Source: Girardia tigrina
Lineage: Eukaryota
NCBI GenBank assembly: GCA_001938485.1
Contig: MQRK01219542.1
Span: 1-56,202, forward strand
Direction of reading: 5' to 3'
DNA length: 56,202 nucleotides
Shown: in pieces, positions 1 through 56,202 of the stretch
How the letters are laid out: every line of letters begins with the position of its first letter
How positions within the stretch are numbered: position 1 is the first letter of the stretch
Made by a program: the position numbers and the translations under genes
The notes under the pieces: model-generated
The model's database searches: none
What the model saw: the letters and a program-made list of their open reading frames with translations, nothing else
Told to the model about the DNA's origin: nothing

Positions 1-235
1 TCTTGTCGGGGAAAAATTTCACTTCTCCGGGGGCTGTGAAAACGGCCTTTCAAGAATTCATTGACTCTCGTGAATCAGTGTTTTATACTAAAGGGTTAAA
101 TGTGTTACCATTGAAATGGTAACAGTGTGTTGACCACATGGGGGATATTTTGATTAAAAATAAAATGTTATTATTTAAAAAAAATCGATTTACATTTTAC
201 TTTAATTTTGACCCGTTTCATATCGAACAACCTAA
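1..235 (+). mobile_element. 3' end of a mariner (DD34D) transposon, decayed
   Basis: Translates to ...KTAFQEFIDSRESVFYTKGLNVLPLKW*QCVDHMGGYFD* (mariner C-terminus with an internal stop). Ends in TIR ...CATATCGAACAACCTAA followed by TA (236-237). Confidence 0.9.
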
Positions 236-884
236 TATTTGCGGTCTTTTTTAACATCGCGATTAGCATAATTCAGCATCCAGAAAAGAAATTCACTATT
301 TAATCAATTCAAAACGATATTAAGTCACGTATCGAATTTATTTTCATCAATCAAAACTCTATCGTTTTTACAAGTTCATCAATTTTATTCAACTAAACAA
401 AACTCAAAGTCATTTCACACTATCAATTTTCAATTACTAAATATTCAAAATTACAATTCAAATTGTTCAATTTCCATCGAATAATTTCAAATGAGAAAAA
501 TAATGAATTAATTTTCCATTTCAATTTGATTTGATTTTCTCCAATTTGAAACGAATATATAATAATGATAATAATTAATTAAAAAAAAAACAAAATATAA
601 TAATTAAAATGTTCGAATCCCGAAGAGCCGGTTTCGTCACATGGTTTGGTGAAATCGAATAGTGAATCAATTAATTTGTTTTATTTTGTTCTGGAAAAAT
701 TTGTTTATTCATATCAAAAAATTATGTTTGGCACGAATGTAAAATTTGTTTATTTTTTGCTGAAGAATAATTTTTTTGAATCGATTTTGAATATTTTTTT
801 GAGTTCTCGTCGATTTTTGTGAGAAACAAATCGAATATTTGAGATAACGAGCGAATCACAGTGATTTGATTTCATTAAATTTTT

Positions 885-1097
885 ATGATGAATAACGACT
901 GTCGATTATCGTGGATTGAGAATAGAATCCAACATTCTTTGAAAATGAAAATCGATGATTTAAAATCTGTATTTACAAATGATCAATACATGAAAAAATT
1001 GAGATATTTTCTCAACGTGGCGCATTGTCGGCAGTTTTTTGTTTTCCACAACAATGACAGCCAACTGACTCTGTTGACAGAGTCCTGTTCACTATAG
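885..1097 (+). CDS. Short ORF or first exon resembling the extreme N-terminus of an axonemal dynein heavy chain-like protein; possibly a pseudogene
   Basis: DCRLSWIENRIQHSLKMKIDDLKSVF...FLN...RQFFVF resembles by eye the D-x-R-x-x-W-I-x-x-R start of axonemal dynein heavy chains. The frame stops at 1097 without an obvious donor site. Confidence 0.3.
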   Translation: MMNNDCRLSWIENRIQHSLKMKIDDLKSVFTNDQYMKKLRYFLNVAHCRQFFVFHNNDSQLTLLTESCSL

Positions 1098-2409
1098 AGG
1101 AAAGGGCATTATTAGTTCGATTTTGTTCCTTACTAAAACTGAGTGTGATTGAATGTGCACATTTATTATCGTATTCGTTAATGAATTGAAAAATGAATCG
1201 ATCAAAGCTTCAGATTTCTCTGGTCTCAATAATAAATCCGATATAAGTTCTCCCATTGCCGGTGGCGATAAGATTTATTTGATGCTAGAATCGGCACGTC
1301 AGAAATATGAAAAAAACGTTCACGTAGAGAAATATTCACGTCAGATCATATAAATGAATTGTTTATAAGTACAACGAGCGCCAATCATAACTCGAATCTG
1401 TCAGCATTGATCAATTCACTTTCTCCGTTGTCAATTGAATCAAAGCAGTCTCAAACGAAAATCAGTAACCAGAAAGCTTTAATCAGTCCATCATCGTAAA
1501 GCCTGGTGCATCGGTTGGGAAAACGTGAGATTCAAATTTTTTATCCCCCTGACCTGACGCTCGCTCCCGCCGCCGGTGCGCCCGCTCTTGATTCACCAAG
1601 TAGTATTAGACAGCAAATATTTATTGAGTTATGTTGAGGTGTGGTTATGGAGGTTCAGCATATTTAGATGTCTATTATGATCTATGAGATGATAAAGATC
1701 ATGAATCCCCATTGATATTTGTAGATATACACAAGTCTGATACATCATGTTGAGGGGCTGATACCCGTATTTTTGTTGTTGTTTGTCCTCTTTTCTTGTC
1801 GGTGTGGTGTATTGGATTGCAACAAATGATTTATTATTTTTATTTATTTATTTATGGCTTGTATATAATTGATCAGTATTTTAAATTATTTGATCAGTAT
1901 TTCTTTCTTTAAAAAATCAGTAATTTAAATAAATTAAGTATTTTCTTTAATTGATCAGTATATAAAATAACCTATCTGTAATAAAATATGTCAATATGTA
2001 TTTTATTGATTTGATTAGTAACATAATTAATTTGACTGATAATAAAATTGATTAACCGGTATTATTTCGACTCCGAATTTATGATAATATTTTTTGTAGT
2101 AAATTTTGTCACCAAATTTATGATAATATTTTTCACTCACTGTTCCTCAACTATTTCACATTTTATCATAGTAACATTTTAGCTTGACCGACAAACCATG
2201 ATTCAGATGATAACGAAATTTTACAAATTTAACCTTAATTGATTTTCAGCAAAATAATTAGTAAATATGTGATAAAAATCGTCATTTATGAAATAAATTA
2301 GTACTTTCATAAAGACTTTCACGAAATTTCTTCTAAGAATCATCAAAATCGCCATTATTCGAAATCAGTGTTCATTTAACCATTTAACGATTTTCAAATT
2401 GGTGAAGTA

Positions 2410-3370
2410 CAGGGTGCGGCAGCTATTTGAGAACACGTAATATAGACACCATATCTTTTTGTGTGTTATAATTACATAATTTTATTTTTGCTGGTAGACA
2501 TGGCAGAAGCTACTCTTACGAATGAAGTGAAAAGGCATGCAGTTATTGTGTCATTAGCAGCAGGACACACCGATTCAGAAATTGCTACATTTTTGAAAGT
2601 CGCCCGGTCGTTTGTTTTTAAAGTTCGTACAGAATTAGGAGCTGCGAAGGGTGATGGGGCTGAAGCTTCGCAACGGNNNNNNNNNNNNNNNNNNNNNNNN
2701 NNNNNNNNNNNNNNNNNNNNNNNNNNNNNNNNNNNNNNNNNNNNNNNNNNNNNNNNNNNNNNNNNNNNNNNNNNNNNNNNNNNNNNNNNNNNNNNNNNNN
2801 NNNNNNNNNNNNNNNNNNNNNNNNNNNNNNNNNNNNNNNNNNNNNNNNNNNNNNNNNNNNNNNNNNNNNNNNNNNNNNNNNNNNNNNNNNNNNNNNNNNN
2901 NNNNNNNNNNNNNNNNNNNNNNNNNNNNNNNNNNNNNNNNNNNNNNNNNNNNNNNNNNNNNNNNNNNNNNNNNNNNNNNNNNNNNNNNNNNNNNNNNNNN
3001 NNNNNNNNNNNNNNNNNNNNNNNNNNNNNNNNNNNNNNNNNNNNNNNNNNNNNNNNNNNNNNNNNNNNNNNNNNNNNNNNNNNNNNNNNNNNNNNNNNNN
3101 NNNNNNNNNNNNNNNNNNNNNNNNNNNNNNNNNNNNNNNNNNNNNNNNNNNNNNNNNNNNNNNNNNNNNNNNNNNNNNNNNNNNNNNNNNNNNNNNNNNN
3201 NNNNNNNNNNNNNNNNNNNNNNNNNNNNNNNNNNNNNNNNNNNNNNNNNNNNNTGGACTTTTACGTGTGGGGCGTAGTTGAGAGGGACTCCAATAGTCAT
3301 TCCCACAACACCATTACAGCTCTCAAATCTGCTATAGTGGATGCAATGGCAAACATTCCAAAGACCCATC
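2410..3370 (+). mobile_element. maT/DD37D-like Tc1/mariner transposon, gapped and 3'-truncated
   Basis: TA followed by CAGGGTGCGGCAGC terminus; ATG at 2500 with HTH-like N-terminus (KRHAVIVSLAAGHTDSEIATFLKVARSFVFKV); DFYVWGVVER motif after the N gap. Confidence 0.8.
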
Positions 3371-3625
3371 TACATCAAATAGGCAGACCATTAAAAGCAA
3401 CAAAAGCATTATTAATTGTTATAGAGCGAACTATAAAGTATTTCTATAACTATACAGATTTAGGAAAACATTAAACATAGTTTTTTTTACTTTTAGGTAA
3501 TATTCTTCATTAATAAATGAAAATTCAATTATATAATATATATACACATATATATATAAAATATATTAAAATTTAAATTATTTTTATTATTTGTTTTTCA
3601 TTAATTTCAAAAATTTAGGCCAACA

Positions 3626-4463
3626 TGTGGCACTGGTTTTTCAAAATATTTTTTGATTGCTGGTGTCAAATATCAATTCAACTATCCGCCAACTGCGGAT
3701 TCCCTATCAACTTTGTTATTTTCCCAATTATCCGCCAACTGCGGATTTTTATCAAAATTCTGCTAATTTCCAATTATATTCCTTTGGGCGATGCAATGAC
3801 GCCGATTGGTTAAACCGATCATCATTCATCGCCCCAGAGGAAAATTTCATTTTTGATTTTTACAATTTTTTATATAAGTTTTTCTTTTTTCTTTTTAATT
3901 TGCATAATAATAATAATAATAATAAAAATTTTAATTATATAAAAATAAAAATAATAATAATAATTATACTTATTTTAATAATAACAATTCCTCTGACGAA
4001 CTTCTCCGCCCAAATCAGGAGTACCCTCATAATGAATGGGTCCCTGAGGAGAAAGGAGAAACTCGCCGAACAGGAATATAATAATTTTAATTCTAATAAT
4101 AATAGTAATAATAATAATAATATAAATAAAGATAGAATTAATAATGTTATAAATGAATATTAAATATAATAATAGTAATAATAATAAAAATAAATAAAGA
4201 TAAAATTAACAATATAAATAAATATTAAATTAATAATGATAATAAATATTTACTAAGATTTATATACATATATATTTCTTTATTATTATTATCCCAATTA
4301 ACCGCCTCGCGTCCCTGAGCAACCTGCTCAAACAAAGGGAAGGTTAAAAATGGATTATACGTATGATTTATTTGATTTATTTATTTACTTATTTTTTCTT
4401 TAACTTTTCATTCAGGACAACATTCCATACACTCTATATTTTTTCATTTATAGGATCGCAACA
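3626..4463. repeat. LTR-like segment containing a cluster of GC-rich hairpins separated by (AAT)n-rich spacers
   Basis: Termini TGTGGC...GCAACA; the right end coincides with the point where the adjacent mariner ORF is cut. Hairpins at 3684-3700, 3730-3746, 3779-3842, 3987-4077 and 4291-4355. No TSD seen. Confidence 0.4.
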
Positions 4464-5620
4464 ATTTCGTCCTCGGAGGGTAGTTTTCATTGGGGAGAAT
4501 AAATAAAAATCGGAGGGAACGAGGTCAGGTGAGTATGGTGGATGGGGCAATACACTGAACCTGATTTTCTGCAGCTTATTTACTGTTTTGTTGGTTGTGT
4601 GGGGTCTGGCATTATCGTGAAGGTAAGTAATTTGTCGAGCTCCTCCTTCCATAAGCCGCCTCCGCTTTTGTTGTATTGCAGCAACAAGACGATCCAGCTG
4701 TTGGCAGTAGGTATCCGTAGTAATTGTTTGTCCATGAGGGAAAACTTCCATTAGCAATACACCTTTGGAGTCCCAAAAAACTGAAATCATGTGCTTTCTG
4801 AGTGTAAGCACACAACTAACTTCAACTGGAGGATTGTCTCCTTCTCCTCACCAAGAACGATGATGTTGTGAGCCTCAATTATCCAAATATATCCAGGATC
4901 TATCTATGGTTACCAGTTGTCAAAGAAAATCAAAAGCCGATCGCTTTGCTTACAGCTCATTGCATATTCTTTCTCGATTAGCCATTTGTTCAGGGGACAG
5001 TAGATGTAGGATCTATAGATTACACAGGTATCTTTTCCCCATCTGAATGAGATGATTTCAAGATGTCTCCGGGGAAATCGCCAACTCAAGTTCTATTGAG
5101 TGATATGTGCTGTATTTGATGACGCTATATTGCAACAGCTGGTTTTGGACAATGTTCATTGACGGCCTTCCAGAGCGCTGTAGATTTTCCACATTAAAAT
5201 CGCCGTTGTTAAACTGTGTTACCCATCGACAGCAAGTGATCTCACTAACAGCACCACTTCCAAGTGCTGCATTCATCTCTTTACATATATCGAGGGGATT
5301 CAAATTACGTTTCCAGCAGTAATATATCATCATTCGAATATCACGTTGACTCAAATTCATTTTAACGCAATGAAAATACAACTTTCAAACAATATTTATT
5401 TTCGAAACAATTTGTTAACTGATATTTTGAAATTAGTTTTCTTACAAAAGGAAAAATTGAATATTTTTTAATTATATTTTACAAAATCATTCGCATATGT
5501 ATATGTTATCTATACTGTAAATATAAAAAATACATTTAAATACTATAAAAAATACATTTATCAATGCGTTTACTAGATAATTATAGAAACCCATCAATCA
5601 AAACTTTCTGGACAGATCTG
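4464..5620 (-). mobile_element. Mariner transposon, frameshifted and 3'-truncated
   Basis: ORF pieces with RSGRP, SVFWDSKGVL, LHDNARPH and HPPYSPDLVPSDFYLF. 5' TIR CAGATCTGTCCAGAAAGTTTTG on the minus strand, flanked by TA (5621-5622). Confidence 0.92.
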
Positions 5621-6458
5621 TACAATTTGATCCTATTTTCCCATAATCATTTATTGTCATCAAAAAGGAGTAATTGTGCACAGTTCGAAGAAAATTGATT
5701 GAGTGAAAAACCTTCAAAAATAGGTTTCTAAATTCCATGGATTCATATGGTTAGGTTCTTGATCGAGATTACAATTCATTAACACAAAAAATTTATTAAT
5801 GACACAAATAACAATTATTTAAACAATTTTTCTTGAGGAACTTTCATTTTCTTTTTTTTAACCAAATTTCATATACATAAAAATATGGAGTTATAAATAA
5901 TGATAAGCTATTTATTAAAACGAGATTTTAGAAATTATTATTTTTATTATTTACAATTCACAAATTTAAAATGTAAAACTATTATTTTTTAATTTAGAAA
6001 TACAATTCTCAAATTTAAAATACAAAATATTATTTTTATTTTAGAAATACAAAAATATTTAGCAATATTTAAATTTATTATTATTTAATAGAGATTCAGT
6101 AATTATAAAATTTTAATAGCAGTTTTTCTATATATATTATATTTTATTAATTATTTATCGAATTTTAATTGGCAGAATTTCTAACTGGTTTTTTTAAATC
6201 TAAATTATCTTTTTTTTATTACATCTCTGACAACAAAACTTTCGTAAAGTTATTCTTCGGAATAACTTTTAAAATAAATGCAAAATAATTAAAACTCAAT
6301 TATTTATGAGAATAACTCTTTTTAAATTAATTGGATATTTAGTTATAACTGTTTTAGAAACTTTTGATTTTAAATATTTTTATTATTTTAGAGATTATTT
6401 ACAAAAATNNNNNNNNNNNNNNNNNNNNNNNNNNNNNNNNNNNNNNNNNNNNNNNNNN

Positions 6459-6497
<39 letters not shown>
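6459..6497. repeat. (TA)n microsatellite adjoining an assembly gap
   Basis: Pure TA run; similar runs at 30078-30102 and 33473-33512. Confidence 0.95.
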
Positions 6498-6500
<3 letters not shown>

Positions 6501-6669
6501 TTGAACCTGTCTAATCCGTCCCTCTTTAATCCTGCAACCTGTCTAATCAGGCATGTCCGAATATCCCCATTTTTCAATCACGGTATTTGTTATGACTCTA
6601 TTCCGGCAAACTGCATATTCCGGTATATTTTAAAATGCCCTGCCATACCGGAATATACAGGTTCTACTG
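6498..6669. mobile_element. Tigger/pogo-type MITE
   Basis: TIRs CAGTTGAACCTGTCTAATCCG / CGGAATATACAGGTTCTACTG, TA on both sides, no ORF. Confidence 0.8.
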
Positions 6670-8152
6670 TATATAGAAAGCAAGCTAATATAAAGAATGG
6701 AGTAAAGTTAATTTTTGACCCTTTTTACGTAAAATGCAAAAACCTATTAGTCTATCTCTGAAACCATAACTATGCTTGGAAAAAATTCACTCCATAAAAA
6801 TGGAAAAAGATTTTTAAACTGATAAAAAGTATTGCATTGTAATTTAAAAGGACATTGTTAATGCTTTTAAGATATGTATTTATTTAATTTAGATTTGAAA
6901 TTTTCCTATTTATAGTTAAAAAGATGTTTATTGAAATTGTCAAAAAGCAGAATATCAACAGTTGAAGCTCTCATTATTCGATCTGAACTAACTTCTCAAT
7001 TTAAACAATAAGTTCAGGGGGAAATTTGATATGATGCATTAAGGTATCTCTAGGCTGAGTGTTCAATTACACATTTGCAGTATTTAGAAGATATCAATTG
7101 ACAAGCAAAATATTATATAGTTTGATCAAGTTTAATAACATTATTAAATGATGCGACAAAATTTCAGTAACAAAATATAACAAAAATCATTTCTTAGATT
7201 GCCTTGAAACACTCGGTGTACAAAACATGTTAAGAAAATTATCGATTTCACCATAGCCTAGTAAAATGTGAAAAGACAAATATCATTTAATTTTTAATAT
7301 TTATTATTTTACAAAATTACACAACATATTTCGTTATGAATAGAACATCTTCAGGTGGTTCATCTAGGCTTCAAATGGATAGTCCATATTTTATCATAAA
7401 AGTTTCAATTATCTCATTTTATCAATATTTTAGAAAATAAATGATATAGGATCACTTTTTTATTTCCATTTTAAGACTTTTCGACTTTGAATTAGAAGAA
7501 AAGATTTCTGAAAGACGTTGTCTTCAATGTTAAATATTATCTCCCCTTAATCAGTTTTACAATAGACGTTCTTTAAAAAGCACTTTTTTCTTTTGATTAT
7601 TTAAACAGAATATTTTTTGAATATTTAAATACGAATACGAAAACCTATTAGTCTCTGAATCCATATCTATATTTGGAAAGATTTCACTCATATAAATGTA
7701 AATATGTTTTTAACAATTTTTTCAATATTTTAGAAAAGCAATGCAAAACTGAATCACTTTTTTCTTGTAGTTATAAAACTAGTAAATCAAAATATTACAT
7801 TTTTTTATATCTTTTATTGATGTAGACAGAACTCTACTTTGCCAACATAGTTTTTAAAATTTAAAACATTTAACATAAAAAAAATTTTAATTAAAAATTA
7901 ATATAAACTACCTATATATAAGACGCGTATTTTCTGAAAATTGGTAATAATTGTAATGGATTAGACGCACGCGAAGATAAGATGCACCCAAGACAAGACT
8001 GACTGTCAACAATTTCTTTGCTGTACGCTGACACACAAGTAGGATAAATGATGCAATAAATGACATTTGAGTAATTATTACAACTACGTAACTATTACAA
8101 CTACGTCGCAGTGATGACCAGCAACTATACATGCCTCCCATTTTATATTATA

Positions 8153-9436
8153 TTAGGTTGGTCGAAAAATAATGGCGGTTTTTGAGCTTTATACTTTGTT
8201 TATCTACTTTGATATGTATATAAGTTTAAATACATTAGTGTTAGATATTATTTGAAATATTATGCCTAGCTGTATATTCCTATAGCCATTATTAACATAT
8301 TGCTGTTATTTTTTAGAATATTTACAGTGCTAAATTAATAATGGAAAAAATTAAAAGTCGAGCAATTTTCTTGTATGAATTTAAACTGGGTCGTAAAGCA
8401 GCAGAAACGGCTCGAAATATCAATAAAGCGTTTGGCAAGGGAACAGCTTCTGAGCGCACAGTGCAACGATGGTTCCGAAAATTTTCTGATGGAGATGAAA
8501 ACCTTGAAGATGAAGAAGGTCGTGGTCGTCCAGTTGCTGTGAACAACGACAATTTGAGGACAATAGTAGAAACAGATCCCCATACAACAATTAGAGAACT
8601 TGCAGATGGGTTGGGCATTAGTCATTCAACATTCCTGGATCACTTAAAACAACTTGGAAAAATCAAGAAACTTGATAAATGGGTTCCACATGATTTGAAT
8701 GAAAATCAAAAGAACCAACGCTATGAAATTTGTTCTGACAATCATCTTCGCAATAGAAACGATCCACTTCTTGACCATATTGTTACCTGTGATGGGAAAT
8801 GGATCCTGTATGATAACCGACGTCGATCTGCACAGTGGTTGGACAAAGATGAAGTACCGAAACACTTTCCAAAACCGAAACTAACACCCCGTAAGGTTAT
8901 GGTGACAGTTTGGTGGTGTTATGCTGGAATCATCTACTATAGTTTTTTGAATCCAGGTGAAACAATCACAGCGGAGAGGTACTGTAATGAAATTGATGGA
9001 ATGCATAAAAAATTGAAAACCCTTTGTCCGGGATTGGTCAATCGAAAAAGTCCCATCCTTCTTCATGATAACGCTAGAACTCATATTTCAAAAGTGACTC
9101 TTCAAAAGCTTAATGAGTTGGGCTATGAAACCCTGCTTCATCCACCATATTCACCAGACCTCTCACTAACGGATTTCTACTTTTTCAGGCATTTGTACAA
9201 CTTCCTACGTGAAAAAATTTTCAAAAACCAAAATGATACTCAAAATGCCTTCCAAGAATTCGTCGCTTCGAGAACCGATGCATTTATGCTGATGGAATAA
9301 AACAACTTGTTTCTCGTTGGCAAAAATGTATTGATGCCAACGGTTTATACTTTGATTAATAAACTTTTGTTTCTGTGAATTTGCACGTCTTTGAAGTTTG
9401 TGTCCCAAAACCGCCATTATTTTTCGACCAACCTAA
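8153..9436 (+). mobile_element. Full-length mariner element (1284 bp), cecropia/Hsmar1-like subfamily
   Basis: Perfect 30-bp TIRs TTAGGTTGGTCGAAAAATAATGGCGGTTTT; TA TSD at 8151-8152 and 9437-9438; inserted in the 5' non-coding part of the pogo element. Confidence 0.97.
8341..9359 (+). pseudogene. Mariner DD34D transposase with one frameshift near the C-terminus
   Basis: 319-aa ORF with WVPHDL, VTCDGKW, HDNARTH and HPPYSPDL. The true C-terminus YADGIKQLVSRWQKCIDANGLYFD* lies in another frame after ~9285. Confidence 0.93.
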
Positions 9437-9494
9437 TATAAGACACCCAAATTTTTCATATTTATACAAACCCTTTTATTAAATTTACCAAATT

Positions 9495-10797
9495 ATGTCA
9501 AAGCAAAGTCATATACAGACGATTTTAAATTAAATGCGATAAAGTTTGCCAAAGAGAAAGGCAATAGAGCGGCAGGTGGACAGTTCAACTGCATCGAGAA
9601 GAATATTCGAGATTGAAGGAAAGAAGACTACAGACAATGAATCTAAGAAAACGATACAAGCGAGGAAGTACAGTGAAATGGCTTAATTAGGAAGAAAATT
9701 TAGCAACCTGGGTGAGAGCACAGCGTGACAACAATCTTGCTGTGTCAACTGCTACCATCAAATTAAAAGCTAGGGTGATGGCATCGGAAATGAAGATTGA
9801 AGATTTCACTGGTGGATATGTAAACTGGGTCTACAAGTTCATGAAGCGAAACCAACTCGTGGTCCGTGCATGCACAACTGTTTACCAGAAGTTGCTAGAC
9901 GATTGGGACCAAAAACTTTCAAGCTTCCACACTTTCATCCGCAGCGAAATTTCCGAAATGAGCCTGACAAATGCAGATATCATCAATATGGACGAGGTTC
10001 CAATGACGTTCGATGTATCACCAAGTAGAACAGGTGCACAGAAAGGAGAAAAGACAATAACAGTTTCAACAACATGGCATGAAAGGACGAATTTTACAGT
10101 CGTTTTGGCCTGCACTGCATCAGGTATCAAACTTAAACCAATGTTGATATTTAAAAGAGTTACAATGCCAAGAGAATCATTACCTGAAGGAGCAGTTGTG
10201 GTCTGCAATAATAAAGGGTGGATGAATGCAGAGATGATGCAGAAGTGGACAGACAAGTGCTTCTGTACGAGACCCGGGACATTCTTTAAGACAAGGTCTC
10301 TTTTGATATTCGAATTGATGGCAGGGCATAAAGAATCCAGCGTACAACGATACATCAACCAGACAGGAACTCATTTAGCCGTGATACCCAGTGGCCTTAC
10401 CATGTTACATCAACCTCTTGATGTGTCAGTAAATCACCCTTTCAAGGCCTATGTCCGTGAAGAGTGGGATAAGTGGATGATGAGAGGACAACATTCATAT
10501 ACTTCGTGCGGTCGTCAGCGCCGTGCGATGTATGCTGAAGTATGCAAATGGGTTATAACTGCGTGGGAAAAAGTTAGAACAGAAACAATTGTGAATGGAA
10601 TCCCAAAATGCGGAATACTACATGATGCAGATGAAAGCGATGGTGAGGATGACGATGATGACGACTCTGTTGCTTCAGATTCCGAGCCAATCGCAGACGA
10701 AGATCGACAGGCACTAGTTATGGACGTCTTTGCCGAGGATTCTGATGACAACGAAAGCTTTAATGGATTCGATGTCAGCTACGACGATAAGAATTAA
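9495..10797 (+). pseudogene. pogo transposase; N-terminus disrupted, DDE_1 domain open (9712-10797)
   Basis: NMDEVPMTFD, FTVVLACTASGIKLKPMLIFK, KGWM, QPLDVSVNHPFK and an acidic tail. Stops and frameshifts lie upstream of 9712, and the second catalytic D appears as E (LLIFE). Confidence 0.9.
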
Positions 10798-11736
10798 TCT
10801 CTCAATCAACCAAAAAATCGGTTCTTTTCAGAGAGATTCGCAAACAAAGGTAGATCATCTTTGTCTGGCGTAAATTACAGTTTTATTATCAAATAAATAT
10901 TAATAAAAAATATCGAAATTTTCACTTCTACTGTGACGTTCCTGCATGATACAAATTATTGTATTAATTTTTATAATATAAACTCTTCTTGTACTCTGTA
11001 AAATTTTAATTAGATAAGACGCCCACGTTTATAAGACGAACATGGCCTACGGTGTATGTAAAAACGCATAAAAAACGCGTCTTTTATGCGCGAAAATACG
11101 GTACTTATAATTAATAAAAAGATCTTTTTCAATTAATATGGTTCAGGATCCACTTTTCTCCCATTTTGGAACCTTAAAAAGTTTTTTCGATCAAATTTTC
11201 ACATAATCATTTATTCTCATCGAAAATGAGTAAGTGTGCAAAGTTTGAAGAAAATTAATTGAAATAGGTTTCTAAATTCCATATATATAAAGTAAGCAAA
11301 TAAAAAGAATGGAATAAGTTTAAAATTAAGGCAATGGTTTTGAAAAGCCATTTTCATCATAGTCGGTGATTTTTGTATCAAATGCTTCATGCATTCACAG
11401 TTTGTAATAATTCTATGGATATTTTTATTTATCGAACGTTTGCGGAACTTTGTGATTGAGAAAACTGACTTAAATCAGTATGTTAGAAGACAAATTTATT
11501 CACTAAAATATGTTTCTTAGTGAAATAAAGAAATATGAAAGGAGAGTCAAAGGTTGATCCTATTTTCGTCTCAGTAATTATTATGAAATACAAATTTAGA
11601 AATTGAAAATATTGCTGATTGTTTAAAATTTTATTTAATTTATCAAATTAATATTTTAACTTTGATAATATCCAAATGTTGAAATATTCTTTAGAATACT
11701 AAACAGTTTGTTGTCACTATTTCTAAATTATATTTA

Positions 11737-13015
11737 CGAGGTGCGTTCTATAAGTACCCAGCCTGAAAAAAAGTCAAACGAATTCCAAACGGTGAAATTT
11801 TTATAACACAACAAGCTTAAAGTATGTAATCATCATTTTTCAACATAATGACCATTTCGCTCCTTACACTTTTCGTAAAGAATGATCAACTCAGAAAACG
11901 TATTTTTGAAAAATTCAGGTTGGTATGCGGCGAAGATGTCCTCCATGGCAACCTTCAAACCGTCTTTGGATCTAAACAGGATGCCTTTTAAATGCTTCTT
12001 TAGATATCTGAAAAGGTAAAATTGCTGGATACAAAATCTAGGCTGTACGGAGGATGGTCCACAAGCATTAGTGCCAGCACCTTCAAATGTAGCCTAAGAA
12101 ATGTCCACTGTGTTCAGTTGCACATTGTCGTAAAGAAACCATAGAAACGGGTTCTTCTGCTTATTTTTATTTTTTCTGGCGGTTGCCACGAGTTGATGGT
12201 GATATCTTTCTCAGCGAAATCCTGAGGAAAAATACATTTGCGATTCCAGAAAATGGAAACAATTATCGCTCTTACATGTCTTTTCACCGTTCGCATATTC
12301 AAAGGTGGCTTCTCTTTATACAGTTTCCACTCTGTAAAAAGTTTTTTTCCGATAAAATACATTCTCAGTGGTGTTTCATCCTTCGTAATTAAATTTGACA
12401 GGAAAGTCTCACCACGCTGGTCACACAGGTTCAAGTTATTCTGTCTGCACTCCAAAGGGTTTCGTATCATTTCACAAGTCAAGAAACGGTGTGAGAATCT
12501 GAAACACAATTTTCTGACACTCATGATTTCAATTGGGCGTTGGCTATATCAACACTGATGTTGAGCTTCGTTAACGTCTTTTTCGTTGTAATTCAACGCT
12601 CTTCTGGGGCAATATTCTTCAATTTTTCAACAACAGTGTGAAGAATTTCTTGTAGGCGACCTGATTTGTCATGATCAAAAACTAAGGAGAGACCACCTTT
12701 AAACTCTCTGACCCATTATTTAACAGTTGTCAGAGATGTGGAGTCATATAAGTAAGTTGACTTCAAAGGATCATAGATTTCACAGCACCTCTTCTTCTGG
12801 AACACAATGAACTTGATAAAGCTGCAATATTCGAAGTCTGAAATCATCTCACTGACAAAAATTCAAAATGTCGAAAGAAAATTTTTAATGAGTTTGATGA
12901 AATAAAACAATTACTGAAACTAAAATTTACATTAATTTATTTAATCACACAAAAAAATTAAAATTTGCAATTACATTTTTTTACTTTAGGTCGGTTACTT
13001 AATAAACGCACCACG
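11737..13015 (-). mobile_element. Decayed mariner transposon (irritans-like termini)
   Basis: Imperfect TIRs CGAGGTGCGTTCTATAAGTA / TACTTAATAAACGCACCACG; fragments LITKDET, SIFWN, HPPYSLD; multiple frameshifts. Confidence 0.88.
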
Positions 13016-14479
13016 TTTTTTGTTAATGTGTTCAAATATATGATTGTAATAACAATGTATTTTTAACTTCTAAGAATGGGTGTTTATATTAAGGTATAAA
13101 GATTTTAATTCCAAAAAAATCTAACGAATTTTAAGGAAAATAGACTATTTCCACTTTTCGTGTTGAATTACATCTTAAGTAAACCCGAAAAATATGTAAC
13201 ACATCCAGTCTACTTTTAAGAATTAATGAAAATATTATTTATTTTATTGTTGTAATATAAAGTTTGTGGAAGATTTGCCAGAAATCTCGAAAGAATTATC
13301 AAATAAAAATATTTTCTTTTGGAATAATTACAAGTTTGTCTTAAAGCGAAATATCAAATTTAATGCTGTCAGCAAGATTATTAAAGTTAGCATTCACAAA
13401 TCACAAATTTACAAATTAAACATTTTTTTATTTTAATTAAATATTTTTTTAAAAAGACCAGAAGGGTATCAATACACTACCAACAGTTTATCATCACCTA
13501 AACAAATAATAGTAATAATAATGTTTAAAAGTAAAAACTTTTTATAATGTACAAAAATTGAAAAAAAAATAAAATTATAAATATTTAAATTTTACGATTT
13601 AAGTTTAACTATCAAATAAAATAATAAACAAAAATCTCATTTTAACGTAGAAATTATAAATTTTAAGTTCATTTTTTTAATTTTAACAGTAAATAAATAT
13701 TATTTAACTTCTTGCGGAGAAGAATATTATATTACAATAAATCAATTAATTATTCTATAATACCTTTTCTTTTCATATTCTTCATATGCAAGACTGACTG
13801 AAATGCTCAAAGAAAATTAAAACGATAATGTATTCGTTCACAAAAAAGAAAAGTTTCAAGAAACAATTAAATAAAAATATGTTATAAAATGAACGACATA
13901 AAAAATATTTTCTGGGACATTTAATATTAAAATTTAACTTAATATGATGAAAATATTAAAAATCGTTTTCAGATAAAATTTAAGGATACAAATATGGTTA
14001 TTAGTTAGGAGAATCCGGGTTTCTTGTATCTCTGGTCGTATCCATTTGAATTTCTTTTGAAGATATACATTTCGCCAGATCTTGTTGTTATAAAATTTAT
14101 ATTCCAAATTGACTTTATAACGGATTGATTAATGAGAGCGAAATCTTTTCTGATTAAAGCGGCTTCATCATCGTTTTGTAATTCTCATTCTTTGTTGGTC
14201 ACATCTTAAACACATCTTAAACCCATGTAGAACAGATGTCTTCCAGATTTTTGATTCTCTTTCCATTCATTTTAATCGTTTTTATTTTAATTTCAATTTT
14301 AATTGTCAAGATTAATTTCGAAGAAAAAGTGTCGTCAATGGTTACATGACTAAACCGCAATGTACAAAATACAATCGCACAAAATCCCAAAAGGACAAAA
14401 GTCCATACAGACAAAAGCCCAAACAAACCAAATCCCAAATAAACAAAACTAAAGAGGAAAAGTGTGCATAATGACTGTT

Positions 14480-15280
14480 AGGAGCGTTGTTGAGTTCATA
14501 AAAATTTTGAATTTACAATCTGATCAAATTTATAACCGATCAACTCTGATGCTGTGAAAAACGTTCATCAAATGATTTCTGCAGAAATTGCATAAAAATT
14601 TCTCCATTACAGGGACCTTCAACAAGATTATAAGATAAAATGTTTCTCATGGAAATTAATGCAACTAAAGACAAGTTTTTACCGCGGTTACCCGGTACGT
14701 TTTTCACAGCATCATAATTGATCGGTAAATATCCCTAGAGGCTAGATGTATGCAAGTTAAACCCCGTTTCATCAAGAAACAACAGAGTTTTATTTCTCAA
14801 TGAATAGATCTCTCTTGCATTCACACGCCTTCTCATTTCATTTTCAACTGAATTTGCATTAAAACTCACCTTCTTTAGTCTTTTTAGCGAGATATTCAAC
14901 TTCCTTAAGTAAAGAGAAGTTGTGGGCGGTGAAACATAAATATTTTGTTCCTCGACTATTTTTTCATCCCAATTTGCGTAAGAGTGCAATCATCATGCAC
15001 TATTTCTGCTAATTTCGGCAGTGTCTCGTTGTTTTAGAGTGGTTTTCGCCCGGGTTTCTTGATCAAGGTATCCAAAGGAATACCGTTTTCTTCACATTCG
15101 TGAATTTTAAATTTTAATTTTTTAACGGTTGAAGGTGATAAATTCAACTATGTCGCAATATCACGAGACAAATCCCTACTGTTTAACATTCTCACGAAGG
15201 TGTTCAGCATGTCGATTGTAATTCTAACTCGTGGTTTTCTGGTTCGGATTGCAGTATCATTTGGCTGTTCTTCGTTCATT
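14480..15280 (-). pseudogene. Tc1/IS630-like DDE transposase remnant
   Basis: HTH-like start (LNLSPSTVKK), then ISLKRLKKV...LLFLDETGFNLHTS; stops and frameshifts. Confidence 0.75.
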
Positions 15281-15912
15281 TAGGATTAATATAATTCAAA
15301 TATATATATGGTATTAAATATATATTGTATTAATATATATTGTATTTTTTTAAAAGTATATAATTCAAAAGGCATTTATTTGTTTTTTAAAGAGATTTAT
15401 ATTTATTAATAAAGGATATATATTTCTTAATAAACCTGTAATAATTAAACAATTACATTTCGTAAAATAGTGTTGTAGATATTCTAAAATCAGATTTTCC
15501 GAATTTAATGTAAAAATTAATTTATGCAAAAAATAAAATAAATTTCACGGTAGGTTTATTAAAAGATTTATTCAAAGATTTATTATAAGGTAATAAAGTT
15601 AATTTTAATTTTGATGGAAATATTTAATTGAAATAAAATAAAAAGGAAAATAAAGTTAAATATTTTATTTTCGAAATGAAAATAAACTAAAGTATTTTTT
15701 GTAACTTTTATTTTACACAATTAAATCGAAATAAATTAAAATGCGATTTTAAGTCTCTGTTCATAGAGAATTTATATCTATTTTTTATTTATAATGGTTT
15801 GTGTAAAAAGAAAGTGTGAAAGTTTCTCAAAAATATTTGTTTAAAAAAATTTAAATTGTTATTGAAATAAAGTTTTGCGTTAATGACATCTTCTTTTGTT
15901 CAAGAACCCAAT

Positions 15913-18900
15913 AATGACAATCGTTCGTTTATTATGTAACAAGAAAATAACCTTTTTTGATCCCCCCCCCTCCACTCGTAACAATCCGTAACAAAACGTA
16001 TGACCCCCTTCTCCTCCATTGCGTAACGTAAAAAATATTTTTTCAAAGTTATATATAATTCATTTTAATGATAATTTTTAGAAGAATTGAAGGTAAGAAA
16101 CGATTACGTTTTCGCAATTTTTACGTCCTGTATTGTAACTGGAATTAATTTTAATATCTTAAAAAATCGAGCAGAAAATTAAGCAAAGTTTGGTGAATAA
16201 CGCATTTTTTTGATTCATCGTTCTTTAGAAAAATGTAAAATACTCACCGTTATCTATCCAGATTTTGAACTTGGCAAAAATTGAGGTATTTGAAGCAATA
16301 TCAGACCAATCTTCCTATTTTTTCGATAAGATAGGTTATGATTATATTTTTTTATATTATCTAGTTTTAAAATATTTGAATTTAATAAGTTAATTGTATT
16401 AAATATAGAAGTTTTCTATTGGGAAAATCTTGACTAAAGCTTGAGAGTTTTGCTACATATATTGTTCACAAAAGTTGTAAAAATGTAATAAATTCGGTTA
16501 TTTATTAATATACCCCTGTATAAAAACTATTCGATTTTAAATAATCACAACTCGATCAATTATTTATAAAAATTGATGATTTTTTCACAAACTTACAGTA
16601 AATATTGTTGGTTATATTTTAAAAGTACTAGAAAAAGGACAAACTAAAGAAATATTTTTAAAAATCAAAACACTTTCAAAAATAAATTTTGTACTTTTTG
16701 CAGACATCATTTATTCATTTTCCCAAGGGTTTAAACACTGATTTAAGTCAAAAACTGGTATGGAATCCTCGGACGATTTATCAAAATTTATTGTTGAATC
16801 CACTATCACATCATCCATATCTACCCATTCGCATGTCTACAATCCTGGTGATTCTTCCGTAATGACCATAAATTCTCTCTCACACTGACATAGCACTCGT
16901 TTTATCTAGTCTTTACAGCAGGAGAAATCACTTCTTGGGAGTGAATATTTTTATGATTGCTTAATAAAGTAAGGAATGCAAATATATTTTGTGCTTCTTA
17001 CATGTTCTTGATTGAACTTTGTCATTGACACTAGGATAATATTGGTCAAATGGTGATTCTTGTGATCCAAAATTAAGGCTTTGAAATAGTGAAGTATATT
17101 TCAATTTGCTGATATCCATCGATTCAATTTCAATCATTGGAGCATAATGTAGATTAATTGAGGCCGGCAAAATCTTGATTTAATGATTTTATGAAATTTA
17201 CTCCAAATGGTTCCACAGCAATTCATGTCTAAACAATATTTACAATTTATGTCATGTATTGAGTTGATCGAACGTGTTTGGCAATCCAAGATTCTGATTT
17301 GTGAATTAAATTAGTTGATTCCAACTCGGAGCTATCGCGATCAATAAATTCAGTAACGGTTTCGTAAGAATCAATGATGACATTTGAGAAAACTTCGCAT
17401 AATACTTCTCCAGCAAATTTAAAATTCTTGTATTCTAAATCATTATTTATAGTTTTTCCATTTGAGTCAAGATGGGTACCATAATTATCATGTGGAATAA
17501 TGAGTCCTGACAGTTGTTTTGAAAGAGGAGCCATTCGACGTTCTACTGGATTGAATGCACTGCGCTGGGGAGCATTAGTAGATTTGAAGATCGCATCAAG
17601 ACTACGTTCGATGAAATGATGTATAGCTGTTTCAATTACTTTTTGATAACGCGGATTTTCATCTGGACCACTATCAACTAAAATTATCATTACACGTTTT
17701 GGTAAATTATTTTCACCAAAAAGAAATCGTTTGAACTGATCAACGTCATATAAACGTTCAAAATTTTTAGCATGCGAATATGCGGTCGAATGAAAATGCT
17801 TTCCTGATCTTACAGCGATATATGTAGGATCAGAATATTGAACTGCATTTGGATCAACAAAGCCGTTGTTATCAATCGTTAATGCAGCATAAATTGAATG
17901 TATCAACTTGTGTTGCTGAGCAATAACCCAATCATGATCAGAAAGTTAGACTCGATATTCCATGTTCATCAACAACGGCGCTTGACAATTAGTTGCAGGT
18001 AAACCAAAAGGTACTTTTGCCTTATCGTCTTGACTAATGATCGATACTTCCTCAGGACCTAAAAATGATGCAAGCTCACGGAGATTATTGAAAGTAGCTG
18101 TGCAAAAAAACAGAACCCTGGTGACTTTTATGATTATCTCGCAAGTCCCTGATTAGGCGAACTGGAACTATTTTAACATGTTTTTTCCATCAATAGAACG
18201 AGAGTTTCTTGGTTGAAGATGATAATACACCGTTGATCTACCAATTTCAAAACCTTCTTGTCTCATGGAATCTTTAAGCTCACTTAAAGTCTTGATAGTT
18301 CTTAAAATTTCACATCGATGTTTTTCATCAGCAGCTGCACTTAAAGTAGCTATTTTTATGATTGTGGTGAGCAGTTCAGGCTGTTTATCCGTAATATCAG
18401 GTCTTCCCTTTCTAGACCGAATCAGCATTTTTGAAGCAGTTTCTGGGTGCTCTGTTAAAATTTCATCATTCAAGCGTTTTATCTGAGCTCGACATTCCTT
18501 TTGTCGTTTCTGTTTATCCTGAGCATTTTTAGTTCCTTTTCGAATTCCTTTAGTTTCAGTTTGAGAGATTTAAACTTGACTTGATCATCAAAAGTTAATA
18601 AATCAGCATTATCTTGTAGTGAATATCCAGAAATGTCGGCTCTTACAATTGAAATCTGTTGACTGATGGTGTTTTGTTTGGGACATTCTAGAAAATTAGT
18701 AATTGGAATAGTAGATGTAGACTCAGCAGTATAAATATATTTCTATCGAGAATTGCTTGTTGAAGGCACACTGGTTTCTTTACTAGCACTGGATGTAAAG
18801 AACGACATCAATGAACCTTTTCCTTTCGTCTTGGAAAGTTCGTTCATTTTCGATTCATAGAGGACATGAAAATCATTTCTTGCTTTGATTGAATTGCAGT

Positions 18901-18997
18901 ATTCGTTGCATTTTTGCTGATTTTGTTGCTTGGAAATAGTAGGATAAGTTCGCTTATATTCCTCGTGGAGTTTTTCATACAATGATTTCTTGTCCAT
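15913..18997 (-). mobile_element. Probable Zator-superfamily DNA transposon; pseudogenised transposase at 16711-18997
   Basis: Collinear minus-strand ORF fragments with SQDDKAKVP, DHDW, LVDSGPDENPR and SAFNPVERRMAPLS. Degenerate terminus ATCGTTCGTTTATTATGTAAC with CGTAAC subterminal repeats at 15913-16030; opposite TIR not found. Confidence 0.7.
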
Positions 18998-20002
18998 AAT
19001 TCTTCAAATGAAAAAATTAAATTGTTATTTTATTTTGAGAATTGTTAAAAGTCCCATACCTGATTTTTGTACAATTTTAAAAAATGAAGTGAAAAGTTTT
19101 TGAAATCATTTAAAAATTAAAATATTTAAACACATTGTTTTTTAACAAAATTAATTAATAAATTAAATTAAATGTTTTTTTCGAAAATAACCGTTGTAAA
19201 TTTCATCATATTTTCAAGACACGAATTTAAGGTTTTACTTACCCACAATTGTTCGACACGATCATGAATTACTGTTTCTGAAGGTTTTTGGCGATAAGAA
19301 TCCTACATCCCTATAAATGAATTGCAGACGACTTGAATTTGCTTTTGATTTGGGAATTGGCTTTTTATATTACCGACTAATGATTTAGGTTGTTTGAGAT
19401 TGTTGTGGGGCAACAAGAAACACAACACTGATATTGATGATATATTGTTTATCCTAATTTCTATTTTTATTTACTACTTATTTATTATTTAAGTTTATAC
19501 TATTATATCATTTTAATATCTAATAGATCTTCCTACATATTAAAAAATTAAACTTTAAATTTGAGTTCGAAAAGAACTTCGAGTCTTCGAAATTTTTCAT
19601 TCCGATCTACTCATATTTTTAAATATCGTTTCTTTAAAAGGCGTCTTTAAAGAAATAAACTGGTTTTAAATGATTGTTTTGCATTTTTGGTTCACTAAAG
19701 TTGATTTAAGTCACTTCTCAATTTTGTTTATTTGTAAAAACATTCTGTTGTACTACTAAATATCCTGATTTAGTTTTAACATAACATATTCTGAAAAAGT
19801 GCATTTTATTGAAAGATATTCTTTTTTTAAGACAGAATGAAATGTAGAGCAATAATGCAAAATAAATTATTTTATTATGTAACAACCTTTCGCAACCCCC
19901 TTGGAAATACTTTAAAATTACTTTTGTTGGGGTCAAGTATTAACGTTCGGGCCCATAAGAACGCGCCCCGAAATTCCAGCTCACAATCTCCAATTTTGGT
20001 GC

Positions 20003-20494
20003 TTAAGAGAACCGATTTCTTTCGCAATTATTTGAATCACTTGAGGAACCACCGATGAAATAATCTGGTTGAAACAATTTCCCAAGATTCAAATTCAGTA
20101 TGTAATCGAGAGTAGTACTGTTCAATTCAACCATGATGCTGATCGGCACACACTTTCCATGAATTCCAGAAGCAAAGTAAACGTAAATTCTACGTAATTG
20201 CAAATCACTGTCACTTTCGTAAACACCAGTGGTCGATTTGACAATGTGTTCGATGATGGTTATTTTACAAAACGTCATTCCAATACTGTTTCTACAACTT
20301 TGAAATATTCTCATTAATTCATACCATTGATCATGAATGTCTTCACAATTTTTAATAGGTTCTGAATTTTCGTCAGTTTCTTTGATATGTAATCTCCGAT
20401 CGGGAATTCTTACATGATTATTTTCAAATGTCTTCATAAAATAATCCGCATTAAAAATATAGTCAAATGGAAAATTCATCTCTTCTCTAAACAT
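20003..20494 (-). CDS. Hypothetical 163-aa protein
   Basis: ATG-to-stop uninterrupted ORF with globular-looking composition in very AT-rich DNA; no motif recognised. Confidence 0.55.
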   Translation of the reverse strand: MFREEMNFPFDYIFNADYFMKTFENNHVRIPDRRLHIKETDENSEPIKNCEDIHDQWYELMRIFQSCRNSIGMTFCKITIIEHIVKSTTGVYESDSDLQLRRIYVYFASGIHGKCVPISIMVELNSTTLDYILNLNLGKLFQPDYFIGGSSSDSNNCERNRFS

Positions 20495-20609
20495 AATTTA
20501 TGTTGAATTGAATATATTTATTACTATAATTAAAAATCGATATTTCTATATCTTTTATTTTTTATCAAAATGTAATTATAATTAATACATTATAACAAAA
20601 CATTATTAA

Positions 20610-21043
20610 TCAGATTTTTTTTTCGACCATGGGTCGATGTACCGACATTGGGACTGAGTGTCTTCTGTAGTCCTCAAATTCCTCATTGAGTCTAGATAAT
20701 TGGACCTCCTTTTAATCATTTAATTGTTTCAATATCTGGATTTCTTGAAGGAGCCGTTGATTTTCTTTTGACAGGGCTAGAATCTGTGACTCGTTTTTGC
20801 TCACCATAATTTGTATTCCTAAAAGAGAAGAATGACAATGACGATGAACATTTCNNNNNNNNNNNNNNNNNNNNNNNNNNNNNNNNNNNNNNNNNNNNNN
20901 NNNNNNNNNNNNNNNNNNNNNNNNNNTGGTGATATTATAAAATGTTTTGGGGAGTATTACCTCCTCTTCAGCTGCCAGATCGTCAATAGTCGCGGCAGGC
21001 ACTAAAAGCACCTGCCGTTACCTGTCGACAGATCGGCGGCCAT
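20610..21043 (-). pseudogene. Spliced coiled-coil gene remnant
   Basis: Donor GAG|GTAATA at 20960; polypyrimidine acceptor TTCTTCTCTTTTAG ending at 20819. The last exon reads SQILALSKENQRLLQEIQILKQLND*KEVQLSRLNEEFEDYRR with one in-frame stop; an N gap lies inside. Confidence 0.4.
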
Positions 21044-21799
21044 CAAAACCTCAACTCTCCGTCCTCCACAAAACAAAAAAATTTTACCAAAAACGGAGTC
21101 CAAAAATGAGTAATTTGTTTATTTTTTTTCTAACAATTACAAAAATCGAGCGCATTTATATACAAAAATCAAAACTCATCAAACCAAAAACAAGACATTC
21201 TCATGAAAGAGAATACTTTGCATGTCCAAAATGTTACTGCAAGTATAACCTTACAGAAATTTAATAGGNACCCTTGTCAAATCAAAGTCTTTAGGTGTCC
21301 CAGAAAAAAGATAATTAATAANTGCAATTAATTAAACAAGGAATGCGTGGGCGTCTATTAATTAATTTCTTCCATTAATTAGGTCATTACAATTAATCAA
21401 TTAATTAAATAATTAAAATTGACGCCCAAGCAAATCCTGGGATCCCAACAAAATCAATCTGTGCGAGACAAACCAAACTCGAAAAATTGTTAGCAAATAC
21501 TCGTCAAATAACATTGAAGAAAAATTGTTCATGAAAAAATTTTTTTTAATTCCGTTTTTTTATGCCAAACAAAAATCCTATTTAACTCAAAAAATGTTTA
21601 AAATAATAAAATTCAAATTGCATCATAAACGTCATCATTTAACAATTGCAATGAAAAAAATGTTAATCAGTTTAAACAATCGATTGGGTTACGCTTTCTC
21701 ACACTACCCAATAAAAAACGGCATATATACATTCATACACGGCACATCAACTGGCCAAAATAAAATCCGCCAATCCAATAATAATAATTATTTAATTTG

Positions 21800-22680
21800 A
21801 ATCCCGAACGACAATTCTTCATAATCTTTACCACCGCAAGGAAGTTTCTAAGTTTTGTTAGGAGTGAAAGGCGAATCGAAAACAGAGAGAGCAAAAACAC
21901 AGGAATATTTGAAGACATAGGCATATGAATAGCCTCAAGTTTGACTTAATGGACTCATAGTTGATGTTTTGAAAATATTTAGTGATTTACAAATGTAGCT
22001 ACAGCGTGACGACTTGATTCTACCAGAGATAACAAGCAATAGAGATTCGACACTTCGTAAATTAGACCTTTCATCCACGGCCCCCTATCCCGGTGGAGAG
22101 GAAGAGAAACTACAGCCCCATGAAACAGAGACTCATTTTAAGAGCTATTAATACGAATATGCCAACTACAAGAAATCAGAGTGGGGTGCGAATCGAAATA
22201 GTATAATCAACAAAGAATTATCTTGGAGAGCGGTTTGATATGGAGCAAGAATATAGTTCAAGACATTAACTCTTTTGCAAACAGGAGAACTCGAAGCATT
22301 TATTAAGGCAGCAGTCAAAATAAAAGGACGTTTGTTTTCTCAAGAAATACTGCGCTTTGCAGATGACTGTGTTGAGCAATGGCCAATAAATGCTTTACCC
22401 TAATTGATGTTGAAAACTTTCTAAAGTAATATCGTCTTCGGTAACACTCACTCCTCACAGCATGCTTTCTGAGAGGATTGTTTTTTTTATATAACTTGAA
22501 TGTTTCAACCCATCGCATAAGCACCTCAGCTGAGACAGAGAACTCTTGCATGATGATCGCAATGAATACAAAGGGGACACGTCAGTTTGATCTTCGAAGT
22601 GCTGTGGCACAATTCTTCTCGGATATTTATTCAGAAAGAGACTTCGTTGCCAATTATGTTTTAAAAATTAACGTGTCGAA
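21800..22680 (+). pseudogene. hAT-like transposase C-terminal remnant
   Basis: Fragments VLKIFSDLQM*LQRDDLILPEI...PYPGGEEE and PHSMLSERIV...SAETENSCMMIAMNTKGTRQFDLRSAVAQF resemble the hAT dimerisation region. Confidence 0.6.
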
Positions 22681-23447
22681 GTGTTGTACAATAAAACTCG
22701 TGTTGGACTGTTCGTAAAATGTTATGGGTCGGGTGACTTGTGCATTTTCTTCTTTTAAATCTGAGAACAAGTGATAAAAAAACTGTTTGGAATTGGAAAT
22801 ACCCTTATAAAAAAAACAAGGAAAAATAACTATTTTTATCCGAGTTAAAAAAGTTACCGTATTTCAGTATACGACCATTCCAGATTACTTGTGCTCCCCC
22901 AGTGAAAATTTCTTTAAAAAGGTCCTGTCAGGAATCTTAAAGGATGGTCATGTCAAAGATAAAAGAAGTTTTTAATGCAAATCGTCAAAACGGGATTCCA
23001 CATAGCTTTTCTGTTATGCTGTAAAATGTTCTTCAAAAAAATTCCTTTAAAATACTTTTTTGATTTAAAATGCTGATTTTACAAACTTTTGACTAAATTT
23101 TAATTCAATAAATCAATTTATCAATTTGAAAGACGATTCTGACAAGGTTGCAACTGGAAGTGTCTATGGAGAAGCTAAATCAGAAATTATGTTGTATTCT
23201 TAATGATAAAACTGTTCTTGACGTCAACCAACGGAAAGATATTGAAAATAATGAAATAAAAAGTAAATAAGAATTTATTGAAGGGGAAATGGTTACGAAC
23301 ATGAATCTGATATTTATTACAGTGAAAATTTAATAATTTCTTTTGAATATTATCACATTTGGTATTTTGTTGTGCAAGCACTCTTTGTAGTATGCTTTAC
23401 AAAACTTTATTGTTCAATACTGACAATAAATAATATAGTTTTAAATA

Positions 23448-24695
23448 CAGTGTGAGCCAAAAGTCCTTTAAACATTTGAAACTTGCCTAAATAGTAAAAA
23501 AATAACAATATCAACAAAAAACCTTTATTTTTCCATAAACAAATTTATTAAAATAAAAATTTTTGACAGAGGAACCATCCAAATCAATGCATCTTTGTAA
23601 AGGAGCACTAAATGAATTAACTGCATTTTTCAACATCTTAGTATCAATTAAGGGGAATTATTCTTGAATGGCATCTTTCAGCTGCTGCAATGAATTTTAA
23701 CTCTCTGTATAAACTAGATCTTTCAAATAGCCCCATAGAAAGAAATCCATAGGGCTACTATTTGGAGACCGTGCAGGTCAAACGATTAGACAACATCTTC
23801 CAATCCAATGCTGTGGAAAATTTCTATTCAAAAATGTTCTCGCGTCTCTTGAGTAGTCCGTTGGGGCTTCATCTAGCTGAAATATTTTTCTTAAATAAAA
23901 TCGCTGCATGTTTAATTCTGGAATAAAACATTTTACATTATCTTTTTAGTAAGTACCATTAATTGTGCTACTATGGAAAAAGGAAGAACCATAAAATTTT
24001 CTACTTGAAATACCAACGCAAATATTTACATTTGGACTGTAGTACACTTATGTAAAGTTTTCTTTTACAGTACTTGTTTCTCACATATGAGTGTTGTGAC
24101 GATTAACACAACCATGTAAATTAAATTAGAAAAGACCACATTATCCAAAAAAATTGAAATCTTCATTGATATTCCCAAGTAAATCCTAGCTCATATAAAC
24201 TCTTGATGCTCTGTATTCATCAGATAACTTATTTAGGATTTGATATTTGTATGGATAGTAAAGTTATGTTTTTCTTAAAGTTTTTCTGTAGGAACATTTC
24301 AATTCCTATACTTGTATTCAAGCCACCGTATCCACTCCAATACGATTTTGTCTTTCATTTCCTTAATTTGGGTGATCGGATTTGTGATAATCAGAAACTG
24401 AGTCAGTTTCTGTGAAGCAAATAAATGTGTAAATTACTGTTTGATACGAAGGAATGTTTTTCCAACCAGATTTTTTCGATTGCCGCTAGACAGTGGTGTA
24501 TGATTCATACTTTAAATACAAAAAACGATTTATACTCTTTCTTTTAAACTGAATATTTCAAAATGGCGCCCAAAAAATATAAACAAAATATATTTCTAAC
24601 TTAAAAAAATTGTTTATTGAAATATAAAACATTTTTTGTTGATATTGTTATTTTTTCACTATTTAGATAAGTTTTAAATTTTAGGACTTTTTTGG
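23448..24695 (-). mobile_element. rosa/DD41D-like Tc1/mariner transposon, decayed, with long TIRs
   Basis: TA followed by CAGTGTGAGCCAAAAGTCC...; ~65 bp of imperfect inverted match at 24630-24695; QLDEAP...HWIGR...PARSPNSSPMDFFLWGYLK. Confidence 0.85.
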
Positions 24696-25023
24696 TATTT
24701 TAAGTCCGAATAAAGGTCGATGATCAATTATGGGTAGTTTGAGAGGGTCACAAATACAAAAAACAAATACAAGCCCATGGATCCTTTTACAGAAATCTCC
24801 GGTTAATATTTTCAGACAAAGTAAAATTTTCATACAAACTAAAATTATTGTCAATAAAAACAATTGATTATATTTAAGTAATATAACACTTCAAAATAAT
24901 GGAATAATTTGTTGTTTGAATCAGTAATATATCTGACTGAATAAAAGGTTATGAATGGTTTATAATACACTTGATATCCAGTTTCTGTTCGGTTTAACAA
25001 ACCTTTAACTTAATCAAGAAAGC

Positions 25024-26385
25024 TCATTTGATATTCAAATCGACAACTGAAGATGGCGCTGATTTAATGTTTCGTCTGAGAGAGATTAAAGGATATCGTC
25101 GCAACAGCGATTTCGTTGCTTGAATAAAAGGTCTTGGAGATTGTGTTTTGCCGTTTGGATTCTTATGAAAATTCGAAGTTTTTTCTAACTTTTTCTTTGA
25201 ATATTTTGTAGATTTTAGTTGAGATGTCGAAAGTTCGGCATAGTTTAAACCGTAGTTTTTTATTCTTGTCGAATAACTAAACCCACTTATATTGGGAGGA
25301 GTGGGAGCATCTAAAATTCTGTTCCTTCGTTTTAAATATGGATCATTAAGATGTAATATTGACGTAATGGGGAATGGTGGTGTTATATTTAGTTGACTTT
25401 GGGATGTTTCCATTCTCACATCTGATGATCCACTGAGATCTAGAGCTTCGGTTTGTGGTTCGGAATTAACGACAGTTTGAACTTGAAGAGGTTTACTAAT
25501 CAATAATGGTGATTTAGAAGAATTTTCCTTCATATTCTGAGTTTGTCGGTAACCGTATTTATAAAGAATATCAATTATTTCCGGAGCGTTTTTAAATATT
25601 GGTATAGGAATAGGAATAGGAACAGGAATGTAAAGAGGTCCGGAGACCGGTATTTTAACTGGCTCTGTTGATTTTGCATGTAAATTAAAATTTGTTAACG
25701 AAGGAGGCGGACGAGAATTGAGAAAATCTGCATAATTATTAAAGGTATGATAAAGTGGATTTAGGTTATGTTGTGTTAGATTTGAGATTTGTGGACCCAA
25801 AGATGTATCGGAAGGAAAGATACGTTTAGCCGATTTATGAAACTTGGTGAACGATGAACAACGAGATTTCTTTAAAGGAACAACGGGAACGTTTTTGTTC
25901 GTTTTATTTGTAGGAGTTGGAATTTTATTCCCATTTCCGGATTTTTTCTCATCACTGTGTTTCGATCCAGTTACAGATTCCGAATCAACATCGAGAATAT
26001 TTTCTTCTTTCTTAATTAACAACACATCCGATGTTTCTTTTTCGAAAACCGTTTTTTTGTAATTATTCAAACATATATTATTACAGAAATGCAATTGTTC
26101 AACACTTGCAATACAACCGTTTTCGTTTGATTCAATAGATTCACTTTTATTAGACGTTTTCGATGTCGCGCTATATTCACTTCCGGATTTCGTTCCAGTT
26201 TCGGAAAGAGATACTCTGTCGCACCAGTCACAGGTTTTACCACGCTTGAAAGATGCCCGTCTGGACAACTCGAAACATTTTTCACTACAAAATGATTTCT
26301 TGATTTTGTCATTTCCAGGATAGTTAATGAAAATATTCTCTGAAACTGTGATATCACACCAACCACATATTGGCACTCTAGTCAT
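25024..26385 (-). CDS. SOBP: Sine oculis-binding protein homologue (SOBP), ~453 aa, single coding exon
   Basis: Two FCS-type zinc fingers: CGWC...SFCSEKCFELSRRASFKR and CDWC...LHFCNNICLNNYKKTVFEKET, plus the PVPIPIPIPI proline box characteristic of SOBP. First in-frame ATG at 26385 (the ORF track starts at a non-ATG codon at 26496). Confidence 0.92.
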   Translation of the reverse strand: MTRVPICGWCDITVSENIFINYPGNDKIKKSFCSEKCFELSRRASFKRGKTCDWCDRVSLSETGTKSGSEYSATSKTSNKSESIESNENGCIASVEQLHFCNNICLNNYKKTVFEKETSDVLLIKKEENILDVDSESVTGSKHSDEKKSGNGNKIPTPTNKTNKNVPVVPLKKSRCSSFTKFHKSAKRIFPSDTSLGPQISNLTQHNLNPLYHTFNNYADFLNSRPPPSLTNFNLHAKSTEPVKIPVSGPLYIPVPIPIPIPIFKNAPEIIDILYKYGYRQTQNMKENSSKSPLLISKPLQVQTVVNSEPQTEALDLSGSSDVRMETSQSQLNITPPFPITSILHLNDPYLKRRNRILDAPTPPNISGFSYSTRIKNYGLNYAELSTSQLKSTKYSKKKLEKTSNFHKNPNGKTQSPRPFIQATKSLLRRYPLISLRRNIKSAPSSVVDLNIK

Positions 26386-27109
26386 ATTTATTGAATTATC
26401 TACAAAGAAATTTGATTCAAATATCGAGTTAGAATTATTGAAAAAAGATTTTAATTTGATATTGGAAGAAATAGATAGAGAAAATTTTATGTACAAGTGT
26501 TAAATTTCGAGAGAACTGCCACGTAAGTTGTGTTAATCAATGGACTTGAAAATGGTTTCAATTTACAGTCCTTGATAAAGTATTGGATTACATTGTGAAA
26601 TGAAAACTATACAAACAAATTTCATTTATTTTTTGACAAGAAATAACAGTCTCAACAACATTTCGTCATTGTTGAATAAATGTTTTCAGGAAATCATTCC
26701 TATCACTTGGAATGAAAACGATATATTATGTTTTATTAAGATTGAATTTCAACTCGTTGAGATTTTGCTGTACGAAAAAGAAAAACGAAAATTATCGATT
26801 CTCGAATTTCTCAGTAATTTTAAGAGAAATTACTCTTTTGGCAAAATTTTTTTATCAATTGATTTTATTATTTTAGTATAACATTGAAATTTTATCATTC
26901 CTTCATTAAACATAGGTTACAATGAATGAAAAAGAAATTATATTTCCTGGTCGAATTTTCATTTTCAACATTTTATTCTTTGCTTTTCATAAACAGACGA
27001 AACAAAACGATTATTTAACATATGTTTTTGCTTGATAAAAATAAACAAGAAATAAATATTTGAAATTATTTTAATTTAAAATTTTTGAATGTTTTTTCTT
27101 AATCTAAAA

Positions 27110-27471
27110 CCCCTTAACGCACAATTTTTTGAAAAGAAACCGGCAAAAAAATCATGTTTTTGTAACAAAAATACAATGTAAAACGTTGTCTTGGCAGGAA
27201 AATTATAAAAATATAAGAATAATTAAAATTTTTACGAAACATTATTTTTACGCGATTCAGCATGATCTGTGCAAGCGCAAGTTTTTTACAATAATTTTCT
27301 AGTCGAAATATGGCTGAAAGGCGGAAAATCACGTATCGGGAAGGTATGCAACAACCGCCCAAGATTCTGAGTTCGTTTGGCGAGTTTAGTGTTGTAAGCA
27401 AGTTAACACGTTTCTGCACGGTTTTGCCAGTTTAGCGCGAACGAATTAACTCGTCAGTGCACATTAAGGGG
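27110..27471. mobile_element. piggyBac-like MITE
   Basis: Termini CCCCTTAACGCAC / GTGCACATTAAGGGG with TTAA on the right; left TSD degenerate. Confidence 0.55.
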
Positions 27472-27490
27472 TTAAATTATAATTTTTATT

Positions 27491-27493
<3 letters not shown>

Positions 27494-27538
<45 letters not shown>
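27494..27538. repeat. (AAT)n microsatellite
   Basis: About 15 perfect AAT units. Confidence 0.95.
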
Positions 27539-27539
<1 letters not shown>

Positions 27540-27959
27540 TTAAAATTAATGATAATTTCTTCTGTTAGTGTTACAAACCGGAAATTTCTGTGGTCGCCCG
27601 ATTTAGAACTAGATTGTTGAATGTGATATTTATAAATGTTATTGAAAAATAGTATTTAAAAATAATATACTTTAAAACTTGAATCTAGTGAACGTTAATT
27701 TAATATTGTTACAATAAACTTTACTTGAAGATCGCTTTGCAGAATTTTCTTATAAGAAATCTCTGATTAGATTCTGAGGCCCGGCACACCGGCAAAGGGT
27801 CGCCTCTTAGGATGGATTGAATAATGAACATTCTAAATATTTGCTACGTCTGGAGGGATCAATTTGAAAAGGATGATCGAAACATCATTGCTCAGACAAA
27901 ATGTGTGCTTTAATTGTGTGTCTAAATTGTTTGTCGTATATTTCGACAAATTGGATCAG

Positions 27960-28326
27960 TTTCGACACGATTGGATCAGTATTATTCCAAAGAGACAAGG
28001 ACGGACGTAAGAGAGTTATTGCATATGGTTCACACTCTATGAATAATCATGAAAAAGGATACTGCATTACGAGGAAGTAGCTGTTGGCAATGTATTACTT
28101 CTGTCAACATTTTAATCATTATTTATACGGGAAGCGATTCACTTTGAGAACGGATCATAAGGCAATAACGTTTATGGTTAAAACAAAAAAACCGATAACG
28201 GCGCAATTTCAGACATGGATTAATTATTTATCAAGTCTTCACATACACTTAGAATACAGAAAAGGAACAGATCATTCCAACGCGGATATGTTGTCTCGAA
28301 ATACATGTGATACATGTACATCATAA
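27960..28326 (+). pseudogene. Ty3/Gypsy pol RNase H fragment
   Basis: IGSVLFQ...RVIAYGS...GYCITRK*LLAMYYF...YLYGKRFTLRTDHKAI...EYRKGTDHSNADMLSR. Confidence 0.9.
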
Positions 28327-29302
28327 GTAATTTATTATCATCATTATTATCATCATTATAGATTGTTTCAAAAAAAATTTAAAAAAAACAAAAGAAATAT
28401 AAATAATAAATTATAATTTTTTTGAAATATTATTTTATTTTAATAGAAAATTTTTATTTATTTATTTTAAATATTTACTTTGTGTATTTTTAATGTTAAT
28501 AATCAAGTTGAAGTACCTAATTACAAAACCGCGAAATTGAAATCATTTTGTAGAATAGAAAACTCATCCTTTGAAACAGCAGAGATTCTATTTTTATAAT
28601 GTATCCAGTGATAAAGAATCTGACTTGATCGATTTTATTGTAAATGCTTTTTATTTATATTTTTATTTTATTTTATCATTTACGGTTTTTATTTTATAAT
28701 TTTATTGAAATAATTTATAAGTACTGATGACAATTTAGGAGATATTGAAACATGTACAATGATTATATTTTGAAACAAGCTTTAAGTTAATTATTTTAAA
28801 ATATTCGTCTTAAAAACTAAGATGGACGACATTCCGCAATTCCCTCTTTCAAAAGTGGCTTCTACTTAATAATAACCCTTACGATTTCAAATGAAATCCA
28901 TATTATTTTTCTTTGGTATAAAACATCTGAAACTATTTGAATTCTACAGGGTTTAAATCAAGTAAAATATTGAAAGAAATGTAAATCTATAGACTTTCAA
29001 AAAATTGATATATCGTAAAGAAAAATATATTCATTTATTATTACTATTACAGGGTTTTTCATTTTACTTATTCCATTTTAATTTGAAAAGAAATTAAAAG
29101 CATATGAAGCCCTTAAATAAATGTTTTCTTCGGTATTTCGAGCGATATGAACTAGTTAAACTCTTAAAACTATAGTTGAATTCATTTATAGTTCTATAAG
29201 ATTATATAAAAATACTGGAAGAAAGATTTCGAATAAGAAAGCAAATAGAGTAGGTTATAAATTGCTCATCGACGAAGTAAAAAATCTGATCCATATATAT
29301 AC

Positions 29303-29419
29303 AAGCATCCCGAGGAGCCAGGAATGATCTGGTTTTTCTCAGACGAGAAGAACTTTGTTCAGGACCAAAAGGTGAATCGCAAAAATGATCGGTGGCTGTG
29401 TAAAACACCGGATGATGTA
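29303..29419 (+). pseudogene. maT/DD37D-like transposase fragment running into an N gap
   Basis: KHPEEPGMIWFFSDEKNFVQDQKVNRKNDRW (first catalytic D motif FSDEK). Confidence 0.8.
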
Positions 29420-30139
29420 NNNNNNNNNNNNNNNNNNNNNNNNNNNNNNNNNNNNNNNNNNNNNNNNNNNNNNNNNNNNNNNNNNNNNNNNNNNNNNNNN
29501 NNNNNNNNNNNNNNNNNNNNNNNNNNNNNNNNNNNNNNNNNNNNNNNNNNNNNNNNNNNNNNNNNNNNNNNNNNNNNNNNNNNNNNNNNNNNNNNNNNNN
29601 NNNNNNNNNNNNNNNNNNNNNNNNNNNNNNNNNNNNNNNNNNNNNNNNNNNNNNNNNNNNNNNNNNNNNNNNNNNNNNNNNNNNNNNNNNNNNNNNNNNN
29701 NNNNNNNNNNNNNNNNNNNNNNNNNNNNNNNNNNNNNNNNNNNNNNNNNNNNNNNNNNNNNNNNNNNNNNNNNNNNNNNNNNNNNNNNNNNNNNNNNNNN
29801 NNNNNNNNNNNNNNNNNNNNNNNNNNNNNNNNNNNNNNNNNNNNNNNNNNNNNNNNNNNNNNNNNNNNNNNNNNNNNNNNNNNNNNNNNNNNNNNNNNNN
29901 NNNNNNNNNNNNNNNNNNNNNNNNNNNNNNNNNNNNNNNNNNNNNNNNNNNNNNNNNNNNNNNNNNNNNNNNNNNNNNNNNNNNNNNNNNNNNNNNNNNN
30001 NNNNNNNNNNNNNNNNNNNNNNNNNNNNNNNNNNNNNNNNNNNNNNNNNNNNNNNNNNNNNNNNNNNNNNNNNNNNNATATATATATATATATATATATA
30101 TATTTCAATAACATTTAATAAAATAAAAGGAAACTGTTC

Positions 30140-30830
30140 GATGTGAAAAATAAAAATGTTTCAGTCTCCACCATGTTTAGAACTATAGATGAATCCAACT
30201 ATAGTTTTAAAAGAGTTCAAATAGTTCCTATAGCTAGAAATGCCGAATCAAACGTTTATTTAAGAACTTCATATGTTTTTGATTTATTTTCAAAGGAAGA
30301 AGATAATCTAGTTTTTATAGATGAAATGGGTGGAATAGTGGAAAAGTGAATGGAACTTGAGAGGTACAACTCCAAGAAAGCCTGTCAAAAATATACATTG
30401 CAAAAGTTAATCAATTTGTGCAGAAATTACAAAAAGAAGCCTTTTATATTTTAAAATTCAGTTCATTATGTTGCAGACAGATTTAGTTCACTTATCAATG
30501 ATCTCTTAAATTTTATTCATGAAAGAAATCTTTCAAACATGATCTTAGTAATGGCCAATAGAACAATACACAAGGTTGATACCCTGAGGAACATGTTTGA
30601 AGAAAATGGTTACCAAATTTCTTTTATCCCGCCATACTCTCCTCAATTAAACCAAATTGAGGAAGTTTTCTCCAAGTTGAAGTCACATTAAAAGATTTAA
30701 TTGTAATAATTCTGAAAGAATTAATTCAGCTTTTATAAGTGGCAGTTTTACTCTAAATGAAGAAAACTGTGTTTCATATTTTAATCATACGAAATAGTTT
30801 GCTGTTAAAGCTTTAAATGATGAGGATTTT
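30140..30830 (+). pseudogene. Tc1/IS630-like DDE transposase remnant
   Basis: VSVSTMFR...NYSFKRV...LVFIDEMG and later PPYSPQLNQIEEVFSKLK. Confidence 0.8.
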
Positions 30831-30999
30831 TCAAATAAATTATTTATATTAGGTTTCATTTTTATTTCAATTGTTAAATTTATTTGTGTTGTATATAATT
30901 TAAAAAATATTAAGTTTATCTATGAATTTATTAAATAGATTAAATATGTTGAAAAATGGATTGAATAAAATGAAAAACCTTGTATTAATGTTCTTGTTA

Positions 31000-31669
31000 C
31001 AGTGTAAGCCACTTAATAGGACCACATTTGTCCCAAGCCCAACTGGTCCTTTTAACCGACTGGTCCCATTAAGCGAAGTGGTGTTATTTTTTGACAAAGT
31101 ACACTTTTCGAGTTGCTACAACATTTTGCGCGTTTTTAAATGTCGCCATCGGTTTAAAACTGCCTGCAAACCGATTGCGATGGTCTAAACAGTTTGAGAG
31201 CTTTGAAGTACACACTCTTCGTATAAACAGTACTTTAAACGCTTTAACTATGTACAGTATTGGGCGATACAGTTCTGCACTACTTTACTGTATTTTAAAA
31301 TGAATGACAGTTGTCATGGTTGCATTCAGCCTTTGGATATTCACACTTGTAATACTGCACTGTACTGGATTTTACGGTTTAAACTTAAATACAGTAAATA
31401 AAAATTCAGTCAAGACCTGCTTCTTTATTACTTGTGTCTGTGTATGTTGATTGGGGTGGGTGTATGACTAAAAACACGTTTTTCATGACTTTCATGTTGT
31501 TTGAAGGGTCAAACAGTTTCATGAGTGGTCCCATTAACCGACTATTACTGGTCCTATTAAGCGGCTGCTTTAATATTCGAAACATAAGAAATGATTCGGT
31601 CCCACAGAATTTGGTCCTATTAAGCGGTTGGTCCTATTAACCAGTGGTCCTATTAAGCGGCTTTCACTG
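31000..31669. mobile_element. Tigger/pogo-type MITE (670 bp)
   Basis: TIRs CAGTGTAAGCCACTTAATAGGACCAC / GTGGTCCTATTAAGCGGCTTTCACTG, TA TSDs, GGTCCYATTAA subterminal repeats. Confidence 0.92.
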
Positions 31670-32893
31670 TACTTTATTTTTTTATCTTAACCTAGATGAT
31701 TAATTTCCCAAAATTTGTATTAAAATATTTCTTTCAATCATTCATAATTTTAGAAAATAATTTAAATTAAATTATTTTCCTAGTATAAAAAATACTTGTC
31801 GAATAATTGTAAAACTTGTGTATTAAATAATAGTCACAAAATATTGTAACAAAAAAAATTCAGATATCATTTCAAATTGTAAAACAACAATATGAATGAC
31901 TTTAACTATTTCCAGGGGTCCAAAATCTGGCGACCCATCTGTGAAAACAAATAATTCGCCGTTATTGTTATTAGAGTGTACAATTACCTTGAATATTATT
32001 TTTTCGATAAAATTGTTGTTGATTTATAAATTAATATGTTTTGCTTTAAATTATTTTCACTAAGCACTTTATGAACATTAAATAAATGATATTTACAAAG
32101 TTTAACTTTAATTGAATTATTTAGCATTTTAATGGACATTTGAAATGTTTTGGTTGACTTAAGTCATTCTTCTAAAACTGCTTACTTTTAGGATTATCAA
32201 TGTACTTCAATGAATGTTGATTAAGGAAATATAAATTAACCTCACTTATAACAAACAGTTAAACTCAGAATTCACTATTTAATTAACTTAACTTATTAAT
32301 AACTTATTTAAATATTATTTTAAAATTATATTTTAATAAAACTTTGATTTATTACAAAAGTTTAACCTTTCAAATCATGGAAAAAGTATTGAAAACTTTA
32401 GTAATAAAAAGCAAGAAAACTTAAATGATTTTAATAGGCTTTTATCTGACAATAATTGTTTTAGTGTATTAAGATTTAGCATCCTTTTTAGACTAAAACT
32501 AAAATTGTTATGTTGTTCTTTATTTTATTTTTTAATAACTTTTAAATTATTTCACTGATTTAACTGAATTATATTAAATACCAATGTGTCAATTTGATTA
32601 ATTTACCAAATAAACTGAAACATAAAAAATAATATTTCTAAATAAAACCATTAAATGCGATTTACAAGCATCTTAAGGGAATGAAATCTTATGTTAACAC
32701 ATTATGTGCGAGTACGCTTGCAGCGGAATTGTACCGGGAGCGGACGTTTTTCGTGTAAATTTAGTTATTCAGTTATATCTCAATCGATCGAAAATTATTT
32801 AATTTTTTAACCTACTTTTCGTATTTTATATTGATTATTTAAATATATAAATGGAAATATATAAATAATAAACTTAAGATTGTTATACCATTA

Positions 32894-33471
32894 CACTCAT
32901 GCCTCGCTATACGACTGCTCTTTATACGGCTTTTCGCTATAACGGCCTACTTTAATTATGGCACTTTTTCGATTTACGGCCTAGAATTTTTCGTTATACG
33001 GCCGAAAAAAAATTTTGAAAAAAGTGTGAAAAAAAACATTAATACATGCAAACAGCTAACCTTAAAAAACTTGTGCAATGCTCTTTCTCATTTCGAACAA
33101 GGAATAAACATCCTTCTTCAAAATGATCCCGACGTAGAACGCAGCGCTAACGTTTCTCGAGGAATTAACTCAGCCATTAATTGTTATATAGAACTGCAAA
33201 AGGAAGCAAAAACCAAGGCAAGACAAACAACGTTGGATAAATTTCTTAAACCAGATCCATCTACATCTACAACAGCGGAAAGTGATCATGACATTATATT
33301 GAAGCTTACCGATTATTCTTCTTCGTCTTCAGATTAGTCTTTAAAAATTTGAATTTATGTATTTTATTATGTATGAATTTTATTAATTTAAATTTTATTA
33401 ATGAATTTGTTTTTTTGATTTNNNNNNNNNNNNNNNNNNNNNNNNNNNNNNNNNNNNNNNNNNNNNNNNNN

Positions 33472-33513
<42 letters not shown>

Positions 33514-33730
33514 TTGTTATTTATTTTTATTTTATATGAAAGCATTTTTAAATGAAATAAAAAGAAAAAATGCATTTTAAACTAAAAACTACGTTATTTT
33601 ATAAAAAATTGGAACCAATCCTATTGAATTTATATGGAATTGTATCAAAATAATTGATTCGTTATGCGGCATTTCGCTTTGCGGCCAACTTTCCTGGAAC
33701 GTATCTAGGCCGTATATCGAGGTATGAGTG
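32894..33730 (+). mobile_element. Internally deleted Tigger element retaining only the transposase C-terminus
   Basis: TIRs CACTCATGCCTCGCTATACG / CGTATATCGAGGTATGAGTG with TA TSDs; ORF 33026-33337 has NDPDVERS...CY...RQTTLDKF typical of Tigger/TIGD1 tails. Confidence 0.88.
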
Positions 33731-34362
33731 TATTTTTGTACCCACAAACAAAAGTACTAGTACGTGTCCCACATACAATGTGTTCACATAGTAATCGAAA
33801 AATTGCTTTCCAATGTTCAATATAGTTGCAGAATTTTCATTATTAATCTTTCAATCTCAGTACAAATAATAAGATAATGAATTATATATGAATTGATAAA
33901 TTGTTTGGGTCCAAAGTGTTGAAGCATAAGAAATTTTAAAATGTGAGCATCTTAGTAATCTTTATTTTATCTATGTATTCTAAAATTTTGATTATAAAAG
34001 TTTTATGGCTCGACTTAAATTCGCACCCCTTACAATATTGAACTAAATAATAAACTACAAATAAATGTTTACATATTTCGCACTTTAAGTATCAAAATCA
34101 CTTTCCCAGATTAAAAATAAATAAATAAAAATAAAATATTAATAATTAAAATAACCGAAACGAAGTAATCAATTAAAATTTAAGGTTTGATAGAAGTGTT
34201 TGATTTGGTTTAATTTTTAACACTTTGTGAATGTGATTCTAATACTGAAATAAAGAAAATATCTCCTAAAATATCTAAATAAAGAATATATGTGAAAGTA
34301 GATTAATAATAGAATTAAATCAATAAATTTATGGTTGATAAGTATTTCTTAGTTTTCATTAA

Positions 34363-34580
34363 CCCTTAAATGTATAATTTTTTATTTGTTTGCACTTGAA
34401 ATTCTGATGACAGCTAGTGACTTTTGACATTTATATTAATATAGGATGGAATATTGAAGTTATGGTTAGGCAAAATATAAAAGAATAATATACACAAAGA
34501 ACTGCGAATATTCATAACTGGATGAAAGTAACTTCCAAACATTTTTCAGTATCATATTCGATTCAAGATGCATTTAAAGG
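34363..34580. mobile_element. piggyBac-like MITE
   Basis: TTAA-CCCTTAAATGTAT ... ATGCATTTAAAGG-TTAA. Confidence 0.65.
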
Positions 34581-37236
34581 TTAAGCATCATAAATGACTT
34601 ATTTACTGTGTAAGTACTTTTTATGAAATCAAATACAAAAAACCACAATTAATTAAAAATAAAGTTTCAAGAAAGAATGAAAATATTTTTTTTCAGTTGA
34701 AATTAATTTTGGTTGCTGAGTTTCGTATGAGGATAAAAATTGTTTAAATCTTGTGACAACTGAACATATTAAACATCGGATTATTCAATTTCAAATATTC
34801 TTTTGAATAAAAATAAAAAAATCAATTCTAAAATGAGATATTCTTAGCAAATCAAATTAAATTCTTCCAATTAATTTTTGATTATTATTTAAACTTAATG
34901 AACAAAAATATTTACCAACTCTAAACGAAATGTTAAAAAAAAACACGATGTAAACTAAAATTTGAATTTTTTCAATTCTAAAGTGAAAAATTTAATTAAA
35001 TTTCCATATTAAATTAACATTATTTAAATTTTTAATAATATTTTTACAGAAACTATATTACAAAAAAAATGAATATTTTATACAATTAACGATTTACATT
35101 TCAAAAAATAATTCAAATTCAAAAAAAAAATTAAATATTAAAAAAAAAATTTTCAAACAAAAAACTAAAAAAAAAGTTACCGATTTTTTTAGCGAAAAAA
35201 TTTGGACAAAAAAAATTCGCAGATTACAACAATTCTTGGGTTGAATGATAATGATAATAGTCAAATAAAACAGGCATTAACTTACTTATACCGGTACGGT
35301 ATCTAATATTACTGCAACGTTTTTGGTGCATCCAATCCCGTAGATAGTCTAATCATGCTTCTTGATGAAATGTAATAATCTATAGACTATGGCACGTTGT
35401 GTGTGAAGGAGAAGAGAAATAAATGAACAGGTAATATGAGATAATTGAAATCTGATACCTAAGTGGAAGCTATATGGCTCTCACTCTGTCAGATTAGACT
35501 GCGTCAATGTTGAATAATAAAAATAACTCCACAGTTACTGACTAACGTTTGCGGATGTGTCGTTCTTTAATTAAGGCAACGAAGTTAATGACATTGTGCG
35601 ACGGCGATTATGTTGACAAAAATCATTTGATACTAAGCTTTTTTATACGTTCCCATTCTTGTTGATAAGGTGATTTTTCGAATGGCAGTTTGTTTTTCTG
35701 CCCTCATCATATTGCCTCGAGAAAGTACGGCTTACCGATTATTTTTTTTAAGTATGCGGTATTGCAACAAAAGAACTAATCTCTATTTAAGTAGGTATGC
35801 CAGAATAGACAATTGCATTGCAAAGCCAGATTTTGTTGCCACGGCCCTAACAACACACTACTCTAGCCAGATTTTTTTGTTCCAGCCGTTTATGCATGTC
35901 TGAATGCGACTGTGTGTACATTTAGTTACAAAGCGTATTTGATTTCACAACTCAACTCGCTCATTGCCGCGACTCAGATTTCATGAAGCTTATTTTAGCT
36001 TGCCTGTAATATGATACGTTAAATTTGATTTGTCGTTGGGAGCTTGCTGGATCAATTAAAGCAATACGAATGGCTCTGTTATTACCAAAAATCCTACCAA
36101 TTTTTATAGAATCCTATTGTATTTCTATATCAAATAAATTAGTCTAAATATTAATTATGTTCCTTGTTTTGCAAAAAAATCGTAAATTTTGTTGAACTAA
36201 TATATTTAATTAAAGATATGTTGAAGTACTAATTGAAATCAAAAAGTTATTTGTGATTGTTCTTTGTCATTAGTCGTCTTTAACTGTTCTTTCTGCACTT
36301 GAATAACCTGTTTTATAATTCCGTTTTTTCTAATATGATATTTTGTTTAACATTTCTTGTTAAAATCAATTGTGACGTAATGTAGTAGTTTAATAATAAC
36401 TTATAAGCTAGAGTAGAGCCCGTACCGGGCGGCGATCTTTTCGGGCGACTGCATTCCTTTACGAGCCACGGGTCACAAATCAACGGGCTACGAGCCATTT
36501 CTACACATAACAGTATATGAACATACAAATAAGAAGAATGGTACATTCAAAACACTGAAAACAGAGACTCAGATAATTTTGAAACAAATGTTCCAAGGGG
36601 AGCTACCATCGACTTTGGTGCTAGTCTGAGGCCAACAAATTTTCCTAGTTCTACAAAAATCATTAATTTTAATCCAAACCGCAATGACAGCAGTCTTGTA
36701 TAATACAGGGCTTGTAAAACACAGGACTTTTAATTTGCACATGTGCACTATCGATCGGCACTTTGTCATGGAAATGGATGCCTTTACCAAAAGTGCTAAT
36801 TGATCATTGCATAGTGCCCAAATGTGCTAATGGATACTGCACATGTGACAATCGATAGTGAGAAGTGTGCAGCACATGTAAAAATGTGCAAAGTCGATTA
36901 ATTCAAAATTTTACACTTTTTAAAAGTGCAATTTTTTATATTTTGATTGGCTTAGTGTTTTCGGTGCACATTTTGAATCTCTATCCGACTGTACGAAGAA
37001 CTTTGATATATTGATTTGCTTTTCTTATAATAGTTTTAAGTACAAGGGTAGGAGAGAGTACATAGGTTTTAGAGATCAAATGAAGCAGAATTTTCAAATT
37101 CTGATAGTGCACATGGATAGAAAACCATATATAAAGAATTTGAAAATTTAACATATCAAAATTATGGGCTATTCCTTTATGATAATCTAATAAATTACGA
37201 TTATTATAATAGTTCACTATTGTCACAATACATTTA

Positions 37237-40200
37237 TGTTACGGTCGAGAAACGGAGAGTATAACTACATATGTAAGGAAAGAAATATAAAGGGAAAAGC
37301 TGTTTCAATTATTAAAAATTAATAACTCAAGAAGAAAAATGCCAATACATTTATTATGAAAGAAAATTTTAATAATAAAAGTTCCGTAGATAATCTTGAA
37401 GGCGATCCGACAACGTCCGAAGGTCCGAGAAGAGTCCAAACACTGGAAAAGAAATAACTAATTGAAAATAAATCCCAAAAACTAATTAAGTCACCTACTG
37501 GACGACTTAATTTGACCTCCGTTGTAACTAGGAGGTCAACAGACCCTCCCCGTAGAGTCCTTGAGAAGGCCGACCCCTGGATGCCACCTGTGAGATCCTG
37601 GCGTGTTCACCTGAGAAGATATACAAATTAATTAGAAAAGACAAAGGCCAATTAAAAAAATAAAGACAAAGAGCAATTAAAAAACTTACCATGAGTCAGG
37701 CCCACAAAGCAAAAATATCATCACGCGATGAATAGTCATCGGTGACGTGGTCGCACACCAATTCAAAATTTGCGAGTTTGAGGCGACACACAAACCCAGA
37801 AACCTATAATGAAACGAAATAGTTTAAAATTTTGAAAATTTTCATCGAAACACACCTACCCGAATCGGCCAATCCGCTCACGAGAAAAGCCCAGACACTT
37901 GTCTGGCAGAAGTCAATTAGTCCAATTAAAAATTAATATTGGATGCCTCTCCAGCCCTACAAATACGGTAATCATTTCACCGTTAAGCGCACAAATTTAA
38001 CAACGATAAAAAACACAATTTTAACATAATAATTTTGTACAAACTATTTGCACTACTTTAAATACCTTTTGACGACAACGAGTTCCAGAAGCGTACGTGA
38101 CACGAAGAAAAACAAACAACTGAAGGAAAGAGCACCGAACGAGAAGAAGAAACAGAACGCGAACCGAGATTGAACAAGGACAGCGGAATCCACGAATATC
38201 CCGCTATAACCAACCGACGGTTTACGATAACGCTTCATCCGAGTGACGCGCCGACGAGAAAGAGGACCAAACGACCGAGACATTTGACCGGCTCCCGACT
38301 TGCGAATTTAATTGTAAATTTTAATTTATTATGTTTGCTTGTGGGTCACTAATTTTTAATAAACATATTGAATAATATTTTTGCAGTTTTACATTTCATT
38401 TTACTTTATTTTACTTTTGTTGTTTATCACAGTTATTTAGGAAGTTTATTAATGAATAGTAAATACTTATTTTCCGAGTAAATTAGTCCGTCGCCCGGCC
38501 GCCGTCGCCTTCGACTATGCCCCGAGATAATTTACGATCGAATGCGCAATGGAAGAATGTAGGGAATCATGCAGACCCAATAATTGTTAATGTGATTTCT
38601 ATATCGATGGAATCATTTGTTAGGGAAGGTTGCGTCGAGGCACTTCTCATTAGCGCGGAGCCGCGAGCCCACCCGCATCGGGCAACATAACGTATCGAGA
38701 CAAAATTCTCTTTTCATTATTATGTGTTACATTATAAATATAACTTTATGAGTATGAATTTTATTTTTATACCTTTTAGCAGACCAAGCTGATTTGTTCT
38801 ATGTTGGTTTGGAATCTGACCTAAGATTTAGATTTTAATTTAGGGTTTTGATTTTAGTAATTGGCATGTAATTCGATCGAAAACGAGATTAGAAATTTTT
38901 TTCAGAAGTAATGCGTGATAGGGAGCGGACAAAGTTAGACGCGCGATAAAAAATGAAAAAAAAATTATAGACTTACTGTAGGCTAGAGATTTATTTTACC
39001 TCGCAAAAGGCGTCTCAAAGTTCGGTTTCGAAAGTTAAATTCGAGCGACCTTCGATCAGAAATAATTTACATTATTAAAAGAAGAAAAAAAATTTTTGTC
39101 AGATTTATTGGTTTTGGAGATAAATAATTCCGTAGATAAGAGTTTTTTTAACTTAATGATAGGAATTTAATGAAATACGTAATAATAGTACGAATAATAC
39201 GAATTAATGAAATAAGCAATAATAATAAGAATGATAAGAATTTAATGAAGTTAACGTTTTATAAATAGAAAAGTAAGAACAAAACTTAGCGGAATTTTAT
39301 CGTTATAAAGATTTTATTTTTAACCTTCTATGAATTTTGTATGTTAGAGTGAGACTGTTATCAGTTCTAGCGTTAATTCGAGTAGCGAATTAATTTAGTT
39401 ATGAAATAGGTTATTCTGAAGAATCAATTTAATGGAAGTTTTATTTGATAATAGCCTAATTGTTTGGTTGGTTTATTCATTCTTTTAATTAAAGTTTTTA
39501 ATCTAGTTTAACGAGTCCAAATTAAGTGATAATTTATTCATTTCATGATGACTTTTAATGACAATTATAAGGCGCTAATAATTCTGATAATAACAATTTA
39601 TTTCATAATTAGGATTTTTACGTTGAATCTAATTATTATTCTTTCAAATAGGCATTATTTCGATTCCGCTATCGGTTATACAAAACTTGTAGAATGATAT
39701 TAGAATTAAAATATAGATTAAAATTCAGAATTGTTCCGTGAGTTAGATAATTTGAATTAGATGAGCATTCTGCTTTGGTAACTTAGGCATTTTTTACGAT
39801 AGTTTATGATTGATTTTAATTTAATATATATGAGCTTATATAATATATATAATATATATATATTTTATATATATAATATTTTAATTTAATATATTTAATA
39901 TGTCTGAGCTACATCCTGAATGAGTTACTTTATTAGTAAACTTTCACTGATAGAATAACGGGTTAAGCTAGCGCTGCTTTTCATTCTGTCGATACTATGA
40001 TGAAAACGAATATCATTAGAAAAGTTTGTCCAGGAATACTTCGACACTAATAATAAAAAAAGTGCTTAAATACACGAGCCATTTGAACGAAATTATGGGA
40101 AACCGTATTTAATAGGTAAGGGACTCTACTGACAGTAACGTTTTAAACTATTTTGAACGAATTATCATATTCTACTAAGGGCTAATAATTGATAGATCAA

Positions 40201-41297
40201 TATCGGACCTTTGAACCAATTTAGGTGGCGAATCCTTGGTCGCGAGATAAATCCATGTCATAATAATATTTTACGATACAATGACACTTTCAAGTCCTAA
40301 TATTGATATAGGAATACATAATATACGCTACATACCCCGAACGACGCTTTGCTAGGCAGGGGGCCCATAGCCCATCCGGTCTATATTATAACCCGATGGC
40401 CCTTCAGACTCGGCACTGCCAGGCAGATGTCGAGCGAGAAGAGGCGTCCGACCCATAAATACAGCTAGCAAGTTAGATAGGTATTAAAACGAGTTATAAA
40501 AATATCCTAAATCGAGATTGGGTTGTGGCTGACCCTTAATAGCCACTGGGGGCTCTGAGTCTTTGAACATGTTTATACTCAAATGGGTCGTGACATTTAG
40601 CACACTCTCTGTAAGTATATCGAGAATGTGGTGGATCATTTCCTTGATTGATTAATTAGGAACTCGTTAAATAAAAATAATTTTATTACGATTTTTACAT
40701 AATTTCAATTTTTAATTTTAAATAAATTTTTTTATAAATTTTAGAGTTAAGAATCTTTTAAAATAAAAGAACATGAATTACTACCGTTAAAGCATACTAC
40801 CCAATTTTTAATTTTATTCAATTAAGTAAAGTTTTTATTTTTTATATCTTTTCGATAAAATGTTATTCAGCAAAAATGTCTTTATTAAATGTCTTTAATA
40901 GAATGTCTTAATTTAGTGGAATAAATTTTTTTATATCTAGGGCATAATATCGTTCGGCTAATTGGGGTGATATGATTCCGAATCATTGTTCCCTATAAAA
41001 GGATGAATGAGCAGATCACGTGAAATCTAATCAATATATCAACAAACGGCTAATTTACCCTTTTTAATATATAACTAACAAATAAAATTAAAATATAGCA
41101 TTAGATAATAGTATTTAATATGATATGTAATACGATTACAATAAAACTAACAGGAGTAAAACGAAGGTATAATAATAACAAATTACAGAGCATGAAATCA
41201 GAATATGAGGGGGTATAACTAATACAATTAATTTACTTTAATCATATTCAGAAAAAATATCATAATAAATTGATACGGATATAAATATTTCGTAATA
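37237..41297 (-). mobile_element. Candidate giant (~4.06 kb) solo LTR or LTR-like insertion
   Basis: Termini TGTTACG...CGTAATA (one mismatch from an inverted repeat); CpG-rich islands unlike the flanks; minus-strand AATAAA at 37350-37355 near the left end; 12-bp direct repeat TATTGTCACAAT at 37218-37229 and 41296-41307; no long ORF. Confidence 0.55.
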
Positions 41298-42019
41298 TTG
41301 TCACAATGGAAGCTGGTTGTATGTATTTTTTTACACAAATTCTAGAAAATATCGACTGTTGATAATGATGTCTTGGTAATAATTAAAAATTGTTGGTCAA
41401 CAATGAATCGATAATAAAAAAACTTTTTATATTCAAAAATAAAGCATTGTCAAAAAATGCATTCATAAATAAACTAAATAATTTATTTAATGATTTTTAA
41501 TTTAAAATTCAAATATCATATTACTAAGGGCCATTTGAATTATTAAATTCATTATTAATTAATAACTTAATGTTCATAATAATAAATAATTTATCGTAAG
41601 TAAAAAAACCAAATATAATAATTTGATACGAATAAAAAAATATACATACTTAATATAAAAAAATAGTTGTTGAAATATTACATTCCCATTTGAAGAATGC
41701 TGGTACCAAGCACTTGACGTGGTCGCCATTGAACGATTTTGCATATTAAAAGACGAATTATTGAAAATAATATTTATTAACCAAAAATTAAAATCTGCGC
41801 ATCAAATAATTAATTAATTGATTGATTTAAACAATATCAGGAGTTTATTATATTCAGAATCCTTTAAATAACTTGATATATATAAAATATTTAGTTTAAT
41901 TTATAAATACTCATATATTATTTATACTCATAAAATATATATTCTTGATTCAACTTTGTAGGATTAATTAAAAAATAATTTGGCATTACAATAATTTATG
42001 TTGCACTTTAAACAATATA

Positions 42020-43925
42020 TGGACGATAAACGGTTTACAGCACGAAAAAATCATAAGAATTTGATATAAATGAAAATATCATCAAAACCAATAACTCCTC
42101 AATTTCAGCTGGATAACATGGCAGAGTTCGATTTCAAGCTGGAATACCAAAAGGTGAGAATCGTAGGAATGGAGTATTATGATTATGTGAGGAATGTTCG
42201 CAGTACCGAATTAAGCATGAAGATCTAAAAAGTGAAAGCCAAAGTGAAACATATTAATTCGGTTACGATTCAATCAACGTTGACTTGGATCAAAGAGGAA
42301 CAGGACAAATGCGAAGATTTTGGGAAATGGAAAAGAACACTAGAAAAGAGTCGCGAGGATCAATACCCAGGGTCTAGGGATTTAGGACAAGGAGGAGGGT
42401 TTGGTTGTAAAAAAGGATTAGTTGGGATTTTAGAGGGTTATTATATTTTACCATTAGTTCCAAAAAGTATAAGAAAAGAATTTTGGAAAAGAATTTGTGT
42501 CATTTGGGTATAAAAAAACGAAACGCTATATAATGCATCATATTTATGTTCCAGAATTGGCAAAGGAAGTGAAAAATTAATTGGTAAATGTGACGAAATC
42601 CGTCGTAGGAAGGCATTAACAGAGAAAACCAATTAAATGTGATGATTTTTTAAAACAATTGTTGATATACAGTCTGGTACAAAAGTTTGTGAACGCTGAC
42701 GATTTGTAAGTGCTGGGACAGCCTATTAAGAAGTTGCACTGCAGTAACATGAGGGGTTCTTTTAGCCTCCTGTAAATTTTTTCTGTCGTCCCTTTGACTG
42801 GTTGACATTGGACAACCAGATCGAGATCTTGAACATGAGGAACAAGTTGTAGCTATTTGTCCATAAGAAACTCCGTGCTTCTGCAATGCCAAAACTGCTG
42901 CACGCTGTTCTGTTGTTAGCTCCTTGCCGCGGACAGGCATGATTCTAAAATAATGACAATTTATAACTTGAAAAGTAATAAAAATAAAATATGCATTTAA
43001 TCATTTAAATGGTTTATGTATAATTAACAAGGAATACACGAACATGCAGTGCAATAACAAAAAGCAGTATAGAAACAAGCGTTCACAAACTTTTGCACCT
43101 GACTGTATATTGCTTTCATTGGAAATAGAAATTCAAACTATCCGTATCTGTTAGTGATAGTTGATCAATTCTCCAAGCTAGTGAATTTAACGAAAATCAA
43201 AACAAAATCCGAAAATATGGAATTCGATGTATTCTAGTTTAATGGATTTATATATTTGGTAAACCAAAACGAATTTTAACAGATAATGTTACGTGTTTTA
43301 CGGGTACGAAGTTCAAGGAATTCTGTCAAAAACATGGGATTGAACATCGATGTAGTAGTCTATTTCAGCATCAATCCAATGGACTCACAGAACGATGTAT
43401 TCGGGCAGTGAGAGATATGGTAGTGACAACCAATTGGGAAGGTTAAACTGATGGTGGGAAATAATTGATTGAGTTATAATTAATTAAATAATAATTAATT
43501 TAATTTAATAATTAATTTAATTGAGTTTTCGCTGAATGCGACGGTGCAAAGTACAACCGGATTTTCTAAGTTTGAAATTATTTTTAAACGTAAAATAAAT
43601 TTGCACGTGGCAGGAGGAGTGACACTTATGGAAAATGAGGATATTAAAGAGATGATGAAAGAAAATGCGGAAAGTGCAGCAAACCATATGGAACATTGGA
43701 AGAGAGAAAAGAGAACAAAGAGAAATTTCGAAGATGCTCAGCAGTTTACGGTAAAAATAGAGCCTCAAAAACAAAAAAAAGATACCTTCCGATTTGAAGG
43801 CCCATTTAAAATTTTAAAATATATCACCTAATCAGCTGTAGTTACAGAATCTATCAGATGGTAGAAGAATACGAAGACGTATGGCTCAAGAAGATATCAA
43901 CCTCGAATGTCAGAGGGAGAAGTTA
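42020..43925 (+). mobile_element. Decayed Ty3/Gypsy pol (RNase H end and integrase) with polypurine tract
   Basis: VIVDQFSKLV, WIYIFGKPKRILTDN, QHQSNGLTERCIR, RFEGPFKI; purine tract AGAGGGAGAAG at 43912-43922; interrupted by a Tc1 element. Confidence 0.85.
42670..43105 (-). mobile_element. Internally deleted Tc1 element inserted in the Gypsy integrase
   Basis: TIRs CAGTCTGGTACAAAAGTTTGTGAACGCT / AGCGTTCACAAACTTTTGCACCTGACTG, TA TSDs; paired-like N-terminus MPVRGKELTTEQRAAVLAL...SYGQIA. Confidence 0.92.
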
Positions 43926-44379
43926 TGGAAATATTAATTAAGCATTATTTATTAAAAAGGTTTGTTTAAATTAACTCTTGTTGTGATATTAATAAAATTT
44001 GAATTTTTGAATTATTCTAATGGATTCGATTATCTTAATTAAGCCATACAGTATTTCCGAAAAAATCTAAAAAAAGTAATATATATATATATAAAACGTA
44101 TTAAGATCGGCTGGTATATGCATAAAGTATACGCAATGTACAACCAAAACAGCAACCCATTACGTTCTGAGATTCGTTTATTTCCCATTCTACTTCATGT
44201 ACATCATCGAGCACGAATCCATCATAAGGGAACCTAGTGGTACCTAATTTAAGTAATTCTTCTTTTCAGTTACATACAGAGGTTGATCGAAGTGGGAAAA
44301 CTAAAGTTCTTCTTCCCAATGCCCGATTTATTCACAAACACAATTTCTGGTGACCAAAAAAAATTCAACTGAAAGCGCC

Positions 44380-44720
44380 ATTTATATTCTTAAAAGAAAA
44401 GATCTGTCTGTAACTGAAAAATTGTAACTTCTGGAACAGTATGATTATTGAGGTTCAGTCAGGCAAAAAGAAGCAGCAGCCAAGTTAGGAATCTCTCAGC
44501 TTTTTTTGCAAGCTATTGAAGTCTCGGGGTGAATTAAAAGAAATGAATTATGATCACCAAAATGTCAAAAACGGAAGAGAGAAGGTAAAGCATCTGATGT
44601 TGAAGAAGCACTGTTAATTGGGTTTACACGAGCAACAGATAAAAATGCACCAATTACTCGTGGTATTCTATGTGACAAAGCCCTTTCTTTGGCCGAGTCC
44701 GTTGGTGTTACTGATTTCAA
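44380..44720 (+). pseudogene. Tigger/CENP-B HTH transposase fragment
   Basis: RQKEAAAKLGISQ...KRKREGKASDVEEALL...APITRGILCDKALSLA. Confidence 0.75.
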
Positions 44721-45433
44721 CCAGATACCTGATCTGATTCAGATATATCTATAAAAGTAAATCTTTTGGATGACTTGATTGAAAAAAGAAGTATATGTGA
44801 CTCTGATCCCCGATGGTCTGATCTATCCGACATTTTCGATGAATCAACAAAAAATCAATAATTCTTATTATCATTTATTTGTATTTATATTACCACATGC
44901 AAATCTATTTACTAAAAATTATACTATAATAGTATAATAGATTATTTGTATTATACTATTATACTATTTGTATTATACAAAAACCCCACCCACATGCACT
45001 AACCATATTATTTCTTTTAATAACACATACCCCAAAGAGAAGAATAATTTGAGAAAAGAATAATTTCTTTTTTATTATTCATGGATATCTAAATTTTCTA
45101 AGTAATTTAATTCAAATTTAAACTATTTACTTTTTGTTTAATATTTTGCTAAATATAATATTAAAACATTTTTTTGGAAAAAAGTTGCATTTAATGAATA
45201 AGGTGTACTATTTTTGTTGCAATTAGTGTTAGTTGCAATTTGTGAAAAGTTGCATTTTTAAACTTTTTTTTAAATGCATTTTAACTTATTTAACGGTGTT
45301 TAAATGCATTAAATTTCTTTTTTAAATAATTTTTTATTTAAAATCAATAAAATGACGCATATCCTTTAATTTATAACTATATATGATCTTTATTTAATTT
45401 TTATAATTTATATATTTTAGTTACTGTATCATA

Positions 45434-47093
45434 ATGAAGAAGAAAGTTATCCGAAAGTATTGTGCAAAATTTTAATTATAAGTTGTGGCTTTTGCTGAAG
45501 AAACAAGTAATTTGCAAGCCGAAAATATTTTTGTATTGGTGAGAGTAATATCCGAAATTGGAGAAAGCAAAAAGAAAAATTAGAGAAGATGCCTTCATAC
45601 AAATGTGCTAATATAGGTTCAAATTGTAAGTGGCCACATATAGAAAATAAAGTGGCAAGCTGGATATGTGAATCACGCGAAAGTGACTATATCATAACAA
45701 GAAATGCAATAAGACTTTTTACCATTAAGTTAGCTCGCAAGGAAGGAATTTCAGGATTCATCGCTTCGCCAAGTTGGTGTACACGTTTTATGAATAGGCG
45801 CAACTTAGTCCTTGGACGAAAACAAAGATAGCACTTAAATGAGAAAGTGCTTGCATTTCATAAGTACGTAATTGATTGCTTAAAAGAAAATATATATGAT
45901 TTAGCAAACATCGGCAACATGGATGACTTTCCAGTTTTGTTCGATATACCTTCCAATGTTACTGTCAACAAATGTGGTGAAAACACAGTATTTGTTGGGA
46001 CAACAAGGCATGAAAAGACACACTTTACTGTGGTTTTAAGTTGCTGAGCAAATGGCAAAAAATTAAATCCAATTGTGATTTTCAAGCGAAAGTTAATGCC
46101 AAAGGAAGACTTTCCTAAAGGAATTATTGTTCATGTGAATCCAAAGGGGTGAATGGACGAAGAAGGGTGCAAGATTTGGCTTCGCAAAGTTTGGCAGCAA
46201 AGACCGGAAGGTTTATAAAATACGAAGAGCTTGTTAGTTTGTTATGTTCCGTTCCCATCAAGTAAAAAGTGTTAAAAATGTGTATACAGTTATTCCAGGT
46301 GGCCTAACGAGTATTCTACAAACAAAGACATTCAAAGACAAAATGCGTGATAAATGGAGCACATGGATGCTAGACGGTGAAAAAACGTTTACTAAACGAG
46401 GACGTATGAAAGCTCCAACACTATCAACACTTTTTACGTAGGTAAAAGAATCTTGGGATGCAATTGATGAAAAACGTGTAATTAAAGTGTAGTGCCCACA
46501 AATTTATAAAATTTAAATTTAATTTAAATTATTTTTTTTAAATGTTTCCTTGTAGAATTTGACATCCGATATTCACATGTTATAATCCAATATAACTTTT
46601 TCATTTTTACGATCGATAATTTTGTTGTTTCCTCGCAACTTGTGATCGAAATAATTGGACGAACATTTTTACAAATAATTAAAATAAAACAATTGGAAAT
46701 AAAAATTCAATTAAATTTTGTTTTAATAATATATATTTTCGATTGAGCGTTTAAAATTTGGATTTTTACTTTTGTTTTTTTTCAATTGTTATGCGATCCG
46801 AGATTTGCCAATCGGGCAAAGGGGGATTTTTATTATCGATCGGACATTTATATCAGAGTTCTGAGAGTTCCGAGAGTGATAGAAGCAGAGTAGAAGATAA
46901 TGTTTATGATGAAGTAATTAATTCTGGAGAATACAGGGACTTATTTTCAAGTTTAGGAATTGATGCTGAAGATTGTGTTGATTAGATTTTCAATTTAATA
47001 AATGGTTTTACAACAATGAAGTTTATTTCGTGTATAATGCGATCTCATTTTTTTGGTCTAAAAAAGTGTCGCACGATACGCGAGTATATACGG
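45434..47093 (+). mobile_element. Decayed pogo-family transposon with an AT-rich insertion at ~46488-46850
   Basis: GNMDDFPVLFD, HEKTHFTVVL, VIPGGLTSILQ; 3' TIR ...CGCGAGTATATACGG + TA. Confidence 0.85.
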
Positions 47094-47769
47094 TAACACA
47101 AATCGAAACAGTTTTACCATTTTCAATGAAGAATTATCAAAATTAACTCCACAACAACTGCTCGTTTGAAACTCACAACTTAACAAATAACCAATGAAGA
47201 TATTGAAAGTATTTAATACCCCGAAATCTCAGTGTTGAGCAAATATTCTTCTCGTGAAGCCAAAAAAACATAACTACAGCTTTTGTGATACAACTATTAG
47301 TAGAGCGAGGAATCTATGTAGCAACTTCATCAATTCAATGATTGAAACACTTAGAAAAATTATTTCTTACTTTTTTTTGTGTTTTTTATCTCAATAACTG
47401 TGATTACGCTGACATGTCTTGTTTCATGTTGTCACGCGTCAACCCCCTAAACAGGTGTAGATTAGTGTATTTAAAATATTTTATCAAATAGATATTGCAA
47501 GGTTCATATCCGCCATATCAGTTTTTTGACATTTGCCAAAAAAATTGACAATTATAATATTGAACAAAATCGGCCTAGTAGTTTATCATCATTATTTTTG
47601 AAAGCGATTTAAAGAAATTACTAACATGATGATGGTATTTCAATGCGCATCACAAAAATGATTTATTGATATTGCAGATAGAAAGTGTAACATTGAAATT
47701 TATAATTGGTTTTAAAATTTGGATTTATAGCGGACTTTCTTAGAATAATAGGTACGAGTTCGCATGGAA

Positions 47770-47913
47770 ATCACTCTGATATTGGGATTTTTCTACCATC
47801 GAATGTAACATCTACAATTCAACCATTGGATCAAGGCATAATAAGATCTTTCAAGACAATGTTTATGAATAAGAAATTGTGTGATGTTATAGAAAAGGTG
47901 AAGTTGAGAAATA
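47770..47913 (+). pseudogene. Tigger/pogo DDE_1 fragment cut by the Gypsy insertion
   Basis: FLPSNVTSTIQPLDQGIIRSFK; the sequence appears to resume after 53043 (NIFNAYKKMK). Confidence 0.8.
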
Positions 47914-50900
47914 TGTGGGATCAGAGCCGTAGTGAGGGTGGTGCGAGCGGTGCGGCCGCACCGCGAGCATGGGAGCCAAAATCGCAAAATGACCAATTTT
48001 AATTTTGTTTGTTTTTATTATATATTAAAGTTGAAAAGTTATAAAATCAAAATTTTGTTAGTTTTTGGTTATTATTTTATATGCAATATGGCAACAACAA
48101 TTTAATTGACTTTGCATTATTTATTAATTATCTATAATCTATTTGGCACCACAAGTATTTAACGAAATTACTCGAATCATTCGTTCGAATCAATCACTCA
48201 GCACTGGGTTGCGTTAAAGAGCATAGCTACTGATTCAGCAGCTAAGCGATTTAATGCATCATTGCACGTGCTTTGTTTCGTCATAAATTTACATCATAAA
48301 GCGTAATATTTAGTTAATGAAAGCCCTGTAAAAAATCAGATAAACTTAGAATTAGTGAATACATTATGTAATTAAAAAATTGAATTTAAAATAAAAAAAT
48401 AGTCAAAAACTATAATTTGATAAACAACGCATTAGAAATGAACCGTCTAAGAAACCTTCTGGTGCAGCATAAACGGTTGAAAAATCAAAGAGATAATGAT
48501 GCACGTAAAATGCAAAATCAATGGAAAACTTGGCTGAGACTAAACTATAATAAGCCAAGTACGGATTCTGCGGAAGACACCAATAACGGCCCAGAAGAAA
48601 ATGCAAGTGAATGTGAAAATTTTGGAATAAAGCAGATAGAAGAGCACTTTGAATCAAGTTCTTCATGGCATGGATCAATAAGTTCTGAAGTCCAAGTACT
48701 AACTGAGGAAGTTTTGGAAACTGAAAATGAGAATGAACAAGAAAATGTCGAGAAAGTTCATGCAGTTGAAATCATACAAAACAATAATTATTCTATGGTT
48801 GACGAAGTATTGGAAAGCCAGCAGCTTAACTTTCACGATCCTAAAATGTGGCCATTGATCAATGACGAAGTAAGATGTTGTTTGGTTGAACACGGACCGG
48901 ATCAAAATAAAAATGATTATTTTCCAACTGATTCTGGAAACAGACGTTTCAATAAAACATGGTTTGATAAAATTCTTCCAAACGGTGAGAAGGTGAATGG
49001 ATGATGTACAGTTCTTCAAATGCTACACTTTTCTGCTTCCCGTGCATTCAACAGTAAAACAAAGCAGTTTTGCTGATCTATCTAAAGGCTTTTGTGATTG
49101 GGTGCATCTAAGTCCGAGAGTGCCAGATCACGAAAAACGTCTGAGAGAAGGTAAGACAATTGATTATGATATTCAGAAAGCAATACAGTATGAGAGGGAA
49201 AAATGGCGAAATATTTTAAAAGTCATTGTTGATGTAATTATGTTCTGTGAGAAGAATAATTTGTCTCTTCGAGGTAATACTGATGTAATTGGTGAGACTG
49301 GATGTGGAATATTCTTAAGCACAATGATCAATTTGAAAAATGCTACGCCAATGGATATTTTAAAATTTATTCATTCCTATTCCTTAGTTGAAATTTATCC
49401 AAACACAGAAATTACTGTACGAATTTTTCTTACAATTCCAGTTACTGTTATGCCATGTGAGCGAAGTTTTAGTAAACTTAAACTTGTAAAAAATTATCTG
49501 AGATCATCTATGGCCCAAGAGCGCTTGTCTAATTTGTCAATTTTGTCAATCGAATTCGATGTGGCTAAATGTGTTAACTATGATGACATAATTGATGACT
49601 TCGCTTCTTTGAAAGCAAGAAAAAATCACTTCTGCTAAACTTTGTAATTATTAGACATTGAATTAGGTGTGTAATAAAAGTAGTTCTTTTAAAAATGTAT
49701 AGTTAATGTATTACTAAATGTATTAAATGTATTATAAAATGTAAAATTATTATAAAATGTATTTAAATGTATTACTAAAATACAAAGTATTTTAGTAATT
49801 AGTAAATACTGTAGACCAATATTTTAAGTAAAAATAATTAAATCAAATAAGACTGATCAGATCTCTGTAGGCTTTATAACAATTTATAATAATAATTATA
49901 GTAGTCTTTTTTGTTTAATGGCAAAGCATCCATGAATTTATCCGAATAAATTGATGTTTTCTTATAGCTACGCGATGCAAGGCTTAAGCATCAATGCTGC
50001 GTCATAGAGCATGGGAATACGAACGTCCAAAGTCAATTTAATTCTTTTAAGGCATAATTTTTGTAGTGAATCTTTTTCACGCTGGGGGCGCCAGATTTGA
50101 ACTTCGCACAGGGCGCAATTTTTCCTTACTACGGCTCTGTGTGGGATAAATAAAATGTTATTTGTTTTATTCGTCAAAAGTCGGTATCAGAGTTGTTTTT
50201 GAAAATAAAATTTGCAGGACTTATTTTTATTTTTCTAGAATCTCACAAGCTTTCGTGGCAATGAGAACTTTGAAGATAGTACCGCAATACGACGGGCGAG
50301 AAAACATCTCGGTATGGCTTGAGAGGTTTCGTGAATGCGCGGAAACACTCCGCGAATATAAACTGACGATGTTGCAGTTGGCGCTGTCGAGTGAGACAGA
50401 AATCGTTTTCGATGATTTAAAGAAACGACACGTCAGGATTTCGAGAAGAGCGCAACGGCGCTCACAGAAGCTTTCGCCCCAAGTTCGAGGCTGTCGTGGG
50501 CGAGTTTTGCTTCCAAATGACTGGCTCCCAGAGAGAGAGTTGATTTCTTTATGTTAGATCTGAAACGTTTAGAGGTCGTAATTTGCGGCGGTGCAGGAGG
50601 CGGTGAGGCTTTTATGACCCATGCATTCATAAATGGACTACCTGAAGCGGCGCTCGGAAGGGCGAAAGGTTTAGGCTGATTGGTTCGGTTGGCGCGCGTG
50701 AACGGCAAGGCAACAGGATGTCTCTCTGAGGAAGTAGTGGCGGNNNNNNNNNNNNNNNNNNNNNNNNNNNNNNNNNNNNNNNNNNNNNNNNNNGGTAAAC
50801 ATGCTAGAATATCTTCGTCCACCGACGAATTAACATGCTTCCGCTGCGATGGGAACGGGCACATGACGCACGAATGCGCATCAGGAAAGCGACGCCTTCA

Positions 50901-53043
50901 ATTCACAACCAAACGAGAATCGAACCAATGGGGGCAAATGGGCTGGATTGCTTCAGTTGCGGCCTCATGGGTCACATTGCAAGAGACTCTCTCAGAGCAG
51001 AGCTGAAACCGGCAGGAAACGGACCACAGGTTCCAACTGCTGGTTGGTTGGGTGCCTGAATATGGAGACGCGTAAATAACAATCATCACAGCAACCGTGT
51101 GGGGAAGGAAAGTGAAAGCACTGATTGGGGGTTCCACCATCAAATCTTGTCCGCGTAATAGAATCGGTGCAGATGATGAACGAATCAGAGGTGAATGTTC
51201 AATTCAGAGTGTCAATACCGATCCAGTGCAGCGGGAAGCAAATCGTGTGCCGCGTCCTAGTATTGCCGGAAGTCATCTCGTTGAAACTAACAGGGAGTTG
51301 CGAAGGTTCCGGAGTTGCCTGACCGATTGACACGACGGAATCTGTTCTCGTGGGTCGGACAGCTGGTGGGCCATTTTCCAGTCGGCGGCTGGTTGAGGCC
51401 AGCGTGCAGCTTCCTTAATAGAATAGCCAGTTACGGCGGATAGGATGACGAAGTGGACCGAGCGCTGTGAACATCGCTTAATAGTTGGAAAAACGACTGG
51501 AGAGAGAAGACCTAGTTACCTGTCGATGGGAAGTTCCCAACTGCAAACAAGAAAGAGTGTGATGCAACGCGAGCTCTTTTGCAACAGGTGTCTCTGTAAA
51601 GATAGGGAAGCAGTGGTCGAAGATGCATCTTAGTCTCGAAAGGAGAACGATGCAGCTCGCATAAACTTGGCGGAACTCGAAGCGGTGAATGAAGCAATCA
51701 AAGCGGCGTCGGCATGGGGATTGAACGATTTAGAAATAATGACCGTATCCGCCAGTGCCAGTGCTAACCAACGCCATTAGGGGCGATAAACCGATCAAAG
51801 CTAGTGGAATGAGCGAGCTGCTGGTCAAACGAATCATCAGTTCTATTAAAAGGACCATTGAAGAGGAACAGCTACAGGAATAGTGGAAGTTCAGCAGAAA
51901 ACAGAGTAGACCGCCTCACTCGCGTACATAGCGACTGATTAATATCAGTAAAAGAGCCAATGGGAGCATCAGTAGTAGCAATCGAGGGGGAGCAAGAATC
52001 GGCAGACAGTCTAGAGAAGCTCCACCAAATTAACCATTTCGGAGTGAGACGGATGAAGTTTCTGGCGACGAATTTGTGGGGTCCGGGACGAGTATCAGTA
52101 AGCCAAATTCAAGCAGTGCTGAAAGAATGTCCTCAGTGCGCATCGATCGNNNCCGCCACATTAAAATGGGAAAGGCGAATTGGGCGTCAAAGGGACGTAG
52201 CAACGGCTTGCCATGAACGTGACGCACACCACTGAGGGTAGGTTTATGGTAATTATTGACTGTGGTTCAGGGCGGTTCTCCGTATGGAGAAAAATCGAAT
52301 CAGAGAACAATGACGATCTGTGTACCGCGATCAAGTCGATGCTTAATGAATTTGGCTCTCACAGGAGCTACTGATGGACAATTTTGCGACTAACCGAGGA
52401 GCAGCAGTCAATAAGTTGCTGACGGAAACGGGTTTACAAATCCGGTTTCGATGTACAAATCGACCAAGTGGAAACAGTATTGTCGAGCGATGCCACCGGA
52501 CAATCAAGCGCATGGTGGCGCAGAGTGGGACGCCGATCGTGGATATGGTAGCGTGGTATAACGCTACTTCAAATTCACCAAGCTTAATTCCAGCATCGAT
52601 AGTTTTCACGCAGAATCGGTCGACTTTGCGAACCGACTATGTCAGACGCGCCCCTGAAGAAAGAATAATACCGCCCGACGAAGTTTAATGGCCCAGGAAC
52701 AAACGGTTATAGCGACAGTTCTGATAACGACGACGAGCAGCTAATGAATTGCGCGTGAGATGTTTCAGAAAGACAAGCACCTCGGGATGAAGCGACAGAG
52801 CAGAGGTCACATCGAGCGATCGTGCAACCAGCGAGATTCAAGAACCTTGTCTGCACCGGGCAGAAGCACACAGAGACGGGCAGTACTGCCCAGTGGACGG
52901 AGTCCGTGTGCGTATGTGCCTTAAGGGCAAGGGAGAGTGTGGGATAAAAAAATGTCATTTGTTTTATTCGTCAAAAGTCGGTGTCAGAGTTGTTTTTGAA
53001 AATAAAATTTGAAGACTTATTTTATTTCTTCTAGAATCCCACA
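47914..53043 (+). mobile_element. Ty3/Gypsy LTR retrotransposon derivative with ~106-bp LTRs (5' LTR split by the hAT; internal region 50248-52937)
   Basis: LTRs 50140-50247 and 52938-53043 (TGTGGGAT...ATCYCACA); PPT AAGGGAGAG. Coding remnants: gag knuckles CFRCDGNGHMTHEC and CFSCGLMGHIARD, protease KVKALI, RNase H HINLAELEAV, integrase H-H-CPQC, VIIDCG, LMDN and GNSIVERCHRTIK. Confidence 0.92.
47922..50139 (+). mobile_element. hAT transposon (ZMYM1/Tip100-like), internally deleted, 2218 bp
   Basis: 16-bp TIRs CAGAGCCGTAGTGAGG / CCTTACTACGGCTCTG; perfect 8-bp TSD TGTGGGAT (47914-47921 and 50140-50147). ORF pieces show NLSLRG (DUF4371-like) fused to YPN...FLTIPVTVMPCERSFSKLKLVKNYLRSSMAQERL. 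Confidence 0.96.
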
Positions 53044-55164
53044 ATATATTTAATGCTTATAAAAAAATGAAAATAAATTGTTCGGATAGAAACAATTTTA
53101 ACAATATGGCAGAAGATGTACACAAAGATGAAATTAAATTTTGTTGTGTCAATTGAACTCTACAATTAAAATTTAAATTTCGACCCAATGACGAGATTTA
53201 AAATTCATATGATGTATGACCATCCTGTCGAGACGCACACGGCTCCAGGAACTCTTGGGAAAGATGGCTGCCCAAAATGATTTTTAGAAAAGTCCGTATC
53301 GGTAATAGTTATATTATTCAACGTTTTCTAGCGATTGTTTCACGATAGGGAATTCGTGTCTTCTTGAGGCACACAAATAAATAAAAGGACTTTGAGCTTT
53401 TTATTAAACGATAAAGACAGTAATATCGTATAATATATTTAATAAAAGTATCTGTATCGATTTAGTATAAAATAAAAAAGAAAATAGACGATGAATTGCA
53501 CAAAAAACGAAATTGAGACAAAATGATGTTTTCAAATAATAAAAATAATTTCAAAATATAAAATTCTGACTAAATAAATGGTTTCAAATGATGGTCAAAA
53601 TCTTAAATTAAAATGATAAAAATCTCAATAAAAGATTGTATGAATATAAACATTTTCATAGACATTAATATTATAATTAGATGGTTCAAATGCAAATCTA
53701 AAGAATTTACAAAAAAACTTTGGAAAATTAATTAAATAAATGATGCCCATACTAACTTCATTAAACACTCAGTGAAAGTTTCTTAATGTAGCATTATTAG
53801 ATTCATCAAACAGCGTTTTTTTTAAGATTATGGTTAATTTAAACAAACTTATTTAAATTGAAATTTTTTTATTAAAAAACGATTATTTGTTTATAATATT
53901 TTAGTGACATATTTATTTGCATATAAAATTATCCGTCCTAAATGCAATTAACTCTTTATCGATTAAAGTTTAATAATTCGTATTAAATTAATGAAACTTA
54001 TTTATATGGAAAAGACAAATCAGTGAATTATTCTTATATTTACCAATATAATTAGTCACTGTATATTATGTAAATATTTTTGTCTATAAGTTCCATAATT
54101 CTTCCAGTAACAAACAAAGATTATTATTCTTAGATTTTCTTTCTATTTGAGAATTTTAAATTAAGATTTTTTCATTGTAAATTCAAAATTTTCAAATTAA
54201 AATAATATTTTTCTTTTCGATTTTGTGTATTGATTTTAAATCTCATTTATAGTTGGATACTCAAAATATATTGGAGGTTTTTAATGTAGATAGAATTTTT
54301 AAATTTGAAATTTTGGATTTTCATATTATTCTTTAATGATATTTTTATCTTTAAATGATAATTTCGTATAAATTTGGTTGTTTTAATTTTACAGTTAAAC
54401 GATAAAGATTTCTATTGAGTAAATTCTGCATTCATGCATTAATCGCTGCATTTATCATTTAAATATTTTTATTTATCGGCCATGTATATTTTATAAAATT
54501 CTTATCAGAGTTAATATTTACCTGAAAATATATATTTTTTAATATATATTCAATTTCAACAAAAGTAAATTCGACAAGATAAAAGCAATGCAGTTAGAAT
54601 AGTGTACCCATGTAGATAAAGGTGAATCTCTCAAAGATTAATTCTGGATTCCATCTTATCAAGACTGGTTCAACAACTACAAAACTGTTTGTGCGAAAAA
54701 ACTGCATATGGTTATCCTAGTTGCACAGATTTCTGGCGTGTACGCATTAGAAGGGATTAGAAGTATATATCCCCCCGAAGAAATTTAAATTTCGATCTTT
54801 ATTAACCTCTTTGGATTTCTATTTTAAATATTACAAATGGGAAGCAGGACATTTCAACATTGAAAATTTTTTTGCAGATTAAAAGCTTACGATTTAAGGA
54901 AATTACAATTACAATAGTGGTAAATGAAATGCAATTTTAATGCAAACTAAAAATTGGAGAATTGAACAATGAATTATAAATAATACAAGCACATGAGCAA
55001 GTATAATTTGAAATAGAATATAGATATGATAAAANNNNNNNNNNNNNNNNNNNNNNNNNNNNNNNNNNNNNNNNNNNNNNNNNNNNNNNNNNNNNNNNNN
55101 NNNNNNNNNNNNNNNNNNNNNNNNNNNNNNNNNNNNNNNNNNNNNNNNNNNNNNNNNNNNNNNN

Positions 55165-55233
55165 TGGTAGAGCGGAGGACTGTAGTGTATTGCGGTGATC
55201 CTTAGGTCGGTGGTTCAAATCCGCCTCATCGGA
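55165..55233 (+). tRNA. trnY: tRNA-Tyr(GTA) with intron, 5' part hidden in an N gap
   Basis: Identical to the 3' 69 nt of the complete copy; followed by a T run. Confidence 0.9.
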
Positions 55234-55572
55234 ATTTTTTTCGACATTGAAAATTTTTTTGCAGATTAAAAGCTTACGATTTAAAGAAATTACAATTACA
55301 ATAGTCGAAAAAGAATTCGGGGAATCACTAATATCCGTAAATCGTAAAATTGATAATGAGATTTTAAATCTGTTTTTTAACAACCTTAACATGCCCTCCG
55401 ATCACTTCTTCCTTGACAGCACANNNNNNNNNNNNNNNNNNNNNNNNNNNNNNNNNNNNNNNNNNNNNNNNNNTGGAGAATTGAACAATGAATTATAAAT
55501 AATACAAGCACATGAGCAAGTATAATTTGAAATAGAATATAGATATGATAAAAGTGATCAATGTAATCACTA

Positions 55573-55587
55573 CCGATGATAGCTCAG
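55573..55587 (+). pseudogene. Truncated 5' fragment of tRNA-Tyr
   Basis: CCGATGATAGCTCAG followed by a re-start of the upstream spacer (local duplication or assembly artefact). Confidence 0.6.
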
Positions 55588-55667
55588 CACATAATAATAC
55601 AAGCACATGAGCAAGTATAATTTGAAATAGAATATAGATATGATAAAAGTGATCAATGTAATCACTA

Positions 55668-55752
55668 CCGATGATAGCTCAGTTGGTAGAGCGGAGGACT
55701 GTAGTGTATTGCGGTGATCCTTAGGTCGGTGGTTCAAATCCGCCTCATCGGA
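55668..55752 (+). tRNA. trnY: tRNA-Tyr(GTA) with a 12-nt intron (55705-55716)
   Basis: Acceptor stem CCGATGA/TCATCGG+A; D arm GCTC/GAGC; anticodon stem GAGGA/TCCTT with GTA at 55701-55703; T arm GGTGG-TTCAAAT-CCGCC; 73 nt after splicing at 37/38. Confidence 0.98.
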
Positions 55753-55754
55753 AG

Positions 55755-55760
55755 TTTTTT
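55755..55760 (+). terminator. RNA polymerase III terminator
   Basis: T6 run 2 nt downstream of the tRNA discriminator base. Confidence 0.85.
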
Positions 55761-56202
55761 CGACATTGAAAATTTTTTTGCAGATTAAAAGCTTACGATT
55801 TAAGGAAATTACAATGACAATAGTGGTAAATGAAATGCAATTTTAATNNNNNNNNNNNNNNNNNNNNNNNNNNNNNNNNNNNNNNNNNNNNNNNNNNNNN
55901 NNNNNNNNNNNNNNNNNNNNNNNNNNNNNNNNNNNNNNNNNNNNNNNNNNNNNNNNNNNNNNNNNNNNNNNNNNNNNNNNNNNNNNNNNNNNNNNNNNNN
56001 NNNNNNNNNNNNNNNNNNNNNNNNNNNNNNNNNNNNNNNNNNNNNNNNNNNNNNNNNNNNNNNNNNNNNNNNNNNNNNNNTTTTTTCGACATTGAAAATT
56101 TTTTTGCAGATTAAAAGCTTACGATTTAAGGAAATTACAATGACAATAGTGGTAAATGAAATGCAATTTTAATGCAAACTAAAAATTGGAGAATTGAACA
56201 AT

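Follow-up and report, generated by a model that had tools for sequence, protein, structure and literature searches.

A mosaic repeat of Girardia tigrina with a PP1/beta-tubulin chimeric reading frame and a spliced coiled-coil gene: the case for a Helitron2/Helentron-like element

Introduction

What kind of repeat carries two co-oriented genes, one of them spliced, and no gene for its own movement? The question is raised by a 1.5-kb unit on contig MQRK01219542.1 of Girardia tigrina, of which positions 1 to 56,202 (the whole stretch that was analysed, referred to hereafter as the window) were considered. An initial annotation, made from the letters of the window, had delimited the unit by TG...CA termini and interpreted it as an LTR or as a non-autonomous or virus-like unit carrying accessory genes of its own. 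The reading favoured here, to which we give somewhat better than even chances, is that of an old, recombinant, non-autonomous copy of a Helitron2/Helentron-like element (i.e., HINE, DINE-1-like) with stepwise gene capture. Read from left to right, such a unit would consist of a T-run, a 5' inverted repeat with its hairpin, a 3' inverted repeat and a probable 3' hairpin, with the ORFs lying on the opposite strand.

Data and scope

The copy-level evidence comes from public proteins and from the contigs and reads of runs X1, X3, X11 and X21 placed on 19200-21268; read placement ended at 21268, so that the right arm of the unit (21438-21453) lies outside the covered range. Papers marked as excerpts are represented by parts of their text, and what is attributed to them holds for those parts. 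Within the window, self-BLAST found no second copy of the unit. The absence of gag, pol and transposase from the unit, already stated in the initial annotation, was confirmed, in that none of the six read-through frames of 20501-21462 yielded a Pfam family; the same was true of all 18 read-through frames of 16001-19902 and 20501-25052 in which a RepHel partner was sought within the window. In Rfam, nothing over the unit reached the gathering score, and a hammerhead core is absent by eye.

Outside the window, viral contigs (0 of 238 and 0 of 224 candidates, with 0 pattern matches) and prokaryote genomes (0 matches in one search and 0 of 108 candidates in another) gave nothing. The sole metagenome candidate to pass out of 397 (L001, alignment A2) was a bacterial sensor-kinase-like frame at 29% identity and was rejected. 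The element is absent from run X21 (organism E; a sample of about 1% of the reads), where the 14 reads found are all partial and less than 90% alike. Placement covered three of the 20 runs listed as carriers, and the other 17 have no weight as to habitat or host range. Horizontal transfer among the remaining three runs is not supported, since the left flank is also closely common to all of them, with differences of 3/175 in X1, 23/~526 in X3 and 8/376 in X11; for the same reason, the sources of these runs look like close kin.

Surroundings of the unit

The window is AT-rich animal DNA, rich in transposon remnants, plus one exon of SOBP, a large exon at 25024-26499 (-) that belongs to a divergent homolog of the sine oculis-binding protein (30-39% to all 36 matches). 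To the left of the unit, a broken transposase at 17247-19003 (-) retains the motifs DDKAKVP, DSGPDENPR and NAPQRSAFNPVERRMAPLS, which we take to be of Sola2 type, and has no Pfam match; a terminal-like G-run sequence is found near 15909-16030. A tie between the unit and this remnant was considered and discarded, the resemblance of 15909-15942 to 19850-19885 having an E-value of 0.025 and the motif count being at chance. Further away there are a young-looking mariner copy (8148-9441; TIRs perfect over 35 bp, ORF of 319 codons), a 339-aa ORF of the pogo/Tigger-type DDE_1 (9778-10797), and a broken hAT transposase (48438-49638, +; Dimer_Tnp_hAT, E 1e-12). Two remnants with Tc1-like motifs, at 23471-24682 and 29161-30213, are bounded by TIRs (89 nt at 78% and 36 nt at 92%, respectively). 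The window's real LTR-element remnant is likely to be 50149-53014, where a 69-nt direct repeat (94%, 2.8 kb apart) surrounds a GC-rich stretch; its frame at 52374-52688, without a Pfam match, carries a motif that we assume to be integrase-like. The window closes with tandem repeats of 95-519 nt, broken up by N gaps (54852-56202).

Ends of the unit

Both of the motifs from which the unit had been delimited, TGTTGGG at 19925 and CCCAACA ending at 21450, are indeed present. Nonetheless, TG...CA cannot be kept as the edge, because the T/A runs outside it belong to a perfect 10-bp repeat. The true end repeat is TTTTGTTGGG, at 19922/21453, with 10 bp perfect and 12 of 13 positions paired when one mismatch is allowed, whereas 7-bp inverted pairs 1-2 kb apart are trivial in the window (11,579 pairs, 353 of them starting with TG). 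The left arm (19922-19934, +) begins TTTT, as part of a T-run, and is a candidate 5' ATIR or subTIR at which read depth steps up; the right arm (21438-21453, +) contains a candidate 3' ATIR at 21441-21453 and overlaps the palindrome TGGGATCCCA. Inverted repeats in the 8-15 bp range that characterizes Helitron2/Helentron elements are found at both ends, and what is found instead of the canonical Helitron1 ends (5' TC and 3' CTRR, without inverted repeats) are inverted repeats with T/A runs. According to the excerpts, Helitron2 has 8-15 bp ATIRs, the 5' one pairing with downstream nucleotides (PMC3627910, excerpt), and DINE-1 has an inverted repeat 3-22 bp from the 5' subTIR, T-rich ends and no site modification (PMC4067079, excerpt).

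The secondary structures near the ends are of unequal weight. The large inverted repeat that had been reported near one end stands (21344-21432, imperfect; z -4.44, equalled in 0 of 200 shuffles; self-BLAST E 2.7e-8). It is built around TAAT/ATTA-rich sequence, the density of these words being 19 per 100 nt in 21312-21420 vs 2.5 window-wide, and its best Rfam match reaches 25.8 bits vs a gathering score of 67. The GC hairpin proposed near the other end (19942-19968, 6-bp stem) is also there, inside the high-copy block, but it is insignificant when taken alone (z -1.54, 18 of 200 shuffles as good). The candidate 3' terminal hairpin, with a 4-bp stem and a 10-nt loop, lies 10 nt past the right arm (21464-21481, +) and is equalled in at least 48 of 400 random windows (at least 12%). 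A reversed orientation, with its 3' hairpin at 19888-19908, was also tried; that hairpin is weak (44 of 200 shuffles), and the orientation, which stays a minor option, is disfavoured because the depth in X1 is explained by a start at 19931, X3 and X11 fitting less well.

The terminal hairpin becomes apparent in sister copies. All five listed joints at 19929-19930 (four in X1 and one in X11) have a net gain of 33 nt over the window, and these extra bases bring the end motif, reversed, about 12 nt inside the arm, closing a 9-bp stem whose second arm, CCAACAAAA, is perfect in two of the five joints. The window copy has, at 19929-19931, the site of a 33-nt deletion that took away the ~12-nt loop and the second arm. 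The pairing of the 5' repeat with nearby downstream bases, a feature of Helitron2/Helentron, is present in the sisters and deleted in the window copy. The five hairpin contigs may descend from one insertion, given that they also match the left flank, which is itself repeated.

As for the marks left by other classes, no TSD of 2-10 bp (and hence none of the 4-6 bp that had been proposed as a check) was found at any of three boundary choices in this one copy, and neither a PBS nor a PPT adjoins either end on either strand. The symmetric arms of 10-13 bp at both apparent ends bring to mind a Pack-TIR or MITE-like cut-and-paste element with short TIRs, which would have captured its cargo by gap filling or by a fork-stalling template switch and whose TSD would have decayed. 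A terminal hairpin made from the TIR is not known as a feature of such elements. The lack of a TSD also speaks against them, with the proviso that decay is possible in one old copy, and so does the window, which holds no matching transposase ends. On the other side, many copies are less than 95% alike to the window copy, and animal Pack-TIRs with microhomology and chimeric ORFs have been described (PMC8277862, excerpt). All in all, a Pack-TIR/MITE-like nature is regarded as unlikely.

Copy number and mosaic structure

The claim of a repeated, non-autonomous unit holds, and high copy number sets in only a few bases away from the left end that had been proposed. In X1, 3,576 contigs fall on 19200-21268 (667 at 99% or more, 1,060 at 95-99%, 1,263 at 90-95% and 586 below 90%). 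Their summed depth, which by the method's own caveat is not a copy number and is used as an order of magnitude only, rises from 1,200-6,600 in 19200-19820 to 14,134 in 19821-19889 and 160,846 in 19890-19958, fitting a start at ~19931, adjoining the left arm (375,673 implied vs 357,475 seen). The public contigs represent a high-copy mosaic family that starts near 19922-19931.

Within the unit, depth varies more than 100-fold between blocks. Its median over the 163-codon ORF is 156x, 48x and 16x that of the left flank in X1, X3 and X11, respectively, and over the coiled-coil gene (gene 1) 32x, 2x and 0.4x. The AT-rich, low-copy spacer that separates both modules (20487-20618) is at flank level, with 2,201 in X1 bin 20511-20579 vs 200,000-750,000 over the ORF. 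The block at 20925-21062 is common to gene 1 and to the abundant family, and the X1 depth in bin 20994-21062 is 495,861; here lies an 11-bp GC hairpin with two G-T pairs (20993-21017, -; z -2.0, 8 of 200 shuffles), in a block common to the most abundant family members. Two loose-end consensuses, one behind 20486 (16 contigs) and one ahead of 20975 (30 contigs), show an overlap of 7 letters. From this it would seem that the commonest form lacks gene 1, with the 20975-21062 block attached straight to the ORF; none of the listed contigs spans such a join.

Two further observations concern the flank and the sister copies. The left flank (19200-19900) is a moderate repeat itself, rich in deletion variants, which account for 9 of the 15 listed joints. 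In X1 it is as deep as the spacer at 20487-20618, so it may have been amplified together with the composite. In sister copies, the tubulin fragment is directly followed (20000-20018) by a 6-bp hairpin, of which there are two versions distinguished, by eye, by a compensatory pair; it is broken in the window copy.

Is there one mobile unit at all? The alternative is that host-gene families and repeats were amplified separately and that parts of them lie side by side, with a right arm that matches by chance. The strong differences in block depth, with gene 1 below the flank in X11, would suit it, as would the 416 ten-base inverted pairs found 1-2 kb apart in the window, 30 of them with at least four G/C. 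However, the depth step at the left arm is sharp, the window has only three occurrences of the arm motif, two of them at these ends, and the block 20925-21062 is found both in gene 1 and in the abundant family; such a juxtaposition is considered very improbable.

The PP1/beta-tubulin chimera

The 163-codon ORF (P0001; 20003-20494, -), which had been regarded as an intact accessory gene, is instead an in-frame chimera of two host-gene fragments. The first, at 20289-20488 (-), comes from the N-terminus of a divergent Ser/Thr phosphatase of PP1 type and lacks 19 internal residues: ORF residues 3-67 match the N-terminus of P0017, a PP1 catalytic subunit (E 4.7e-99), across a 19-residue gap (38 of 84 columns identical, E 1e-22). 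The second, at 20012-20288 (-), derives from beta-tubulin (PDB phmmer E 5.7e-16), ORF residues 66-161 matching its residues 11-105, with beta-tubulin in all 60 best rows of 78. Presumably, the tubulin fragment stops short of the GGGTGSG loop. Neither part amounts to a functional version of its parent, since the tubulin part is limited to residues 11-105, with 35 of 69 conserved columns changed, and the PP1 part ends at about residue 90 of 371, the Metallophos domain being 71-283 in P0017. Start and stop of the ORF differ from those of its relatives, of which P0002, P0003, P0154-P0157 and P0005 begin with MSNLK and whose C-terminal ends differ. One listing gives a tubulin Pfam label to two of four relatives of the ORF, and for annotators this means that copies of the element give false tubulin and phosphatase gene calls.

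The relatives also inform about how the chimera may have arisen. Eight of the ten family proteins are chimeric, and the other two (P0005 and P0009) share the gap but go on as PP1. Likewise, three X11 contigs, read by hand, depart from the window at 20289 and then continue as PP1, which places the junction (20289/20288) in codon 69. Both parents read Cys-Gly-Lys/Asn at this point, so a switch at what would be about eight shared bases would keep the frame. Five relatives have a further common deletion of 27 residues, which appears in X11 as an 81-nt skip. Judging from these sequences, the relatives would record the order PP1 alone, fusion and deletions.

The orphan coiled-coil gene

Gene 1 had been described as spliced, and this is supported by its GT/AG signals, the joined frame and the contrast in divergence between intron and exon. 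Its putative first coding exon comprises 7 codons and 1 nt (21022-21043, -) and is joined in frame, across a putative GT-AG intron that contains a 72-N gap (20819-21021, -), to the 5' part of the main exon (20613-20818, -). Clade differences affect 5 of 15 residues of the putative intron vs 26 of 273 of the exon (p 0.014), in agreement with an intron; no spliced read was seen across 21021-20819. A second GT...AG of 20 nt (21002-21021, -) overlaps the hairpin at 20993-21017 and is also in frame, but it is probably no intron. Upstream of both ORFs there is a TATAAA box (21155-21160, -), the sole match in 20560-21170, which might act as a promoter.

A 46-residue query from gene 1 retrieved P0195 (289 aa, 93%) and P0196 (337 aa, 89%), two of three candidates, with 89-93% to the main exon. 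In the cluster of 16 members, 15 reach the same C-terminus, some 200 residues beyond the window copy, which keeps about 130 residues from the start of the read-through frame and is broken at 20619, the position at which X11 record 15 and X3 record 21 also depart from the window. The premature stop at 20712-20714 is found in the window copy only, and is a sense codon in 20 contigs of three runs. The protein has two heptad stretches, and its structure model is all helix (mean pLDDT 57, pTM 0.22); no match of weight was found in Pfam, PDB, PHROGs or Atlas, the best PHROG (E 7e-4) lying over the coiled coil. Since its depth is low in X11, gene 1 could be either the element's own or a captured host gene. 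That the unit carries a spliced coiled-coil gene, with intact relatives, is supported; the other of the proposed accessory genes, the chimera, is captured host sequence.

Could this orphan gene be the mark of another, or even an undescribed, class of non-autonomous element (e.g., of tyrosine-recombinase type), whose three copies of the end motif form a circle? The lack of a family match, the three motif copies, the T-runs and the missing TSD would agree with it, while the repeats are only 10-13 bp long, the intron is retained and no recombinase is seen. DIRS terminal repeats are far longer than 10-13 bp. This is a doubtful explanation.

The retained sense-strand intron favours DNA-level copying, and it weighs on the interpretation as a solo LTR or deleted LTR retrotransposon, whose host-fragment cargo would have been captured from mRNA by template switching. 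In its favour, TG...CA does lie inside the repeat, the TATA box and the inverted repeat resemble an LTR promoter region, LTR elements are reported to give rise to in-frame chimeras of several parents joined at microsimilarities (PMC5131818, excerpt), and planarians have giant LTR elements with accessory ORFs (PMC6431247, excerpt). Moreover, the joining of fragments without visible introns at a short common stretch is a signature of LTR template switching too (PMC5131818, excerpt), which counts against the favoured class. Nevertheless, TSD, PBS and PPT are missing, the repeat runs into T/A runs, the sisters have a hairpin made by a third, internal copy of the end motif, and depths differ more than 100-fold between blocks, apart from the intron itself. 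The LTR or virus-like nature initially proposed is not upheld by these features, and an LTR origin is deemed rather unlikely.

Decay or selection

The copies of the chimeric ORF look like decaying cargo. Among the best 40 of 194 differences by support, nine lie within the ORF, and the codons of the window copy that differ from the majority are non-synonymous in 5 of 8 cases vs 67% expected at random. Family members deviate at 41-58% of the 69 columns conserved in tubulins, vs at most 25% in real tubulins (142 of 147 rows kept), and in two X1 contigs the ORF contains replacements that break its frame (net 46 and 40 nt). Seven relatives of the chimera keep a long frame with in-frame deletions, in a set chosen by open-frame search. 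Variation among four lineages affects 23 of 69 conserved columns vs 12 of 20 variable ones (p 0.04), and one of five pairwise tests gives p 0.03; this mild lean to tubulin-variable columns is unlike pure neutrality, and codon composition or the bias of the open-frame search could explain it. Selection on the ORF is, for the most part, without sign.

The chimeric form is the deepest block in all three runs carrying the element. A bolder proposal, which we hold to be quite unlikely, is that an abundant Helitron2-like derivative, from a family with a spliced coiled-coil gene, transcribes a selected PP1/beta-tubulin chimera from the element promoter. Its product would be either a peptide, acting as a poison of tubulin folding or as a competitor for PP1 partners, or a mass of small RNAs directed at tubulin and phosphatase transcripts of the germline, in a conflict system similar to that of Stellate and borne by a transposon.

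Proposed stepwise capture and comparison with known systems

If the unit is Helitron2/Helentron-like, its history could be reconstructed as follows. A long family carrying the TATA promoter and the spliced coiled-coil gene would have given rise to a derivative in which the 5' end of a host PP1 gene replaced most of the coiled-coil gene and lost 19 codons. A template switch at the common Cys-Gly-Lys/Asn codons would then have replaced the rest of PP1 by beta-tubulin, the frame being kept without selection, and the short form would have been amplified in trans by an unseen RepHel transposase. In the window copy, a truncated gene 1 would have been joined to the PP1-tubulin module, followed by neutral decay.

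How does such a unit compare with known systems? Bat Helitrons with sequential capture are of the canonical TC...CTRR type. They resemble the present family in the stepwise capture from different host genes and the later amplification of new subfamilies (PMC4224331, excerpt), and differ from it in that both fragments form one reading frame here. The likeness to DINE-1/HINE lies in particular features, namely 12-15 bp subterminal inverted repeats, an inverted repeat 3-22 bp from the 5' repeat, a palindromic arm, T-rich ends, no TSD and high copy (PMC4067079, excerpt); unlike them, the unit carries an orphan gene that is spliced and an ORF fused from two parents, and its 3' stem-loop is only a candidate. 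With Helitron2 (PMC3627910, excerpt) and FoHeli1-5 (PMC5148889, excerpt) it shares short asymmetric inverted repeats, one arm in a hairpin, no fixed TSD and ORFs that are sometimes reversed, but there is no RepHel in the unit and no empty site was seen for its proposed ends. Antisense ORFs are reported in the Helitron2/Helentron group (PMC4067079 and PMC3627910, excerpts).

Chimeric retrocopies mediated by LTRs likewise combine two parents, a short common junction sequence and an in-frame product (PMC5131818, excerpt), in contrast to the situation here, with no flanking LTR pair, TSD, PBS or PPT and a neighbouring gene with a sense intron. Pack-TIRs such as Ssk-FB4 are also multicopy DNA elements with captured coding sequence, but theirs have long TIRs and 9-10 bp TSDs (PMC8277862, excerpt). 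Stellate retains protein-coding function and is linked to piRNAs, neither of which is seen here. What both have in common is the amplification of a chimeric host-derived ORF, with possible Helitron help in the case of Stellate/Su(Ste) (PMC7874207, excerpt).

Significance

Such gene capture is already known, and the PP1/beta-tubulin cargo was not found described: the titles and abstract openings listed (in one search the first 20 of 76) contain no PP1-tubulin chimera in a transposon, supplements and Repbase entries being outside this scope, and the family may be catalogued in either of them without its cargo noted. Gene capture by non-autonomous Helentron-type elements is reported to be uncommon, and Helentron gene fragments were found in two genomes only (PMC4067079, excerpt). 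If the family turned out to be an LTR or another class of element, the orphan spliced gene would become the main point of interest. Under the Helitron2/Helentron-like reading, the value of the family lies in the steps of capture that seem to be preserved among its relatives, from the PP1 fragment and its deletion, through the in-frame switch to beta-tubulin, to more deletions and amplification.

Follow-up and report, generated by a model that had tools for sequence, protein, structure and literature searches.

The window, a 56,202-nt stretch of a Girardia tigrina contig (MQRK01219542.1), contains a solo long terminal repeat (LTR) of an apparently Burro-like giant Ty3/gypsy element at positions 37237–40595. 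The LTR is 3,359 nt long and reads on the plus strand, with the termini TGTTACG and CGTGACA, at which its genomic copies break off sharply. The TG...CA termini and the short target-site duplication expected of a Ty3/gypsy solo LTR are both present: the tetranucleotide TTTA flanks the LTR on either side, and 4-bp duplications are likewise found at four of five other LTRs with both ends. One contig of the run X1, described below, consists of the two flanks of 37237–40595 joined, with the LTR absent. A genome search with the segment gave 69 matches from the 40 of 1,463 candidates that were scored, and the 3′ end of the LTR has 2,499 candidates in the genome, which indicates a large family. The ends, the duplication and the family copies bear out an earlier interpretation made from the letters alone (the sequence-only reading), in which the segment was called LTR-like.

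Mariner-type transposases are located elsewhere in the window, at 8148–9441, with perfect 35-nt inverted repeats, and at 4434–4847. A pogo/Tc5-type DDE_1 transposase lies at 9691–10797, and a hAT transposase remnant with a dimerisation domain at 48390–49638. In a small gypsy-like element (50149–53014), the gag/integrase-like frames are broken, and direct repeats of 69 nt lie at 50149 and 52946. The ~500-nt tandem repeat at 54850–56202 contains a tRNA gene (Rfam, 55668–55752). The 491-aa open frame on the minus strand at 25024–26499 gives a weak Pfam hint of SOBP (E 7e-4), below the cut-off.

The orientation of the element is set by three features. The trinucleotide TGG is found within 4 nt after the 40595-type end 137 times, as opposed to nine times at the 37237-type end. 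One common primer site, which we take to match tRNA-Pro, is shared by 17 of 20 loci with TGG at the 40595-type end and by none of nine on the other side. A purine tract adjoins the 37237-type end, behind reverse transcriptase (RT), RNase H and integrase, in two of six stretches; the first purine-tract pattern gave a single match and was uninformative. The sequences flanking the LTRs are mostly unrelated to one another. Since the primer site, the polypurine tract and the direction of pol agree, the element reads on the plus strand, and the chain of introns described below is antisense to it. The antisense introns are present in five whole 5′ LTRs with a primer site; introns 3–5 are found in one 3′ LTR that has a purine tract. 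The sequence-only reading had placed the chain in sense orientation in the R region, where retrotransposition should have purged it. The chain is instead antisense and lies in U3, and the paradox of unpurged introns dissolves, because the introns are antisense to the element. The TG...CA ends, the primer site and the gypsy pol rule out a Penelope-like pseudo-LTR or a DNA transposon.

Past the primer site, the element contains, in order, several ORFs of ~150 aa, a probable gag with two weakly matched CCHC knuckles, and weak ubiquitin-like and Bcl-xL-like stretches. A single frame holds a Monjiviricetes fusion domain (PF24664, E 2.6e-82), a protease (E 0.007) and a dUTPase (E 0.005). The env of the mononegavirus-fusion type is thereby positioned between gag and protease, as expected of Burro-like elements, and RT, RNase H and integrase follow in this order straight after the protease/dUTPase match. 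Weak matches below the cut-off also occur in the Burro order: Ty3 capsid (E 0.001), CCHC (E 0.017), ubiquitin (E 1e-4) and Bcl-xL (E 0.076). BIR, ankyrin and MATH domains were absent from the ORFs scanned, which are a subset from broken copies. One copy has ~16.7 kb of internal region between the primer site and the dUTPase, and another has 7.4 kb between the dUTPase and the 3′ LTR; these lengths, added from two copies whose sequences were not joined, agree with the near 25 kb, including upstream accessory ORFs, expected of Burro. The ~150-aa accessory ORFs that stand in a row ahead of gag belong to no Pfam family (loci L092, L094, L095 and L098–L101). A 750-aa ORF with a hydrophobic start and without a Pfam family is located between integrase and the 3′ LTR (L181:4866–7115).

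Burro and GYPSM1 are giant Ty3/gypsy elements of dugesiid planarians, according to the parts of the description consulted (PMC6431247). Among the giant repeats reported from planarian genomes, the Burro type predominates. The present element resembles them in its upstream accessory ORFs, the mononegavirus-type env before the protease, the dUTPase-like stretch, the RT–RNase H–integrase order, the LTRs of several kilobases and the thousands of copies, and may also resemble them in its weakly matched gag with two CCHC knuckles and its ubiquitin-like and BCL2-like stretches (PMC6431247, in part). By this match to the described architecture, in which some accessory domains are weak or unseen, the element appears to be Burro-like.

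The 3′ end of the LTR (40335–40595, plus strand) is structured, conserved and common to all subfamilies examined. Its 260 nt adopt a common fold, with an alifold score of −52.7 compared with −12 for column shuffles. Two-sided changes are present in six of 50 pairs, and several of them split the copies about 10/11, so they perhaps stem from few events. The primer-site motif is repeated ~45 nt before the LTR end at 40595. Searched against Rfam, the region 40335–40595 gave no match; it is possibly a packaging or priming element.

The U3 region (37237–37980, plus strand), whose boundary is placed by the TATA box, precedes R and U5; we infer the U3/R/U5 borders as drawn. The sense TATA box at 37958–37965 reads TACAAATA in this copy and TATAAATA/G in 27 of the 33 copies that bear the motif. 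The box TA(T/C)AAAT(A/G) is found in 33 of 49 copies, 640–920 nt into the LTR; a narrower pattern had caught 20 of the 49. A CCAAT box (37869–37873, plus strand) precedes the TATA box by ~85 nt and falls within antisense exon 2. In one promoter type, CCAAT lies at about −85 relative to the TATA box, and ATTGG at −38. The sense AATAAA at 38358–38363, ~400 nt past the TATA box, is the likely R/U5 signal; AATAAA occurs ~370–470 nt downstream of the TATA box in most copies long enough to include that region. U3 looks modular, as promoter, exon 4 and last-exon types combine differently among copies (L061, L066, L023, L112, L153 and others), which suggests recombination between subfamilies.

The sequence-only reading had proposed four GT–AG introns on the minus strand, AT-rich between GC-richer exons and followed by AATAAA. 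All four GT–AG segments are present, with a GC content of 0.24–0.27, compared with 0.46–0.55 in exons 1–4 and 0.36 in the last exon. The signal after the chain, at 37355–37350, is the antisense poly(A)-like signal AATAAATGTATT (37350–37355, minus strand). The first of the four segments, proposed intron 1 (37957–38065, minus strand, 109 nt), is unsupported as a spliceosomal intron, because its GT–AG ends are neither kept across copies nor removed in contigs. Its acceptor is the sense TATA box read backwards, and this site is without AG in 16 of the 33 copies with the TATA motif. The donor is present in eight of 20 copies checked. The X1 contigs contain no junction for this intron, and one of them reads through it. 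Introns 2–4 are positioned upstream of the TATA box, in U3.

Antisense intron 2 (37804–37859, 56 nt) is present in 19 of 49 copies; it is missing from ~60% of the copies and is replaced in the other promoter type. Antisense intron 3 (37611–37689) is 79 nt long here and 53 nt in its shortest relatives. Of its two tandem acceptors, this copy lost the upstream one and kept the downstream one. In the family, the upstream acceptor AG is retained in 45 of 48 copies, as is the donor GT. Antisense intron 4 (37443–37498) has tandem donors at 37498 and 37494, giving introns of 56 and 52 nt, respectively. The second GT is the family-wide donor (43 of 48 copies, compared with 19 of 48 for 37498), and a GT..AG intron of 47–57 nt is found in 41 of 48 copies. 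The GT/AG conservation thus stood for introns 3 and 4 and failed for intron 1. A fifth intron of 46–51 nt is present in 18 of 49 copies, which belong to some subfamilies. The antisense AATA(A/T)A-TGTATT motif, the poly(A)-like signal or its variant, occurs in 41 of 49 copies, 73–203 nt inside the LTR, as AATAAA in 24, AATATA in 16 and AATTAA in one.

The copy set comprises 49 distinct LTR starts, in 48 of which an exon motif served as anchor, and the counts are not independent, as the copies are related. Intronless genomic copies did not appear: none of the 48 lacks intron 3 or 4, in a set retrieved by unspliced queries and by end motifs. Among 19 representatives less than 85% alike, the donor columns have conservation scores of 0.89–1.0 and the exons have means of 0.62–0.71. 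The interior of intron 3 scores 0.61, and that of intron 4 scores 0.78, above the exons. An intron-like pattern, written after the sequences had been seen, matched 183 times in antisense and six times in sense over 52 LTR starts, three of which were later dropped as nested or false, compared with 20.8 matches in dinucleotide shuffles. The density of the pattern is 3.5 per kb in antisense U3 (nine whole LTRs) and 0.34 per kb in the rest of the window.

One sample yielded four runs (X1–X4) that cover parts of the stretch; they were used as contigs, and none is on record as RNA. The very uneven cover of the flanks in X1 (1.5 versus ~100) indicates that this run is probably RNA. Six of the 11 joints listed for X1 are exon–exon junctions that skip introns at GT–AG. 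Three of them span intron 2 (depths 7.2, 7.3 and 10.2), one spans intron 3 (8.2), and two span intron 4, one for each donor (11.6 and 19). In four of the six contigs, the letters agree with the junction that splicing would give in specific paralogues. The short side of the junction measures 21–30 letters in five contigs and 58 in one. The junctions foreseen by the sequence-only reading were therefore found for introns 2–4 and not for intron 1. No such junctions are present in the contigs of X2–X4, and none of four joints at a second copy, L116, is canonical. X1 contigs run unspliced through the LTR and flank of L116 (L116:900–3500) at a depth of 80–135, as read-through or DNA would give; this LTR is probably read through inside a host transcript. 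The unspliced cover of L116 means that most of the coverage is unspliced. X1 has low cover at 38800–40250 and a dip near the TATA box, neither of which places transcription starts or ranks expression. The splicing of the antisense introns is observed at a low level in one probable RNA run, a thin record. Introns 2–4 are real spliceosomal introns: copies retain the GT–AG ends, and contigs of one run lack the introns.

Some of these features would also be expected if the motifs were parts of an enhancer or of a nucleosome-spacing array, composed of GC blocks and AT linkers at intervals of about 160–175 nt with AP-1 and CCAAT sites, and their use by the spliceosome were incidental. The donor-to-donor spacing is ~160–178 nt in several subfamilies, the length of exon 4 is fixed, the interior of intron 4 is conserved, and the heptamer TGA(C/G)TCA, which we take to be AP-1-like, adjoins the intron 3 donor (37692–37698) and occurs in 34 of 49 copies. 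The junction contigs are shallow next to the unspliced majority, and the acceptor of intron 1, a TATA box in reverse, is exactly such a by-product. However, both GT and AG are retained at three to four separate introns, with a strict strand bias of 183 to six and intron lengths of 46–57 nt, and the junctions stem from several paralogues and from both tandem donors. We therefore consider incidental splicing of DNA-level motifs improbable, even though selection on DNA may hold some of them, namely the interior of intron 4 and the AP-1-like site at the intron 3 donor.

Tests on exon 4 and on the 76-aa ORF gave no coding signal. Exon 2 (37860–37956) contains stops in all three frames, as the sequence-only reading had noted. 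Antisense exon 4 (37495–37610), counted from the acceptor used across the family, is 120 nt long in 38 of the 48 copies, at a mean identity of ~58%. This length is a multiple of three, and the larger indels of the exon are −3, −9, −12 and +12, as would be expected if the unit were an accessory gene on the antisense strand, captured or ancestral, that has decayed or codes for a micropeptide; the element has many accessory ORFs. The best antisense frame of exon 4, however, is open in nine of 48 copies, without codon periodicity and without synonymous excess in any frame, and the lengths of exons 3 and 5 vary freely. In 20 spliced single copies, in which one to three introns were recognised, the longest frame starting with ATG has a median of 47 aa and a maximum of 82. 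The 76-aa ORF proposed as a micropeptide (38053–38283, minus strand), which is antisense to R, is indeed open in this copy, stays open for 75–95 aa in 15 of 20 rows and has no stops in nine close copies. In these nine copies its synonymous share is 0.11, compared with 0.28 in column shuffles, which gives a micropeptide no support, and it has no Pfam match. An off-frame BLOSUM p of 0.01, one among 24 ORF and exon comparisons and with 11 stops, was treated as chance. A protein-coding antisense gene of the hbz type was rejected, as no conserved open frame shows purifying selection, and an accessory gene in any state of decay is a very unlikely origin of the unit.

A global RNA fold shared among the copies of exon 4 was not found (mean z +0.18), and nothing in the LTR scored above the Rfam gathering threshold. 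A Y RNA was rejected, with 29.3 bits against a threshold of 38 and a match that leans on an insertion of this copy. The hairpin that the sequence-only reading described at 37512–37539 exists in this copy; it depends on a 12-nt insertion, is found in one of 49 copies and is not a feature of the family. A smaller hairpin or palindrome, GGGTC-N4-GACCY (37533–37546, minus strand), is family-wide, with five pairs and one-sided G–U changes only.

The antisense strand is the better fit for the small hairpin, as might be the case if the spliced RNA acted in trans to limit the element, either through base pairing with the genomic RNA at its U3 end or as a source for small-RNA silencing. By position, the antisense RNA and the 3′ U3 of the genomic RNA are complementary. 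The antisense RNAs of TART have been proposed as such regulators, in the parts of PMC1636488 consulted, and planarian type A piRNA clusters are described as rich in antisense LTR sequence in the excerpts of 10.64898/2026.01.28.702291. The same excerpts describe type A clusters as poorly polyadenylated, with intronless gene-like parts, and an element would presumably gain little if its diverged subfamilies all retained a silencer of the element itself. A self-limiting role in trans is thus unlikely.

We propose that the U3 of this Burro-like solo LTR contains three short antisense introns that are likely spliced from a non-coding RNA made by a backward-firing LTR promoter, as predicted from its motifs, and we assign this reading a probability of about 0.6. 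On the likely production of a spliced non-coding RNA, it agrees with the sequence-only reading. The identity and orientation of the LTR, the family-wide splice signals and the junction contigs are observed; we infer the start and end sites. The U3 of every new copy of a retroelement is templated by the sense RNA. On this RNA the introns read CT..AC, and they are therefore inherited intact through retrotransposition. The LTR promoter would fire both ways, with the backward RNA beginning near the CCAAT/TATA core; the promoter motifs on the sense strand are located just beyond the first antisense donor, which counts for the proposed reading. The backward RNA would lose two to four short introns and would end, probably polyadenylated, at the AATAAA-like signal ~100 nt inside the LTR.

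The antisense unit may act in cis, by making the backward polymerase finish inside U3 and by giving its product the form of an mRNA, a function that we consider plausible, at somewhat less than even odds. Termination inside U3 would be brought about by efficient short introns together with a defined last exon. Antisense transcription from the 3′ LTR would then stay out of pol, and that from the 5′ LTR would stay out of host DNA. The product would look like a normal mRNA and not like a precursor of small RNAs. The retention of splice and end signals while the exon sequence drifts points to such a role in cis, and the absence of a coding signal and of a global fold in exon 4 is as expected of it. 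The absence of intron 2 from most copies and the AATATA form of 16 of the 41 end signals count against the proposed reading as a whole, and the fixed 120-nt length of exon 4 is not accounted for by containment. If the unit acts in cis, a retroelement keeps introns to manage promoter direction and silencing, which makes the family a testable case, and each of the thousands of solo LTRs would count as a locus for a spliced lncRNA. More tentatively, and with considerable doubt, we speculate that Burro-like U3 regions carry a dedicated antisense cassette of three to four introns, invisible to splicing on the genomic RNA, that disguises the backward transcript as host mRNA, stops it inside the LTR and keeps the very large, retrovirus-like element from triggering its own silencing. 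With each solo LTR, the host genome would then acquire a spliced lncRNA gene ready for use.

The present analysis provides a first anatomy of a Burro-like LTR, with a family-wide multi-intron antisense unit inside U3. The element differs from Burro/GYPSM1 in that BIR, ankyrin and MATH domains are not seen in the ORFs scanned, and the consulted parts of PMC6431247 are silent on LTR introns and antisense RNA. A literature search that did not extend to the original Burro paper (Grohme 2018) returned no report of introns in the U3 of Burro or gypsy elements, and a search on HeT-A gave no match; PMC11410931 and PMC4558846, both consulted in part, provide context.

Retroviral LTRs harbor comparable antisense units, among them hbz of HTLV-1, aph-2 of HTLV-2, the antisense RNAs of BLV and the U3 antisense starts of MLV (PMC10186651, in part). 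They share with the unit described here a bidirectional LTR promoter, which is predicted in our case, and a spliced antisense RNA, which is non-coding in BLV (PMC10186651, in part). In contrast, the RNAs of the retroviral units extend beyond the LTR, into host DNA or the internal region, and mostly encode protein, and the consulted parts of PMC10186651 describe no multi-intron unit confined to U3. A close resemblance is found in Drosophila TART, the terminal repeats of which give rise to antisense RNAs with several short introns, mostly of 53–104 nt, and no long ORF; as in the family studied here, intron size and spacing are similar across diverged subfamilies (PMC1636488, in part). TART is, however, a telomeric non-LTR element with antisense RNAs of 5–13 kb across the element (PMC1636488, in part), whereas the unit of the Girardia LTR is ~0.5 kb long and is predicted to end inside the U3 of a true LTR.

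Follow-up and report, generated by a model that had tools for sequence, protein, structure and literature searches.

The closest described system for the locus analysed here is the Burro/GYPSM1 group of giant Gypsy elements of dugesiid planarians. According to the excerpts available of PMC6431247, these elements have an interior of about 24 kb, a total length of about 29 kb and thousands of copies. A single, very long polyprotein comprises Gag, CCHC knuckles, a ubiquitin/SUMO-like domain, an in-frame fusion glycoprotein, protease (PR), dUTPase, reverse transcriptase (RT), RNase H (RH) and integrase (IN), and upstream accessory ORFs are present. The family described below shares all of these features, and two CCHC knuckles are found here as in the D. 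tigrina Burro element (PMC6431247, same excerpts); the MATH, BIR and ankyrin domains of Burro, in contrast, go undetected here by Pfam. Burro elements of planarians are active and tissue-specific, and PIWI keeps them in check, as given in part of PMC8532177, and further context on expression and silencing is found in portions of PMC10558129, PMC11410931 and 10.64898/2026.01.28.702291. Multi-kilobase long terminal repeats (LTRs) like those of this family are also carried by the plant element Ogre. LTRs are ordinarily non-coding, and recombination between the two LTRs of an element leaves a single LTR with an intact target-site duplication (TSD), as stated in the excerpts available of PMC4667437.

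The window is a 56,202-nt stretch of contig MQRK01219542.1 from Girardia tigrina, and it contains a solo LTR on the plus strand (Table 1). Its boundaries differ from those first drawn in a reading of the letters (the sequence-only reading), which had placed an LTR-like insertion of about 4 kb at 37237-41297. The genome assembly searched comprises 1.43 Gb and is AT-rich and fragmented. The first 300 bp of the LTR have 45 matches in it, and 14 other loci, with 13 distinct and unrelated flanks, begin exactly at base 37237, which confirms the left terminus TGTTACG. The right terminus had to be moved. In 20 left-part copies fetched with up to 10 kb, similarity to the window stops at 40595, at GGGTCGTGACA, and among 29 further copies of the 3′ block (20 distinct flanks) none aligns past 40620. 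Copies matching 40998-41297 continue through 41297, several of them to 41682, and position 41297 falls inside an unrelated 689-bp repeat (40994-41682). A right end at 41682 was rejected on account of the left-part copies stopping at 40595.

Table 1 Coordinates of the LTR and of the features in and around it (positions in the window).
Feature	Position	Strand	Basis
Solo LTR, 3,359 bp, TGTTACG...CGTGACA	37237..40595	+	Common ends in copies; empty-site joint; for the polarity, position of primer site and purine tract in relatives of the LTR
Left target-site duplication TTTA	37233..37236	.	Sequence
Right target-site duplication TTTA	40596..40599	.	Sequence
Likely antisense intron I1 (GT..AG, 52 nt)	37443..37494	-	X3 joint at 37441 and the letters between its sides
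Likely antisense intron I2 (GTAAGT..CAG)	37611..37689	-	CT..AC joint in X3
Likely antisense intron I3 (GTAGGT..TAG, 56 nt)	37804..37859	-	CT..AC joint in X3
Predicted 3′ splice acceptor (pyrimidine run and AG), 38 nt before ORF ATG	38465..38478	+	Present in 44/53 copies
57-aa ORF within LTR	38517..38690	+	150 scored matches; dN/dS 0.36; third-position variability; LTR context, on the right strand, of 46/49 fetched loci
Conserved terminal 260-bp block, likely R-U5	40335..40595	+	Common to all subfamilies; directly precedes primer site in 5′ LTRs

The redrawn element has TG...CA ends with short inverted termini, as a solo LTR should. It is a single LTR within a TSD in the 4-6-bp range, and it has an empty-site counterpart: contigs of two DNA runs from one study (X1 and X2) contain a joint from which 3,363 bp are missing, the length of the LTR plus one TSD. 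This empty site may be allelic or may come from a paralogous copy of the flank, and the flank may be a low-copy repeat. A perfect 4-bp TSD is present in six of the eight loci having both ends, the window included, and 4-bp TSDs are also seen at locus L270 and at the full-length copy C227859; L094 has both ends and no TSD, and L100, which spans a 4-kb gap, has no TSD. The nearest copies of the window LTR diverge from it by 4-9%. The 12-bp direct repeat pointed out earlier in the flanks does exist (37218-37229 and 41296-41307), and it is a chance repeat, not a TSD. Its right copy sits within the 40994-41682 repeat, whose other copies read differently there, and a word of at least 12 bases was common to a random 40-nt window and the next 4.46 kb in 6% of 400 trials. 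Because the true 4-bp TSD was found and the 12-bp repeat is due to chance, the insertion needs no non-integrase route of the kind that had been suggested from the offset repeat.

The polarity of the LTR can be read from what adjoins its ends elsewhere in the genome. Exact matches to the right-end motif number 2,987 (control, 66), and those to the left-end motif 1,499 (control, 57). Among the first 100 right ends listed, 13 are directly followed by TGGGGGCTCAGYCGG. This primer site is an 18-nt sequence exactly complementary to the 3′ terminus of host tRNA-Pro(TGG) after addition of CCA. The purine tract CCCGGAGGAA stands directly before the left end in 3 of the first 100 left ends listed. When both were searched in the minus orientation, the purine tract gave 10 matches with no flank in common beyond duplicates, and the primer site gave 172 matches, of which the 30 viewed had no common interior. 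Since the primer site follows plus-strand right ends and nothing is shared in the opposite orientation, the polarity of the LTR is plus, opposite to the minus-strand U3-R-U5-like order proposed before. The 13% share of primer sites, taken from a listing biased to short contigs, corresponds to about six solo LTRs for each element that has an interior.

These observations bear on the idea of a 4.06-kb element of minus polarity, inserted without integrase and flanked by a 12-bp duplication. The 12-mer and the terminal CGTAATA word on which it was built are indeed there. We nevertheless give it next to no credence, as copies run through 41297, the true end, the 4-bp TSD and the empty site lie at 40595, the primer site is on the plus side, and no primer site or purine tract is held in common in the minus orientation. 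The differing right boundary of the copies is the very outcome that the sequence-only reading had named as refuting it. Two minus-strand signals had also been listed. AATAAA is present at 37350-37355 and is kept in 22 of 42 left ends, and TATAAAA is present at about 38765-38771 at chance frequency (3 seen, 1.8 expected) and is common to only the closest of eight other LTRs. The islands described as CpG-rich are GC- and CpG-rich, with a CpG o/e of 1.5 against 1.12 for the window.

Copies with an interior identify the element to which the LTR belongs. The route to them led from the purine-tract copy C253802 to a protease-dUTPase frame and from there to 152 matches among 2,827 candidates. Contig C227859 holds a paired copy, 28,717 bp long; its LTRs are 97-99.7% alike, and it has a TSD (TAGT), the purine tract and the primer site matching tRNA-Pro, so that the paired direct repeats expected of the parent of a solo LTR are present. 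Its interior measures 23,716 bp and its frames are interrupted; both lengths, which include N gaps, agree with the Burro size of an interior above 20 kb and a total near 30 kb. Another contig, C249044, has a single frame of 4,142 aa, including 183 X at assembly gaps, in the order Gag capsid, two CCHC, ubiquitin-like, viral fusion glycoprotein, PR, dUTPase, RT, RH and IN. The fusion glycoprotein, in frame between gag and pol, matches PF24664 with an E value of 9e-84, and the ubiquitin-like and dUTPase matches are under the Pfam cut-off. The PR-RT-RH-IN order of Ty3/Gypsy is found in both contigs, and the combination of one giant polyprotein with an in-frame fusion glycoprotein, a SUMO/ubiquitin-like domain and dUTPase is that of Burro. 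BCL2-like, MATH, BIR, ankyrin and Smc accessory motifs have no Pfam match in the interior. Immediately upstream of the fusion protein there is a GGW motif, which we take to be reminiscent of BCL2 BH2.

The window LTR is 71-76% identical to the LTRs of the pol-bearing copies in the terminal 260 bp, 90% identical in the terminal block to C250646, which carries the primer site and leader, and 73% identical over about 790 bp to C253802. The subfamily of the window is thus connected to gag-pol via the 260-bp block and the two bridging copies, and was never seen attached to it directly. These comparisons link the LTR family to an element of roughly 29 kb having the Burro domain order, in support of the earlier proposal of a solo LTR from a giant Burro-type Gypsy element. 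The element family is a known one, and its interior matches the published Burro description in architecture, the level at which the two were compared. Ginger-type DNA transposons also have TGT...ACA ends and a 4-bp TSD, and the termini and TSD length found here would fit a non-autonomous member of that group. We consider such an origin very improbable, as the terminal inverted repeat extends over no more than 7-10 imperfect bases where a long one would be expected, and the family is found as paired direct repeats around a primer site, gag-pol and a purine tract.

Within the LTR, the plus strand is rich in A over the left 900 bp and rich in G further right, with the flip near 38150-38450. The same mid-LTR flip in strand skew is seen in the eight of nine LTRs that are not N-masked there. 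The terminal block has 2,337 candidates in the genome, with 71-95% identity across subfamilies and modest covariation (4 of 47 pairs). Its conservation across subfamilies, its adjacency to the primer site and the covariation suggest that these 260 bp are likely R-U5, and we infer that the remaining 3.1 kb form a long U3.

The LTR had been regarded as devoid of coding capacity, a view that a conserved plus-strand ORF of 57 codons contradicts. When nine LTRs were aligned, the ATG was found at the same place in every ungapped copy, where it opens a frame with a conserved protein pattern. A tblastn search of the genome returned 1,131 candidates, of which 150 were scored and 10 of these contain stops; decayed copies under the threshold of such a search, by which most of the ORF copies were located, would be missed. 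In close pairs within a subfamily, differences are spread evenly over the codon positions (0.34/0.32/0.34), and in pairs taken from different subfamilies third positions differ in about half of the cases. In between-subfamily pairs, with one spurious row included, dN/dS is 0.22-0.26 in the ORF frame and near 1 in the other frames except the mirror antisense frame. For nine disjoint pairs, which are not phylogenetically independent and exclude the spurious row L241 and the start-less copy L092, dN/dS is 0.36 (range 0.16-0.82, Fisher p about 1e-15). Column variability by codon position is 0.20/0.16/0.35 in 48 copies, a pattern reached by 0 of 2,000 permutations, and no three-base periodicity is present in seven other LTR segments, neighbouring exons and introns among them. 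These codon patterns show that purifying selection acts on the ORF when subfamilies are compared and that copies of one subfamily decay neutrally, as would be expected of a gene that is kept by active lineages and decays after insertion.

We also weighed the possibility that the LTR is non-coding and that the ORF pattern arises from conserved promoter or RNA elements combined with ascertainment by protein search. The recovery of most copies by tblastn would fit this explanation, as would the low dN/dS of the mirror antisense frame (0.47) and the lack of relatives of the ORF in the databases searched. We regard it as improbable, given the three-base periodicity that is confined to the ORF among the segments compared. 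In addition, stops interrupt the mirror frame in 30 of 32 rows and the ORF frame in 6 of 32 (one spurious row included), and the ORF is intact in 15 of the 25 copies that were reached without an ORF search. The ATG is invariant in 34 intact aligned copies of 23-88% identity, which were picked for having a start and an open frame. The ORF likely encodes a predicted accessory micro-protein, whose conserved core in the 34 intact members is a hydrophobic stretch followed by S-x-x-x-E-x-F. No match to it was found in Pfam, PDB or the protein database searched, no relative appeared among 291 candidates (lengths 29-135) or in metagenome contigs, searches in which remote relatives could escape, and in the interior of the element nothing is similar beyond an E value of 0.07. 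Its nearest neighbours by Atlas features are histone-fold proteins (TAF13, CENP-S, TAF9 and TAF11, 0.76-0.82), which we treat as a lead only. A histone-fold mimic was tried and set aside: there is no PDB match at E 10 and no such Pfam match at E 1 in the 34 members, and the structure model is of low confidence (pLDDT 63) with one helix in place of a three-helix fold.

The left part of the LTR shows signs of transcription in the opposite direction. The chain of minus-strand introns in the sequence-only reading was partly borne out in that three GT-AG introns of 52-79 nt are skipped in contigs of one probable RNA sample, and its exons look non-coding. The joints come from a single sample (X3, whose RNA label is a guess), with one contig each and a short side of 28-30 nt. 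None of the runs taken as RNA is recorded as such; runs X6 and X12 yielded almost nothing, and the missing coverage of 38673-40124 in X4, X5 and X12 is given no weight here. The X3 joints are absent from the 15 DNA-run joints shown, which leave 35 further joints aside, and none of the 49 other genomic copies is without the three introns. The donor of I1 is kept in 41 of 49 copies and its acceptor in 35 of 49; the donor of I2 is kept in 44 of 48 copies, and a second I2 acceptor, found in 40 of the 49 other copies, has been lost from the window copy by a deletion; for I3, the donor is kept in 29 of 49 copies and the acceptor in 32 of 48. Donor conservation is only modestly above the intron backgrounds of 0.68 (I1), 0.78 (I2) and 0.49 (I3), and diverged subfamilies keep variant splice sites. 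Coding by the antisense exons was rejected, as they have no periodicity, contain stops in most copies and change in length mostly by amounts that are not multiples of three. Sub-threshold Rfam matches, to a Y RNA at 37418-37525 and to a snoRNA, were taken as chance. The minus-strand splice signals are probably real. They would be those of an antisense RNA transcribed from the left part of the LTR and not those of the genomic RNA. We slightly favour the view that this part of the LTR gives rise to a spliced, non-coding antisense RNA.

On the plus strand, an acceptor-like signal stands upstream of the ORF far more often (Table 1) than in two control windows, where it was found in 12 of 53 and 8 of 53 copies. 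Because this pyrimidine run and AG are kept upstream of the ATG, the ORF mRNA is likely spliced. Splicing at this acceptor was seen in no run, one X4 contig crosses 38042-38594 unspliced there, and no conserved donor position was found within 300 nt upstream. These observations could be explained in another way, in which solo LTR and ORF are the same and expression of the ORF takes place solely in full-length elements, from their 3′ LTR, through splicing from an upstream donor as in nef or sag, the solo copies, that of the window included, being silent passengers. This would account for a conserved acceptor about 40 nt before the ATG and no conserved donor within reach, and the even spread of within-subfamily differences, by which inserted copies decay neutrally, is in line with it. 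On the other hand, both the flip in strand skew and the spliced contigs from the antisense strand point to a promoter that lies in the LTR itself, and planarian trans-splicing could also account for an acceptor without a donor. We see expression from the 3′ LTR alone as the main alternative, of roughly one chance in three.

Our preferred reading, held with good confidence, is that the window contains a solo LTR from an integrase-inserted giant Burro-type Gypsy element with a selected 57-codon ORF that likely encodes an accessory micro-protein. In this mechanism, integrase inserted an element of roughly 30 kb with a 4-bp TSD, and recombination between its LTRs then likely left a single LTR with the TSD intact. 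A divergent promoter in U3, near 38150-38450, may drive transcription both ways, rightwards of a spliced plus-strand mRNA that encodes the micro-protein and leftwards of a spliced non-coding antisense RNA, an expression route to which we give an even chance. The micro-protein may serve the transcription or regulation of the element itself, or its defence against PIWI silencing; this is our best guess on function, somewhat short of even odds. A broader and rather unlikely extension would treat Burro LTRs as two-gene units, with the protein as an anti-silencing or chromatin factor and the RNA giving rise to antisense small RNAs, so that the thousands of solo LTRs would form a dispersed, partly active gene family that tunes silencing.

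The element family and its ordinary mode of insertion are already known, and what is apparently undescribed is the selected micro-ORF in the LTR, together with a probable spliced antisense RNA. The Burro account in section 7 of PMC6431247, as excerpted, is silent on ORFs or antisense transcripts in the LTR, and no account of either in Burro was found in the literature searched, a scope that leaves aside the original Burro paper and Repbase. Each solo LTR preserves a gene that is situated within the LTR, and candidate copies here number more than a thousand. With a selected small protein and an antisense RNA that is spliced, the LTR would offer direct, testable handles on the self-regulation of giant elements and on their interplay with silencing, and the ORF would double as a marker that can be aligned in studies of LTR evolution. 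Plant LTR retrotransposons such as Grande, RIRE2 and Retand likewise carry conserved additional ORFs that have no known origin or function; these differ in that they sit in the interior of the element, for the most part in the stretch that separates pol from the 3′ LTR (PMC7264820, in the excerpts available). The sag gene of MMTV, as described in the available parts of PMC4667437, offers a parallel in position: it lies inside the LTR, in U3, is carried by solo LTRs, and has dN/dS below 1 between lineages with neutral change after insertion. It differs in being a superantigen gene of a betaretrovirus, whereas a 57-aa protein with no sign of homology to it is predicted here in a Gypsy LTR, and the resemblance of the LTR ORF to sag is one of layout only.

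Near the 3' end of the solo LTR (37237-40595, plus strand), ~40 nt inside the terminus, the first 9 nt of the primer site recur at 40553-40561, and this short match is kept in 17 of 18 aligned LTR copies. It may be a second contact for the tRNA.

To the right of the LTR lies a separate 689-bp repeat, accompanied in the window by a 5-bp duplication, TTCCC. Two contigs of the assembly (C212422 and C112579) carry two right ends of this repeat in inverted orientation. The repeat is probably a small solo LTR of a different family. Decayed Gypsy-like pol pieces follow on the plus strand at 42000-43950, with no link to the 37237-40595 LTR; they include an integrase-core-like frame (43243-43446, recognised by eye) and are interrupted by a minus-strand Tc1-like fragment (42650-43000). 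Close to the left end of the LTR, a short repeat at 36700-37140 is present in very high copy number (summed contig depth ~3e5). Farther away, ~11 kb from the LTR, there is a host frame of 491 aa (25024-26499, minus strand) with a weak match to sine oculis-binding protein (E 7e-4, below the cut-off), and the window ends in ~520-bp tandem repeats that include a tRNA-like sequence and are interrupted by gaps (54852-56202).

Features of the LTR surroundings and of family copies
Feature	Location	Description
Separate repeat	window 40994-41682	689 bp; minus strand reads TGTAAT...TTATA; sharp ends
Tandem short ORFs	C227859:51877-57625; C249044:10769-16532	7 or 8, between primer site and gag
Deleted copy	C253802:30970-33659	lacks ~5.4 kb (RT, RNase H, integrase)
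Tandem arrangement	C214077:4-23646	one LTR common to two internal regions
Exonuclease-like frames	L181:101-610 (= C250646:10101-10610); C250646 near 22000	downstream of truncated element

The short pre-gag ORFs encode 105-166 aa rich in charged residues, and most are common to the paired full-length copy (C227859) and the copy with the gag-pol frame (C249044). A Pfam scan of five of them gave nothing above the cut-off.

In the purine-tract copy, C253802, the protease-dUTPase adjoins the 3' ORF, and this copy is a non-autonomous derivative. Around the common LTR of C214077, the order is purine tract, LTR and primer site; of the two interiors, the first has either been shortened or contains gaps. 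The frames in C250646, the copy with primer site and leader, gave no Pfam match above the cut-off and are absent from the full-length copies; their motif is reminiscent of a DEDDh exonuclease.
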